Virus record (IMG/VR): IMGVR_UViG_3300037483_000119
Location: 1 to 48,176 of that record
Source of the DNA: a virus
Taxonomy: Duplodnaviria > Caudoviricetes
DNA: 48,176 nt
Reading direction: 5' to 3' (one strand)
Shown here: positions 1 through 48,176 of the stretch, piece by piece
Layout: each line of letters starts with the position of its first letter
How positions within the stretch are numbered: the first letter of the stretch is position 1
Notes under the pieces: model-generated
The model's database searches: none
Told to the model about the DNA's origin: nothing
Seen by the model: the letters and a program-made list of their open reading frames with translations, nothing else
Translations under genes and position numbers: made by a program

Positions 1-317
1 AAGACCTGGGATCCGCAGTGGTGGAGCTTCACCATGTGAACCTTGGCGGATACAACATCAACAACCCTGCCCCATTGCATGCCATCAAGGGCCAGATCAC
101 GGAGCTACCGGCATTGATTCTCACTGTCGCGAAAGCGGATCGACGGATGCATGTGTGTCCGGTGAAGAACAGGCATGGGCAATCGGATTACTCGGGAGGC
201 AAGTACGTGACATTGGACTTCCAGGAGGAGTGTGGGCGAATCACTGACATCGTTCATACGCCTATCCCCGTTCCGGCTCACGTGCCGGATTGGATGTATC
301 AGGTAGCTGATGCCTGA
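1..317 (+). CDS. 3' part of DnaB/RecA-like helicase (duplicate of the end of 46656-47501)
   Basis: Translation matches the C-terminus of the 46656-47501 ORF apart from a Y/F change. Confidence 0.85.
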   Translation, partial: DLGSAVVELHHVNLGGYNINNPAPLHAIKGQITELPALILTVAKADRRMHVCPVKNRHGQSDYSGGKYVTLDFQEECGRITDIVHTPIPVPAHVPDWMYQVADA

Positions 318-499
318 TGTGCCAGGTCGATTGCTTCGGATGTCAGATCTGCATCGAGCACATGCTTGAAGACCAATACGGCCCGGAGTGGTGGGATGCC
401 ATTGAAGATGCTGGGGAGAAGGGTCCACGAAAAGACCTGGTGCAACTGTTGCAAGTCGAAGAGGTCAGTCAAGCGCCAGGAGAGCCACCAATGGAGTAA
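317..499 (+). CDS. Small Cys-rich hypothetical protein (MCQVDCFGCQIC...)
   Basis: Start overlaps the helicase stop (TGATG); present in both repeat copies; 3' half overlaps the next ORF. Confidence 0.5.
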   Translation: MCQVDCFGCQICIEHMLEDQYGPEWWDAIEDAGEKGPRKDLVQLLQVEEVSQAPGEPPME

Positions 500-611
500 A
501 GAGATGATCGATGGGCTATGCACTGAATGCGGGCTGTTCTCCGCAGAGGAGTGCGTCAAACGCGGGAAGTTCTCTTTCTGCGATTGCGAAGAGGAGATCC
601 AGAGTGAGTAA
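396..611 (+). CDS. Small Cys-rich protein (LGRRVHEKTWCNCCKSKR...) with a 30-aa Cys-rich C-terminal module
   Basis: SNPs between the two repeat copies in the first part of this ORF are synonymous or conservative in this frame (acc/aca, agg/aga, aag/aaa, R/K, V/I). Confidence 0.6.
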   Translation: MPLKMLGRRVHEKTWCNCCKSKRSVKRQESHQWSKEMIDGLCTECGLFSAEECVKRGKFSFCDCEEEIQSE

Positions 612-801
612 GACGATCCGATGCAAGTGCGGCCGAAGGCTGACCGTCAACCATCGAAGCCACAAGCCAACATGCACATGCGGAAGGGTCATCCCAGCGG
701 TTGACCTCACTGCCCTATGGACGTCCACCTATGACGCATCCAGCTATGACAGTGGGTGCGACTCCGGAGGATCCTACGATGGGGGGTCGTGCTCCGCATG
801 A
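604..801 (+). CDS. Small Zn-ribbon protein (CKC...CTC) with Ser/Gly/Asp tail
   Basis: GTG start; conserved in the second copy (47698-47895). Confidence 0.65.
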   Translation: MSKTIRCKCGRRLTVNHRSHKPTCTCGRVIPAVDLTALWTSTYDASSYDSGCDSGGSYDGGSCSA

Positions 802-968
802 AGAAGTTCAATGGAGGAAACGTCTGCTTCATCTGTGATGGATGCAGAGTCATCACTGGTTACGAGTCACTCGGTGCAAAGGATGAACCATGCTCCGAAT
901 GCACTGGTAAAGGACCATTCAAGTCTACGCTCGACAGGATTCGGGCGATGTTCTCGGGGGATCAATAG
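798..968 (+). CDS. Small CxxC...CxxC protein
   Basis: ATGA overlap with the previous gene; conserved in the second copy. Confidence 0.65.
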   Translation: MKKFNGGNVCFICDGCRVITGYESLGAKDEPCSECTGKGPFKSTLDRIRAMFSGDQ

Positions 969-971
969 AGC

Positions 972-1166
972 ATGGATCCCAACGACCTAAAGCGCTACTT
1001 CGAGAAGTGGAAAGAGACTCTCGATTTCGCTTACGAGTACTTCACCAAACAGTCTGAGAGCTACGCAGCTCAGCACATCAATAAGAAGGTGATGTACTCG
1101 CCGATCTGTAATCGAATCTCCGAGATGATTGACGACATTCGGATCGTAGAGAACAGCATCGGATGA
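972..1166 (+). CDS. Hypothetical protein
   Basis: Tightly packed ORF in operon context. Confidence 0.65.
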   Translation: MDPNDLKRYFEKWKETLDFAYEYFTKQSESYAAQHINKKVMYSPICNRISEMIDDIRIVENSIG

Positions 1167-1270
1167 CCGATGATGGAGTCTGCGAAGAGTGCGGACTCTT
1201 CTCAATGGAAGAATGCATCAAGAGAGCGAAGTTCTCTTACTGCGCATGCGAGGAAGAGGGAATCGAATGA
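1163..1270 (+). CDS. 35-aa Cys-rich microprotein MTDDGVCEECGLFSMEECIKRAKFSYCACEEEGIE
   Basis: ATGA overlaps on both sides; paralogous to the module at 504-593. Confidence 0.7.
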   Translation: MTDDGVCEECGLFSMEECIKRAKFSYCACEEEGIE

Positions 1271-1365
1271 TCTGCACTCACTGTGCCACTGGTCATCCTG
1301 AACTCTGCAAGGGCAAGAAGCATAAGACCTGGTGTGACAACCAGCATCGAGAGGGAGAGCAATGA
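1267..1365 (+). CDS. 32-aa Cys/His microprotein MICTHCATGHPELCKGKKHKTWCDNQHREGEQ
   Basis: ATGA overlaps on both sides. Confidence 0.6.
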   Translation: MICTHCATGHPELCKGKKHKTWCDNQHREGEQ

Positions 1366-1634
1366 GTGACACTCTGAACATGGTCGATCGTCTCACTGCG
1401 GTCATGCGTGGAATGGAGAAGGCAGAGCAGCTCATGGATGAGTGCAAGGCCGTATCCAAGCGTCGCGTGGACGAGATCAGGGACATCGTCCCCACGCTGG
1501 AGAAGTGGGATAAGGCTCTCGACCTGATCGAGACCCTGTTCACTGCGAACATCGCAGCGGCTCACTCCATGAAGAAGGTCGCCACCATGATCGGTGAAAT
1601 CCACGATCGAATCGATGGGCTTGAGCGACCCTAG
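1362..1634 (+). CDS. Hypothetical helical/coiled-coil protein
   Basis: SD gagggag; ATGA overlap. Confidence 0.7.
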   Translation: MSDTLNMVDRLTAVMRGMEKAEQLMDECKAVSKRRVDEIRDIVPTLEKWDKALDLIETLFTANIAAAHSMKKVATMIGEIHDRIDGLERP

Positions 1635-1959
1635 GAAGGTCAGAGGGAGGAAGTCTGAACTCCTTCTACCTGACTACTGGTCCGATGTGTTCCCCGGTGT
1701 CGTTGCAGTACAGCCGTCACTGGGGGGCTTGGACCTGAAGAACACAGACCCATTCGGATTCGAAGTCAAGGCAAGGAAGGGACTCGATCTTCTCGCATGG
1801 ATGCGACAAGCACGCCGCAATACTGCGGAAGGCATGGTGCCCGTAGTCATTGCCCGAATGAATGGCCAGGGACCGCAGTCAATGGACGAGTGGTTTACTG
1901 TGACGAGACAAGCCGACTTCAAGAAGCTCGTGAGGTCATACATTGGCCTGGATCGATGA
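1615..1959 (+). CDS. Holliday junction resolvase-like PD-(D/E)XK nuclease
   Basis: RGRKSE...GLDL...FEVKAR motif order typical of Hjc-like phage resolvases; lies between helicase and primase. Confidence 0.7.
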   Translation: MGLSDPRKVRGRKSELLLPDYWSDVFPGVVAVQPSLGGLDLKNTDPFGFEVKARKGLDLLAWMRQARRNTAEGMVPVVIARMNGQGPQSMDEWFTVTRQADFKKLVRSYIGLDR

Positions 1960-2299
1960 GTATCACAGAGGATGGGATCGCAAATCTAGAGTGGCGGCAT
2001 CACGACCCATCCCAGAGGGATTGGGAGAAAGTGAATTCGGATCTCCGAGAGGCTTTGAAAGCCTTCTCTCTCTCGCAAGAGAAAACGGATGGGGAATCGG
2101 TTGTATTTCCCTTGTGGCCCGATTCAATCACCCTGCCGAAGCCATACCTCCGTTCTTCATGGAGTGGGAATATACCGCTGATGGTAAGTGGCAATTCCAA
2201 TCGGCCAAAGCCCGAAACGGTCAACGTCTCAACAATGCAGACTGCCGAGCAGTACTCAAACAACCAGAATACCTACTCAAGGAGGATCCCAATGGATAG
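1943..2299 (+). CDS. Hypothetical protein
   Basis: TTG start with upstream gaggt; protein-like composition throughout. Confidence 0.55.
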   Translation: MAWIDEYHRGWDRKSRVAASRPIPEGLGESEFGSPRGFESLLSLARENGWGIGCISLVARFNHPAEAIPPFFMEWEYTADGKWQFQSAKARNGQRLNNADCRAVLKQPEYLLKEDPNG

Positions 2300-2468
2300 C
2301 GAATTCGTCGAAGGCATCATCGACAGCCTTGTCAATGCTCGGGTGAACGAGGCCACCACTCGAACCAAGTACAACAAGGCCGTCACGGTTCTCCGTGACA
2401 TCCGTTCCCAGTTCGTTCCGTCGAGTGACCCGTATCGGAAGATCACCGAAGTTCTGGGCTCCTACTAG
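2292..2468 (+). CDS. Hypothetical protein (MDSEFVEGIIDSL...)
   Basis: Strong SD aggagg before ATG at 2292. Confidence 0.65.
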   Translation: MDSEFVEGIIDSLVNARVNEATTRTKYNKAVTVLRDIRSQFVPSSDPYRKITEVLGSY

Positions 2469-2472
2469 ATCC

Positions 2473-2895
2473 ATGGGTTACGACATCGGGAAAGTCCTTG
2501 ACTACTACGATGTCAGTACGCCGCGTGATTCCGGGAACGTGATTATCAAATGTCCGTTCCCGGATCACAATGAGCGGAACCCATCGTGTTCAATCCAGAT
2601 GACAGATGGGGTCTTCTTCTGTCATGCCTGCGAGCGCAGTGGCGGAGTCATTGACTTCATCATCGGCATGGAACCAGAGAAGATAGGAAGGGATGAGGCA
2701 AGACGCAGAGCAGAGGCAATCACTGGAGAGAGCCTGCGATCTGTATCAGAGTCAGATGACAGAGGCCGGTCTCTCCTACCTGCTTGGACGAGGAATAGAC
2801 CAATCAGTGGCGGAAGACTTCCGGCTAGGTCAAGTGGTGGATCCTCTTCCAACGGACAGAATCTATCGTGGAAGGATCGCTATTCCGGTCCTTAA
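2473..2895 (+). CDS. DNA primase, CHC2 zinc-binding domain (separate ORF)
   Basis: CPFPDH...PSCS...FFCHAC...GGVIDF. Confidence 0.85.
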   Translation: MGYDIGKVLDYYDVSTPRDSGNVIIKCPFPDHNERNPSCSIQMTDGVFFCHACERSGGVIDFIIGMEPEKIGRDEARRRAEAITGESLRSVSESDDRGRSLLPAWTRNRPISGGRLPARSSGGSSSNGQNLSWKDRYSGP

Positions 2896-3364
2896 AAGGA
2901 TCGGATGCACGGGCTTCTCATTCAGATGCATCGAAGACCACCACTGTAAGGACGTCGGTCATTCGAAGTATCTGACCAAGGGACCACAGCAGCTATTCAA
3001 CGTCAAAGCATTGGAGAGCAGTGATCGAGTCATCGGAATCACCGAAGGGCAATTCGACGGGATCATCAATTCCGGGATCGTCGGAATCCCCTCATGCGGG
3101 ATCCCAGGAGTCAAAGCGTGGAAGTCTCACCCCTGGTGGAAATCACTCTTTGCAGGACATCGAAGAGTATTGGTCTTCACAGACAACGATGCGGGAAAAG
3201 ATCGTAACTATGGGAGTGAGTTGGGTGATGCCATTTGCTCCGACATTCCTGCGGCTGAGATCATCTCTATGCCGGATCCTCCCGAAGGGAAAGACAAGAT
3301 GGATGTGACGGATACGGCACTCCAGTACGGTCCCGGTTACCTTCTCGAACTGGCAGGGATGTAG
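2693..3364 (+). CDS. DNA primase, catalytic TOPRIM domain
   Basis: YLLGRGI, RIAIP, KYL, ITEGQFD, FTDND motifs. Confidence 0.9.
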   Translation: MRQDAEQRQSLERACDLYQSQMTEAGLSYLLGRGIDQSVAEDFRLGQVVDPLPTDRIYRGRIAIPVLKRIGCTGFSFRCIEDHHCKDVGHSKYLTKGPQQLFNVKALESSDRVIGITEGQFDGIINSGIVGIPSCGIPGVKAWKSHPWWKSLFAGHRRVLVFTDNDAGKDRNYGSELGDAICSDIPAAEIISMPDPPEGKDKMDVTDTALQYGPGYLLELAGM

Positions 3365-3526
3365 ATGGACAGGACGGCAATCAGGGAATGGATTTACATC
3401 GCTCTCCTCATGACCGTTCTTCTCTTCGCCCTGAACCTTATCGGCGTGATGTGGTATCAGACCTTCCATACCACGTGCGATCTCAATTACCTCTACCAGC
3501 CTTACGGAGATACCTATGCCGGATAA
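3365..3526 (+). CDS. Small membrane protein
   Basis: 53 aa with hydrophobic stretch WIYIALLMTVLLFALNLIGVMWY. Confidence 0.6.
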   Translation: MDRTAIREWIYIALLMTVLLFALNLIGVMWYQTFHTTCDLNYLYQPYGDTYAG

Positions 3527-3722
3527 CCAAACACCACCAGGTGATCCGTCGATCGTACGAGAATACGATCTGATCATGGTCAATGGGGACAAGTACAAGC
3601 TCGATCTCAATGCCTCTGGTTACATCGGCCTTGTGCGCACGTTGGGGCGTACTGGTCCGTACAGTACCCAAGAGATCGACGTGAACAGTTTCATGATCTC
3701 TGCCATCGAAAAGAATTGGTGA
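3516..3722 (+). CDS. Hypothetical protein
   Basis: SD ggag; operon context. Confidence 0.6.
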   Translation: MPDNQTPPGDPSIVREYDLIMVNGDKYKLDLNASGYIGLVRTLGRTGPYSTQEIDVNSFMISAIEKNW

Positions 3723-3725
3723 CCG

Positions 3726-3971
3726 ATGCTAGAGGTCACGGTACGAGTCACTCGGACACCCATTCATCTCGAACAGATCCACATGATTGCCATTCACAAC
3801 ACGTCCATCATTGAGGATGATGGACGAACCGTGTATGACGTCTATCTCAATGGAGATAAGCAAGAGCCAGTGCAGCACTTCCGTAGAGATGGCGCTCTTG
3901 AACTCGTGAGGATCGCACTCGAACACACCAGGGAGAAGGATGAATACGGATACCAGGTATGTCAAGGATGA
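3726..3971 (+). CDS. Hypothetical protein (VQHFRRDGALELVRIAL motif)
   Basis: Operon context; motif resembles small actinophage proteins. Confidence 0.65.
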   Translation: MLEVTVRVTRTPIHLEQIHMIAIHNTSIIEDDGRTVYDVYLNGDKQEPVQHFRRDGALELVRIALEHTREKDEYGYQVCQG

Positions 3972-4055
3972 CGAGATCCAAGAGTGCCCACTCTTGCGAG
4001 AATGGGATTGGGCAGATGAAGACTGGTCGTGGAATGACCCGATGCTGGTGGCAGC

Positions 4056-4250
4056 ATGAGTGAGGTACCCGGACAGATGAAGATTCCGGTGCATTACTCG
4101 TACGGCACTCTTCCCATCATCAAAGAACTGTTCTCTTCCATCATCACCCGCTTGGAGATGCTGGCTGTTCATGTCGAGAAGGCATTGACCGTGAAGTCTT
4201 GCGAATGCGCAATGATTGCGGGACAGAGGGAGAACGACTGCAACAGTTAG
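4056..4250 (+). CDS. Hypothetical protein
   Basis: Ends just before an intrinsic terminator. Confidence 0.5.
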   Translation: MSEVPGQMKIPVHYSYGTLPIIKELFSSIITRLEMLAVHVEKALTVKSCECAMIAGQRENDCNS

Positions 4251-4263
4251 ACCGCATCACATC

Positions 4264-4299
4264 AGAGGCCCGCCGAAAGGTTGGGCCTCTCTTTTGTTT
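4264..4299 (+). terminator. Intrinsic terminator
   Basis: agaggccc-loop-gggcctct followed by cttttgttt. Confidence 0.75.
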
Positions 4300-4330
4300 G
4301 CCCATGCATCCCATCGGGGATCAACCAATC

Positions 4331-5152
4331 ATGCAGAAAGAACAGACAATCGTGATCGCACCCGATCTACAGGTGCCACTCCATGCAAGGAAGCATGTCG
4401 ACAACTTCATTGACTTCCTCAATGATTACCAGCCTTCAATGCTGGTCAATGTGGGGGACGATGCCGACTTCACCGAGGTAGGCCAATGGGTCCGAGGTCT
4501 GGCCAGAGAGTATGCGCCAACACTCCAGCGGAACGTGGACGCGACGCGCGATATCCACACACGCATGCGTGAGGCCATCGGAGATGTCCCGTACCACGTC
4601 TCTCGTTCCAATCACGGGGATCGAATGCGGAGATACATCGCTGCTCATGCTCCGGCACTCTCAACTCTTCGCTCACTGGATCTGAACGTTCTTCTCGGAT
4701 ACACAGACCTGGGGATCGAGTACCACAAGCAGCCTTTCGACATTGCCCCTGGCTGGCTCTGCGCCCATGGCGATGAAGGAACGATGTCACGCATTCCCGG
4801 TAAGACAGCTCTCGGACTAGCCGAGAAGTTCGGCAAGAGCGTGGTATGTGGTCACACACACAAAGCCGCTATCGTTCCATCAACGAGAGGATTCAATGGA
4901 ACAACGGTTAACACATTCGGCCTAGAAGTAGGCCATATGATGGATGTGAAGAAGGCTACGTACATGAAGGCCGGTCATGCGAACTGGCAAACCGCATTCG
5001 GGATTCTTCGCGTGAGAGGAAGTCGTGTCTATCCTCAACTGGTCTTCATCGAGAGTGATGGGTCGTTCTATGTGGACGGCAATTGCTATCCATCGTTTGT
5101 CAAGGAACTACGTCTTATCCATGAACTCATCAACGCAAAGGATGAAGCATAG
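4331..5152 (+). CDS. Calcineurin-like metallophosphoesterase
   Basis: DxQ, GDDAD, SNHG, HGD and GHTH motifs. Confidence 0.9.
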   Translation: MQKEQTIVIAPDLQVPLHARKHVDNFIDFLNDYQPSMLVNVGDDADFTEVGQWVRGLAREYAPTLQRNVDATRDIHTRMREAIGDVPYHVSRSNHGDRMRRYIAAHAPALSTLRSLDLNVLLGYTDLGIEYHKQPFDIAPGWLCAHGDEGTMSRIPGKTALGLAEKFGKSVVCGHTHKAAIVPSTRGFNGTTVNTFGLEVGHMMDVKKATYMKAGHANWQTAFGILRVRGSRVYPQLVFIESDGSFYVDGNCYPSFVKELRLIHELINAKDEA

Positions 5153-5153
5153 A

Positions 5154-5774
5154 ATGCTGAATGTCAGTCTTCACAGTGCTAACACGGTCACTGCCGATGA
5201 TGGTCCACTCATCACGTTCACTAAGTTCCCGAAGATTCCGCGTCTCTTCCAGACGCCTCAACAGAAGAAGGACATGAGCCCCACTCTCACCATCACCGAA
5301 AAGGTTGATGGGACGAATGGATGCATCGTCATCACGGAAGAGGGGAAAGTCGTTGCTCAGTCTCGTAATCGTTTTGTCTTCCCTGACAACGACAATCACG
5401 GCTTTGCTGCTTGGGTACAGGACAATGCGACTGCTCTATTCGAGACTCTCGGTGCAGGTCATCATTTTGGAGAGTGGTACGGGCAGGGCATCAACAGAGG
5501 CTATGGCCTCAAAGAGAAGAGGTTCGCTCTTTTCAATACCCATCGATGGGCCGAAGTAGAGGAAGAGTTCTCCATCCCTGGACTGGATGTCGTTCCAATC
5601 CTCCGATTGGTGTACGACTTCTCGATTCCGTCAGTGTTCGATGCAATCGAGTGGCTCAAAGAGCAGGGTTCATCGATCGCACCGGGGTTCATGAAGCCCG
5701 AAGGTGTGGTCATCTTCCATCATGCATCCGGCAGTCTCTTCAAGGTCCCATTCGATAAGGATCTCGATGGGTGA
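5154..5774 (+). CDS. RNA ligase (Rnl2-like nucleotidyltransferase)
   Basis: TITEKVDGTN (motif I KxDG), QSRNR, FGEW, FALFN, PEGVVI. Confidence 0.85.
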   Translation: MLNVSLHSANTVTADDGPLITFTKFPKIPRLFQTPQQKKDMSPTLTITEKVDGTNGCIVITEEGKVVAQSRNRFVFPDNDNHGFAAWVQDNATALFETLGAGHHFGEWYGQGINRGYGLKEKRFALFNTHRWAEVEEEFSIPGLDVVPILRLVYDFSIPSVFDAIEWLKEQGSSIAPGFMKPEGVVIFHHASGSLFKVPFDKDLDG

Positions 5775-6414
5775 GCCGAGGTATCCTCTGCACATGGCGA
5801 AGAACGTTGCCTATCAACTGCATCGCCAATACCCGATGGCAGAACGAGAGGATATCCTTCAAGAGCTATGCGTGTTCTGCATCGAGAACAAGCTGAACAC
5901 TCCTGACGAGAGTCTCGAAGATGACGAATACAATGCGGCATCTCAGACACTCCGCAGAGCATTGCGGAAGGCCGGTGATCGGTTCTGTCGGCAAGAGAAG
6001 GCTCTATCGAGTGGATACGATGTAGAGGATGAAGCCTTCTATTCGGTTGATCGTCTCAGGGAACTAGTGGAGACGTTCTATTCGGATGGGCTCACTGAGC
6101 ATCCTCCCATTGGGAGGACTGAGAGCGTCCGTCATACTGGAGACGGATCAGAGGCTGGTACATGGCTCTCGTCACTCATTGATGTCGAGCGGGGGCTATC
6201 CCTTCTCTCTCCTGAGTACAGCCATCGTCTCAGTGACCGATACAAGACCAATGCTCATATGAGTGACTCAGACTATGGATATGCCCATGGACTGACAGAG
6301 GATCAAGTGAGAGGTAGGACCAGGAGCGCTCTGAGAGCTCTCCAGAGGCACCTAGGGGGATCCAACCCCTGGAACCGTGGTCCTACCCCTCACAGCCAAG
6401 CTGACCAGGCTTAG
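5767..6414 (+). CDS. Sigma factor-like DNA-binding protein
   Basis: EREDILQEL region-2-like segment and C-terminal HTH-like segment (LIDVERGLSLL...LTEDQVRGRTRSALRALQRHLGG). Confidence 0.65.
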   Translation: MGEPRYPLHMAKNVAYQLHRQYPMAEREDILQELCVFCIENKLNTPDESLEDDEYNAASQTLRRALRKAGDRFCRQEKALSSGYDVEDEAFYSVDRLRELVETFYSDGLTEHPPIGRTESVRHTGDGSEAGTWLSSLIDVERGLSLLSPEYSHRLSDRYKTNAHMSDSDYGYAHGLTEDQVRGRTRSALRALQRHLGGSNPWNRGPTPHSQADQA

Positions 6415-6595
6415 CGTTGATCTGAGAGCCTTGCGGGACGCAACCGCATTCTCATGAGGCTCTCAGTCATTCTCTTCAATCGACTCTTCTTCATCCTCCG
6501 ATGCTTCGGGGAAAGCAAGTACGATGATCTTGCTTCCTTCTCTACGACAGGGAAGACCCATCCATGCATCATCACCCGTCGATGGTACCTGCTCT

Positions 6596-6937
6596 TCAGC
6601 CATCGATCTCCAGTGGGTTGACCGGATACCAAAGGATTGCGAAGGCCCAAATGTGCCGTTCGGTCTCCGATTGACGGAAGGGCGCACTTCCATGGCAGTG
6701 ATCGCCACGAATGATCTTCGCCCTTATCTCGTGCATACAGACTGGTGCTTTCCAACCACCAGTGAAACGATCCATCTCCTTGAGCAATAGCTGCTCAGAG
6801 TCGAAGACGGTCGCCCTTGCGGATTCATGGTCGGCATTGGTCACCGACCAATCAACCCATGCGTGCGCGGGTCCTTCCACGGGCGGCATGGTCTCTTCAT
6901 CCCATGGACCCATGTACTTGAAGAGCAGGTACGTCAC
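6596..6937 (-). CDS. Hypothetical protein
   Basis: ORF in leftward early array. Confidence 0.6.
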   Translation of the reverse strand: MTYLLFKYMGPWDEETMPPVEGPAHAWVDWSVTNADHESARATVFDSEQLLLKEMDRFTGGWKAPVCMHEIRAKIIRGDHCHGSAPFRQSETERHIWAFAILWYPVNPLEIDG

Positions 6938-7048
6938 TTCCTACGCCACCTTCTTCTGCCACACCGTGATGGCGTGCGACTTCGCGTTCGCTGACGTGTA
7001 GTCGAAGCTGTCCGTGTCTCCGTACACGTTGGGGTTCTCGTTCATTGT

Positions 7049-7357
7049 CTATTCACCCCCCTTCATCATCTCGTCAACCATGTCCCTGAGTAGGGGCAAT
7101 TGGTTTGGGTCGAAGAGCAGCGAGATCACTATGCCCTTGTTCGACCGCATCTGAATGATCGGCAGCATTTCGTCACCGAAAGGCATCGAACCATCCATGC
7201 GATCAATGATCGCCATCTGCCCCTTGCGGAAACCATCGACAATGAACAAATCATCCATGTCAACGGTACAGATTTGCTTACCTTCTAGCATCCACTCGCT
7301 TTCTCCCCGTAGATGGATAAAGTCTGGCGATCCGATTGAGCCAAGAAGTACGCGCAT
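7049..7357 (-). CDS. Hypothetical protein (true start may be near 7291)
   Basis: ORF in leftward early array. Confidence 0.55.
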   Translation of the reverse strand: MRVLLGSIGSPDFIHLRGESEWMLEGKQICTVDMDDLFIVDGFRKGQMAIIDRMDGSMPFGDEMLPIIQMRSNKGIVISLLFDPNQLPLLRDMVDEMMKGGE

Positions 7358-7436
7358 CCAACCAGCCCAATGCGATCAATCGGATTCTTATGTGGCTGTC
7401 CATCGGCATTGTCCAGGCCGATTTACGCCAGGCAAT

Positions 7437-7895
7437 TCACTCGCCTTCGAAGAACGGCAAGCCCGTCTCTTCCGCTATGTCAACGAACGCCGTGTTCGTC
7501 TCCTCTCGTAGCTTGGTTTCCATCATCAGCTTGTAATCATGGTCGGTTCGTCCAAGGTCCGACAGTTGAACTGTCACCGTGATCGCCATGATATGGAACA
7601 CGGCGAGTAGAACCTTCTGCCTTTCACCCCCTTCATTGGATCCGAAGTGGAGAGTGTGATAGTCACGAATGTGACCGGTGTTCTCTCCATTTGGCGTGTG
7701 CTGGTACATCCTCGCTTCGATCATCTCCGTGAACATCGAACGGACACGATTGATCGCTGGTGTGTCACGTGAGTCAGCACACACACGCATGCCCGGTGAT
7801 TCGGAGAAGACCTGACCATTCACGAGCGTGAATGCGTACGTGGCACGCACACTCTTGTATGGCTCCTTTGCCGGATCCCAATCGTCAGGGATCAT
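7437..7895 (-). CDS. Hypothetical protein
   Basis: SD aaagggg before ATG at 7895. Confidence 0.7.
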   Translation of the reverse strand: MIPDDWDPAKEPYKSVRATYAFTLVNGQVFSESPGMRVCADSRDTPAINRVRSMFTEMIEARMYQHTPNGENTGHIRDYHTLHFGSNEGGERQKVLLAVFHIMAITVTVQLSDLGRTDHDYKLMMETKLREETNTAFVDIAEETGLPFFEGE

Positions 7896-7906
7896 TAGGC
7901 CCCCTT

Positions 7907-8350
7907 TCACTCCATCATCCAAGACAACCATGGTGGTAGGTTGTGGATCTCCCTTCCCCTAAGGCCATTCAAAGACGCGAGATTGACCACTGCCCGATGC
8001 CCCCAAAGGGCATGCTCTCTCGTGTCCCATCTCCATTGACCAAGCGTCTCGAACCATGTGGATGGTTCGGAGGCACGGTATTGGGACGGAAGGGCATCCA
8101 TGAATGCCATCGTCTCGAAGATCTTGCGTTCGCCCATGCCGCAAGACATGTCGATGCCGATCCAAACGGTAGAGATGCGAACCCTACCGATGAGAGTCTC
8201 TGCAACCCTCTTGTGCCAGTCGCTTTTGCAGTACTCGACCCACTCCCACAGGTTGATCGGTTCACCCTCAGGAGACCAGTAGATGTATCGATCTTCGATC
8301 GGCACCTTGACGACAGTGCCATTGATGGAGTCCCCCGACTCATCAGTCAT
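7907..8350 (-). CDS. Hypothetical protein (ISTVWIGID...IFETMAF motif)
   Basis: ATGA overlap; recognisable uncharacterised phage motif. Confidence 0.75.
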   Translation of the reverse strand: MTDESGDSINGTVVKVPIEDRYIYWSPEGEPINLWEWVEYCKSDWHKRVAETLIGRVRISTVWIGIDMSCGMGERKIFETMAFMDALPSQYRASEPSTWFETLGQWRWDTREHALWGHRAVVNLASLNGLRGREIHNLPPWLSWMME

Positions 8351-8772
8351 TTCTCCCTCTCAATGCGCATCTCAGTAGCGCTGTCGCGCTTCATGCGCTG
8401 CTGCTTGGTGTTGTACTTAGATTCCTTGTGGCCGAATAGAAAGTTTGGCTCTTCACCCCCTTTGGGTGCGTGTCCGGGGCAGAAGATGCCCCACTTGCCG
8501 AAGTACCAGCCATGCGCAACAGCCAGCACCTTGCATTCGCCGTCTGTGCGATCCTCCTTGCCTGGCCTTGACAAACGAATGCGTCCGAGCTTACGGCAAT
8601 CATCACCATCGCAGGAGTAGACCATGTGAGTCTTACCCCTGGCTCCGTTCAATGTCTCTTCCTCTCCACTAGTCAATTCCATGAGTGGCTTTGCCCAATC
8701 GGAATGCATGCATTCATTCCTCTCGGGTGCCTTCTCCCTAACGTCCGAATGAACGAACAGAGCAACGCTCAC
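8347..8772 (-). CDS. Zn-binding hypothetical protein (CD..DC...GW...FCPGH)
   Basis: Cys/His motif; operon context. Confidence 0.6.
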   Translation of the reverse strand: MSVALFVHSDVREKAPERNECMHSDWAKPLMELTSGEEETLNGARGKTHMVYSCDGDDCRKLGRIRLSRPGKEDRTDGECKVLAVAHGWYFGKWGIFCPGHAPKGGEEPNFLFGHKESKYNTKQQRMKRDSATEMRIEREK

Positions 8773-8804
8773 CAGTAATGGGTGGTGAGCATCACTCTGT
8801 CAGG

Positions 8805-9059
8805 TCACTCGACAATCGCTTCTTGGATCCTCCCTCCGAGGATCTCGATCGCACCTTCCGGAAGCTCTTCGATGACCTTCCGGAACAGGGTCATCACGTC
8901 CCATGGGTCGGACGGGTCTTCCGTCGCCTCAATGAGGAAAGCCCGGTATTCCTCTCCGGTCTGGAGGGCCTTCTTTCCATCGGTCTGGTAGAAGGTCTCA
9001 CCCTCGTAACCTTCCTCCTTCAGGCTCTCGACCAATGCGTCGATGATCGCGTGGATCAC
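8805..9059 (-). CDS. Acidic hypothetical protein
   Basis: SD gaggag; GTG start. Confidence 0.65.
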   Translation of the reverse strand: MIHAIIDALVESLKEEGYEGETFYQTDGKKALQTGEEYRAFLIEATEDPSDPWDVMTLFRKVIEELPEGAIEILGGRIQEAIVE

Positions 9060-9090
9060 TCGATTGTCTCCTCTCTCTATTCAAATGAAC

Positions 9091-9333
9091 CTAGGCCGCT
9101 GCCGAAATCTTTCCGGTGACATGGTCCATAAGAAGCTCTTGGGCCTTACGGAACGTCCGACATGTGTCGAACTCCCTACCATTGCGAGACAGGCAATAGT
9201 AGGTCGTTTCGTTGGCTTCATTGGTTCCCTTGAGGATAGATCCGTACATGACTCCATCAAGGTATGCCCTCCACACCCTCGGAGTGGCTTCAATCAATTC
9301 GTATCCATTCATCGGATACCTCCTATACCGCAA
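9091..9333 (-). CDS. Hypothetical protein
   Basis: SD aggaggt before internal ATG (MNGYEL). Confidence 0.6.
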   Translation of the reverse strand: MRYRRYPMNGYELIEATPRVWRAYLDGVMYGSILKGTNEANETTYYCLSRNGREFDTCRTFRKAQELLMDHVTGKISAAA

Positions 9334-9359
9334 AAAGCCCCACTCGAATGAGTGAGGCT
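9331..9359 (-). terminator. Intrinsic terminator
   Basis: Minus strand agcctcactc-attc-gagtggggct-tttt. Confidence 0.75.
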
Positions 9360-9388
9360 GATTGCGATGCGGTTGGAGCGTGGGGGAA

Positions 9389-9955
9389 TCAGTCTTCCCA
9401 GGTGGGTCGGGTGGTGTTGCTGAACTGCTCGTACTTCAGCATGGCCTCTTCGGGGAGAGACCCTGCCTTCTTGCAGATGTTGTTAGTGACGCCCCACGTG
9501 CGGCATGCCTGGTTCCATTCCTGGCGCTTCGGCCCTGCCTTTCCCTGTCCGGATCCGTTGCTAGCGGTCCCGGTGGACTTGGACGCCGTGCGCGTGGGGG
9601 CGATGTTGAACGGGCGGCGGCCCTCTCCCCATTCCCCATCCTCGTCCCGTTCGGCCACCGGGATGGTGTTGAGCTTGTCGAGCACGGCCATGTAGGGCTT
9701 GCGGATGACGATGCAGGCTTCCGTCTGGAAGATCTGGAGACGGCTCTTCACGGTCCCATCGTCGTTGGTGTCTTCCACCAGCTCCGTAACGTCCTTGGCA
9801 TCGTCCCCCTCACCAATGGTCTTGGTGACTTCCTTCCAGACGGGAACGTGGGTCACGTACTCGAAGGTTTCCACGGTGTCGGGAGAGCAAGCCTTGTCGC
9901 CCTCCTTGTGACCCTCGCAGGAAACGATGTACTGGATGACCTGCTTACGTGCCAT
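9389..9955 (-). CDS. Lsr2-like protein (C-terminal DNA-binding-like domain, RGR hook altered)
   Basis: MARKQVIQYIV N-terminus, low-complexity linker, NQACRTWG...KAGSLPEEAMLKYEQ C-terminus. Confidence 0.65.
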   Translation of the reverse strand: MARKQVIQYIVSCEGHKEGDKACSPDTVETFEYVTHVPVWKEVTKTIGEGDDAKDVTELVEDTNDDGTVKSRLQIFQTEACIVIRKPYMAVLDKLNTIPVAERDEDGEWGEGRRPFNIAPTRTASKSTGTASNGSGQGKAGPKRQEWNQACRTWGVTNNICKKAGSLPEEAMLKYEQFSNTTRPTWED

Positions 9956-9977
9956 GGTGAATCCTCTCTGAATGGGC

Positions 9978-10268
9978 TTACAGCCCGTGTGCCTTGAACA
10001 CCGCTTCGATGTCCACGGATGAAACCATACCATTGGGGGCATTCTTCGCGAGTGCCCTGACTTGCTTCCCTGCCTCCGTCATCCGCTTGATCCATGGGAT
10101 CTTGGGAGGGAGATCGGGGAAGCCCTTTGTTTCCTGGCATCGCTTGCAACCCTCTGCGATTACTTCATCAGCGTCATCAGTGATGCTTTTGACGAATCGA
10201 CCGCAATGAGCTTTAAACGACGTGCCTCTTTGTATTGCCTCATTGGGCATCGGATGCCAATGAATCAT
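9978..10268 (-). CDS. Hypothetical Zn-binding protein (H...AHCG...CKRC)
   Basis: SD aagggag; Cys/His motif. Confidence 0.6.
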   Translation of the reverse strand: MIHWHPMPNEAIQRGTSFKAHCGRFVKSITDDADEVIAEGCKRCQETKGFPDLPPKIPWIKRMTEAGKQVRALAKNAPNGMVSSVDIEAVFKAHGL

Positions 10269-10344
10269 CGTTACTCCCTTGATAGCGACAAAGAGAGAGA
10301 CCCGCACAATCGCCGCGCGGAGCGGTTATGCGGGCTTACCCCCG

Positions 10345-11064
10345 TTATCCCTGGTTCGAACCCTGTAGCTCTTGCTGGATCTCCCAAGCGGGACACTTGG
10401 TAAGTTTCATGTGACGTCGAATGGGATCCGTACCGTTCGGCAAGAAGCCCATTCCGCAATCACACTTCACCAGCTTGATCGTTGGATCCTCTAGGACCCA
10501 TTCGATATCCCATGGGTCCTTATCGTGAACCTTGTTCGCGTGTGCCTTTCGTCCGTAGAGTGAAGTGTAAGACTTGCACCCTGGAAAGGTACACGCGACT
10601 CTCACGTCTTCAGACGGGTTCCTCGTTCGTGAAGAAGTTTTTTGTACTTCTTCCCGTTGCTTTGGAACGGTTACCGGCCTCGACGCGCTCTGAATGAGCT
10701 TCTCGCCAAGGTCCCTAGGAATGACCGGATTGTGCATCTTTGGGACCGGCGTAGGGTTCACGATCGCTCGGGCCGCTTGCGCGACCGGATGAACCGAGGA
10801 AGGGGATTCGACCAATCGGCCGGTTGTACCAGCGATGCCATTGCCCGGCTTGAACTGGAAGTTCTCCAGCCTTCTGCCGAACGTCCTGGCATACCGGATC
10901 AGCTTCGATTCGTCATTGTGCGTAGAGCACAAATCGATCTCGTAAGCTTGCACGCTCCCCTTGGCGTACATGAGCCAAACGACGTTGATTCCCTCTCGGG
11001 TGACGTCATCGTGCTCTTTGCATACGTCGCAATCAAGATTGACAATGATCGTCTCTCTGCGCAC
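10345..11064 (-). CDS. Protein with Lsr2 dimerisation-like N-terminus and C-terminal zinc finger(s)
   Basis: YEIDLC...RYARTFGRR motif; C-terminal CTFPGC..H...H and CDCG..H...C. Confidence 0.6.
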   Translation of the reverse strand: MRRETIIVNLDCDVCKEHDDVTREGINVVWLMYAKGSVQAYEIDLCSTHNDESKLIRYARTFGRRLENFQFKPGNGIAGTTGRLVESPSSVHPVAQAARAIVNPTPVPKMHNPVIPRDLGEKLIQSASRPVTVPKQREEVQKTSSRTRNPSEDVRVACTFPGCKSYTSLYGRKAHANKVHDKDPWDIEWVLEDPTIKLVKCDCGMGFLPNGTDPIRRHMKLTKCPAWEIQQELQGSNQG

Positions 11065-11128
11065 GACGTGATCCTTTCTCTTGGTATTGAATGGATCGCA
11101 AGCGCACCCATGATGAGTACGCTTAGGT

Positions 11129-11677
11129 TCATTCAAGCCAATCAGGTATCTCTGCCTCAAGGATTGAACGAGTCTCCTTGAGATCGTCAAACTCTTGCAT
11201 GCTTTCGGCAAGATGCTTCTTGATGCGCTCGATCCTGATCTCTCGATCATCGATCAACTCAAGCACCCGCCTATGTGCGGACACCTTACGCCACTCCGGA
11301 GTGCTCTCCTGCCATCGGTTCAATGCGGCCTTAGCGGTCGCCACGATGGACACGAACACTTCATGATCGGATTTGAGTGGCTTACCAGTGTCGGCATTGA
11401 GAACAGCCGACTTAGGCAACACAAGGAACCATTTCCCCCTGTGAATGCCTCTCTCGTATTGGGTGACCGCATCCTTGAATTCAAGGTCAATCAGATACTC
11501 TTTGTCCTTGAACGTGTATACGTCACCGGTTGCATGAATGGCCGAACCACTACGCACGGCAATGGAAGGAACGTAACGATCCCCCATTCCATTGTAAGCA
11601 GCGACTGGTTCGATCACCAGCCATTGGCCATTCTTGAGCTGAATCTTGGACTCATAGAATCCCAGCTTTTCGCCCAT
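11129..11677 (-). CDS. Hypothetical protein with C-terminal coiled coil
   Basis: Conserved RBS motif cagggaaggattca upstream. Confidence 0.7.
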   Translation of the reverse strand: MGEKLGFYESKIQLKNGQWLVIEPVAAYNGMGDRYVPSIAVRSGSAIHATGDVYTFKDKEYLIDLEFKDAVTQYERGIHRGKWFLVLPKSAVLNADTGKPLKSDHEVFVSIVATAKAALNRWQESTPEWRKVSAHRRVLELIDDREIRIERIKKHLAESMQEFDDLKETRSILEAEIPDWLE

Positions 11678-11709
11678 GGTGAATCCTTCCCTGTTAATAG
11701 TCTGCCCGG

Positions 11710-11770
11710 TTGAGCGGCATTGAAAGGCCGTCATCCTTAATGGAGGATGATTGCCTTACGACACTGTCAA
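11710..11770 (-). repeat. Conserved intergenic hairpin element, copy A
   Basis: ttgacagtgtcgtaaggc-aa-tcatcct...aggatga-cg-gcctttcaatgccgctcaa on the minus strand. Confidence 0.85.
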
Positions 11771-12051
11771 CGGTAGTGCTCACGAATGAGCACGTTCTTG
11801 AGCGCGAGACCCATCATCTCAAGTGAGCGGTCTTGCTGCTCAATCAAGAGAGTCAGCTCTTCGACACGCGACTCTTGGATTCCGAACATTGCGGCGATGA
11901 CAGAAGCCATGCCGTCAATGGTCGATTCGAGCATCTCGCTTCTCTTCTCACGATTGAGCGAACGCGAGACGAGATACATCTTCGCAATCTCAGTCGCTCG
12001 TGAGTCGGGAATGGTGAAGTACTGGCCTGGCCTCTTGTTCGGAGTAGTCAC
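11767..12051 (-). CDS. Hypothetical protein
   Basis: GTGA overlap with the upstream gene; stop lies within hairpin copy A. Confidence 0.65.
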   Translation of the reverse strand: MTTPNKRPGQYFTIPDSRATEIAKMYLVSRSLNREKRSEMLESTIDGMASVIAAMFGIQESRVEELTLLIEQQDRSLEMMGLALKNVLIREHYR

Positions 12052-12227
12052 AACACTCTCACCGGTCCAACGAAAGTCCCGTTCACGTGCAAGCAATCCA
12101 CGCAAGTTGCTACGGTCGCATCCGGTTCGGTGATCCCGACGAGATGCGTACAGAGCGTCCGCAGCTCATTTTCTGGATTGATGATGTGGACGAGTCGGGT
12201 TCCGCACTTTGCGCGACAGAACTCCAC
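12048..12227 (-). CDS. 59-aa Cys-rich protein (MEFCRAKCG...TLC...TCVDC)
   Basis: GTG directly after the conserved RBS motif; below the ORF-track cutoff. Confidence 0.6.
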   Translation of the reverse strand: MEFCRAKCGTRLVHIINPENELRTLCTHLVGITEPDATVATCVDCLHVNGTFVGPVRVL

Positions 12228-12257
12228 AATGAATCCCTTCTCTGCGGTTGTCTGCCA

Positions 12258-12319
12258 TTGATAGGCATTAATGAACCGTCATTCGCAATGGGGAATGATT
12301 GTTCAATGATGCTGATCAA
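12258..12319 (-). repeat. Conserved intergenic hairpin element, copy B
   Basis: ttgatcagcatcattgaac-aa-tcattc...gaatga-cg-gttcattaatgcctatcaa. Confidence 0.85.
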
Positions 12320-12627
12320 CGAACCCAAATGGATGCCCAACCCTCTACCGGTCCACGTGCGCCATGGTGCCGCACGTATGCGCGGAGCTCTTCCAATGCG
12401 CGTGAGTCATCCGCGCTTGGTCCTGCCTCCTGCTCTGCATAGATCTCGTCAAAGATCTCTACCGGGTCGTCAATCGCGCCGGTAGATGCGAGCTTCGCGA
12501 AGTGCATCCCCTTGACTCCAGCGGACTGATACCACGATGCAATCGTGCGTGCGCATCCATCACTGATGATTTCAACGCGCTCACGTGCGAAGTCCACTTG
12601 AGCCTTTACGGCCAATGCGTCACTCAT
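12316..12627 (-). CDS. Hypothetical protein (ARTIASWYQS motif)
   Basis: Conserved RBS motif upstream; stop lies within hairpin copy B. Confidence 0.7.
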   Translation of the reverse strand: MSDALAVKAQVDFARERVEIISDGCARTIASWYQSAGVKGMHFAKLASTGAIDDPVEIFDEIYAEQEAGPSADDSRALEELRAYVRHHGARGPVEGWASIWVR

Positions 12628-12829
12628 TGAATCCCTTCCCTGTTGAGGGGTGATAGCGGCACTCCCACCGTTCACCATCAATGCGGCCCGAATTGGTGGC
12701 CACTAGGTTCCCGTAGGGAGTGCCGCAAGCTAACGTCACCCCTGATACCTCCTGTAAGCCCCTCAGATCGATTCTGAGACACTCACACAGCCGTCCCTAT
12801 GGGTTGCATAGGGAGACCATGTCAACGTC

Positions 12830-13051
12830 TCACCGTTGATTTGAGAGATCCCGGTAATCGTGGATCTCTAGGCCGAACTCATCAGCGACGGCCTTGATCG
12901 CTGCGAGATCGAAGGATTCGCCCGTCTTCCAATAGCAATTGGTATCCAGGTTCGCAGCGATGCACGCTACTTCCTGGCCATCGCGTATCGCCTTGTCGGA
13001 GAAGAGATAGATGTCATCTCCTGCTGTGAGTACGAATACATCACCGCTCAT
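12830..13051 (-). CDS. Hypothetical protein
   Basis: Operon context. Confidence 0.6.
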   Translation of the reverse strand: MSGDVFVLTAGDDIYLFSDKAIRDGQEVACIAANLDTNCYWKTGESFDLAAIKAVADEFGLEIHDYRDLSNQR

Positions 13052-13054
13052 TGG

Positions 13055-13363
13055 TCATCCGTTCCAGTAGAGAACTTTGATGTTCAGGCACGCGCCACCA
13101 TCTCCGATCTGACGAGTCAGCTCGAAATCCTTTCGCGCGTTGATCTGGTCTTCAATCCATGCCTTACAGGCAAGGATTGCCCAGTCCTCCATTCCGGAGA
13201 ATCGCCCCAACTCAGCCGCATCCCCCAACGACATCAGGGAAAGCAGGGTAGCGGTTGCCTTAAAGGGAGATGAGAACTCATCCACCGATTCGGCACCGAT
13301 GGCATGAGCCGCATTCCTGGCACCAGGAACGTAGAACTCCGTACGAATGATGATCTCCATCAT
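13055..13363 (-). CDS. Hypothetical protein
   Basis: Conserved RBS motif upstream. Confidence 0.65.
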   Translation of the reverse strand: MMEIIIRTEFYVPGARNAAHAIGAESVDEFSSPFKATATLLSLMSLGDAAELGRFSGMEDWAILACKAWIEDQINARKDFELTRQIGDGGACLNIKVLYWNG

Positions 13364-13397
13364 TCAATCCTTTCTCTGTGGTGTTCACTTCTGCCGA

Positions 13398-13452
13398 GTG
13401 ATCAGCATTAATGAACGTTCATTGCTAGTGAACGCTCAATGATGCGTATCAA
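13398..13452 (-). repeat. Conserved intergenic hairpin element, copy C (short apex)
   Basis: ttgatacgcatcattgagcgttca...tgaacgttcattaatgctgatcac. Confidence 0.8.
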
Positions 13453-13841
13453 CCGATCACGCGAACGTGACTCACGTTCTCAATGATGGGCATCATCGTG
13501 AACCCCTCATAGCGGCTCACGAGACACGGGTGACCGTTCGAAATGTAGATGCCGAACATCGGGAACTTAGAGCATCCCCAACCCTCGTAATCGTCGTACC
13601 GAAAGGAGATCAACCGGTTGACGTAACGCGCGTAGTGCTCAACCGCTCCCAGCATCCAAGCGTCACGCTCATTCCAGGGTTCCGCACCGTGTTGGACGAA
13701 CCATGGTGAACGATCCCAGAACACCGGGCATCCCGTTCCGGGTACGCGCCACGTAGGCGGACGTTCCCGCAACTGATAGTTGAGATAGGAAGGGTTCCGT
13801 TCCTGCCAGTAATCGACAGTGGACCTCTGTCCATCGATCAT
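13449..13841 (-). CDS. Hypothetical Trp-rich protein
   Basis: Conserved RBS motif upstream; stop lies within hairpin copy C. Confidence 0.65.
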   Translation of the reverse strand: MIDGQRSTVDYWQERNPSYLNYQLRERPPTWRVPGTGCPVFWDRSPWFVQHGAEPWNERDAWMLGAVEHYARYVNRLISFRYDDYEGWGCSKFPMFGIYISNGHPCLVSRYEGFTMMPIIENVSHVRVIG

Positions 13842-13924
13842 CTCTTGAATCCTTTCCTGCCCATTCATCGGGCGAATGAGCACAGCCACACACAACAGGA
13901 TGCATTGCGTATGACTGAATCCAT

Positions 13925-14152
13925 TCACACGAACGTGTCTCGGTATTCCTGCCACTGATCGGCGAACCGATCGGCCATCGGATCCGAGTAACCGCGCGCG
14001 TCAATCTCCTCTGCGTACTGGTCACGGTCTCGCCGTTCCAACTGGTCAACCGTGACACCATCCCACTCTGCGAGATGCCAGACACAGAGCAGGTCTGTAT
14101 CGGGACTCTCGTCATTGGGGTTCTTGCACCATGGGCACATCAGCCGTTCCAT
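13925..14152 (-). CDS. Small CxxC...CxxH protein
   Basis: CPWC...LCVWH. Confidence 0.6.
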   Translation of the reverse strand: MERLMCPWCKNPNDESPDTDLLCVWHLAEWDGVTVDQLERRDRDQYAEEIDARGYSDPMADRFADQWQEYRDTFV

Positions 14153-14427
14153 CCTTCGCTCAATGGCCCTAGGGGCATCCCCAGGACCTTACGGGCAGCA
14201 TCGTAAGCAGATGCCGCAATGGTGTTCTCGCCATTTGCGTACGTGACGCACCATGGCGATAGCCAATTGCTCGGATCCGGAACGGCCGAACCAATCGTGC
14301 CCACGAGACGAACGTTGAACCGGTAACCGCCGGTTGCGTCGCACAGACGGTAAGCCTCTGCGAAACGCACGATTCCGGCATGTTCACGGACCATGGCCTC
14401 TGACACGGGGATGTCAGTGACGCTCAT
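14140..14427 (-). CDS. Hypothetical protein
   Basis: ATGA overlap. Confidence 0.6.
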   Translation of the reverse strand: MSVTDIPVSEAMVREHAGIVRFAEAYRLCDATGGYRFNVRLVGTIGSAVPDPSNWLSPWCVTYANGENTIAASAYDAARKVLGMPLGPLSEGWNG

Positions 14428-14630
14428 TCGTCATCACTCCCGTAGTTCATCAGCCACACCATTGGGGGATCCCCATTGATACGGCCGTTGGCATCGATCA
14501 TGTCCCACGTGAATGGGATGCCCTTACGCTTGGCAATGCGAGCGACAGTGATCATCTCGCCGGTTGGATTGAATCCATCCGGAATGTTGAGGTCACTGCG
14601 CAGCTTGATAGCCAACTCAGTGGGAGTCAT
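14424..14630 (-). CDS. Hypothetical protein
   Basis: ATGA overlap. Confidence 0.6.
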   Translation of the reverse strand: MTPTELAIKLRSDLNIPDGFNPTGEMITVARIAKRKGIPFTWDMIDANGRINGDPPMVWLMNYGSDDE

Positions 14631-14944
14631 GCGGCACGCTCCAATGAGAAGGCCGGACGTTCGGTGTAAGGGTCACCCGTTACCGGATCCCACTCCGCAC
14701 GTTCACGCCATGCCACGCACGCCTTGTGATGCGCAATGAGCGCGTCACGGACGTCTTCACACGTGGCGAACGGGCCAACCCATGGGGCGTACAGATCCGT
14801 TCTGGCGAACCATCCGAGAGTGTCTTTGTCCTCACGAATGGTCGCCAGGAAACCCACTTCAATGGGTGTCTCTGACGTCATGACCATCTGCCTATGACCA
14901 TCCTCCCGATATTCCGGGTAGACGTCATACTTGGTCGGTGCCAT
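14627..14944 (-). CDS. Hypothetical protein
   Basis: Conserved RBS motif upstream. Confidence 0.7.
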   Translation of the reverse strand: MAPTKYDVYPEYREDGHRQMVMTSETPIEVGFLATIREDKDTLGWFARTDLYAPWVGPFATCEDVRDALIAHHKACVAWRERAEWDPVTGDPYTERPAFSLERAA

Positions 14945-14977
14945 CTTGAATCCCTTCTCTGTGATGTTCTGCCCTGA

Positions 14978-15038
14978 TTGAGCGGCATTAATGAGCCGTC
15001 ACCCGTCATGAGGGGTGATTGCCCAATGACACTGTCAA
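14978..15038 (-). repeat. Conserved intergenic hairpin element, copy D
   Basis: ttgacagtgtcattgggc-aa-tcaccc...gggtga-cg-gctcattaatgccgctcaa. Confidence 0.85.
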
Positions 15039-15455
15039 TCATCGTGCGTTGCGGCATGAGCCGCATTCGATCTGCCCCTTAGGCATCATTGAGTCCTTAC
15101 GGCACACGGTGCATGTCCGGTTGGCGATGCGGTAATCAAAGAGCGGCTCTTTGGGGATAGGCACGTATTCGGGTGAGTTGAGCCATGCAATGTGAGCATC
15201 GATCTTCGCTTGATACTCAGCAACGATGTCAACCTTGACCGGCTTACGCACAGTGCGCTTGCGAGGCTCTGAGTTGGTCGCTACGGGCTTGACGGGCTTG
15301 TCCTTAGCCAGAGTGCCAGCCTGCCTCTGTGCGGCCTTGAAAGCCGCAATGCGGGCTTCTCTGTGGTTGAGCGCGGGCTTAGGAGCGGCCTTGACCCTGG
15401 TCTTGGGACCAAGGATGACGTCCCGACCACGACCGGTCTTGCACTTGGAACACAT
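15039..15455 (-). CDS. Basic protein with N- and C-terminal CxxC motifs; first gene of the leftward array
   Basis: SD gagggag; CSKC...CTVC...CGSC. Confidence 0.65.
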   Translation of the reverse strand: MCSKCKTGRGRDVILGPKTRVKAAPKPALNHREARIAAFKAAQRQAGTLAKDKPVKPVATNSEPRKRTVRKPVKVDIVAEYQAKIDAHIAWLNSPEYVPIPKEPLFDYRIANRTCTVCRKDSMMPKGQIECGSCRNAR

Positions 15456-17248
15456 GTCAATCTCCCTCTGTTAGGTCATGCCAATCAGCATCACTGTCAT
15501 TGAGACAGGAACACTGAAAGGCAGGGGATCGTAAGTGACTCATGCACGCAGTGTCCTACTCGATACACATGAGCAGAACGCGCGACTCATTGAGTCGTGG
15601 TAATCCCCTGCCTCAACAGAGAAAGAAAGGATTCAGATCAATGCATGTCATCAGGTCATCTCTAAGGCATTGGCCCTCATGGCCTTTCGGCCTAGCCATG
15701 CGGTCAAGATGTCGCCGGTTGCGAGGTACAGAAGCAACGTCGCGCTCGCTCGCTTTGATCCGGTTCAGCAATGGATGATCCATGCACTTGATCTATTCCC
15801 ACACTCCATTGGTCACCTAATGGCGATCAAGTCGCTAGGTGTTGGCTACCTCGGTTGGTAGAGGGACGCTGTCATGCGTGTGTGAAGTGGTCGCACTGTG
15901 ATTCCCCCATCTAGGGGGACAGAGGGGTTTTCAGCCTGACTCAACCGTCTTGACGAATCGAATCGGCACTACCCCGTTTCCCTTCACATTGACGCAATCG
16001 CTATGCGTCCATTCCCGACCTACAGGTAATGGTCGGAGTGTGGGTCATGCTCGGCGCGGTGCCCGAATGAATCCGGGGCCGTAACCAAGCGCGCTGTTGA
16101 GTTCTCAAGAAACGAATCGGTTCATCGGATGTAGTCAACGCAATCCCCGAATGACTAGAGGGAGATGCTTTGCGTGACTCTCGCGAACCGAGCCATTCAG
16201 TTAGCGGCCGGTGAAGCTAGCCGGTGTTGCTGTCGAACTGGTGGAACGATGCCGACATTGCTCGATAGGCTCGCAACCTGTCAATAGATTCGAGAGTGTG
16301 AGCTGCATCACACTCAATCGATCATGGCCTGACCTGCGAGGATGCATTGACCCATAACAAGATTGGTCTAGATCATCACTCGAACAGTCGTTCGAAAAAG
16401 CCCCCTCCAGGGGCTCAATGGGCGAATGAGAGGGGATGTAGATCAAGGCCCTGACCAGCAATGATCTCAAGCCGTCCCAATGCAATGCACTCACAGTGAT
16501 AATGCCTGGTCAGAGGCATGCCATGGGGAGCTGAGAGCAGGACTCTCACAGACTGTGATGGGCTAGTCACTGTAAGTGAGAAATTCGCCGGCCTTTGGCG
16601 TAATCGATCTTGGACAGAGAGTGATAATCCCAGGTCAACACCATGATCAAATCAATCCGGTATGACCTACCAGAAAGGTAGGAAAGAGCAAGATCAATGA
16701 TCTTGTGTAGGGTGCATATGCATGATGCACACTGATCATGTGTAGAGTACATACTGTCTGCGATACGCAGACGTAGCGAATCTATGTGATCTTGGCCCAA
16801 CAAGATCACGATCAAGATCAAATGACCAAGATCACTGGGCACCTGGTCGCCCTGCCTCACGTGCGTGAGGGCAGGCCAGGCACCATGATCACTTTCGTGT
16901 TCTGGTGGGGACACGCAGAGCCCGAGCAGGAGAGCAGGAACGGAACGATCTGTTCCGATGCACTCGGAACGGAATACTCTGTTCCAATGGGTCATCGAAC
17001 GCACGTTCGACCGGGGGCTTTTAAGCTGGGAGGCAGTAGTTCAATCCTATCCACTCAAGAATATTTCCTAATTCCCTTTACCTGTTCGCGCGTGTCATTG
17101 ACTCTCTACTTACTATTTTTCTCGATGATTGAATGCAAAGCTTTCATATAGAACCCCAGGTCATTGATGCCATCAAAAACTTTACTGATTGGACGTCACG
17201 GTTTCGGCGTGTCGTAGGGGGTTATATAGAGAGAGCTTCTTTTAAAAG

Positions 17249-17285
17249 CACTCAATCACTACAATCAAAACCACTCAATCACTAC
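17249..17285. repeat. 14-bp direct repeat cactcaatcactac x2
   Basis: Copies at about 17249-17262 and 17272-17285, upstream of terminase. Confidence 0.7.
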
Positions 17286-17535
17286 CGGCCATCGGCCGGA
17301 TAGAGAGTAACCAGCCCTTCAAGGGGCTGGATCGATAGAGAGCAGTGAAGAGTAACCCATCAGCCCTTGAAGGCTGATGGAGTGAAGAACACTAGAGACT
17401 CTCTAACAGCTCACTACGTTCGCTGTGTGAATCAATGATTCTGTGGCCCTTCGGGTAATCATTCATTCGCCCCCGAACAACGTTCGGATTCCCACCATGC
17501 ACGAACCACCCATCATCCACTAGCAGAGAAGAGCA

Positions 17536-19396
17536 TTGGGAAACAAGAAACTCATCTCTGGGAGACCTGGTCTCGAAGCAGCGAAGAAGCAAGTGCTTCT
17601 CATGCTCCAAGAAGGTCATTCGGTCAAAGACTGCATGAAGTCGGTGAGACGATCCGACAAGACCTACGAGTCTTGGCGGTCATACGATGGAGACTTCAAG
17701 AAGCAAGTACAGCTCATTCGTGACATGAGGAAGAGCGTTCGCTCTGACATTCGTGGAGAGCATGGGGACACGTTTGAGGACTTCCGTCGCGAGTATCTCG
17801 GGATGGAGACGTTCACTCATCAGCTTCAATGGATCGATCTCATTGAGGGGAGGCCGCCACGGGACTTGCATGTTAGCCAGAAGTACGAAGAGGGAGACCC
17901 TCACTACATTCTGATTAACACTGCTCCCGAATTACGTTCACTCCAAGACGATGACTCTTTCCATTGACTATGTGACCTATCGCATCGCGAAGGATCCATC
18001 GATCCGGGTTCTCCTGGTGTCGAAGACTCAGGAGATGGCGAAGCAGTTCCTCTATGCCATCAAGCAGAGACTCACTCATCCGAGGTATTCGAAGCTTCAG
18101 ATCAACTTCGCTCCATCCGATGGGTTCAAGGGAACCTCTTCAGTATGGCAGTCGAACATGGTGTATCTCGGTGACGAGATGCGCAATGGGTCCGAGAAGG
18201 ACCCAACGATCAATGCGATTGGGATCGGTGGCCAGATCTATGGTGCCCGAGCGGACCTGATCATCTGTGATGACTGCGTGGTTCTCTCGAATGCGAATCA
18301 GTTCGAGACTCAGATCCGATGGTTGCAGCAAGAGGTAGTGACGAGGCTTGGCCCCGGCGGAAAGTTGATTGTGGCTGGTACGAGGGTGGATCCAGTAGAC
18401 CTCTACAGGGAACTAAGAAATCCCGACAGGTACGCCGATGGGCGTTCCCCATGGACCTATCTCGCACAGCCCGCTGTCCTGGAGTACGCCGAGGATCCAA
18501 GGGATTGGGTCACTCTCTGGCCTAAGAGCAATGTGCCATGGGCTGGCACTGATGACGATTGTGATGAGAACGGTCTCTATCCCCGATGGGATGGAACCCG
18601 TCTATCGACTAGACGGAAGCTCATTGACCCGAAGACATGGGCAATGGTCTACATGCAAGCGGAGACCAGCGAAGTCAGCACGTTCGATTCAAAGTCGATC
18701 CGTGCGTGTGTCAATGGGATGCGCTATTGCGGTCTCATCAGTGGTGACAATCAGAACCATCGTCGCCCAGAGGGCATGCAGGGTCTCTACATCATCTGTT
18801 CAATGGACCCGGCAATGGCCGGTGATACCGCCACGATCGTCTATGCGGTTGATCCGAAGACTCAGAAGAGATTCATCCTTGATGCCAACCGGATGACCGC
18901 ACCTTCGCCTAAGGCGATCAGGGACATCATCAAGAGTTGGACAGACAAGTACAAGCCTATGTGTTGGGTGATTGAGAAGAATGCCTTCCAGCTATTCCTA
19001 ACAAGAGATAGCGAGATCCGGGAATATCTCGCGAATAGGGGGGTCTCAATGCTGGAGCATTACACGGGTACCAATAAGCAGGATCCTGATTTCGGTGTTG
19101 CTTCCATGGCCCCGCTCTTCACTGAAGGAATGATCAGCCTTCCATCGTCTCACAATAGTGAAGGTATCAAGTCCCTCATTGAGCAGCTCATCACATGGCA
19201 ACCAAAGGTCAGAGGGAAAGATCTCAAGATGGACTTTCCCATGGCGATGTGGTTCGCAGAGACAAAGGCGAGAGAGATCGTGCATCAGTCGGTGGCTCGC
19301 AACATGAACCACCAATCATCACGGTACATGCCTCGCTATAGGAAGGAAAGACAGGGAACGATGAACCTAGACGACTACATGGCGAATAGCCGTTGA
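17536..19396 (+). CDS. terL: Terminase large subunit with N-terminal HTH-like region, interrupted by a 7-nt insertion at 17932-17938 (ORFs 17536-17967 and 17951-19396)
   Basis: Joining 17536-17931 to 17939-19396 restores ILINTAPE-HSKT (Walker A-like); Walker B ADLIICDD; nuclease motifs SMDPA, IEKN, DFPMA; upstream of portal. Confidence 0.88.
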
Positions 19397-19563
19397 CCAC
19401 CTTGGTAGGTACATGGCCATTCTGGCGTTGCCCCATGTGTGACTGGGTGATCACCATTGACCCTCGCACTGATGATGATCCTGACAGCCGTATTGAGGCT
19501 GGCAAGGGAATGCACATCAATGCCCATGTCGAATCGTTCAATACTCAGATGGAATCCATCTGA
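19393..19563 (+). CDS. 56-aa C2H2-like zinc-finger microprotein
   Basis: TTGA overlap with terminase stop; CPMC...HINAH; stop overlaps the portal start. Confidence 0.55.
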   Translation: MTTLVGTWPFWRCPMCDWVITIDPRTDDDPDSRIEAGKGMHINAHVESFNTQMESI

Positions 19564-21326
19564 TGAACATCAAGCTGATCTCGTCGAAGGTTCGTTCATT
19601 GAGAACGGCATTGAATCATCGAGACTCAGTGATGGCGGACATCTACGCGATTCGCAATGGTGACATCGAGACCGTGTTCCCTGGCATGTTCTCAGAGGAT
19701 TTCCCGAAGCCTGTCATTCAGAACTTCATCGACACGTGCGCCAAAGACACGAGTGAGCAGTTGGCCGTTCTCCCGGCATTCAACTGCAATGCATCCACGA
19801 TGGTCAGCGATGCGGCCCGTACAAGGGCCGATAAGCGCACCAAGGGTGCCAGGTACTACATAGATCATTCAAAGCTTCAGACTCAGATGTATCGCGGTGC
19901 TGATTACTACGTCTCGTATGGGACGATGCCGATCCGTATTGAAGCGGACTTCAAGGCACATTGCCCACGAATAAATCTGATCGACCCTCGCGGTACCTAT
20001 CCTGAGATTGATAGGTATGGCAAGGTGTTGTCTTTCTCCAAGGTATTCAAGTATCGGATCTGTGACCTGGTCGCATTGTATCCGGAATACGCATCGGCCA
20101 TCTCTGGCCGACAAGAGCCTTGGTCTACTGCTCAGATCGAAGTCGTCATGTATGAGGATGGCGAGAAGTCGGTGATGTTCGTTCCCGACAGAGAAGACCT
20201 GATCCTCAATACTGCGAGCAATGACTTTGGGGAATGCCCGGTAGTCGTGGCGCAGAGACCCGGCATCACTGACACTCCCCGAGGTCAGTTCGATGATGTG
20301 ATGTGGATCCAGGTTGCTCGCAACAGATTCGCGATGATGGCAATGCAAGCGGCTGAGCAAGCCGTAGAAGCTCCTCTAGCACTCCCCTACGACGTTCAAG
20401 AGATGGCGTATGGCCCAATGGCCACGCTACGTACGAACAATCCGAAAGACATTCGTAGGGTTGGGCTGGAGATCTCACCCGCCGCATTCCAAGAGGGCGC
20501 TCTACTCGACCAGGAGATGAAGAATGGTGCTCGATACCCTGGCGTTCGACAGGGCAATCTAGACGCATCAATCATTACCGGCCAAGGCGTCAAGGCATTG
20601 GAAGGTGGGTTTGATTCAGCCACTCGATCCGCCCAGGATGTATTGGCTGAAACCTTCAAAGACATGATGCGCATCTGCTTCAAGATGGATGAACACTATT
20701 GGGGCAATGAAGAGCGATCAATCCGAGGGCTATCAGATGGGGTGCCGTATGAGATCCAGTGGAAGCCTAAGAAGGACATTGCTGGAGATCACACTTGCGA
20801 TGTCACTTATGGATTCGCCGCAGGCATGGACCCGAACAGGGCGCTCGTATTTCTTCTCCAGCTTCGGGGAGATAAGGCGATCTCACGCGATCTACTCAGG
20901 CGACAGATCCCATTCGGAATCAATGTCACTCAGGAAGAGCAGCGGATTGAAGTAGAGGATCTGAGAGAAGGTCTTCTCATGTCCCTCTTGGGCTATGCCC
21001 AATCGATTCCACAGATGGCAATGCAGGGCCAAGACCCTGCCGAGGTATTGACTCGAATCTCAGACATCATCAAGGGTCGCCAGAAGGGCAAGCCGCTTGA
21101 GGATGTTGTATCGGCGGCCTTTGCTCCTGTCGAACCCCCGCCCGGTTCTGGCGGCGCTGGTCCATTGGGCGCTCCCGGCGCGGGAATGGGAGCAATGGGA
21201 GGGGCTCCTATGGGTGATCCCAATCAGATGGGAGCTCCTCCAGATCTCATGACAATGCTCTCTAGCCTTGGTGGTGGTGGAGAACCATCCACAAGTGTTT
21301 CAACCAAGCGCACGCAGCCAGTCTAA
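19563..21326 (+). CDS. Portal protein (head-to-tail connector)
   Basis: 587 aa directly after terminase; podovirus portal-like composition with Gly/Pro/Met-rich tail. Confidence 0.85.
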   Translation: MNIKLISSKVRSLRTALNHRDSVMADIYAIRNGDIETVFPGMFSEDFPKPVIQNFIDTCAKDTSEQLAVLPAFNCNASTMVSDAARTRADKRTKGARYYIDHSKLQTQMYRGADYYVSYGTMPIRIEADFKAHCPRINLIDPRGTYPEIDRYGKVLSFSKVFKYRICDLVALYPEYASAISGRQEPWSTAQIEVVMYEDGEKSVMFVPDREDLILNTASNDFGECPVVVAQRPGITDTPRGQFDDVMWIQVARNRFAMMAMQAAEQAVEAPLALPYDVQEMAYGPMATLRTNNPKDIRRVGLEISPAAFQEGALLDQEMKNGARYPGVRQGNLDASIITGQGVKALEGGFDSATRSAQDVLAETFKDMMRICFKMDEHYWGNEERSIRGLSDGVPYEIQWKPKKDIAGDHTCDVTYGFAAGMDPNRALVFLLQLRGDKAISRDLLRRQIPFGINVTQEEQRIEVEDLREGLLMSLLGYAQSIPQMAMQGQDPAEVLTRISDIIKGRQKGKPLEDVVSAAFAPVEPPPGSGGAGPLGAPGAGMGAMGGAPMGDPNQMGAPPDLMTMLSSLGGGGEPSTSVSTKRTQPV

Positions 21327-21340
21327 GAAAGAAGGAATGA

Positions 21341-21562
21341 ATGAAGAGCGAGAAGACCAAGCGGCCTAGCATTCCCAAGCCTCCCGATCAGGGTCATTGC
21401 GGATCGATGGCAGAAACCTGCCAGCATCCACGGATGTCCACCAAGGCACCGGTTGACGGAAAGAACAAGCAGGGCAAGCAGACATTCAAGGATGCATCGA
21501 TCACCAAGCCGGGCGATGGTACGCGCGGCGGCGGAAAGACTGTCAACAAGCCCGGTTTCTAA
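21341..21562 (+). CDS. Small Lys/Gly/Pro-rich virion-associated protein
   Basis: SD aagga; position after portal. Confidence 0.6.
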   Translation: MKSEKTKRPSIPKPPDQGHCGSMAETCQHPRMSTKAPVDGKNKQGKQTFKDASITKPGDGTRGGGKTVNKPGF

Positions 21563-21796
21563 ATGGAGACCGATAGCGACTATGAAGAGCAGCGCATTGT
21601 TCCAATGCAATGGTCATGGATGGTTCCCACTGCTATCGGTGTTGGAGTGCTCGGCAATGTCATTGAAGCCGTAGCAGTCGGAGTTCAAGACGTAGGGAGA
21701 ATCATTCTCTCTCACGTCGCATGGAGTGAAGAACGAAAGAGCTTCCATGAGGAAGCAGCGAAAGCAATCGAGACGATCGTGGGAGGTACGGAATAG
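21563..21796 (+). CDS. Small protein with hydrophobic segment
   Basis: Abuts the previous gene. Confidence 0.6.
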   Translation: METDSDYEEQRIVPMQWSWMVPTAIGVGVLGNVIEAVAVGVQDVGRIILSHVAWSEERKSFHEEAAKAIETIVGGTE

Positions 21797-22263
21797 CAGG
21801 CAGAGGGGGTTACCAGCGACCGGCCAACCCAGCGCCCGCATCAGGGCCAGGGCGACTCTCGCAACGGACTGATGGTGGTCCCGCACAGGCGATGCGTGAT
21901 CTCCCTGATGCTGCCTACGGGGAGCAAGCCACGTTCCGTGACGACCAGGCAGGCGCACCCATGGCTATGGGCGGCCCTGGGGGTGGAGCTCCTGGCGGTG
22001 GAGCGCCGACCGATGCCGACGCGCCGATCGTCCCCCTGGACGCCCCTACACAGCGTCCTGACGAGCCTGGACAGTCGGGGGCTTCTCTGGGTCCTGGCCT
22101 AGGTCCCGAGTCTCTCGGGCTCGTGGATCCCTCTCAGCAGCTAGAGCAAGCGGACGTTGACCGGATCAGGAATGTCCTTCCAATGCTTGAGTACATGAGC
22201 AATCTCCCCGGAGCAATGCCATCGACTCGTCAATTGGTCCGCCGACTAAAGGGCGCAATCTAA
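21793..22263 (+). CDS. Gly/Pro-rich virion protein, probably initiating at ATA
   Basis: SD GGAGGT 5 nt before ATA; adds AGRGGYQRPANPAPASGPGRLSQRTDGG to the 21892 ORF. Confidence 0.7.
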   Translation: MAGRGGYQRPANPAPASGPGRLSQRTDGGPAQAMRDLPDAAYGEQATFRDDQAGAPMAMGGPGGGAPGGGAPTDADAPIVPLDAPTQRPDEPGQSGASLGPGLGPESLGLVDPSQQLEQADVDRIRNVLPMLEYMSNLPGAMPSTRQLVRRLKGAI

Positions 22264-22264
22264 G

Positions 22265-25200
22265 TTGGCATGGGGTGCATGGGCCGACGTTGGTAAGAAC
22301 ATGTCAGGTTCACTCATGTCTCGCCTTGCCGAGACCGGTAGGGCAATGGGTGGTCTCGTCACTGGACCCATTGGTCTCATCTATGACACTGCTCGAATGG
22401 TCAACGGTATTGATGACGAGTGGGATTCCCTCAAGAACGACCTAGGAGACTTTGGAGCAGGCGCAGCAGCGCCGTTCACTCTTCTCTTGGATCCTCTCAC
22501 TCCAGTCTTCAATGCTCTCTACTGGCCATACAAGGAGGGAGTGTCTCCCGCACTCTCTACCATTGGTCTCGGATTGCAGAAGCTCAATCCGAACGTGGAT
22601 GGTGTTGGCGACTCACTCAATTGGGGTGACCCATCAAGTATCTGGGACAAGGCGCACAAGGTTTCCCCCGGCCAGGCAATCGTTCCCGGTCTCCATGCTC
22701 CTGGTCTTGACTTCCTTTGGAATCCCGCAGGCATCTTTACCAATGACTGGGGTGCCATCTTCGATGGTGACTGGGCAAGGTTCGGTCAATCGATGGAGAG
22801 AACTAGTCGAACCTGGACAAAGGAAGACCTTGAGACTCTCGACAATCAAAATGGCGGAGTCACCTGGAATGTCATCACCGGTGTCACTGACGCCGCCGCT
22901 ACTTGGTTCCTAGATCCGACGATCGTCGCCGGTAAGGCAATCAAGGTTGGTCGTGGAATCCAATGGGCAACCGACATGACTGGCATGGGGAAGAACACTA
23001 AGGTACTCAAGCACATTGGTGCGGCCAAGGGTCAACCGAACTACACAAGAGCGGACCTTCAGGCAAGTCCCGGTGACATCCTCACTCTTCCCGCCGCTGA
23101 TCGTTTCATTGACTACGTCCATACGAGTGTTCAGGCCGATCCACTCAAGGCCGAACAGACATTCAATGCGATGTTCAAGGGGAACAATCAGGCCCGAGGG
23201 CTCTCGGCTCTTCTCGTCGATGCATCGAAGGATGCCGGTAAGCCTGGAATCGTTCAGGTAATGAAGGTTGCTACTGGTGACCTTGCTGCTTGGGAGATAT
23301 TGAAAGCCGATCGTGCTGGACTTGCATTCCAGATCCAGGCGTTGGAGAACAAAACTGATCTAATCACTCAAGCACTCAAGCAGCATCGAGCCACTGGCAG
23401 TATCACGGCAACGACGCTCCATGGCCTACAGACATCGAACATTCCCGGTGCCAATCTTCCCGGTGCGGTCTATGACCCGGCACTGATGCAGCAACACCTA
23501 GACCAGTTGAACAAGGTAATCATTCCTGGGTTCAAGCAGAATGATGACTATCTGGATCGACTCGTGGGGGACGTTGCTCGACCAGTCCAAGACGTGGCAT
23601 CCACGAGCATGGGTGTCTATGGATCCATTCACAACCGGTTGCCGTTCAGTACTGGCGGGATTAACAAGTTCGCCCGCATTGATGGATCAATCCGCAAGGC
23701 GGAACGCCGTGCAAGGAAGATGGACTATTCCCCACGAGTGGCGGTCATTGATCGAGCCACTGGATACAAGGGGACTCAGACAATCAGTGCGCAGCTCCGT
23801 GCATACGATGCTGGTGTCGATCTAGGCCGTACGACCGAACCGGCAATGCCCACGATCCTCTCTCGCCATTACTACCCGAAGTCGATTCTCGCTCTTCCGG
23901 TTCGTGCATGGCGCGTATCGCAACGCGCAATGATGGATGCACGTCCACAGGGTTACGCTGATCTGAATGACTCGAATAGGGCCGCTGAGGAAGTCTCTCG
24001 CATGCTCATGAGGGTCAAGGGAATGAAACCCGACATGGTCACCAAGCATTCGGGCATTGTTGCCCGTGCTGTGGGTGAAGAGCAATTGACTCTTGCCATC
24101 AAGGCAGCAGAGAACTATGCGATCCATGTAGCTGCGATCAACTACAACATTCCCGTTGAAGGTGCTCTCGCATTCGCAGCAGGCCAGATGGTGAATCGCG
24201 ATGAGCAATGGGCCAAGTTCGCCGCATCGCGAAGCAATCCAGCCACTCAGAACTTTGGTGTACTGAACGACCAGCAAAGGCAATTGATTCGCCACCTGGG
24301 GATTGATGGCGTTCCCGAGCACATGCCATACAACTTGAAGCAGCTTGACAACAAGATGCCAATCATGGATATGGACATGGTTCAGAAGGACTTTGCCCGC
24401 AAGGGGCACATCTTCCGTTCGATGACTGGACCCACGAAAGACAACGTAATCAACTTCGCCGATTGGGGGCTTCGCTCCTGGAAGGCAAACGTGCTTCTCC
24501 GGGGTATGGGATTCCCTGTCAAGGTCCTCGCCGATGACGGCGCACGCTATTGGGCGAAGCTCGATGCAATGTCAGCGTCACCGGATAGGGGGCTCGCTAA
24601 AGCCGTATTCGGTTCCGGTGGAATGAAGGGTCTCGGGATGCTTCCCCGGAACAGTCTCGACTGGTTCCGTGGTCAGCCTGTTCATCCGACTGAGTTCCTC
24701 AAGTGGTCCAAGGCGAAGGCCAAGGGACTGCCGTATGAGAGAACCATCAAGAAGCGCAGCGGAGAGGGAACCTACCGAGTCAATGGGATTGACTTTGAGG
24801 ATCTCTTCGGCGGGATGGATACCGACCTTGTACGAATGATGTTCTCTGGCCAATGGCAAGCGATGGACGATCGTGCTCGATCTGTCCACAACATCATTCG
24901 GAACATGTCTGGGGGTGTTCGTGTCACTCCCACAGAGGACACCGTTCGCCATGTACGCGCATGGCGTGATGCATTCAACTATCAGCTCAGCCAGGATCCC
25001 ATTACTAGGCGAATCCTTCAGGGCCAGACTGACGATGAAGTCATTACCTGGTTCACGAATCAGCGTTCATTGAGGAAGAGGAACACTCATCTCGGGCGCA
25101 ATCCCGAGGAAACCGTGAAGACGGCTCGGGCTCTCGTTGACTCGTACCTCACTCCGGAACTCGATGCTATCCCCGGCATTCGCCAGAAGATCCTAGACAA

Positions 25201-27148
25201 GAAGCTCACTGCCGAAGATCTCGACCAGGTGTCGATGGCCAATCGTCCACCAGTCCATGACATCGACTTTCAGTTGAATCTGATCGGTGGAGGTCTTTCG
25301 AAGCAGCTCGGATCGATCATGGATGCCACTTACAAGATGGTCATCAATGTTCCCCATGGCGCGATGGTCTCTCATCCTCTCGCGAGGCAGCTCTACCAGT
25401 CGCGCATTCAGCAGCTCTCGACAATGATGCTTCATCAGAAGCACGGCGGAACCCTCACCGGCCAGGAGATCAATCAGATTCAGGCGAACTCTCGCCGGTA
25501 TGCATTGAAGGAAGTCGGAGAGATCGTCATGGATCTCACGGCCCAATCATCCGCTGCTCATGCGGTGCGATTCATCATGCCGTTCTTTGACGCATGGCGA
25601 GAGTCTATGCAGAAGTGGACAAAGATCTTTGTAGAGGATCCCACTCGACTCGAACGGATCGGCCTCTATAGGAATTCGTGGGGACACAACTTCACGACAG
25701 TAGACGCCAATGGCAACGTGATCGACCCTGACAATCCTGTCGATCCCGAAGGCAATGCGGTCGCTCTCCATGACCAGAAGTTCATCATGCGGCTTCCCAA
25801 GTCATTGATCAATGGAGTGCCTGGCCTTGAGCACATGGGCACGATTGCCATTCCACGTCAGACCGTTGACTTTGTTCTTCAGGGACAGCGCTGGTATGAG
25901 CCCGACTTCGGTCCAATGGTCAAGGTTCCAGTGTCCTCATTCCTCACCGACAAGCCTGAGCTTGAAGACGCCTTCAAGACATTGGGAATTCTTCCCGATG
26001 GCGCAGTCGATCCGAATACTCTCATCTTCGGTTCAACGTATAGAAACCTATACAAGGCGTGGAAGGAACCGGAGACCGACAAGGCTTACATGCAGTCGAT
26101 GCTCTACATCGCATTGGGTGAACACCAGAAGTACCTGGATAGCGGTCGTACGGATCCCGTCAACTGGGATGAAGTGAAGAGTAAGACTCGCACCCTTTGG
26201 ATGACAAAGCTCGTCGCTGGCATCGTCTCTCCCATCTCTACACAGTTCCAACCAAAGGGCCAACCACTCATTGATGAGTATCGTCGGCTGCTTGCCGACA
26301 AGGATGTCGGTCCCGAGAACGCTGATCGGGTCTTCTACGAGAAGAATCCCGAGATGTTCGTATGGGCAGCAACCATGTCCAAGAACAATGCACATCTCCC
26401 AGCATCCCAACTGGCAATGAAGCGGACCCGTCAATACCGAGACATTATCTCGAAGTATCCGGACATGGCCGGTCTCATTGTCGGGAACGTCGAAGGATCG
26501 AATGAGTTCTCTCCATCTGTCTACCAATGGCAGATGGATCACTTGATGGGATCAGGTTCCGGAAAGACCTTCCGGGCATTCCAATCAGCGAGAGACGCAT
26601 ACGATGCGGTCCAGGCCCGAGAGGGATGGGTCAAGTATCAGAAGACAGTGGATGGTCTTACCGCCACTCTCAACAGTCGTGGACTAGTGGACTTCGATGA
26701 CACCGGAGCGGAAGACCTCGCAGAGTTGAAGCGGACCTATACCGATCAACTCGCACAGGACAATCCCGTATGGGGAACGGACTTCTTCACTACGAATCAG
26801 CGCAAGGTACCTGACTTCATTGCAGCCACGAGAGAGATCATTCAAGATAAGCGACTGATCGGCGATCCCAATAGGCAGGACCTTCACGGCCTCGCCAGTT
26901 ACGTGGAGATGCGAGACGAGTTCATTGATGAACTCAAGAAGCGCAAGGACCAGGGCGGCTCTGCCGACATCACGGCTCAAAGCAATGCGGATCTCTACCT
27001 TGAGTGGAAGCACAGCGTTGGTCAATTGAGCGAATCCAACACTCAGTTCTCCACAATCTATCAGCGTTACCTTGAAAGGGATGGTCTTCAGGAGGCAGCT
27101 TTCCGGAATGACGCTCCCCTTGTCATTCCGAGTGATGTGAGAATCTAA
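22265..27148 (+). CDS. Large (1627 aa) internal virion / DNA ejection-type protein
   Basis: Size and position in a podovirus-like structural operon; no tape-measure-type repeats noticed. Confidence 0.7.
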   Translation: MAWGAWADVGKNMSGSLMSRLAETGRAMGGLVTGPIGLIYDTARMVNGIDDEWDSLKNDLGDFGAGAAAPFTLLLDPLTPVFNALYWPYKEGVSPALSTIGLGLQKLNPNVDGVGDSLNWGDPSSIWDKAHKVSPGQAIVPGLHAPGLDFLWNPAGIFTNDWGAIFDGDWARFGQSMERTSRTWTKEDLETLDNQNGGVTWNVITGVTDAAATWFLDPTIVAGKAIKVGRGIQWATDMTGMGKNTKVLKHIGAAKGQPNYTRADLQASPGDILTLPAADRFIDYVHTSVQADPLKAEQTFNAMFKGNNQARGLSALLVDASKDAGKPGIVQVMKVATGDLAAWEILKADRAGLAFQIQALENKTDLITQALKQHRATGSITATTLHGLQTSNIPGANLPGAVYDPALMQQHLDQLNKVIIPGFKQNDDYLDRLVGDVARPVQDVASTSMGVYGSIHNRLPFSTGGINKFARIDGSIRKAERRARKMDYSPRVAVIDRATGYKGTQTISAQLRAYDAGVDLGRTTEPAMPTILSRHYYPKSILALPVRAWRVSQRAMMDARPQGYADLNDSNRAAEEVSRMLMRVKGMKPDMVTKHSGIVARAVGEEQLTLAIKAAENYAIHVAAINYNIPVEGALAFAAGQMVNRDEQWAKFAASRSNPATQNFGVLNDQQRQLIRHLGIDGVPEHMPYNLKQLDNKMPIMDMDMVQKDFARKGHIFRSMTGPTKDNVINFADWGLRSWKANVLLRGMGFPVKVLADDGARYWAKLDAMSASPDRGLAKAVFGSGGMKGLGMLPRNSLDWFRGQPVHPTEFLKWSKAKAKGLPYERTIKKRSGEGTYRVNGIDFEDLFGGMDTDLVRMMFSGQWQAMDDRARSVHNIIRNMSGGVRVTPTEDTVRHVRAWRDAFNYQLSQDPITRRILQGQTDDEVITWFTNQRSLRKRNTHLGRNPEETVKTARALVDSYLTPELDAIPGIRQKILDKKLTAEDLDQVSMANRPPVHDIDFQLNLIGGGLSKQLGSIMDATYKMVINVPHGAMVSHPLARQLYQSRIQQLSTMMLHQKHGGTLTGQEINQIQANSRRYALKEVGEIVMDLTAQSSAAHAVRFIMPFFDAWRESMQKWTKIFVEDPTRLERIGLYRNSWGHNFTTVDANGNVIDPDNPVDPEGNAVALHDQKFIMRLPKSLINGVPGLEHMGTIAIPRQTVDFVLQGQRWYEPDFGPMVKVPVSSFLTDKPELEDAFKTLGILPDGAVDPNTLIFGSTYRNLYKAWKEPETDKAYMQSMLYIALGEHQKYLDSGRTDPVNWDEVKSKTRTLWMTKLVAGIVSPISTQFQPKGQPLIDEYRRLLADKDVGPENADRVFYEKNPEMFVWAATMSKNNAHLPASQLAMKRTRQYRDIISKYPDMAGLIVGNVEGSNEFSPSVYQWQMDHLMGSGSGKTFRAFQSARDAYDAVQAREGWVKYQKTVDGLTATLNSRGLVDFDDTGAEDLAELKRTYTDQLAQDNPVWGTDFFTTNQRKVPDFIAATREIIQDKRLIGDPNRQDLHGLASYVEMRDEFIDELKKRKDQGGSADITAQSNADLYLEWKHSVGQLSESNTQFSTIYQRYLERDGLQEAAFRNDAPLVIPSDVRI

Positions 27149-28368
27149 TGGCATACGATCCATACTGGGGGAATCAGAACCCCGAAGGAACAAAGACTCT
27201 TCAGCAGATCCAGGAAGAGCGAAAGACACCTCAACCCGATCCGGGAAACTTCCGACTCCCATCCTCTTTCGTAGGCGTTACCTCTCCGCCACCTACAGCA
27301 CCACCAGGAGAACAACCGGCCAACGCCAATGATCCAACCAATCCAGTGGGAATCGACGGCATCCCCTATGGCCTCAATCCGAATCCTCAAGCCGCTCAGC
27401 TCGAATCGGCAGCAGGTCAGGCACTTCCCGGATTGGGTTCTGTCACTCCCTCGGGAGTGCCGCAGTCAACGATGGTGCCCGGATTGGGTGGTCCAGCGAA
27501 GACTCTTCCTGTCGATCTTCCGCCGAACTTGGCCATTCAGTTCAAGGACAATGCGGCTGCGCAGGGCGCTCTCATTGGGAGCCCCTATCAGGATCTCGGA
27601 AAACTCAAGGTCTGGTCTGGTGGCAAGGCCATCAAGGACATTCCCTATGGTGGTTCGCTTGCCAGCGACAAGGCCGCAGCAGCGGGAACCAATCAATATG
27701 GCGGGATCGCAACAGAGACAGATGCCACCAGTGGCAATGTCAATCCCATTGGTGACTCCGTCACCGGTGCCCAGTACATGGATAAGTGGTTCAACATGTC
27801 TCAGAAGGAACGAGACAAGTTGATGCAGAAGTTCGTCAAGGCTGGAATCCTCACGCCCGAGCAGGCGACCTCTAACGCATTGGGCAATGACTCTGATTCG
27901 TTTGGTCAGAGGGTATGGGCGAGTCTCATCCAGAACGCCGCATTGCAGTGGTCCACGAGTGGCACGCGCATCACTCCTGAGGGAGTGCTAGACAATGCAC
28001 TGGCTAAGGGAACGTCTGCGGTGCAGACCCATAAGACCGACGTCGCCAAAGCATTCAACATCTCTGATGGGATGACCGCTAATAAGGCTCTCTCTGGGAT
28101 GCTCACTGAGAGGCTTGGTCGTCTGCCCACCAAGGCAGAGAAGGCCGCTTTCCTCTCGGCATTGAATGCCTATGAGCGATCCAATCCAACCGTGCGCACT
28201 ACCACAACGAACGTCATCACTGGTGATTCGACGTCAACCACTAAGGGCGGTGCGGATTCGGCTGGATTCACTGACGAATACGCCAGGGAACACAACAAGA
28301 AGGAGTACGGAGCTGTTCAAGGAGCAACGACGTACTACAAGGCATTCATGGATCTTATCGGTGCCTAA
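27148..28368 (+). CDS. Putative internal virion protein, Pro-rich N-terminus
   Basis: TAATG coupling; operon context. Confidence 0.7.
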   Translation: MAYDPYWGNQNPEGTKTLQQIQEERKTPQPDPGNFRLPSSFVGVTSPPPTAPPGEQPANANDPTNPVGIDGIPYGLNPNPQAAQLESAAGQALPGLGSVTPSGVPQSTMVPGLGGPAKTLPVDLPPNLAIQFKDNAAAQGALIGSPYQDLGKLKVWSGGKAIKDIPYGGSLASDKAAAAGTNQYGGIATETDATSGNVNPIGDSVTGAQYMDKWFNMSQKERDKLMQKFVKAGILTPEQATSNALGNDSDSFGQRVWASLIQNAALQWSTSGTRITPEGVLDNALAKGTSAVQTHKTDVAKAFNISDGMTANKALSGMLTERLGRLPTKAEKAAFLSALNAYERSNPTVRTTTTNVITGDSTSTTKGGADSAGFTDEYAREHNKKEYGAVQGATTYYKAFMDLIGA

Positions 28369-29431
28369 TTGGGACGACGAGCAGATGTCTAATGCTCGGA
28401 TGATCCTGGCTGTTGGTCGAGAGATGAAGATGTCCGGCAATGAGATCCTGTCTGGCCTCATGGCCGCAATGCAGGAATCCTCTCTGAGGAATCTCAACTA
28501 TGGGGACCGTGATTCGATTGGCCTCTTTCAGCAGAGGCCATCACAGGGTTGGGGAACCTATACCCAGATCATGGATCCTCTCTATGCGACTAGGAAGTAT
28601 TTCACCACCCTCAGAGGGGTGAAGACACGCAAGGGGATGTCTCCGACCGTGATGGCTCAAGCTGTCCAACGGAGTGGATTCCCGGATGCGTATGCCAAGT
28701 GGCAGAAGGATGCACAGGAGTTCATCGGTACTTCCAAGCAGGTTCCCGAACTTCCATTCCCATTGAGCACTCCCAATGTCCCGATTGAGGATCGCTACAC
28801 CGGGCCGGTTGACCTGATCGGAGATTCACAGGCTGCCCCTGGAGGGCTCTCAGATGGCTCAGGAGACTTTCCCGGAGCTGCTCCGGCAGTAGACCTCATT
28901 GGAAACGCTGGTGTCCCTGGGGACACCTCACAGGCTCCTGTAATGGCCGACAGTGGATTCGCTGCCTTGGAAAAGCTCTTCGCCAGTCGTGGCCCTTCGA
29001 AGTTCGAAGGAGAGGGCGAAACCACTGGATTGCGTTCATCGATCATCAGTGGATTGAAGACCGCAATCGGAACACCATACGTATGGGGTGGCGAGAGCCC
29101 TGGTGGATTCGATTGCTCTGGACTCATTCAGTACTTCTACTCACGAGCAGGAGTGAAGGGAGTTCCTCGCACCACTTACCAGATGTTCACTTCTGGAATG
29201 GGAACCGCTGTCAATGGAGTGAAGGGCCTCACCCCTGGTGATTGGGTATTCGGCAGTCCCGAGAGGGCCGCCAATGGTCAAGTGCAATATGGGCACGTCG
29301 CCATCTGGCTCGGGAATGGAATGATCCTTGAGGCACCTAGGACAGGACTCAATGTCAGGATTAGGAAGCTGAGTGACCAAGAGATGAGAGACAAGGTCGG
29401 ATATCACTTGAGGCTTGGGGGTGACAAGTAA
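28361..29431 (+). CDS. Virion-associated peptidoglycan hydrolase: lysozyme-like domain plus NlpC/P60 peptidase
   Basis: AMQESSLRNL...GLFQQRPSQGWG; GTPYVWGG...FDCSGL...GHVAIW. Confidence 0.88.
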   Translation: MPNWDDEQMSNARMILAVGREMKMSGNEILSGLMAAMQESSLRNLNYGDRDSIGLFQQRPSQGWGTYTQIMDPLYATRKYFTTLRGVKTRKGMSPTVMAQAVQRSGFPDAYAKWQKDAQEFIGTSKQVPELPFPLSTPNVPIEDRYTGPVDLIGDSQAAPGGLSDGSGDFPGAAPAVDLIGNAGVPGDTSQAPVMADSGFAALEKLFASRGPSKFEGEGETTGLRSSIISGLKTAIGTPYVWGGESPGGFDCSGLIQYFYSRAGVKGVPRTTYQMFTSGMGTAVNGVKGLTPGDWVFGSPERAANGQVQYGHVAIWLGNGMILEAPRTGLNVRIRKLSDQEMRDKVGYHLRLGGDK

Positions 29432-30375
29432 TGGCAGTCGTTGACAAGGACAAAGACAAGCAACTCACTGACGCAGCGGACGACGTAGTAAAGAAGAAGA
29501 AGAAGAAGCACACCAAGGAACAAGAGGACCAAGCGGCAACCGACTTCGGTTGGTCAGTGTCGTTCTTCAAGTCAATCCCCGAACTGTGGAAGAAGTTCTC
29601 TCAGGCAATCGATGAGGGATGGACTGCTCAGCGCTTTCAGGCTGAGATCCAAAACACCAAGTGGTATCGCAATAACAGTGACTCGGTGAAGAGGACCGTT
29701 GCTCTCCAGAAGACCAAGCCTGGCGAGTACAAGGCATTGCTCTCACAGACACTCGCAACCGTTAAGGATGCTGCCGGTCGAATGGGTGCTGTCATGTCTG
29801 ACAAGCAACTCAAGGCCGTTGCCACTCACTACTTGTGGGGTGGTTGGAATGAATCCCAGCTACGTGACTCACTCGCCAACTACATCGCTCAGGTTGGAAA
29901 GACCGGCTATGACGGAGAAGCCGGAGCAGCAGAGGATGACCTACGCGAATACGCATACAAGATGGGCACTCGCGTAGGAGACAAACAACTCAAGTCATGG
30001 CTTGGAAACATTCTCAGAGGCAATCGTACGGTCGATGCATACAAGAACTGGATTCAGGGCGAATCCCTGAAGATGTTCCCTCAGATGGCCGACCAGATCA
30101 AGGGCGGTCAGACCGTCTATGACCTTGCCTCTCCTTACGTTCAGTCGATGTCTTCCATCCTTGAACTCTCTCCGGCAAGCATTGACCTCTTTGACCCGAC
30201 CATTCGTAGGGCGATGTCCTCCCAGGATCCGAATGCCCCTGGATCGATGATGCCTCTCTACCAGTACGAGACAATGCTTCGCAACGATCCCCGGTGGATG
30301 AAGACGAACAACGCTCGTACTCAGATCAATCAGATTGGGCTTAATGTTCTCAAAGACTTCGGGTTTCAAGCCTAA
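29431..30375 (+). CDS. Putative internal virion protein
   Basis: TAATG coupling; ends LRNDPRW...LKDFGF. Confidence 0.7.
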   Translation: MAVVDKDKDKQLTDAADDVVKKKKKKHTKEQEDQAATDFGWSVSFFKSIPELWKKFSQAIDEGWTAQRFQAEIQNTKWYRNNSDSVKRTVALQKTKPGEYKALLSQTLATVKDAAGRMGAVMSDKQLKAVATHYLWGGWNESQLRDSLANYIAQVGKTGYDGEAGAAEDDLREYAYKMGTRVGDKQLKSWLGNILRGNRTVDAYKNWIQGESLKMFPQMADQIKGGQTVYDLASPYVQSMSSILELSPASIDLFDPTIRRAMSSQDPNAPGSMMPLYQYETMLRNDPRWMKTNNARTQINQIGLNVLKDFGFQA

Positions 30376-31565
30376 TGGGTAGGGTTCCCGAGTCTGGTGG
30401 GGCGAATACCAATGCCTACGGCGACAAGCTTGATCCCAAGCAAGTAGCGGCATTGAATCGCTGGTACAAGTCGGTAGTCGATAAAGAGAACAAGCTATTC
30501 GCTCAGAAGAAGAAGACCGTCAACTACCGGCAGTTGCTCACACTCACTGCGATGCATCAGGCAACCCTTGCATCGTTCGCCAAGCAACTCGCTTCTAATC
30601 GTTCCTCTCCCCGAACGCTCAATGCCTGGTATCAGAAGAATGCCGGTGCCTATGGCCCTCCTGTTGATCCAACGAAACCAGCTGCACAGCAAGCGGACGG
30701 CGATGACGACGACGATGCAGCAGAAGCCGCAGCGCAGGATGCACTCAATCGGAATGCTGCCGACTACCTCAAGAAGCTCTTTGCCCAATACGGATTGACC
30801 GGATTGGATGACGAGATCCTCAAGCTAGTCAAGGGTGGGATCACCGATCCCGCATCAGTGACATTGATGCTCTCCGATACCGAGCAATACAAGAAGCGCT
30901 TTGCGGCCAATGAGGCACGCAAGGCAAAGGGTTGGAAGGTCTACTCTCCTGCGGAGTACCTAGACCTTGAAGAGCAGTTCAGAAAGATCATGGTCTTCAA
31001 TGGTCTACCCACTGGATTCTATGATCAGAACTCTGATTTTGAGCAGTGGATCGCAGGAGATATTTCCCCTGATGAGATCAACGATCGCATTGGCATCGCA
31101 AACGATGCGGTATTGAGGAAGGATCCCCAATACCTAGACGCACTTCAGAAGATGGGTCTCAATACCGGTGACATGGTCGCCGCCGCTCTTGACCTCAAGA
31201 GGGCTTTCCCAATCTTGAAGAAGATGACAATGTCCGCACAGATCGGAGCGGAGGCAAACCGCTTCGGAGTTGAATGGTCTGTCGATCGAGCGAACTACCT
31301 TCAGGGTATTGGAGTCACCCAAGACGATGCACGTCAAGGATACGGCATTGTTGCCGGATCGCTTGGAACAGCAAAGGAATTGGGTCAACGGTATGGAGAG
31401 CAGTACACGCAGACCGATCTAGAGCAAGACTTCCTAGTGGAGAAGGGTCAAGGACCCGCATCAGCAAAGCGGAGACGACTCGCAGGAAGAGAACAGAGCA
31501 CATTCACCGGATCCACTGGAGTCACCAAACAATCGTTCGCCAATAAGAACCGTGGCGAATACTGA
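30375..31565 (+). CDS. Putative internal virion protein
   Basis: TAATG coupling; YKKRFAANEARK...SPAEYLDLE motif. Confidence 0.7.
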   Translation: MGRVPESGGANTNAYGDKLDPKQVAALNRWYKSVVDKENKLFAQKKKTVNYRQLLTLTAMHQATLASFAKQLASNRSSPRTLNAWYQKNAGAYGPPVDPTKPAAQQADGDDDDDAAEAAAQDALNRNAADYLKKLFAQYGLTGLDDEILKLVKGGITDPASVTLMLSDTEQYKKRFAANEARKAKGWKVYSPAEYLDLEEQFRKIMVFNGLPTGFYDQNSDFEQWIAGDISPDEINDRIGIANDAVLRKDPQYLDALQKMGLNTGDMVAAALDLKRAFPILKKMTMSAQIGAEANRFGVEWSVDRANYLQGIGVTQDDARQGYGIVAGSLGTAKELGQRYGEQYTQTDLEQDFLVEKGQGPASAKRRRLAGREQSTFTGSTGVTKQSFANKNRGEY

Positions 31566-31735
31566 GACGCACCCCCTGTGCGAGGGGAAGAACACGAACC
31601 GGACTACGTGCGATGAAGGCCGGTTACTGCACTCTCTGAAGTGGTCGCACACATCGCTTCGCAGATTTCAACCTATGGCTAGGGAGAGTGGCCATAGCGC
31701 TCTTGAGGGAACCACTTCAAAAGGTTCTCTCCATC

Positions 31736-31810
31736 GTGAGGGTAAGCCAAATGGAAGAGCTATCGCTATTTAATGCGACGGTCATGAGGGTTCGATTCCC
31801 TCTCCTTGCG
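31736..31810 (+). tRNA. Degenerate tRNA-like element (possibly derived from tRNA-Lys TTT)
   Basis: Acceptor gtgaggg/tccttgc, D-loop with GG, perfect T-arm gaggg-ttcgatt-ccctc; non-canonical anticodon arm tcgc-tatttaat-gcga; no encoded CCA. Confidence 0.5.
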
Positions 31811-31930
31811 CTCCTGAATCAGACAGACCGGCCCATGATTCAGCGTATCTAAGTCCGGTAGTAGAAGCCTTCAAAGGATCCCCGATCTTTGAAGTGGTCT
31901 ACGTCCATCCAATAGATAAAGGGAGAATGC

Positions 31931-32425
31931 ATGTCCAACCAGTGGGATGACACTGATGATGAGTTCGAGTATGACGACCAGACCGGGAATGATCCCGGCA
32001 ATCTCGTCAAGACGCTCCGCAAGCAGTTGAAGACAGAGGCAGCAGAGAAGAAGGCTCTCAATGAGCAGCTTTCCAAGCTGTCCAGTCAGGTGCGTGAATC
32101 AACCATCGGAAGCATTGTGAAGTCCCGTGGTCTACCGGACAAGGTTGCCCGCATCATCCCGAAGGACATCGATCCTTCGGAGGAAGAGGTAACGAAGTGG
32201 CTTGATGAATACGGTGACGTATTCGGAATGCCTAAGGAAGAGTCGAATGCAGAAAAGACTGCTGAGCTTACCGATAATCAGGCTGCAATGCAGCAGATGA
32301 ATCGTGTAGCCAGCACAGGCACCGCGCCAGGCGGAAACGCACAAGAGACTCTTGCGGCATTGAATAGCCCTGAACTCACTGAAGACCAGCTCATCAAGAT
32401 GATTGAGAAGGGTGGAGTCTTCTAA
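31931..32425 (+). CDS. Capsid scaffolding protein
   Basis: Acidic N-terminus, coiled coil, directly upstream of capsid gene. Confidence 0.8.
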   Translation: MSNQWDDTDDEFEYDDQTGNDPGNLVKTLRKQLKTEAAEKKALNEQLSKLSSQVRESTIGSIVKSRGLPDKVARIIPKDIDPSEEEVTKWLDEYGDVFGMPKEESNAEKTAELTDNQAAMQQMNRVASTGTAPGGNAQETLAALNSPELTEDQLIKMIEKGGVF

Positions 32426-32453
32426 ACGTTGAATCAATCCCTAAGGATGGAAT

Positions 32454-33419
32454 ATGGCATTTACCGATACTAGTGGTGGTTCACTCGGAACCTCGCTAGT
32501 CCGTACAGCGTACGATCGATTCGTCGCTTTCAAGCTCCGTGCAATGCCACTGGTGAGAGATCTCAGTGACACTCGTCCAGTGGAACAGCCCCATCCGGGC
32601 GCTTCCATTGTGTTCCAGCTCTACAATGACCTCACTGCGGTAACCACTCCGCTCACTGAGACGACTGACCCTGATGCGGTTGCAGTGCCTAGCACTACTT
32701 CGGTCACTGTCACTCTCCAGGAATACGGCAACCCTGTGCTTGTCACTCGGAAGCTTGAGCTTGTGGCACTCTCTGATGTCGATGCCGGGATCGTCGATCT
32801 TGTTGCATGGAACATGAGGGATTCCATTGATGCCACTGTCATGCCGACCGTGGTTGGTGGAACGAACGTCGCATACGTCAACTCTGCTGCGATCACGTCT
32901 AACCTCCGTGATCCTGCCAGCGGTTCGCGTGTCACTGTCGCATCTACGGACTCGTTCCGTTCCGCATTGGCGCGATTCGCTGTGGCGAAGCTTCGCACCA
33001 ATAAGGCCATTCCCCGGCAGGGTGAGCACTATGGGATCTTTTTGCATCCCGACTGCTCGCATGACCTGAGGGCTGAGACTGGCGCGGCCAACTGGCGAGA
33101 CCCCCACAACTACAGTGGTGCGGAATCGATCTGGAATGCCGACATTGGTGTGTACGAGGGCGCTTACTATGTTGAGTCTCCTCGCATGCCCATTCTCGCC
33201 GGTGCTGGTGTTGGTGGCACGGTGAACGTCTACCAGTCCATTGCATTCGGCAAGCAGTTCCTTGCGGAAGCGGTCGGAGAAGAGCCGATGCTGATTCTGG
33301 GCAACATCACTGACAAGCTGATGCGCTTCCGGCCGATTGGCTGGAGGACTCTCATTGGTTGGTCCCGTTACCGGGAAGAGGCCCTCATTCGCCTTGAGTG
33401 CGCGTCGTCCATCCAGTAA
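32454..33419 (+). CDS. Major capsid protein (N4-gp56-like HK97 fold)
   Basis: VTVTLQEYGN, IFLHPD..HDLR, IGVYEG..YVES, DKLMRFRPIGW motifs; followed by terminator. Confidence 0.9.
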   Translation: MAFTDTSGGSLGTSLVRTAYDRFVAFKLRAMPLVRDLSDTRPVEQPHPGASIVFQLYNDLTAVTTPLTETTDPDAVAVPSTTSVTVTLQEYGNPVLVTRKLELVALSDVDAGIVDLVAWNMRDSIDATVMPTVVGGTNVAYVNSAAITSNLRDPASGSRVTVASTDSFRSALARFAVAKLRTNKAIPRQGEHYGIFLHPDCSHDLRAETGAANWRDPHNYSGAESIWNADIGVYEGAYYVESPRMPILAGAGVGGTVNVYQSIAFGKQFLAEAVGEEPMLILGNITDKLMRFRPIGWRTLIGWSRYREEALIRLECASSIQ

Positions 33420-33429
33420 GGACGATTGA

Positions 33430-33463
33430 AGAGAGGGGATGCTGCGATGCATCCCCTCTTTCT
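33430..33463 (+). terminator. Terminator after capsid gene
   Basis: agaggggatgc-tgcgat-gcatcccctct followed by ttctatt. Confidence 0.75.
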
Positions 33464-33474
33464 ATTGGAGGACC

Positions 33475-33804
33475 ATGTCAAGCGTACTGATATTGCCAAC
33501 GGTTGATGAGACACCAGTCGATCTCTATGACTGGTTCCTTAGTCGAGTGTCTCTCGCTCGTGGCATCACGATCATTCAACGAGCCAATCTCACGTTCTAT
33601 GAGACTCGGTTCCCAGCTCAAACGGAGCTGGAGGAAGCTAACAACTATTGGCTTGGTGGGCATGAATACCCATTGACCGATGCAGAGGTAACCGCATTGA
33701 CCGATGCGGGCTATGGCGCATACATCAGCGATTACATTCCCCCTGGTGGTTATGGATGGGAAGAGTATGGCGGAGGCGATTATGGATACGGAGGAGATGT
33801 CTGA
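33475..33804 (+). CDS. Virion structural protein (YWLGGHEY...ALTDAGYG)
   Basis: SD ggagg; typical post-capsid gene. Confidence 0.75.
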   Translation: MSSVLILPTVDETPVDLYDWFLSRVSLARGITIIQRANLTFYETRFPAQTELEEANNYWLGGHEYPLTDAEVTALTDAGYGAYISDYIPPGGYGWEEYGGGDYGYGGDV

Positions 33805-35058
33805 GTGCCAGCACCTACGATAGGTCAAACCGGTTGGGGGGCATTGCTCAATGTATTCCTCGCGGAGATCCAGGCAACGGCAGCAGCCGATGCCGCTCTC
33901 AAGCTGGCCATTGCCAGCAACCTGTCAGACCTTGCCAGCGCCAGCACGGCCAGAACGAATCTGGGACTAGGTAACTCTGCCACCAGGGCAGTAGGTACCA
34001 CTGCGGGTACGGTGGCCGCAGGAGACGACTCAAGGCTCTCTGACACACGTACACCAACCGACAACAGTGTCACTTCGGCGAAGATCGTCAATGGTGCGAT
34101 CCTCAATGAGGATATCAATGCGTCTGCTGGCATCGTTCTCTCAAAGCTCGCTGTCGATCCATTGGCGAGAGCGAACCATACAGGCACTCAACTCGCAGCC
34201 ACTGTCAGTGATTTCAATACGGCAGTGGCAACCACGGCAGCATTGAAGGCGAACAACCTTTCCGATTTGGCCAACGCAGGCACAGCCAGGACGAACCTTT
34301 CTCTCGGCGGTGCCGCTCTTCTTGCGGTTGGCACTGGTTCCGGTGATGTCGCCGCTGGTGACAGACCGGCGATTGTTCAGGGTCTCGTCACTGCTACTGA
34401 ATGGACAGCATCAACGGCCTATGCCGTTGGCCAGTTCATCACTCATTACGGTGTCACTTATCGAGTGACCGCAGGATTCACTAGTGGTGGCTCCTTCGCA
34501 TTGACGAATCTCACGTGCGTCGGCTCTAGCATCACCGGTTCGCCTATCGTCGCCGGTAACTACATGTGGCCTGGTGTCAACTCGGGATCGAACACAAGTA
34601 GCACATTGGGTGTTGGGACAATGAGGGCACACCTTTGGTATCTCCCCCATCCGGTTACTCTCACGAGAATCGGTGCCGAGGTCTCTACTGTTGGAGAGGC
34701 TGGCAGCAAGGTCCGTCTAGGCATCTATAGCGACAATGGGGAGTTCTCTCCTGATGCTCTCATTGTTGACGCTGGTGTCATCGCTGGTGATTCGGCAACG
34801 GTCCAAGAGTTGACCATCAACCAGGCTTTGAATCCTGGCCACTATTGGCTTACCGGCACTGTTCAAGTGGTCACGACCACTCAGCCAACGCTACGCACTG
34901 GAAACGTTGGTCAGGTCCCGATCGTCAGCAGCACCATTCCCGGTGCCGCTCAAGGCAATGCGGGACTAGCGATTACCGGAGTCACTGGCGCATTGCCTGG
35001 CACTTTCGGCACTCCAACCCAATCCGGAACACCCCCAAAGATTTTCGTCAAGGGATAG
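33805..35058 (+). CDS. Tail/head fibre protein
   Basis: Two NLSDLA..TARTNL.LG fibre repeats; carbohydrate-binding-like WTASTAYAVGQFITHYGVTY. Confidence 0.75.
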   Translation: MPAPTIGQTGWGALLNVFLAEIQATAAADAALKLAIASNLSDLASASTARTNLGLGNSATRAVGTTAGTVAAGDDSRLSDTRTPTDNSVTSAKIVNGAILNEDINASAGIVLSKLAVDPLARANHTGTQLAATVSDFNTAVATTAALKANNLSDLANAGTARTNLSLGGAALLAVGTGSGDVAAGDRPAIVQGLVTATEWTASTAYAVGQFITHYGVTYRVTAGFTSGGSFALTNLTCVGSSITGSPIVAGNYMWPGVNSGSNTSSTLGVGTMRAHLWYLPHPVTLTRIGAEVSTVGEAGSKVRLGIYSDNGEFSPDALIVDAGVIAGDSATVQELTINQALNPGHYWLTGTVQVVTTTQPTLRTGNVGQVPIVSSTIPGAAQGNAGLAITGVTGALPGTFGTPTQSGTPPKIFVKG

Positions 35059-35065
35059 GAAGAAC

Positions 35066-35137
35066 ATGGCGACAAGCACTAAGAAGAAGCCTCCGAAGAA
35101 GAAGACATATTCATTCCCACCGAAGAAGGGCAAGTAA
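35066..35137 (+). CDS. 23-aa Lys-rich microprotein MATSTKKKPPKKKTYSFPPKKGK
   Basis: SD agga; fills the gap to the next GTG exactly. Confidence 0.55.
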   Translation: MATSTKKKPPKKKTYSFPPKKGK

Positions 35138-35620
35138 GTGGCAGCACCTACAACGACCGCGACAAGGGTCGCATTCAATACCGGAGCGCCGGACTTCACT
35201 GCCGGTGCGGGCATCCTTTTCGATGATGGAATGCTTCTCTATCGTCTCACTAAGAACAGTATCGTCCAGGGCGAGGTAGCCGGGGCCGTTGCTGACATCA
35301 CCTATCGATTCGGTCGGAACACCGACTATGAGATGAACTATCTCGATGACGCTCCGACTCTCACATCGATCACTCCGGCAACTGATGTCGCCGCTGGTGG
35401 CGCTGCATTCACCCTCGTTGGAGTGAACCTTGCTGGTGATGGTTCCACTGCAACCACCGTGGCCATTGGCGGCAACGCCGCTACTTCGCTAGTGATTGCC
35501 GATTCCGGCCTATCCATTACTGGTGTGGTCCCTGCCCATGCCGCAGGCACGGTCAACGTCGTAGTGGTGACCACTGGTGGAACTTCCACGATGACCAATG
35601 GATTTGTCTACACCGCGTAA
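35138..35620 (+). CDS. IPT/TIG (Ig-like) domain virion protein
   Basis: APTLTSITP...GG..FTLVG.NL...VPAHAAGTVNVVV..GGTS...FVY. Confidence 0.8.
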   Translation: MAAPTTTATRVAFNTGAPDFTAGAGILFDDGMLLYRLTKNSIVQGEVAGAVADITYRFGRNTDYEMNYLDDAPTLTSITPATDVAAGGAAFTLVGVNLAGDGSTATTVAIGGNAATSLVIADSGLSITGVVPAHAAGTVNVVVVTTGGTSTMTNGFVYTA

Positions 35621-35888
35621 CTCTGGCCACGTTTGCCATTGCCCTGAAGGTAATCACCCTACCTTCGGGGCGTGCATGCGGTCCAAGAATCTACGAGTCG
35701 CCTATTGCCGTTCCTCTATTGGTCAGGACTTCTCTGCTCAGAAGAAATGGGATAGCGACCTGAATCTCTATCGGGATGCACGACGTCAAGGCGTTCAACC
35801 CGACTCTACTCGTGAGTTCCAAGTGCGAGGAGCAATGGAACACTCAGAAAGGACGGGAGTCGCCTATGGACGTACAGGGCGAACTTAA
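35598..35888 (+). CDS. Conserved-looking small structural-region protein (CHC..NH..FGACMR...WDSDL..YRDARRQGVQP)
   Basis: Motif typical of actinophage structural regions. Confidence 0.7.
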   Translation: MDLSTPRNSGHVCHCPEGNHPTFGACMRSKNLRVAYCRSSIGQDFSAQKKWDSDLNLYRDARRQGVQPDSTREFQVRGAMEHSERTGVAYGRTGRT

Positions 35889-36093
35889 CCGGCTTGCGCA
35901 TACCGATGGGCTCGGTGAGTCTATGGCCGCATGCATCTGGGCTGGCATCGCCGTTGGGACACAGCTTCAAGGTGCTCTCAATGTGATTGCCGGAACGACT
36001 GGCCTTGCATCGCAGGGCGCTGCGAATGTGATTGCCGGAACCAATGGGCTCGGACTCGATGCCGCGCTCGGAGAGATTCCGACTCCTCCGTGA
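35866..36093 (+). CDS. Small Gly/Ala-rich virion protein with internal NVIAGT repeats
   Basis: SD gggag; repeat GALNVIAGTTGL/GAANVIAGTNGL. Confidence 0.7.
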   Translation: MDVQGELNRLAHTDGLGESMAACIWAGIAVGTQLQGALNVIAGTTGLASQGAANVIAGTNGLGLDAALGEIPTPP

Positions 36094-36986
36094 GTACGTT
36101 CGCTGATCTCACTGACAGGGTCATTGAGTCTCTTCAGACGTTCACGGCTGACCAGGATGAACAGACTTGGATCACTGTCGGCATTGATGCCGATGATCTG
36201 ACATTCACTGTCGATGAACCAAGGTTGATCTCTCAGGGCATTGTGGAGATCGATGATGAACAGCTTTGGGTGAAGAGCGTGGACAACCTGACTGGGATCG
36301 TCACTGTCTCCCCGTTCGGGAGAGGCTACCGTTCGTCGGTTGCTGCCACTCACGCATCGGGTTCCCGAATCATCGACTCGCCGATCATGCCTCGCATCAC
36401 TGTGAAGAACGCTATTCAGCGAGTCATCGACACTGTCTATCCAGACTTGTATGTCATCACGACCACTCGATTCCCGTACGTTGCCGCAAGGCAGACGTAC
36501 GCAATGCCTGCCACCACCGATCAGATTCACTCGGTTACATGGCAGTCAATTGGCCCTTCTCGGATCTGGTTGCCCATCACTCGATGGCAGTTCGATCCGT
36601 TGGCGGATGTGACGACGTTCCCGACTGGGAAGACCATCACCATTTTCCAATGCCCGGTGCCTGGTCGGGAGATGTCCGTCTCCTACATTGGTCCACCTGA
36701 CAATCTGGTGAATGACAGTGATGATTTCGCTACCGTCACTGGTCTCTCGATCACTGCGGAACAAGCGGTCATCTATGGTGCGTGTGGTCAATTGACTTCG
36801 CACATTGATTCCGCTCGTCTCAATCTCGCATCCGTAGAGGCAACTCTTCGATCTCAGCAGGTCCCTGCCGGATCGGCAATGAACCTATCCAAGTATTACT
36901 TTGGGCTGTATGACATGTTCATTCAGCAGGAAAGAGAGAGGCTATTGCGTCTATTCCCAACACCACAGCACTATAGGTACATGTAA
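36090..36986 (+). CDS. Head-tail adaptor / tail tubular A-like protein
   Basis: GTGA overlap; position before fibre and nozzle genes. Confidence 0.65.
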   Translation: MSTFADLTDRVIESLQTFTADQDEQTWITVGIDADDLTFTVDEPRLISQGIVEIDDEQLWVKSVDNLTGIVTVSPFGRGYRSSVAATHASGSRIIDSPIMPRITVKNAIQRVIDTVYPDLYVITTTRFPYVAARQTYAMPATTDQIHSVTWQSIGPSRIWLPITRWQFDPLADVTTFPTGKTITIFQCPVPGREMSVSYIGPPDNLVNDSDDFATVTGLSITAEQAVIYGACGQLTSHIDSARLNLASVEATLRSQQVPAGSAMNLSKYYFGLYDMFIQQERERLLRLFPTPQHYRYM

Positions 36987-37879
36987 TGGCCACTCGAAAG
37001 TATTCGTCTCAAGCAGTTGAGACGACTCTTACCGGGAACATCTCTTCTGGCGCTACCTCTATCGGGGTAGGGTCTGTGACTGGTTGGCCATCGACGTATC
37101 CCTACACGATCGTTCTCGACAAGGGTACGAGCAATGAAGAGATCATTGAGGTTACCAACGCAGCGGGTACCACCCTTACGGCCACTCGTGCGGTTGATGG
37201 AAGCACGGCCATTGCCCATTCCAATGGTGCGACTGTCGTTCATGCGGTCACTGCGAGGGACCTGAGAGAACCACAGAACCACATCGATGCATCGACCGCT
37301 GTCCATGGCATCACTGGTGCAGTGGTGGGAACCACTGACACCCAGACGGTCAGCAATAAGACCATGACCGCGACGTCATTGACGACTCCGATCATTGGCA
37401 GTTTCACGAACGCCACTCACGATCATTCGAATGCCGCTGGTGGCGGATTCGTTGCCTATCCTCGGACGAGCATTCGAAGGAATGCGTCGATGACGACCAC
37501 GAACAACACCGACACAACGGTGACACTGGATACGCCCGAGTATGAGATCGGAGCGGACTGGTGGTCTTCGGGCGCGAACATCACGATCCCATCGGATGGG
37601 ACTTACCTGGTATCGGCTTACGCCACGTTCCAGAACGCTGGAACGAACGGAGGCATTCGTGTCCTCCAGGTGAAGCGTGTGAGTGATTCAGTGAATATAC
37701 TTGAAGCCAATGCCACCGGATCGGGTGGTAGCTCTACCGACTGGTTCACTCCGATCGGTTCATACCCGTATGTGGGTACGGCTGGTCAACAGTTTTACGT
37801 GAATCTCAAGCAGACGTCTGGATCGACCATCACCATCTTTCAGGTTTCCGTCTCGTTCATTCTGCTAGCTAGGACGTAA
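36986..37879 (+). CDS. Tail fibre / receptor-binding protein
   Basis: TRAVDGSTAIAHSNGATV N-domain; HG..G.VVGT.DTQT..NKT motif; beta-rich C-terminus. Confidence 0.75.
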   Translation: MATRKYSSQAVETTLTGNISSGATSIGVGSVTGWPSTYPYTIVLDKGTSNEEIIEVTNAAGTTLTATRAVDGSTAIAHSNGATVVHAVTARDLREPQNHIDASTAVHGITGAVVGTTDTQTVSNKTMTATSLTTPIIGSFTNATHDHSNAAGGGFVAYPRTSIRRNASMTTTNNTDTTVTLDTPEYEIGADWWSSGANITIPSDGTYLVSAYATFQNAGTNGGIRVLQVKRVSDSVNILEANATGSGGSSTDWFTPIGSYPYVGTAGQQFYVNLKQTSGSTITIFQVSVSFILLART

Positions 37880-39763
37880 ATGGCTCACATTGTAGAACCG
37901 TTTCAGATCACCATTGGCGGTAGGCCAGAGTCTTCTGTCTCGTCCTACAGTGACCCGTACAACAACTATGACTATGCCCTTGGTGGGGTTCCGTTCTTGA
38001 GTGCCATCGACAATGAGCATCCAATGACTCGTTCGTCTGCTGAGTTCAAGAGACAACAGATCGACCAGAGTAATGAGCCTGGCGAGCAGTCTCTTACCGG
38101 TTGGTGGTTGCGTTCTCAGTCATCGTTTCACTTCGGATCTGGATTGAAGTATGAAGATCCAGCGATCGATGACACAGCCGCTACACGATTCAATGATTCA
38201 GAGGGAATCGATTGCTGGACCGAAGGCCAGGTCACCATGTTGAAGGAGACGAATCTTCTCAAGGCGAGTGGATCAACTGGGATTCAGCGAGTCATGTCCG
38301 GCACTCATGCCGGAGTTGACTACTACTTCAGGGTTGACGATGACGAGCTTTACAGGGGTGATGTAGCGGGCTCTGAGACGCTCGTACAGACCACAGCAGA
38401 GCCTATCCAGGACTGCACCACCAGCGGACAGTACGTGTACCTCTCGACGTCTCTGAAGATCTACCAGGTACCCATGGATGGTACGGGGGGTGTCGTCAAA
38501 TGGTCGTGGACCCCAGCGGGTACATCGGTCATTGGATGGAACAAAGAACGAATGATGCTCGGACTGGACAACGCTGTCTATGAGCTGTCGCTTGGTTCTG
38601 CGGTTCTTCCCACTGCCTTGTATACGCATCCCGACTCCGCATGGCGTTGGACCGACTTTGATGAAGGTCCAGTAGCGATCTATGCCAGTGGATACAACGG
38701 ATCTGCATCGAAGATCCTGAAGTTCGCTCTCGACCTGACTGGAGTTCTCCCTGTCTTGCAGGGTGGTGAAGTGGTGGCGGATCTTCCGACCGGTGAATAC
38801 ATCAATGTGATGTTCGGGTATCTTGGCGCATTCCTCACCCTTGGCACGTCCGCAGGCGTGAGGGTCGCTGCTCTTTCCGATACCGGCGCACTTGAGTACG
38901 GGCCGTTGATCGAGACTCCCAATCCGGTGCATGCCCTCTGCGCTAAGGGAAGCCACATGCTTGCCGAATACAATGGTGGATTCTCTGATGGTGGCTCTGG
39001 GCTTATTCGCATTGAGTTGCAGACCCTATTGCCCAATGGGCTATACGCATTCGCACCAGACCTTCAGACACATGCGGTTGGTTCAATCACATCCGCGTGC
39101 CTGTTCGGCAGTTCGCAAAGGATGCTGATGTGTGTCAATGACGTTGGTGTCTACATCGAGTCTGCAACGGATCTAGAGTCAACCGGTTTTCTCCGCACTG
39201 CTCGTATTCGCTACAACATGACATGGCCGAAGCTCTTCAAGCAGTTCAGCATTGACGCAACCGTTAATGGCACAATGACCGTTAGTGCCATCGATGCATC
39301 AGAGGTTGAGACGGTGATTGCGTCAATGAACATCAACAGTGATTTGCGTGATGATTTCCAGATCAACTATCCGGATTCTCCGCAAGCGTTCATGTCTTTG
39401 CGCTTCGCCTTCACGCGGAGCGCGACTGATGCCACCATGGGACCGACGTTCAGGTCTTATCAGTTGAAGTCTCTTCCCGCTGGACCTCGCCCTAGATCCT
39501 TCATCATCCCGTTTCTCTGCAATGACAAGGAGACGACCAAGGATGGCAAGAAGATGGGCCATCCGGGCTATGCGGTCGAGCGGCTTGAACTGGTGGAGGC
39601 ATTGGATTCTGCCGGTCAGGTGGTTCTCTTTGAGGATCTGGTGAATAATCGTTCATGGGTTGTCACCATTGAACAGATCGAGTTCAGGCAGATTGTTCCT
39701 CCTGCGAGGAACAGAGAGCAATGGGGCGGGATCCTCACTGTGTCTCTGCGAACGATCGCCTAA
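37880..39763 (+). CDS. Tail nozzle / tail tubular B-like protein
   Basis: 627 aa beta-rich; EPGEQSLTGWWLRSQSSFH motif; last tail gene. Confidence 0.7.
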   Translation: MAHIVEPFQITIGGRPESSVSSYSDPYNNYDYALGGVPFLSAIDNEHPMTRSSAEFKRQQIDQSNEPGEQSLTGWWLRSQSSFHFGSGLKYEDPAIDDTAATRFNDSEGIDCWTEGQVTMLKETNLLKASGSTGIQRVMSGTHAGVDYYFRVDDDELYRGDVAGSETLVQTTAEPIQDCTTSGQYVYLSTSLKIYQVPMDGTGGVVKWSWTPAGTSVIGWNKERMMLGLDNAVYELSLGSAVLPTALYTHPDSAWRWTDFDEGPVAIYASGYNGSASKILKFALDLTGVLPVLQGGEVVADLPTGEYINVMFGYLGAFLTLGTSAGVRVAALSDTGALEYGPLIETPNPVHALCAKGSHMLAEYNGGFSDGGSGLIRIELQTLLPNGLYAFAPDLQTHAVGSITSACLFGSSQRMLMCVNDVGVYIESATDLESTGFLRTARIRYNMTWPKLFKQFSIDATVNGTMTVSAIDASEVETVIASMNINSDLRDDFQINYPDSPQAFMSLRFAFTRSATDATMGPTFRSYQLKSLPAGPRPRSFIIPFLCNDKETTKDGKKMGHPGYAVERLELVEALDSAGQVVLFEDLVNNRSWVVTIEQIEFRQIVPPARNREQWGGILTVSLRTIA

Positions 39764-40254
39764 TGGACTGGAGTAGGAACGCAAGGCTTGTTCTTGCCCA
39801 TAGAGATGGTGGCCCTACCGATGGGCCATTGACCAAAGCGGTATGGATCGCTTCGGATGATGACCCTACTCAGGTAAGTGCGATCCAAGTAGCAATGAGA
39901 TGCAACCTGGAGAACTCCGCTCCGCATCTCGTGTATCACCCCATTGATGGGGAGTTCATTCAGATGGTCTCTCTGCACAGGAAAGCCAGTGCATTGGATG
40001 AGGCCAAAGACTATGTGCAAGTCCTAGTCGTTTCTCAGGACGCTAACCCATTCACGGAGTTCCCTTGCCCGAATCTACTTCACGTCGTGGCTTCACTCGA
40101 CTCATTGTCTGTACCTCGCTTGTGGCCTTCTGGGCCGCCAACGAAATACTCAGTCCGTGGTACGCATTCGGAAGCAGGGAACTACGGGGCGAGTCAAGTG
40201 ATGAACGGAAGAGGGCTTGGTGCCATCGACATAAGGAGATTGACGACTGTATGA
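39763..40254 (+). CDS. Amidase_2-like protein with catalytic residues apparently substituted
   Basis: KAVWIAS...APHLVY.P..GE.IQ...VP..WP.GPP...YGASQV...GAID scaffold. Confidence 0.55.
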   Translation: MDWSRNARLVLAHRDGGPTDGPLTKAVWIASDDDPTQVSAIQVAMRCNLENSAPHLVYHPIDGEFIQMVSLHRKASALDEAKDYVQVLVVSQDANPFTEFPCPNLLHVVASLDSLSVPRLWPSGPPTKYSVRGTHSEAGNYGASQVMNGRGLGAIDIRRLTTV

Positions 40255-40341
40255 GTGAGCCAATGCCGCCCGAAGTGGACGTGCCCGATGCCCATGATGG
40301 TGTTTCACAGGATCCATTGGAAGTATCGGAAGATGATGTAG

Positions 40342-41040
40342 ATGGCTAAGGCACTGACTCTTCTCCAAGATGCCGCTTCGCATCTTGGCAGGATCACGGG
40401 TAGGCCGAATGCTCCGACTCGATGGTATGCATCGACTCATGGACCAGCCTATGAGACTGCTCCTTGGTGTGACATGTTCGTTTCATGGGTCGCTATGAGA
40501 TGCGAAGCTTCCGACACGATTGGGAACTTCGCTCTATGCGCCGCTCATGTGAACTGGTTCAAGAGTAACGATCGGTTCGACAAGAAGCCGAAGAAGGGTG
40601 ACCTAGCATTCTTCGACTGGGACAACGATGGTGTGGCCGATCATGTCGGATTCGTTGAAGTGGTCCACTCGGATGGATCGATCGACTCGCTAGAGGGGAA
40701 TACTTCTAATCAGTGTAAGCGCAAGCGACGGTATCCATCTGACTTCCTTGGGTTCGGACATCCTGATTACTTTCCTGCTGACGTTGTTGATCGTCCTGAT
40801 CGCCCGAAGCCTGTAGACGAGATCCTTGCTACTTGTTCCTTTGGGAACAAGGGTAAGCGAGTAGAGAGGATGCAGAAGAGGCTTATCGCTTTCGGCTATC
40901 CACTCAGGAAGTATGGTGCCGATGGAATCTTCGGCAATGAAACCCTTGCTGCCGTGAAGGCATTCCAGAAGAGTCGCAAGCTCAAGGTTGATGGAATCGT
41001 TGGCCCCAAGACATGGAAGGAACTCCTTGCAGGAACCTAG
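40342..41040 (+). CDS. Endolysin: CHAP domain plus peptidoglycan-binding domain
   Basis: PWCDMFVSW, DHVGFVE, EGNT; ADGIFG.ET..AVKAFQ...L.VDGIVGP.TW. Confidence 0.92.
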   Translation: MAKALTLLQDAASHLGRITGRPNAPTRWYASTHGPAYETAPWCDMFVSWVAMRCEASDTIGNFALCAAHVNWFKSNDRFDKKPKKGDLAFFDWDNDGVADHVGFVEVVHSDGSIDSLEGNTSNQCKRKRRYPSDFLGFGHPDYFPADVVDRPDRPKPVDEILATCSFGNKGKRVERMQKRLIAFGYPLRKYGADGIFGNETLAAVKAFQKSRKLKVDGIVGPKTWKELLAGT

Positions 41041-41278
41041 CATTGGTCGAATCGTTCATTACTCCAGCTATGGGAGTAAGGGCGGTGAGTTCGTGCCCGG
41101 TGAATGCCGGGCAGCGATCGTGACTGCCGTTCACGATATGGACCCTTGTCCCGAGGATGGGATCCCGTACATCGGGCTCTGTGTCCTCAACCCGAATGGT
41201 GTCTACTTCAATACCTCTCGACATGATCCGGAGAAGAGTGGTGGATCCTGGCATTGGCCAGAGCGGATCGAAACCTAA
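41027..41278 (+). CDS. Conserved small protein (PSIGRIVHY...CRAAIVT...GLCVLNPNG..F...WHWPER)
   Basis: TTG start with SD; recognisable uncharacterised phage motif. Confidence 0.75.
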   Translation: MQEPSIGRIVHYSSYGSKGGEFVPGECRAAIVTAVHDMDPCPEDGIPYIGLCVLNPNGVYFNTSRHDPEKSGGSWHWPERIET

Positions 41279-41294
41279 GAACCCCGAAGCAACA

Positions 41295-41324
41295 GAGCCC
41301 CTAACCGTGATTGGTTAGGGGCTC
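41295..41324. terminator. Terminator between convergent late operon and recombinase
   Basis: 12-bp perfect stem gagcccctaacc/ggttaggggctc. Confidence 0.75.
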
Positions 41325-41333
41325 ATTGCTGTT

Positions 41334-42554
41334 CTACTGGACAGCTCGAAGCCATCGCTTGGGGGCGATGATGTTCGTTGCCGGTGCAGCGATAGGGAGT
41401 CTCTCCGGTCCTGCGGGACCGTTGTACTCTTCGAATCCCGGCAGACCATCCCTGAACTCGTCATCGAACCATTCGAGCCCCTTCACTGCCTTACGGTACT
41501 TCTCTTCCTCCTTGGTCATCTTGCGGTAACTCTGTTGAATGGTGTCGGCCTTCCGATGGTTGGATCCGGTAGCAGCAAGCCGGATCGCATCGGTATAGCC
41601 GTTCTCATCGAACGTATCGACCTGCTTGTTAATCATGTGATGCCTCGCGATGTGGCACCCCTGTCCCTCCTTGTGGATCCCAGCGGCCTTGAGAGCGTCT
41701 CTGAACCACACTCCCATTCCTTCCTTGGGCTTCCTCCTGTGGGGCTCGATGTGCCATGGCCTCACTGTGTCGTATCGCACGCTGCCAGTGTGTTTGACGT
41801 TGGGGAACACGTACCATTCCCCATGCTGGTCGATGCTTCCAAGCAGCTGCTTGTCGCATTGGGCCTGATACCAAGCCTTGTACGCTCCGAAGATCTGGAC
41901 CGTTTCGGGATTGAAGTAGTACGTTCCCCGACGAGTGCCCTTCTCGTTCCAAAACCCCATCTTCCAGTTGGGGAGATCGATGTCATTCCATCGGAGTCTT
42001 GCGATCTCACCAATCCTCCTCTCAGTGAGGAGGGTAATGAAGATGAGGTAATACTTCATCTCCCCGAACTGCTCAAGGGTAGTGGTGAGCAGATGCTTGA
42101 TCTGCTCGTCGGTGTACTCGACCCGTTCTTCACGGATCTCGTTGGGCATCTTCCCCTTGATGGGGTTCTTGAACTTGCGGACGACGTTCGTGGGCATGTG
42201 CTTGCCCATGAGTTCGTTGTCCAGCATCCAGTCAAAGAACGTTTGAAGCGCGACCTTTGCCTTACCTCGGGACGAGATCAGTCGTTCCGAGTAGTAGGCA
42301 ATGAAGGTAACGACGTGTTCCCGGTTGACATCTTGGGTAGTGATGTCGTCCTTCATCTTCATGTAGACGTCGTGGCTGACACGGCCATCCTCTTCACGGG
42401 CGTTCTTCCCGCATTGGATGCCAAGGATCAGCTTGTGGAACGTCTGAAGAGTGGACCGGTAGGTCGTGACGGTTGATTCACCCCACTCCTTTTCCTCGGT
42501 GTTCTCCTTTAGGAAAGCATCGATTGCTTTTCTCAGTTTCATTGGTCTCCCCAT
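41334..42554 (-). CDS. int: Tyrosine recombinase / integrase
   Basis: Core-binding domain; TERRIGEI (R), EKG (K), HIARH, NHR..DTIQQSY (H/Y). Confidence 0.88.
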   Translation of the reverse strand: MGRPMKLRKAIDAFLKENTEEKEWGESTVTTYRSTLQTFHKLILGIQCGKNAREEDGRVSHDVYMKMKDDITTQDVNREHVVTFIAYYSERLISSRGKAKVALQTFFDWMLDNELMGKHMPTNVVRKFKNPIKGKMPNEIREERVEYTDEQIKHLLTTTLEQFGEMKYYLIFITLLTERRIGEIARLRWNDIDLPNWKMGFWNEKGTRRGTYYFNPETVQIFGAYKAWYQAQCDKQLLGSIDQHGEWYVFPNVKHTGSVRYDTVRPWHIEPHRRKPKEGMGVWFRDALKAAGIHKEGQGCHIARHHMINKQVDTFDENGYTDAIRLAATGSNHRKADTIQQSYRKMTKEEEKYRKAVKGLEWFDDEFRDGLPGFEEYNGPAGPERLPIAAPATNIIAPKRWLRAVQ

Positions 42555-42725
42555 ACATTGATGTATTCCCGGAGACCATCAGCATCACTCTGCGTATACG
42601 GAATCAATGACATTCGTGTTCCATGTCTTGATTCCTTGTTCCAGCAGGAACACGAAACTGCGCTGTGACCTGCGGAAACGTGTTTGGCAAAGTGCCCGAT
42701 GATCTTGGTTGTCCGTCCTTGACGG

Positions 42726-42857
42726 TTACTCTTCGTGACGATCCGCCGCTGTGGACTCTTCCAGCGCGGACAGCATTGACGCTAGGGCATCCCGTTCCCT
42801 CGTCAGGTAGACGATCGCCTTACGGAGATCTCGTTTCGTTTCCCATGGCAACCTCAT
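42726..42857 (-). CDS. 43-aa hypothetical protein
   Basis: ATGA overlap with the 42854-43012 gene. Confidence 0.5.
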   Translation of the reverse strand: MRLPWETKRDLRKAIVYLTRERDALASMLSALEESTAADRHEE

Positions 42858-43012
42858 GGCGCTTCCCCGTCGTCGTGTCCTTCCTTCAGGATCTTCTGTA
42901 GTTGTTCCTCCACGTGTTCATCGGTCATCTCCCTGTCAACGACCTGCTCAATCAGCCCGAAGACTTCCTCAAACAGGGATGCCAACGGGTCATTGGGATC
43001 GAACCCTTCCAT
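42854..43012 (-). CDS. 52-aa acidic protein
   Basis: SD gggagg. Confidence 0.55.
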   Translation of the reverse strand: MEGFDPNDPLASLFEEVFGLIEQVVDREMTDEHVEEQLQKILKEGHDDGEAP

Positions 43013-43121
43013 TGATCCTCCCTATTGCCCCTGTACGGCCCTGAGAGACACGCACAGGGGCTAACGGCCTACGATGGGCACTCTCCCTAGGGATGGATTC
43101 CCTAGGGTCTTAGCGACCTTC

Positions 43122-43259
43122 TCAGAGCTTCGGATTGAACATGATTCCGAGGATCTCTTTCCATGACGTTCCCATGGATCGAAACCAGATGATGCATACG
43201 GCGATCGTCGCGAAGACGACGACGCCAACCACTGCGCCGAGCATGGATGACCCCTTCAT
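43122..43259 (-). CDS. 45-aa membrane micropeptide
   Basis: ATGA overlap; TM segment then GTSWKEILGIMFNP. Confidence 0.6.
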   Translation of the reverse strand: MKGSSMLGAVVGVVVFATIAVCIIWFRSMGTSWKEILGIMFNPKL

Positions 43260-43384
43260 TGATCTGGATCGAACAGGTTGCGAACTATCTCCCACCATGA
43301 CATACCGGCATTCCGATCAGGTCTCGTCTCGCATCCCACGATGACGACCATCCAGATAACGATGACGATGACCTCTCGGAACAT
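43256..43384 (-). CDS. 42-aa membrane micropeptide
   Basis: RBS aaaggattca; TM segment then GMSWWEIVRNLFDP. Confidence 0.6.
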   Translation of the reverse strand: MFREVIVIVIWMVVIVGCETRPDRNAGMSWWEIVRNLFDPDQ

Positions 43385-43594
43385 GGTGAATCCTTTACAT
43401 GTTGCTCGGGTTTGGCGAAGGAAGAACGTGGGATAGTTCTTTTAGTCAATCAATCACTAGTGGTTCGTCACAATGATCCGCCCCTCAAGGGCGGTAATAC
43501 ACTAGTGATAGATAGACTCTCTCCATTACTGTTGGTTTCCCAAGCCGCCCCGAGCATCGGTAAGGGAACAGCGCCAGATGCGCTGATGGAGAGA

Positions 43595-43632
43595 GAAAGG
43601 CCCTCACTCTACACTCAGGGTGAGGGCCTTTC
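43595..43632. terminator. Stem-loop terminator
   Basis: gaaaggccctcac...gtgagggcctttc. Confidence 0.7.
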
Positions 43633-43640
43633 GCTTGCCA

Positions 43641-43772
43641 TCATTCTCTCGGGCTGGCAATCATGAACTCATGCCACATGTGGCATTTACCGCAATACTC
43701 TTCTTCGATGTCCTTGGGATGGTGACTGACCATCCCGCATGACGGGCACGTGATCGATGGTTGATCGTCCAT
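43641..43772 (-). CDS. 43-aa Zn-ribbon (SITCPSCG...YCGKCH)
   Basis: Two CxxC pairs; motif common in actinophage microproteins. Confidence 0.65.
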   Translation of the reverse strand: MDDQPSITCPSCGMVSHHPKDIEEEYCGKCHMWHEFMIASPRE

Positions 43773-43775
43773 CGC

Positions 43776-43937
43776 TCAACCCTCACCGCTGTCCGGCGTA
43801 AGGTCGATGATGCGAAATCGCATCTCTTGCGCATCGCGCTCGATGGCTCGGACGCGAACCACCGTAGCGTAGTAGTAGATAGAGCCCGAGAGGGATCCAC
43901 CGAGGACTCCGTACGCGAACCCGGTGAAGCCGCTCAT
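43776..43937 (-). CDS. 53-aa membrane protein
   Basis: ATGA overlap; hydrophobic N-terminus. Confidence 0.5.
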   Translation of the reverse strand: MSGFTGFAYGVLGGSLSGSIYYYATVVRVRAIERDAQEMRFRIIDLTPDSGEG

Positions 43938-44257
43938 TCATGCATCTCCCTCAATTGCTCCATCATCGCAGGATCGTTGAACACCTTGTCGAAGACGTCG
44001 CGGATCAGGTCGGCATCCTCCATCGGGAAAGCCATTCGCATCTGAATGACGCCCTTACAGCTCGGGTCGTCATCGCATCCGCATGCCGTCATCACGACGA
44101 CATCCCAGCACGGAACACCATCGATCGCCCCGAAGGCGATACCGGTGATCTTCGCTGCGATCGCCTTCATGGCAAGGACGGCTTTCCTATCCGCCTCTGT
44201 TCCGTTAAGGATGTGTCCGGGAAGATTGGGCACTTCGATCGGTCGGCTCAGGTCCAT
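43934..44257 (-). CDS. Hypothetical protein
   Basis: SD gagggg. Confidence 0.65.
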   Translation of the reverse strand: MDLSRPIEVPNLPGHILNGTEADRKAVLAMKAIAAKITGIAFGAIDGVPCWDVVVMTACGCDDDPSCKGVIQMRMAFPMEDADLIRDVFDKVFNDPAMMEQLREMHE

Positions 44258-44258
44258 G

Positions 44259-44525
44259 TCATCCCCTCAAGTGCTTGATGTCATCGAGTGACCGATGCAT
44301 GACGTTCTCTTCCACGCCCTTCTCGACATGATCCCAGAGGATCAACCGAGCTTCGGAAGTCACTCCCTGTTCGGCCATCCCTTGGTCAACCATGATGCCG
44401 ATCGCGATGACCTTCTTCAGCAGCGCGAGGTAGTCATGGGACATCGCGCGGTATTGGATGTAGAAGTACACACTTCCACCACCACCGACAACGATGGCCA
44501 CTCCGCTAGCGATGAGACTGATCAC
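44259..44525 (-). CDS. Membrane-anchored hypothetical protein
   Basis: GTGA overlap; N-terminal TM segment. Confidence 0.6.
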   Translation of the reverse strand: MISLIASGVAIVVGGGGSVYFYIQYRAMSHDYLALLKKVIAIGIMVDQGMAEQGVTSEARLILWDHVEKGVEENVMHRSLDDIKHLRG

Positions 44526-45136
44526 TTGCCTCCCTTCCTCTTCTTCTTGCGAGATGCCCTTACACGGGGCTGAGTTGGCCCGTACGGGAACAGCTCTACC
44601 GGGTCGGTACTCAGAGGGTCGTACGACAGTACAGAGCCCCTCAATGCCTCTTGGCCCTCCTGAGAGGCATAGGGCGTGTAGGTGAAGATCCTTCTCATGC
44701 CCGCTGACCTCTCCGGAGTGAACCACTCATCCCACCACTCCATCGATTGGTGTGATTCGGGATGCATTGACGCATCCAGTAGGTATTGACCCTCTGCCAT
44801 CGACAGGGGCTCACCCTCCATCTCACACCCATACGGGCAGAGCATCGGATCCGCCACGCCCCACAGTCGGCAGATCATGGGCCGGACTTCATGCCCCTTG
44901 CACTTGCCGGTGTTCCGGTCGAGAGCAGGGCAGGCGTATCGATCCGGTTGGTTCCGATGGTCGTGAAGCATCCTCTCTGACGAGGGGATGCGAAGCCCTC
45001 TCTCCTTCAGCCGTGCTAGTTCGTGCTCTCCCATCTGGATGGGACCACAGGAGTCATAGCACAGACCCTTGCACTTGATGGCTGGCACTTGGGCATACAG
45101 ACCTTCAAGCCAAGCATCTTTCTCTTTGCGATTCAT
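44522..45136 (-). CDS. YkgJ-family cysteine-cluster (Zn/Fe-S) protein
   Basis: CKGLC..SCGPI...CPAL...C..HEVRPMICRLWG...CPYGC. Confidence 0.8.
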   Translation of the reverse strand: MNRKEKDAWLEGLYAQVPAIKCKGLCYDSCGPIQMGEHELARLKERGLRIPSSERMLHDHRNQPDRYACPALDRNTGKCKGHEVRPMICRLWGVADPMLCPYGCEMEGEPLSMAEGQYLLDASMHPESHQSMEWWDEWFTPERSAGMRRIFTYTPYASQEGQEALRGSVLSYDPLSTDPVELFPYGPTQPRVRASRKKKRKGGK

Positions 45137-45184
45137 CGGCCCTCTTGCATGGTTGGGATGATCACCCTCGGGGATAGATCGATC

Positions 45185-45385
45185 ATGATTCAGATCGGAG
45201 AGGTACCAGGGCGCTTCTCATTCTCCGCACTGGAGAGGTTCCTTCGATGCGAGAAGCAATGGGAGCTCTCATACCTTCATGTCCTTCCGAGGGGGAGTGG
45301 ATGGGCCTCCGTTGGAGGATCATCCGTACATCTCGGGACAGAGCGCTATGACCTGTGGAGGCATCACCGTGTGTCCGTCCTGTGA
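45185..45385 (+). CDS. Cas4/RecB-like exonuclease, N-terminal fragment
   Basis: FSFSALERFLRCEKQWELSY...WASVGGSSVH (S.S.L..F..C and G..H motifs). Confidence 0.75.
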   Translation: MIQIGEVPGRFSFSALERFLRCEKQWELSYLHVLPRGSGWASVGGSSVHLGTERYDLWRHHRVSVL

Positions 45386-45545
45386 GTTCGCAGGCAAATG
45401 CATCATCGGAATCCAGCCACGACCACGACACAGGCGGATCGACTGGTGTCCATCGTGCCTAGAGATCGTGCCTAGGCACCTCTCTCAACTCGACTATGAG
45501 GAAGAGGAGCTGATTGAGGATGAAGCCTACTATCCCTATCACTGA
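45348..45545 (+). CDS. 65-aa CxxC...CxxC protein between the exonuclease halves
   Basis: CPSC...CPSC with acidic tail. Confidence 0.55.
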   Translation: MTCGGITVCPSCEFAGKCIIGIQPRPRHRRIDWCPSCLEIVPRHLSQLDYEEEELIEDEAYYPYH

Positions 45546-46209
45546 GTGGCTCGGAGCGGAAGAGGAGTTCTCTCGCGCATTCCAGGAGAAGATCAGCGAG
45601 GAACAGGAGAAGAACGGGAACAATCCCTCAACCTGGAAACATTCGGGCAGACGATCCGCTAAGTACCCGGACAAGGAGGGACGGGGATACTGGGACGAGA
45701 ACGGACCTGGGCACATAGAGCGATGGATCGCCTGGCGAGACGCCAATCCCCATCACTCCATTTGGGAGGCTCCTGACGGACAGCTTGGGATTGAACTGAA
45801 TCTCATGGTCATGTTCGGAGGCGTGAAGGTCAAGACGATCATCGATCGCGTGATGAACGTCGGTAACGAGCTTGCGATCGTTGACGTGAAGTCCGGAGCG
45901 CACAAGCCCTCTTCCCTTCTCCAGTTGGGTGTCTACGCATGCGCCGTTGAAATCGAATACGGCGTCCGTCCTGGGCTCGGGACCTACTACATGACCAGGA
46001 AAGGCGAAGTGACCGGCTTTGAGAGCCTTGATCACCTGTCGATCCCTTTCGTCACTCATCTCTTCGAGTCCTTTGCGGAGAGAGCCAACGCAGGGAAGTA
46101 CCTTCCCATGCCCGGTGATCACTGCGTCTTCTGTGACGGGCGCAATGCGTGCGCCCTCATGAACGGTCGCGATGCTCGAAGTCACGATGTCCTTTCCATC
46201 CTCAAGTGA
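45514..46209 (+). CDS. Cas4/RecB-like PD-(D/E)XK exonuclease, catalytic fragment
   Basis: IE...IIDRV...IVDVKSG...QLGVY; C-terminal CVFC.....C. Confidence 0.88.
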   Translation: MRMKPTIPITEWLGAEEEFSRAFQEKISEEQEKNGNNPSTWKHSGRRSAKYPDKEGRGYWDENGPGHIERWIAWRDANPHHSIWEAPDGQLGIELNLMVMFGGVKVKTIIDRVMNVGNELAIVDVKSGAHKPSSLLQLGVYACAVEIEYGVRPGLGTYYMTRKGEVTGFESLDHLSIPFVTHLFESFAERANAGKYLPMPGDHCVFCDGRNACALMNGRDARSHDVLSILK

Positions 46210-46220
46210 AGGAGTGCTCT

Positions 46221-46655
46221 TTGTCCGAACACCCAATCATTCAAGTCTCCACATCCCTACGGGGTGAAGGTCAAGTAGTAGGAAGGTTCTCGTCAGAAGA
46301 CGACATCATGGCCGCTGACGTCCTACTTGATGCCCTTCATCGAGCATCTATCGTCGGCAAGATGAAATCAATCGCAGAGTCAATGAAAGACAACCCCAGT
46401 GGGGTTGAACTGATCCAGAGAGAGCTAGGTGGAGTAGTTGTCGAGAATCATTCAACGCCTCAGGCATATACGCCAGTGGCTACGCCAGTACCAACAGGGC
46501 CGCAGGGATCGTGCAATCAAGGAACTCGTGGACCACATGCAATGGCTTGCAAGCATTGCGGGGGTCCAATCGGCGAACGCAAGCAGTTGGGTAACTTCAC
46601 GGGCCATCAGTGCCTAGTGAATAACTCGCAGTGCAAGCCCACTTGGTGTAACTAA
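46221..46655 (+). CDS. Replication-module protein with C-terminal Cys cluster (possible SSB/annealing role)
   Basis: SD aaggag, TTG start; between exonuclease and helicase; CKHC...QC...QCKPTW. Confidence 0.65.
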   Translation: MSEHPIIQVSTSLRGEGQVVGRFSSEDDIMAADVLLDALHRASIVGKMKSIAESMKDNPSGVELIQRELGGVVVENHSTPQAYTPVATPVPTGPQGSCNQGTRGPHAMACKHCGGPIGERKQLGNFTGHQCLVNNSQCKPTWCN

Positions 46656-47501
46656 GTGTTTCCCCTCTTCCGATCGCTCGATCAAGGAGCGGAAGCCGGT
46701 GAGTCATTGCCGGTTGTATGGAAGACGCTTCACAATGCAGGCATTGACATCTTCAGAGGAGACGTCACCATGGTTGCCGGTCCACCAGGATGCGGTAAGT
46801 CGATGCTCGCTTTGCAGCATGCCATCAAGAGCAAGGTTCCAGTGCTCTACATCATGATGGACATGGGGCGTTACCTGACTGCCGTTCGAGTGGCAGCCAT
46901 GGTTACAGGGGAACCGATCACCAAACTCAAAGAAGCGATGAGTGAGATCCCTGTACGTGACAAGTACAGGGGTATCATTGCCTCTCACATAGACAATCTC
47001 TACATCGCCTATGCCTCTCGTCCTTCGCCCGATCAGGTGAAGGAACTTGAGTTGGCATTCGAAGAGGTATGGGGATGCCCTCCCTATGCCATCTATGTGG
47101 ACAACATGATGAACCTGTACTCAGGTTCAGAGAATGAATGGACTGGGCTCCGTGAACTCTCTCATGTGTTCCACTTCTTCGCTCAAGACCTGGGATCCGC
47201 AGTGGTGGAGCTTCACCATGTGAACCTTGGCGGATACAACATCAACAACCCTGCTCCATTGCATGCCATCAAGGGACAGATCACGGAGCTACCGGCATTG
47301 ATCCTCACTGTCGCGAAAGCCGATCGCCGGATGCATGTGTGTCCGGTGAAGAACAGGCATGGGCAATCGGATTACTCGGGAGGCAAGTTCGTGACGCTGG
47401 ACTTCCAAGAGGAGTGTGGGCGAATCACTGACATCGTTCATACGCCTATCCCCGTTCCGGCTCACGTGCCGGATTGGATGTACCAGGTAGCTGATGCCTG
47501 A
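46656..47501 (+). CDS. DnaB/RecA-like replicative helicase
   Basis: Walker A GPPGCGKS, Walker B IYVDN, LHH, VKNRHG. Confidence 0.88.
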   Translation: MFPLFRSLDQGAEAGESLPVVWKTLHNAGIDIFRGDVTMVAGPPGCGKSMLALQHAIKSKVPVLYIMMDMGRYLTAVRVAAMVTGEPITKLKEAMSEIPVRDKYRGIIASHIDNLYIAYASRPSPDQVKELELAFEEVWGCPPYAIYVDNMMNLYSGSENEWTGLRELSHVFHFFAQDLGSAVVELHHVNLGGYNINNPAPLHAIKGQITELPALILTVAKADRRMHVCPVKNRHGQSDYSGGKFVTLDFQEECGRITDIVHTPIPVPAHVPDWMYQVADA

Positions 47502-48176
47502 TGTGCCAAATCGATTGTTTCGGCTGTCAGATCTGCATCGAGTACACGCTTGAAGACCAATACGGCCCGGAGTGGTGGGATGCCATTGAAGATGCTGGGG
47601 AAGAGGGTCCACGAAAAGACATGGTGCAACTGTTGCAAGTCGAAGAGATCAATCAAACGTCGCGAGGATCGCGAGTGGCGGAAGGAACAGATCCAGAGTG
47701 AGTAAGACGATCCGATGCAAGTGCGGTCGAAGACTGACCGTGAACCATCGCAGCCACAAGCCCGCATGCACATGCGGAAGGGTCATCCCAGCGGTTGACC
47801 TCACCGCCCTATGGGCGTCCACCTATGACGCATCCAGTTATGACAGTGGATGCGACTCCGGAGGATCATTCGATGGTGGGTCGTGCTCCGCATGAAGAAG
47901 TTCAACGGAGGAAACGTCTGCTTCATCTGTGATGGATGCAGAGTCATCACTGGCTATGAGTCTCTCGGAGCAAAGGATGAACCATGCTCCGAATGCAAGG
48001 GCAAAGGACCATTCAAGTCCACGATCGACAGGGTTCGAGCGATGTTCCGTGGGGATCAATAGAGCATGGATCCCAACGACCTAAAGCGCTACTTCGAGAA
48101 GTGGAAAGAGACTCTCGATTTCGCTTACGAGTACTTCACCAAACAGTCTGAGAGCTACGCAGCTCAGCACATCAAT
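47185..48176. repeat. Terminal direct repeat, copy 2 (diverged allele, 90 bp shorter)
   Basis: Matches 1-1082; contains second alleles of the small genes (47501-47701, 47698-47895, 47892-48062). Confidence 0.95.

Follow-up and report, generated by a model that had tools for sequence, protein, structure and literature searches.

The early genes of a temperate Beephvirinae-like actinophage are separated by long, irregular RNA hairpins, and four of these (copies A-D) are probably RNase III cut sites at which the severed 3' arm is predicted to refold with a conserved GGCA and so to shield the new 5' end. We favor this reading with some reserve. The window is a stretch of 48,176 nt from an uncultured phage whose host group is likely the actinobacteria. 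On its minus strand, between 8805 and 15455, lies an array of small early-region ORFs punctuated by the hairpins, and none of its 17 ORFs matched PHROGs or Pfam.

A pattern scan (TTGACN, 17-18 nt, [CTG]ANNNT) of the minus strand of 8500-17500 found a single promoter-like site, a candidate early promoter at 16255..16284; a stricter sigma-70 scan did not pick up this site. The same pattern occurs two to three times each in the phages Manuel, Immanuel3 and FlowerPower and in a Kineococcus prophage, always in leaders, and is absent from the relative L008. Two pattern scans found no promoter-like sites at or after any of copies A-D; the TTGACA inside copies A and D has no -10 element at 17-18 nt. 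At 9320..9378 (minus strand) a G+C-rich hairpin runs into a stretch of T and is the likely early terminator; the list from a terminator scan omits it. Read from its sequence, the early region has the T7 layout: a promoter-like site, a boxA-like motif, hairpins at gene junctions and a U-tailed hairpin near the end. Copies A-D sit in the setting of RNase III sites, between stop codon and ribosome binding site (RBS), with promoters, as pattern matches, at the head of the array only.

Copies A (11710..11770), B (12258..12319), C (13398..13452) and D (14978..15038), all on the minus strand, share the layout recognized in the initial annotation, in which the hairpin is followed by GGCAGA, a purine-rich RBS and the start codon. 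The basal clamp is TTGA/TCAA (TCAC in copy C), and its TTGA supplies the upstream stop codon (TGA) of A, B and C, whereas that of D lies 3 nt before it. Above the clamp, a C·A and a U·U mismatch flank one pair; the mismatches are invariant, and the pair is A-U in B, C and D and G-C in A. The next stem covaries (GGGC/GCUC, GAAC/GUUC, AGGC/GCCU, GAGC/GUUC), as do the upper stems of the three copies with an AA/CG loop, A, B and D (UCACCC/GGGUGA, UCAUUC/GAAUGA, UCAUCC/GGAUGA); copy C has a 10-bp upper stem and no such loop. Each hairpin is 55-62 nt long, with 10-13 ladder steps above the U·U / pair / C·A zone, and folding z-scores are -3.65, -3.78, -2.99 and -2.19 for A to D. The shared layout, the two mismatches with their pair, the covarying stems and the AA/CG loop had been listed from the sequence and held up on re-examination.

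Changes on both sides of a pair were seen at 9 of 23 pairs against 3.3 in column shuffles (0/500 shuffles as high), a count drawn from only four paralogues and scored on a structure itself derived from those four. The family's covariation rests on four copies because searches outside the window gave one weak match at most. The claim that wobble positions read as G·U on the minus strand alone did not survive: the ladders carry six G·U and seven A·C oppositions, and compared with the minus strand the plus strand has the more stable fold in A and B, an equal one in D and a slightly weaker one in C. Strand assignment is therefore taken from gene context and from relatives, not from the copies' own wobbles. 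Among 65 hairpins of relatives there are 61 G·U and 17 A·C oppositions, and the mRNA strand is the more stable in 55.

Several elements had gone unmentioned in the initial annotation: a fifth copy, unrelated junction hairpins, a small alternative hairpin and the boxA-like leader motif. Copy E (8739..8814, minus strand; 24.9 bits, E 0.004; p 0.03) is diverged, with an almost perfect stem and the upper stem and 8-nt loop common to the family. The 8-nt loops of the family have a YYCAUURM-like sequence in common. Three further long junction hairpins on the minus strand are unrelated to A-D. Those at 13862..13935 (p 0.025) and 12656..12726 (p 0.005) have an alternative fold, the latter with its upstream stop codon about 100 nt away; the third, at 11081..11141 (p 0.005), has a TTGA/TCAA clamp, and a four-pair alternative fold was looked for in it and not found.

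An Rfam search returned no family that reached or approached the gathering score at A-D, only two chance matches elsewhere. Comparison of 9600-17500 with 50,697 phage records by blastn gave no match, and searches with an early protein and the integrase found no relatives. The strict element pattern had no occurrence in viral contigs; a looser pattern gave 16 loci and a metagenome pattern two, none of which was scored by the covariance model. Both metagenome loci fall within a low-GC bacterial coding gene. Model R1, run over 19, 8, 51 and 3 sources, gave outside the window one weak match, in L008 at 2032-2102 (E 0.08 and 0.03). The mismatch-pair-mismatch zone recurs across relatives with varying base identities. 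No description of these elements was found in the literature searched, although subscription papers on SP82, SPO1 or cluster BF may cover some of the findings; the main text of the Abafar paper mentions no hairpin, terminator, repeat, RNase or stem-loop. The earlier proposal of an undescribed cis-acting structured element thus stands as to an RNA element without an Rfam match, but not as to a new kind, because the early junctions of T7 and SPO1 bear hairpins of the same build.

Three candidate functions had been put forward, namely RNase III-type processing, a protein-binding or antitermination motif and single-strand recombination, and the first fits best in length, stem geometry, operon layout and host enzyme. 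The E. coli enzyme requires 11 bp of helix above its cleavage site and is confined to one strand by loops or mismatches, so that a protective 3' hairpin remains (PMC1540722); for the S. coelicolor enzyme a 4x4 internal loop is a place of cleavage (PMC10126417). Copies A-D have 12-15 ladder steps, mismatches included, above the predicted 5'-arm cut, in agreement with the T7 type of site, a hairpin of some two helical turns in which cut and loop are 11 bp or more apart. Several hairpins of L007 and L008 have a 4x4 internal loop at which an alternative fold starts. At the predicted cut in A-D, proximal-box position 2 is A-U/U-A in 4/4, position 1 G-C in 3/4 and position 4 A-U in 3/4, and distal-box position 1 is U-A in 4/4, with proximal-box position 3 and distal-box position 2 fitting in none; these preferences are those of E. 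coli and may not be those of actinobacterial RNase III. Across the clade the profile at the predicted-cut register is flat, with no base preference. Genes of the RNase III and RNase J families occur in all four actinobacterial genomes searched, one of which belongs to the bacterium carrying the closest named prophage.

What follows the hairpin suggests how such a cut might be used. The conserved GGCAGA pairs with a UGCY of the 3' arm in a small hairpin that is mutually exclusive with the lower stem. On the minus strand it lies at 11703..11719 in copy A (predicted pair probability 0.14 uncut, ~0.57 after the cut), 12253..12267 in B (0.00 and 0.98), 13392..13407 in C (six pairs and a 4-nt loop; 0.23 and ~0.93) and 14970..14987 in D (UGCC...GGCA; 0.03 and ~0.73), where it is predicted to form the 5' end of the cut product. 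In A-D the second fold begins at an identical ladder position. It is weak, at -4.3 to -5.6 kcal/mol, with p 0.10-0.25 for each copy against shuffles and no significance in tail swaps, and the single change among the copies is one-sided.

A wider sample came from near relatives and from cultured phages of cluster BF. A second fold exceeded shuffles at 30/62 junctions against 3/62 on the mirror side, in a set that contains orthologues and with a control that is coding sequence and therefore differently constrained. Three BF phages not read beforehand gave 8/21 against 1/21, and in a tail-swap control the fold was significant in 15-17 of 61. Held-out prophages showed no enrichment (5 against 7 of 39 hairpins, 15 loci), the genes there having been called automatically and 39 of 48 junctions having a hairpin at or below -25 kcal/mol. 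In 31/58 hairpins the second fold begins 14-16 nt past the apical loop, the distance expected for a helix of 11 bp with a 2-nt overhang. RBS access is predicted to be equal in the two folds, which rules out, at the level of prediction, a cut acting as translational activator. A classical antiterminator was rejected by reasoning, because the GGCA lies 3-8 nt beyond the stem, still within the polymerase.

We envisage the following course of events. Host polymerase with Nus factors would make one long early RNA, as the single promoter-like site and leader motif suggest. RNase III would cut the 55-62 nt hairpin, likely in the 3' arm only, at the U of UGCY or a few bases before it. The upstream mRNA would retain a 3' stem as a guard against 3' exonucleases, and the downstream mRNA would begin with the UGCY...GGCA hairpin, which is predicted to keep off RNase J and 5'-end-dependent RNase E. 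Access to the RBS should be unaltered by the cut. As a side effect, partly shown, the shared junction sequences would act as boundaries for gene swaps.

The putative means of reading through so long an array is a 23-nt boxA-like motif at 16092..16114 (minus strand), which copies the 16S rRNA-leader motif of actinobacteria and is likely a Nus-factor loading site, the boxA label coming from its position and its likeness to the B. subtilis consensus. An Actinocorallia 16S leader matches it at all 23 nt. Such motifs are present in 30/31 and 13/13 genomes, at 1-7 copies each; six of 11 loci scanned are followed by 16S (one a fragment), and in four further cases the locus runs up to, or close to, the end of its contig or is the prophage's own. 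In rRNA operon leaders boxA is the NusB/NusE site (PMC13753749, PMC8632103). The phage motif resembles it in sequence, and its predicted role concerns the leader, not the four hairpins; in hosts the motif may double as an arm of the pre-16S stem. Antitermination as a candidate role would apply to the leader motif, which is a different element from the hairpins. Within the phage no pairing partner of the motif stood out (-33.3 kcal/mol against -28 to -36 in 20 shuffles). Host pre-16S stems were also considered as a template of the hairpin motif and set aside, their pairings being too irregular for comparison. L007 and L008 have the second fold and lack the exact leader motif, which counts against the model.

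The closest parallel is the T7 early region, where site R1.1 is an RNase III site (PMC1540722). T7 likewise has a promoter cluster, a boxA-like leader motif, irregular hairpins of 52-68 nt lying between stop codon and RBS, with 9-13-pair upper stems over a distorted zone, and a terminator at the end. Sequence and host differ, A-D have symmetric single mismatches where T7 has an asymmetric loop, and no phage RNA polymerase was found among the proteins tested in the window. A second fold in the 3' arm is not evident in T7 (p 0.39-0.82 for five spacers and 0.06 for one, of the six tested). The early junction hairpins of SPO1 and SP82 are RNase III sites as well, and SPO1 has many internal promoters and terminators. 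Like A-D, they form a repeated family with a mismatch, a single pair, a loop and a 10-11 bp upper stem, in a host that possesses RNase J, but with unrelated sequence; in six SPO1 members the 3' product would open with a small second fold (singly p 0.08-0.40, not significant). SP82 mRNA stability has been attributed to the RBS (PMC7509114). The PeSL of T4-type phages are likewise repeated intergenic elements around small ORFans where genes are gained and lost (PMC2839356, PMC4122927). PeSL carry an early promoter and a working terminator, whereas A-D have no promoter-like site, U-tract or breakpoint enrichment. Identity with PeSL was rejected because A-D lack the early promoter (-35/-10) found in each repeat.

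That said, the hairpins could act uncut and lower expression stepwise along the array, whether as intrinsic terminators without U-tails, as pause sites or as simple barriers to exonucleases, with the leader motif giving partial read-through; we regard this as unlikely. No copy has a U-tract on its 3' side, as had been stated, and A-D do not combine a G+C-rich hairpin with a U-tract as intrinsic terminators do. The conclusion once drawn, that they are therefore not terminators, is weak for Streptomyces, where PMC2602773, with reference to phiC31 early terminators, describes poly-U tails as dispensable, but holds for the mycobacterial polymerase, which is not halted by hairpins lacking a U-tail (PMC3993855). 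The position of 51/65 hairpins close behind stop codons would suit terminators, as would the shorter plain hairpins at junctions of related prophages; yet neither at the copies nor beyond them is there a host-type promoter-like site to restart transcription, the invariant mismatches weaken the stem, and purine-rich bases follow it. The phiC31 early-region terminators are also actinophage intergenic hairpins without U-tails; A-D differ in their fixed mismatches and in standing 22-26 nt from the start codon. The phiC31 terminators, described by Ingham in 1995, are reportedly located upstream of phage-specific promoters.

Somewhat less probable is a two-state switch of translation or stability, in which the lower stem would be opened by a bound protein, or by a ribosome that has reached the stop codon, and the small hairpin would form with no cut. 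The stop codon within the basal clamp of A, B and C, the mutually exclusive folds and the shared loop sequence would agree with it, but predicted RBS access is equal in both states, some elements with both folds lie 100-140 nt from any stop codon (14/65 are more than 33 nt away), and related phages retain the geometry with unrelated sequence.

Recombination as the primary role, with folded single strands or repeats making small genes exchangeable cassettes, seems quite improbable. Between L007 and L008, 5/6 gene gains or swaps have a boundary at a hairpin junction, and an extra gene lies between two copies of one hairpin; a minor contig (375 nt, depth 3.7) of run X1, a set of DNA contigs that may be the source of the window, leaves the window path just past the GGCAGA and alternative hairpin of copy B, continuing into another reading frame; and the phage has a tyrosine integrase. 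Against this, 9/12 breakpoints fall at hairpin junctions where 14/20 junctions bear hairpins, which is no enrichment, swaps end at a shared RBS or hairpin base and not at one bond, and G·U pairs favor the mRNA strand across relatives. Integron attC sites, whose core pattern is RYYYAAC ... GTTRRRY, are also imperfect palindromes of about 60 nt between small genes. A-D have their core order reversed and their own RBS spacer, the strict cores were found in 0/4 copies on either strand, which excludes identity with attC, and the integron-integrase score was 23.1 bits against a cut-off of 265. Single-strand recombination thus lacks support as a primary role, and the breakpoint comparison once proposed supports junctions as swap boundaries without enrichment at hairpins. 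Least probable is a double-stranded DNA operator or cruciform with two inverted half-sites for a dimeric phage regulator: the plus strand also matches the model (E 2e-6 to 0.009) and folds as well, and the phage encodes a sigma-like protein, but the arms change in concert in each copy with no single half-site sequence kept, the spacing in C is off by 7 nt, and relatives keep shape, not sequence.

Returning to RNase III processing, a broader proposal can be made, which we advance as a possibility and would not yet call probable. One cut would leave a 3' stem upstream and a blunt 5' hairpin downstream, so that in phages of RNase J hosts a boxA-fed early operon, made like pre-rRNA, would be cut into armored, swappable messages. 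As part of the same tentative claim, this self-capping would recur with unrelated sequences in this phage, its Streptosporangiales-like relatives, cluster BF and SPO1, and be absent from T7. Processing of the T7 type has long been known; what is added here is the GGCA/UGCY second fold. If the reading is right, actinobacterial RNase III, an enzyme whose rules of recognition are poorly understood, has dozens of compact natural substrates in the cultured phages Manuel, WRightOn, Immanuel3, FlowerPower and Abafar, within reach of laboratory Streptomyces and existing rnc and rnj mutants. It would also provide an insulator of 80 nt that could be carried into Streptomyces constructs expressing several genes, and would explain how phages of RNase J hosts evade decay triggered by 5'-monophosphates.

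The minus-strand array of small ORFs in the window, located correspondingly to the early region of the cultured Streptomyces cluster BF phage Manuel, is interrupted by four related junction hairpins, copies A (11710-11770), B (12258-12319), C (13398-13452) and D (14978-15038). None of 17 ORFs in the array has a PHROGs or Pfam match. The hairpins, their mismatches and their covarying stems are present as first described, and each copy folds better than shuffled sequence (z -2.2 to -3.8). Covariation also held up, as far as four paralogues can show it: 9 of 23 pairs are changed on both sides against 3.3 expected (0/500 shuffles), and no Rfam family matched. The initial annotation had further argued from wobble pairs that the minus strand is the functional one; this argument fails for copies A-D, which hold 6 G·U versus 7 A·C, and in copies A and B the plus strand folds more stably than the minus. 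A model built from the four copies detected a fifth in the window (8739-8814) and nothing convincing in other loci. All 10 long spacers examined in the window carry a long hairpin, five of them of other sequence. The ~800-nt early leader (15520-16250, minus strand) holds further long hairpins, for example at 15520-15610.

The window is a complete 48-kb virus record. Its terminase is 71-72% identical to those of three IMG/VR records (L006-L008), 64% to those of prophages in two Actinocorallia species and 47-48% to those of the Streptomyces cluster BF podoviruses (Beephvirinae), identities that make an actinomycete host likely, perhaps a member of the Streptosporangiales. The divergent tyrosine integrase (41334-42554, minus strand) had no tblastn match in 50,697 phage records, and none was found in genome contigs. 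A terminal repeat of ~1 kb (1-894 and 47185-47988), with copies only 94-97% alike, suggests that mixed strains were assembled into a circularly permuted sequence. A metallo-phosphoesterase and adjoining RNA ligase (4199-5774, plus strand) are likely an RNA repair pair; despite this putative pair, the window has one doubtful tRNA (31736-31811) versus about 20 in Manuel.

Hairpins of similar length stand at most long early junctions of L007, L008 and five BF phages. What is conserved is the build and not the sequence: above a basal helix, into which the stop codon often falls, comes a distorted zone formed by a mismatch-pair-mismatch, a 2x2 loop or a 4x4 loop, and the upper part then runs for ~13-16 steps. 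Among 65 distinct hairpins, a set with orthologues among its rows, the mRNA strand carries 61 G·U versus 17 A·C and folds more stably than its complement in 55, which points to an element that would act at the RNA level. Two junctions of another actinophage (L184, 4660-5110, minus strand) have in common an element made of two hairpins, which belongs to another family.

In all four copies, the GGCA of a conserved GGCAGA is complementary to UGCY in the 3' arm, across loops that vary in sequence and length. This second fold is mutually exclusive with the lower stem of the long hairpin, and its predicted pair probability is 0.00-0.23 in uncut RNA and 0.55-0.98 when the RNA starts 0-4 nt before UGCY; predicted access to the RBS is the same in cut and uncut RNA. 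Scoring covered 62 distinct junctions out of 77 listed by hand, each with a hairpin at least as stable as -22 kcal/mol, over 30 nt beginning 12 nt past the loop; the corresponding 5'-side stretch, which is coding sequence, was the mirror control. The second-fold stretch was better than shuffles (p<0.05) at 30 of the 62 junctions versus 3 of 62 mirror stretches. A tail-swap control gave 15-17 of 61, and the individual copies A-D stay at p 0.10-0.25. Sequences known before this test were those of the window, L007, L008 and Manuel; the BF phages Immanuel3, FlowerPower and WRightOn were new to it, and together they gave 8/21 versus 1/21 for the mirror. Fifteen held-out loci, mainly more distant prophages plus G001, have a long hairpin at 39 of 48 junctions and no enrichment of the second fold (5 versus 7 mirror), which argues that it is a feature of the lineage, not a general rule; a Kineococcus prophage was the clearest positive among them. 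At the last early junction, BF phages (L019 38054-38179, L034 2897-3003, L035 2537-2640, L037 2340-2443) carry another kind of hairpin: it is very stable, its loop is made of pyrimidines, the RBS follows immediately, and it has no second fold.

The early regions of the window and T7 run alike, from promoters through a boxA-like motif (T7 position 814) and hairpins to a terminator. The RNase III sites of T7 carry no annotation in its record; the T7 hairpins mostly lack a second fold. Among 17 spacers tested in SPO1 (L186), six carry related junction hairpins (after 5722 and 7113 on the plus strand; after 12794, 12527, 12273 and 11852 on the minus). In each of the six the second fold has a constant position, so that the 3' product can begin with a small hairpin; taken individually, no second fold reaches significance. 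The SPO1/SP82 junction hairpins are presumably RNase III sites. One review attributes the stability of SP82 RNA to its RBS (PMC7509114).

RNase III cutting, according to PMC1540722, involves an 11-bp minimum above the cut plus box preferences; at loops the enzyme cuts a single strand, leaving a protective 3' hairpin (also in PMC3867540). For S. coelicolor, PMC10126417 places RNase III cleavage beside a 4x4 loop and describes RNase J as a 5' exonuclease preferring monophosphate ends. Both gene families occur in 4/4 actinobacterial genomes tested. Setting aside from 64 distinct hairpins two without a four-pair alternative and four last-junction or terminator-like ones, the second fold starts 14-16 nt past the loop in 31 of 58, the distance at which a new 5' end is expected from 11 bp plus 2 nt. 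With the cut placed at AA^UGCY in copies A-D, four of six box positions fit in three or four of the four copies and two fit in none; across relatives, no base preference was found at the predicted cut register.

The hairpin junctions might instead be recombination sites. The comparison of L007 with L008 shows six differences, and the proposal that hairpins are breakpoints of gene gain and loss stands insofar as they are used as boundaries; it loses the expected enrichment, for 9 of the 12 ends lie at hairpin junctions when 14 of the 20 junctions compared bear hairpins. In run X1, a set of DNA contigs, a single 375-nt minor contig (depth 3.7) departs from the window path just after copy B, having the 3' part of that copy in common (12230-12280) and then a different reading frame, and may record a gene swap inside a single sample. 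The promoter-stem-loop cassettes (PeSL) of T4-type phages likewise serve as gene-exchange boundaries, according to PMC2839356 and PMC4122927; the hairpin junctions are alike in boundary use but without promoter or breakpoint enrichment. Copies A-D lack integron attC cores, and the phage has no integron integrase. One shared RBS motif of ~16 nt precedes most early genes of L007 and L008, and several gene swaps end there. Were copies A-D terminators, a U-tract and a promoter-like site to restart transcription would be looked for, and neither is present; U-less termination is claimed for Streptomyces in PMC2602773 and denied for mycobacterial polymerase in PMC3993855. A ribosome-driven switch is poorly compatible with the 14 of 65 elements that lie >33 nt from a stop codon.

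Between 8500 and 17500, the minus strand holds a single match to a relaxed promoter pattern, at 16284; among relatives the pattern is confined to the leaders, in three BF phages and the Kineococcus prophage, and L008 has none. Some 170 nt further downstream, a stretch of 23 nt (16092-16114, minus strand) matches an Actinocorallia 16S leader. It is similar to the NusB-binding boxA described for B. subtilis (PMC13753749, PMC8632103) and is a putative boxA. In run X1, one variant has the stretch at 16151-16233 replaced. Of 159 loci, 8 carry an exact copy of the motif's 12-nt core: the window itself, six BF phages and the Kineococcus prophage. In each of them it sits in the early leader, on the mRNA strand. 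Besides the window, exact copies lie in the early leader of L019 (44386-44397 and 43980-43991), in the leaders of L034, L035, L036, L037, L038 and L063, and in the early leader of one further IMG/VR record (L184, 6001-6019); L076 has a copy with one mismatch. The motif occurs 1-7 times per genome in 30 of 31 Streptosporangiales and 13 of 13 Streptomyces genomes, versus 0-2 times for its reversal, and precedes 16S in 6 of 11 loci scanned. At L164/L175 (G006 contig 6, ~5700-7100) nothing more than a fragment of 16S comes after it, and a type II hammerhead ribozyme lies 1.2 kb on; this is possibly a mobile element with an rRNA-derived leader.

T7-type processing is already known. No description of the A-D family, the BF junction hairpins, the second fold or the boxA-like leader was found in the literature searched or in the main text of the Abafar paper. 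The hairpin elements are real. They probably function like the RNase III sites of T7 and SPO1, a class membership that is predicted; a fuller scheme, in which such a site is joined to a capping step and the second fold would protect the new 5' end of the downstream mRNA, is a tentative reading to which we give slightly less than even weight.

What the first reader, a model, noticed from the sequence alone, without database searches (positions are those of the whole stretch)
17912..17967. Terminase Walker A broken by a 7-nt insertion beginning with the rare codon TTA
Seen: ...ATT AAC ACT GCT CCC GAA [TTACGTT] CAC TCC AAG ACG ATG... Frame 0 reads INTAPE-L-RSLQDDDSFH-stop. The +1 frame opens only at 17915 and carries HSKT-MTLSIDY. 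Removing 17932-17938 gives a 617-aa terminase with an intact P-E-H-S-K-T P-loop. The downstream ATG at 17951 has no clear SD and would lack Walker A. GAA-TTACG-TTC can form a mini-hairpin. Established: UUA is decoded by the developmentally regulated bldA tRNA in Streptomyces, and a UUA-associated 10-nt translational bypass was proposed for the phiHau3 terminase (recalled, not checked). Inference: an independent 7-nt version in a podovirus-like phage, so that packaging enzyme is made only when UUA decoding is slow, sensing host growth phase. There is no matched landing codon (GAA versus GTT), so the mechanism may be unmatched hopping, +1 frameshifting or RNA excision.
Basis: partly seen in the sequence, partly recalled or inferred. 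Interest (0 to 1): 0.88.

Follow-up and report, generated by a model that had tools for sequence, protein, structure and literature searches.

The report
Terminase broken by rare-codon 7-base insert
An actinomycete phage has its essential DNA-packaging gene broken by 7 extra bases that begin with a TTA codon the phage otherwise avoids, and ribosomes likely skip these bases when the host's TTA-reading tRNA is scarce, which would tie virus production to the host's growth stage.

Summary
TTACGTT (17932-17938) splits the Walker A loop (PE|HSKT) of an otherwise normal 617-aa terminase. An assembly of the likely source run carries it at about 25x.

No other copy of the insert was seen. None of 194 other scorable loci and none of 119 other proteins has it, and a 95%-identical relative is intact, so it is recent.

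The best support for function is codon use. There are 0 TTA among 924 Leu codons in the genes I counted (GC 54%), as in Streptomyces phages and unlike relatives of similar GC. The insert begins with TTA, and this is the only frameshifted conserved gene found.

The kind is known: phiHau3-type UUA bypassing in terminase, including a 7-nt gap in S. catenulae. This case is independent (a different terminase family, again at the P-loop).

Against function: the landing codon matches 1 of 3 bases, there is no nearby Shine-Dalgarno sequence or stable hairpin, no second copy was seen at DNA level, and the closest prophages lie in Streptosporangiales, where bldA control is unproven. Bypass about 0.5; dead allele about 0.3.

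The parts
17536..17931 (+). terL 5' part, 132 codons from TTG to the GAA (Glu) just before the insert
   Evidence: 85% identical over 103 aa to intact P0143
17929..17931 (+). GAA, inferred take-off codon (P site when UUA enters the A site)
   Evidence: sequence; role inferred
17932..17938 (+). 7-nt insert TTACGTT; first codon TTA in frame 0; last triplet GTT is the inferred landing site (1 of 3 bases match GAA)
   Evidence: absent from relatives
17939..19396 (+). terL 3' part in the +1 frame, 485 codons from CAC (HSKT...), holding the Walker A Lys, the rest of the ATPase and the nuclease domain
   Evidence: phrog_38 E 1.8e-53, PF17289, T7 gp19 match of the family profile, 95% to P0143
17965..17967 (+). 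frame-0 stop; ends the 143-aa product made if UUA is read normally
17951..17953 (+). in-frame ATG used by gene callers (481-aa protein lacking Walker A); no SD
19563..21326 (+). portal gene, intact, 0 TTA; context
41334..42554 (-). tyrosine integrase-like gene; suggests a temperate lifestyle (context for a lysis/lysogeny switch)
   Evidence: phrog_1 E 5e-19, PF00589 weak, Atlas; prophage relatives

Best explanation
The 7-nt insert breaks the terminase reading frame inside Walker A, and it is likely a UUA-triggered coding gap that ribosomes would hop at low efficiency when the host's UUA-reading tRNA is scarce. Inferred steps: the ribosome stalls with GAA in the P site and UUA in the A site; peptidyl-tRNA(Glu) lets go, slides 7 nt, lands on the poorly matched GUU and resumes at CAC, giving the full 617-aa terminase with PEHSKT. 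When the tRNA is active (late growth in Streptomyces), UUA is read as Leu and a dead 143-aa piece is made. Packaging would thus be allowed in vegetative hosts and shut off in developing ones, as proposed for phiHau3. Shown: insert, position, codon exclusion, recent origin. Inferred: hop, host, regulation.
For: (1) In-frame TTA is 0 of 724 Leu codons in 30 homology-trimmed genes and 0 of 200 in 25 minus-strand ORFs, while CTA (71) and TTG (111) are common and TTA occurs out of frame (37 and 34; 25). Relatives at similar GC3 use TTA: G002 17/523 (p 3e-7), G001 4/546 (p 0.03), L089 3/157, L092 3/157, L105 3/34. Low-GC Streptomyces phages show the same zero (0/509, 0/528, 0/563); Cutibacterium, Rhodococcus and Thermobifida phages do not (7/347, 2/551, 2/574). 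(2) The insert starts with that codon, in frame. (3) Same gene function and same motif as phiHau3 g6/g7 (GWG|K), same gap length as S. catenulae. (4) The P-loop has no indel in 119 of 119 other proteins and 193 of 195 loci, so a functional enzyme needs an exact skip. (5) terL is the only frameshifted conserved gene found; the record is rated 100% complete and the insert is the majority form at about 25x. (6) The insert is not a local duplication. (7) P0142, a 481-aa protein one residue different and called from the same ATG on another 1,785-nt contig, may be a second split copy (DNA not seen).
Against: Landing GUU matches GAA at 1 of 3 positions, whereas the four published sites match at 2 or 3. 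Better partial matches lie further on (CAA +15, AAG +16, GAC +18) and would give non-functional products. No SD within 20 nt of UUA (-3.0 kcal/mol, against -5.0 and -10.6 at the Hau3 sites) and no stable hairpin. The KGWG nascent peptide noted for Hau3 is absent. The insert was seen at DNA level only in this genome; the 95%-identical P0143 is intact; three TTA-led pattern scans of viral contigs gave no terminase. The tree puts this terminase among Actinocorallia and Nonomuraea prophages, apart from the Streptomyces ones, and bldA control may not extend beyond Streptomycineae (PMC4255298). At the Rhodococcus phage rate, 0 of 924 has probability 0.035, so the host inference is not airtight. The finding was picked from a large scan because it looks like this.
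Confidence: 0.5

Rival explanations
1. A recent inactivating insertion. The genome is a packaging-dead variant kept as a prophage or episome, or complemented by an intact co-infecting relative, and the leading TTA is chance.
For: Singleton; a 95%-identical relative is intact. No matched landing codon, SD or stable hairpin. An integrase-like gene and prophage relatives allow persistence without packaging. Mostly synonymous differences to runs X2 and X3 (3 of 4, 16 of 19) cannot date the insert, since neither run covers the junction.
Against: The chance of a leading TTA is about 0.3-1.6%. No other frameshifted conserved gene. The record ends overlap each other rather than running into host DNA. 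The insert is not a slippage-type duplication. A possible second variant carries the same split.
Confidence: 0.3
2. A +1 frameshift near the site (CCC-G or GAA-U) restores the frame but adds two residues (AP-NYV-HSK or APE-YV-HSK), and the longer P-loop still works.
For: The +1 frame is open from 17915. CCC-N is a known +1 slip site (own knowledge).
Against: No P-loop indel in 119 of 119 proteins. A CCC slip would not need TTA. At phiHau3 g6/g7 (UUA changed to UAA, in E. coli), mass spectrometry and a +1 stop codon favoured bypass over frameshift.
Confidence: 0.08
3. A DNA-level switch or mixed population: an intact allele exists at lower frequency and does the packaging.
For: Run X1 holds a minor strain elsewhere in the genome (depth 6.3 against 17.2 at 37096-37315). 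Contigs drop rare variants.
Against: No repeat or homopolymer flanks the insert. No alternative contig at the site among the 90% of X1 that was read.
Confidence: 0.06
4. The 7 nt are cut out of the mRNA and the ends joined, for example by the phage's RNA ligase.
For: The genome encodes an RNA ligase (PF09414).
Against: 7 nt is too short for known self-splicing introns (own knowledge); no stable structure; no Rfam family match; it does not explain the TTA.
Confidence: 0.03
5. Assembly or sequencing artefact.
For: The record has imperfect duplicated ends (94-97%). Only the likely source run covers the site.
Against: A separately assembled contig of that run has the same letters at depth 25. A 7-nt non-repeat insertion is not a typical short-read error (own knowledge).
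Confidence: 0.03

Closest known systems
UUA-associated translational bypassing in the terminase of Streptomyces phage phiHau3 and prophages StrepC.1 and S. catenulae (Antonov et al. 2023, PMC10732093; proposal by Smith et al. 2013, not seen)
   Same: Short frame-breaking insert beginning with in-frame TTA in terL of a TTA-avoiding actinophage. The g6/g7 site also splits the Walker A loop just before the Lys. S. catenulae has a 7-nt gap with an imperfect landing codon (GGC/AGC).
   Different: Unrelated terminase family (phrog_38, T7 gp19-like, against phrog_9; no BLAST similarity). Take-off Glu GAA rather than Gly or Ser. Landing match 1 of 3. No nearby SD, no stable stem-loop, no KGWG peptide. 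Host not shown to be Streptomyces. No experiment.
Phage T4 gene 60 bypass
   Same: A non-coding insert skipped by the ribosome with a +1-type frame change and a slow A-site codon.
   Different: 50 nt, matched GGA codons, stop codon in the A site, strong RNA and nascent-peptide signals; not known to be regulatory.
byps of Magnusiomyces capitatus mitochondria
   Same: Short inserts starting with an unused codon; several lack perfectly matched codons (PMC5009743 passage).
   Different: Mitochondrial ribosomes with relaxed decoding; many sites; described as context-independent correction.
Beephvirinae (cluster BF) Streptomyces phages such as Manuel
   Same: Closest cultured terminases (46-48%), similar gene order, genome size and TTA exclusion.
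   Different: Their terL P-loop is intact in the three examined (Manuel, Immanuel3, JXY1); they sit in a separate clade; Manuel carries a cluster of about 20 tRNAs where this genome has one odd tRNA-like gene.

Membership tests
phiHau3-type UUA bypass | Frame-breaking short insert in terL at a site that tolerates no indel | tested here: met
phiHau3-type UUA bypass | Insert begins with in-frame TTA directly after the last conserved codon | tested here: met
phiHau3-type UUA bypass | TTA otherwise absent from the phage's genes | tested here: met
   0 of 924 Leu codons in 55 genes or ORFs; trimming and one excluded ORF are described in the report
phiHau3-type UUA bypass | Landing codon matched or nearly matched to the take-off codon | tested here: not met
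   GAA/GUU 1 of 3; no GAA or GAG in the next 30 positions; known sites 2-3 of 3
phiHau3-type UUA bypass | Internal SD shortly 5' of the take-off codon | tested here: not met
   -3.0 kcal/mol within 20 nt; the nearest strong SD-like run lies about 35-43 nt upstream
phiHau3-type UUA bypass | Stable RNA structure around UUA bringing the landing site close | tested here: not met
   mini-hairpin +1.2 kcal/mol, probability 0.13-0.24; z about 0.2
phiHau3-type UUA bypass | Host with bldA-regulated UUA decoding (Streptomyces or Kitasatospora) | tested here: inconclusive
   codon use says yes; tree neighbours are Streptosporangiales; no spacer or att match found
phiHau3-type UUA bypass | Full-length product with a bypass junction peptide | not testable with these tools
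   needs a reporter and mass spectrometry
T4 gene 60-type bypass | [quoted passage not shown] | tested here: not met
Terminase large subunit, phrog_38 / T7 gp19-like | ATPase with Walker A and B plus RNase H-like nuclease, next to the portal | tested here: met
   (Walker A complete only if the 7 nt are skipped)

The most novel reading that the evidence does not exclude
Two unrelated actinophage lineages independently put a UUA-led coding gap into the terminase P-loop, and this one works without a matched landing codon, SD or hairpin. A hungry UUA alone would then let actinomycete ribosomes hop a precise 7 nt, so that a single small insertion creates a growth-phase switch, possibly in a non-Streptomyces host where UUA control is not yet known.
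Probability: 0.3. Interest if true: 0.82.

Novelty: new variant of a known kind. Interest (0 to 1): 0.6.

Why it matters
Natural translational bypassing is known from very few systems, and the only proposed regulatory case (phiHau3 and two prophages, one terminase family) is not proven. An independent, recent occurrence in an unrelated terminase, at the same catalytic loop, would be evidence of convergence on this switch. It comes with a 95%-identical intact relative as a natural control and lacks the proposed stimulators, so it tests directly whether a hungry UUA is enough and how landing is chosen without codon matching. If it is only a dead allele, it matters little.

Tried and rejected
Second copy of the insert. 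Viral contig scans, the metagenome scan (40) and the GTDB scan (41) found none; one search read 17 of 64 parts and kept 80 of 586 hits, and one search kept 80 of 376. TTA-led DNA patterns gave 49, 6 and 0 loci, none a terminase. Short-protein searches gave no other N-terminal piece ending at PE plus a frameshifted tail among 20 other hits. These tools may leave out records very near the window.

Reads. Runs X2 and X3 do not cover the junction. No RNA holder was listed.

Host. DNA searches of 401 Streptomyces genomes (window 17000-36999) and 401 genomes of the Actinocorallia class (37000-48176) gave only NlpC/P60-region, prophage and short chance matches in the rows listed. Only 2 candidates per genome were scored, so this is a weak test. 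The integrase had no match among cultured phages, and Atlas taxa were uninformative. A search of 401 genomes of the Actinocorallia order found 3 with the terminase; the one new locus is intact.

JXY1. Its split terL is a 1-nt loss far from the P-loop with no TTA: unrelated.

tRNA-like gene at 31736-31811 as a frameshift suppressor: rejected. Its loop (UAUUUAAU) does not pair with UUAC, and four-base reading would still lengthen the P-loop.

Split exonuclease as a sign of decay: rejected. The same split occurs in relatives at 30% identity.

The deep profile search (ticket s130205b89701) never left the queue, so P-loop length was not checked in more distant relatives. Four look-ups of earlier findings returned nothing.

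Full report
Observation. A terminase large-subunit gene starts at TTG 17536 and reads 132 codons to ...INTAPE. Then come 7 nt, TTACGTT (17932-17938), and the gene goes on in the +1 frame with HSKTMTLSIDY for 485 codons (617 in all). Read straight through, it stops at 17967 after 143 aa. Among deletions of 1, 4, 7 or 10 nt starting at 17920-17944, only 17932-17938 restores PEHSK. A profile of 16 intact relatives aligns this motif with the Walker A loop of T7 gp19. A 17,758-nt contig of run X1, depth 25.3, matches 17000-20000 without a difference. That run may be the source of the window, and contigs drop rare variants, so this shows the majority form, not fixation.

The genome. It is a 48-kb virus record rated 100% complete, GC 54%. 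It has portal, capsid, tail, lysin, primase, helicase, sigma-factor, RNA-ligase and tyrosine-integrase-like genes. The closest cultured terminases are those of Streptomyces Beephvirinae (46-48%). The exonuclease and phosphoesterase matched actinophages almost exclusively; the lysin's best matches were mostly Streptomyces phages at under 30% identity. Prophage relatives lie in Actinocorallia (64%), Kineococcus, Streptomyces, Lentzea, Umezawaea and Terrabacter and in Nonomuraea (71% over the 3' part). In a quick IQ-TREE (the careful search did not finish) this terminase nests with the Actinocorallia and Nonomuraea prophages (SH-aLRT 97), away from the Streptomyces ones. Against five related genomes, terL was the only conserved gene broken by a frameshift. 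Two other flags in that call were a split exonuclease that is also split in distant relatives and what I read as a difference in gene boundaries against Manuel (not followed further).

Relatives at the site. Of 204 loci with a match, 9 were cut off upstream and dropped. Of the 195 scored, 193 are intact. The two exceptions are the window's own copy and a Terrabacter prophage with an intein-like insert in the same loop. These loci are redundant and many are near-identical freshwater phages. Of the 119 best other proteins (of 4,489 found), all have the loop without an indel. The 90% cluster of this protein holds P0143, 95% identical and intact (INTAPEHSKT), so the insert is recent. It also holds P0142, which differs by one residue, comes from another 1,785-nt contig and was called from the same internal ATG. 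That is what a second split copy would look like, but a contig starting just upstream could give the same call, and I could not see its DNA.

TTA use. In 29 genes with family support, 3 of 742 Leu codons were TTA. All three lie in 5' ORF extensions upstream of the family match and overlapping the previous ORF. After trimming to homology-supported spans the count is 0 of 724 in 30 genes. In 25 minus-strand ORFs that I chose as likely genes it is 0 of 200. One plus-strand ORF (3388-3573) has 3 TTA; I left it out because an overlapping frame reads as a membrane-like peptide, judged by eye. CTA and TTG are common, so this is not general avoidance of A/T. Relatives at GC3 0.60-0.68 mostly use TTA (17/523, 4/546, 3/157, 3/157, 3/34, 2/96), but L107 (0/45) and L100 (0/113) do not. 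Control phages, chosen by me, parts of genomes only: three Streptomyces phages at GC3 0.44-0.55 have 0/509, 0/528 and 0/563; Cutibacterium PA6 has 7/347, Rhodococcus Pepy6 2/551 and the high-GC mycobacteriophage MrGordo 0/526; Thermobifida P1312 has 2/574. Zero of 924 has probability 0.001 at the G001 rate and 0.035 at the Pepy6 rate. The pattern fits a host in which UUA is hard to read, most simply Streptomyces, although the tree points to Streptosporangiales.

Recoding signals. Take-off GAA and landing GUU share one base. No GAA or GAG occurs in the next 30 positions, and the better partial matches (CAA, AAG, GAC) would drop the catalytic Lys or stay in frame 0. The phiHau3 sites are GGC/GGT and TCT/TCC. 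The supplement writes StrepC.1 as GGC_TTA_CCGGC_AAG (8 nt by my count) and S. catenulae as GGC_TTA_TAGC_AAG (7 nt). The SD-like GAGGGAG lies about 35-43 nt upstream, too far by comparison with Hau3. The GAA/UUC hairpin costs +1.2 kcal/mol, whereas Hau3 g6/g7 folds a clear stem with a UCCG loop. The insert's 3' end is complementary to the take-off codon, which could help the tRNA let go, but this is a few-percent coincidence on an unstable helix.

Mechanism. I commit to a UUA-triggered 7-nt hop at low efficiency (0.5). The reasoning: a frame-breaking insert in a phage would usually be a dead allele, but a random one starts with TTA only 0.3-1.6% of the time. This one does so in the gene and loop where the mechanism is already documented, in a genome that excludes the codon. 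The missing landing match and stimulators, the singleton status, the uncertain host and the selection of this case from a large scan pull the odds back. Terminase is needed in small amounts (own knowledge), so an inefficient hop could suffice. The main rival is a recent dead allele (0.3). Frameshifting (0.08), a mixed population (0.06), RNA excision (0.03) and artefact (0.03) are minor.

What is known. Antonov et al. 2023 (PMC10732093): I saw the abstract, passages, sections 3.4 and 3.6, the first parts of the Introduction and Discussion, supplement part 1 of 140 and two supplement searches. They report 3 of 100 Hau3-like ter genes with UUA-led gaps, full-length product in Streptomyces, and a bypass junction peptide in E. 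coli with UUA changed to UAA. They say regulation is not proven. Their search used Hau3 queries; this terminase has no BLAST similarity to the two Hau3 parts I compared and falls in another PHROG family, so it would probably not have been found. 'Manuel' and 'cluster BF' do not occur in their main text. Atkins et al. 2016 (PMC5009743, passages only) note imperfectly matched codons in yeast mitochondrial byps. Chandra and Chater (PMC4255298, passages only) caution that bldA's role may be confined to Streptomycineae. Smith et al. 2013 was not seen. Eight searches (listings only, apart from these three papers) showed no report of a UUA gap in this terminase family. The library lacks most subscription papers, and supplementary figures 9 and 10 of Antonov et al. 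are pictures that I could not see.

Verdict. A real feature that looks like phiHau3-type bypassing but fails three of its listed cis features, so I do not file it as a member. It is a new variant of a known kind with independent origin, and its function is unproven. Interest 0.6.

Noticed in passing
window 45185-46209 (+): The Cas4-like exonuclease is in two ORFs (45185-45385 and 45514-46209) with a small Cys-rich ORF (45279-45545) between and overlapping them. The same N-part / Cys-rich ORF / C-part layout occurs in L252 and L254 at 30% identity, while G003 has it in one piece. A conserved split nuclease with a nested gene; unexplained.
   Followed up: partly
window 31736-31811 (+): tRNA-like gene with an abnormal 6- or 8-nt anticodon loop (TATTTAAT) and two extra bases before the T arm, at the position of the tRNA cluster of related phages. 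ARAGORN calls it undetermined and Rfam does not find it. Several hairpins precede it (31600-31735).
   Followed up: partly
L205:8981-9988: Terrabacter prophage terL carries an intein-like insert (C...THN) in the same Walker A loop, followed by Ala rather than the usual Cys, Ser or Thr (the rule is recalled).
   Followed up: no
window 1-~990 and 47185-48176: The record ends are 94-97% identical copies; run X1 holds a minor strain. The assembly probably closes a circle through two strain variants.
   Followed up: partly
window 11705-15047: A family of intergenic repeats (GGCATTAATGA... core, 3-4 copies) among the minus-strand early genes; probably promoters or regulator sites.
   Followed up: no
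window 9389-9955 and 10345-11070 (-): Two ORFs whose N-termini look Lsr2-like by eye (recalled); no PHROG or Pfam match.
   Followed up: partly
L020 (MN994275.1) near 1737: Streptomyces phage JXY1 terL is split by a 1-nt loss without TTA, probably a sequencing error.
   Followed up: yes
window 34007-37096: Tail-fibre region where run X1 contigs give almost no cover although the flanks are at 18-25x; may be a variable region.
   Followed up: no
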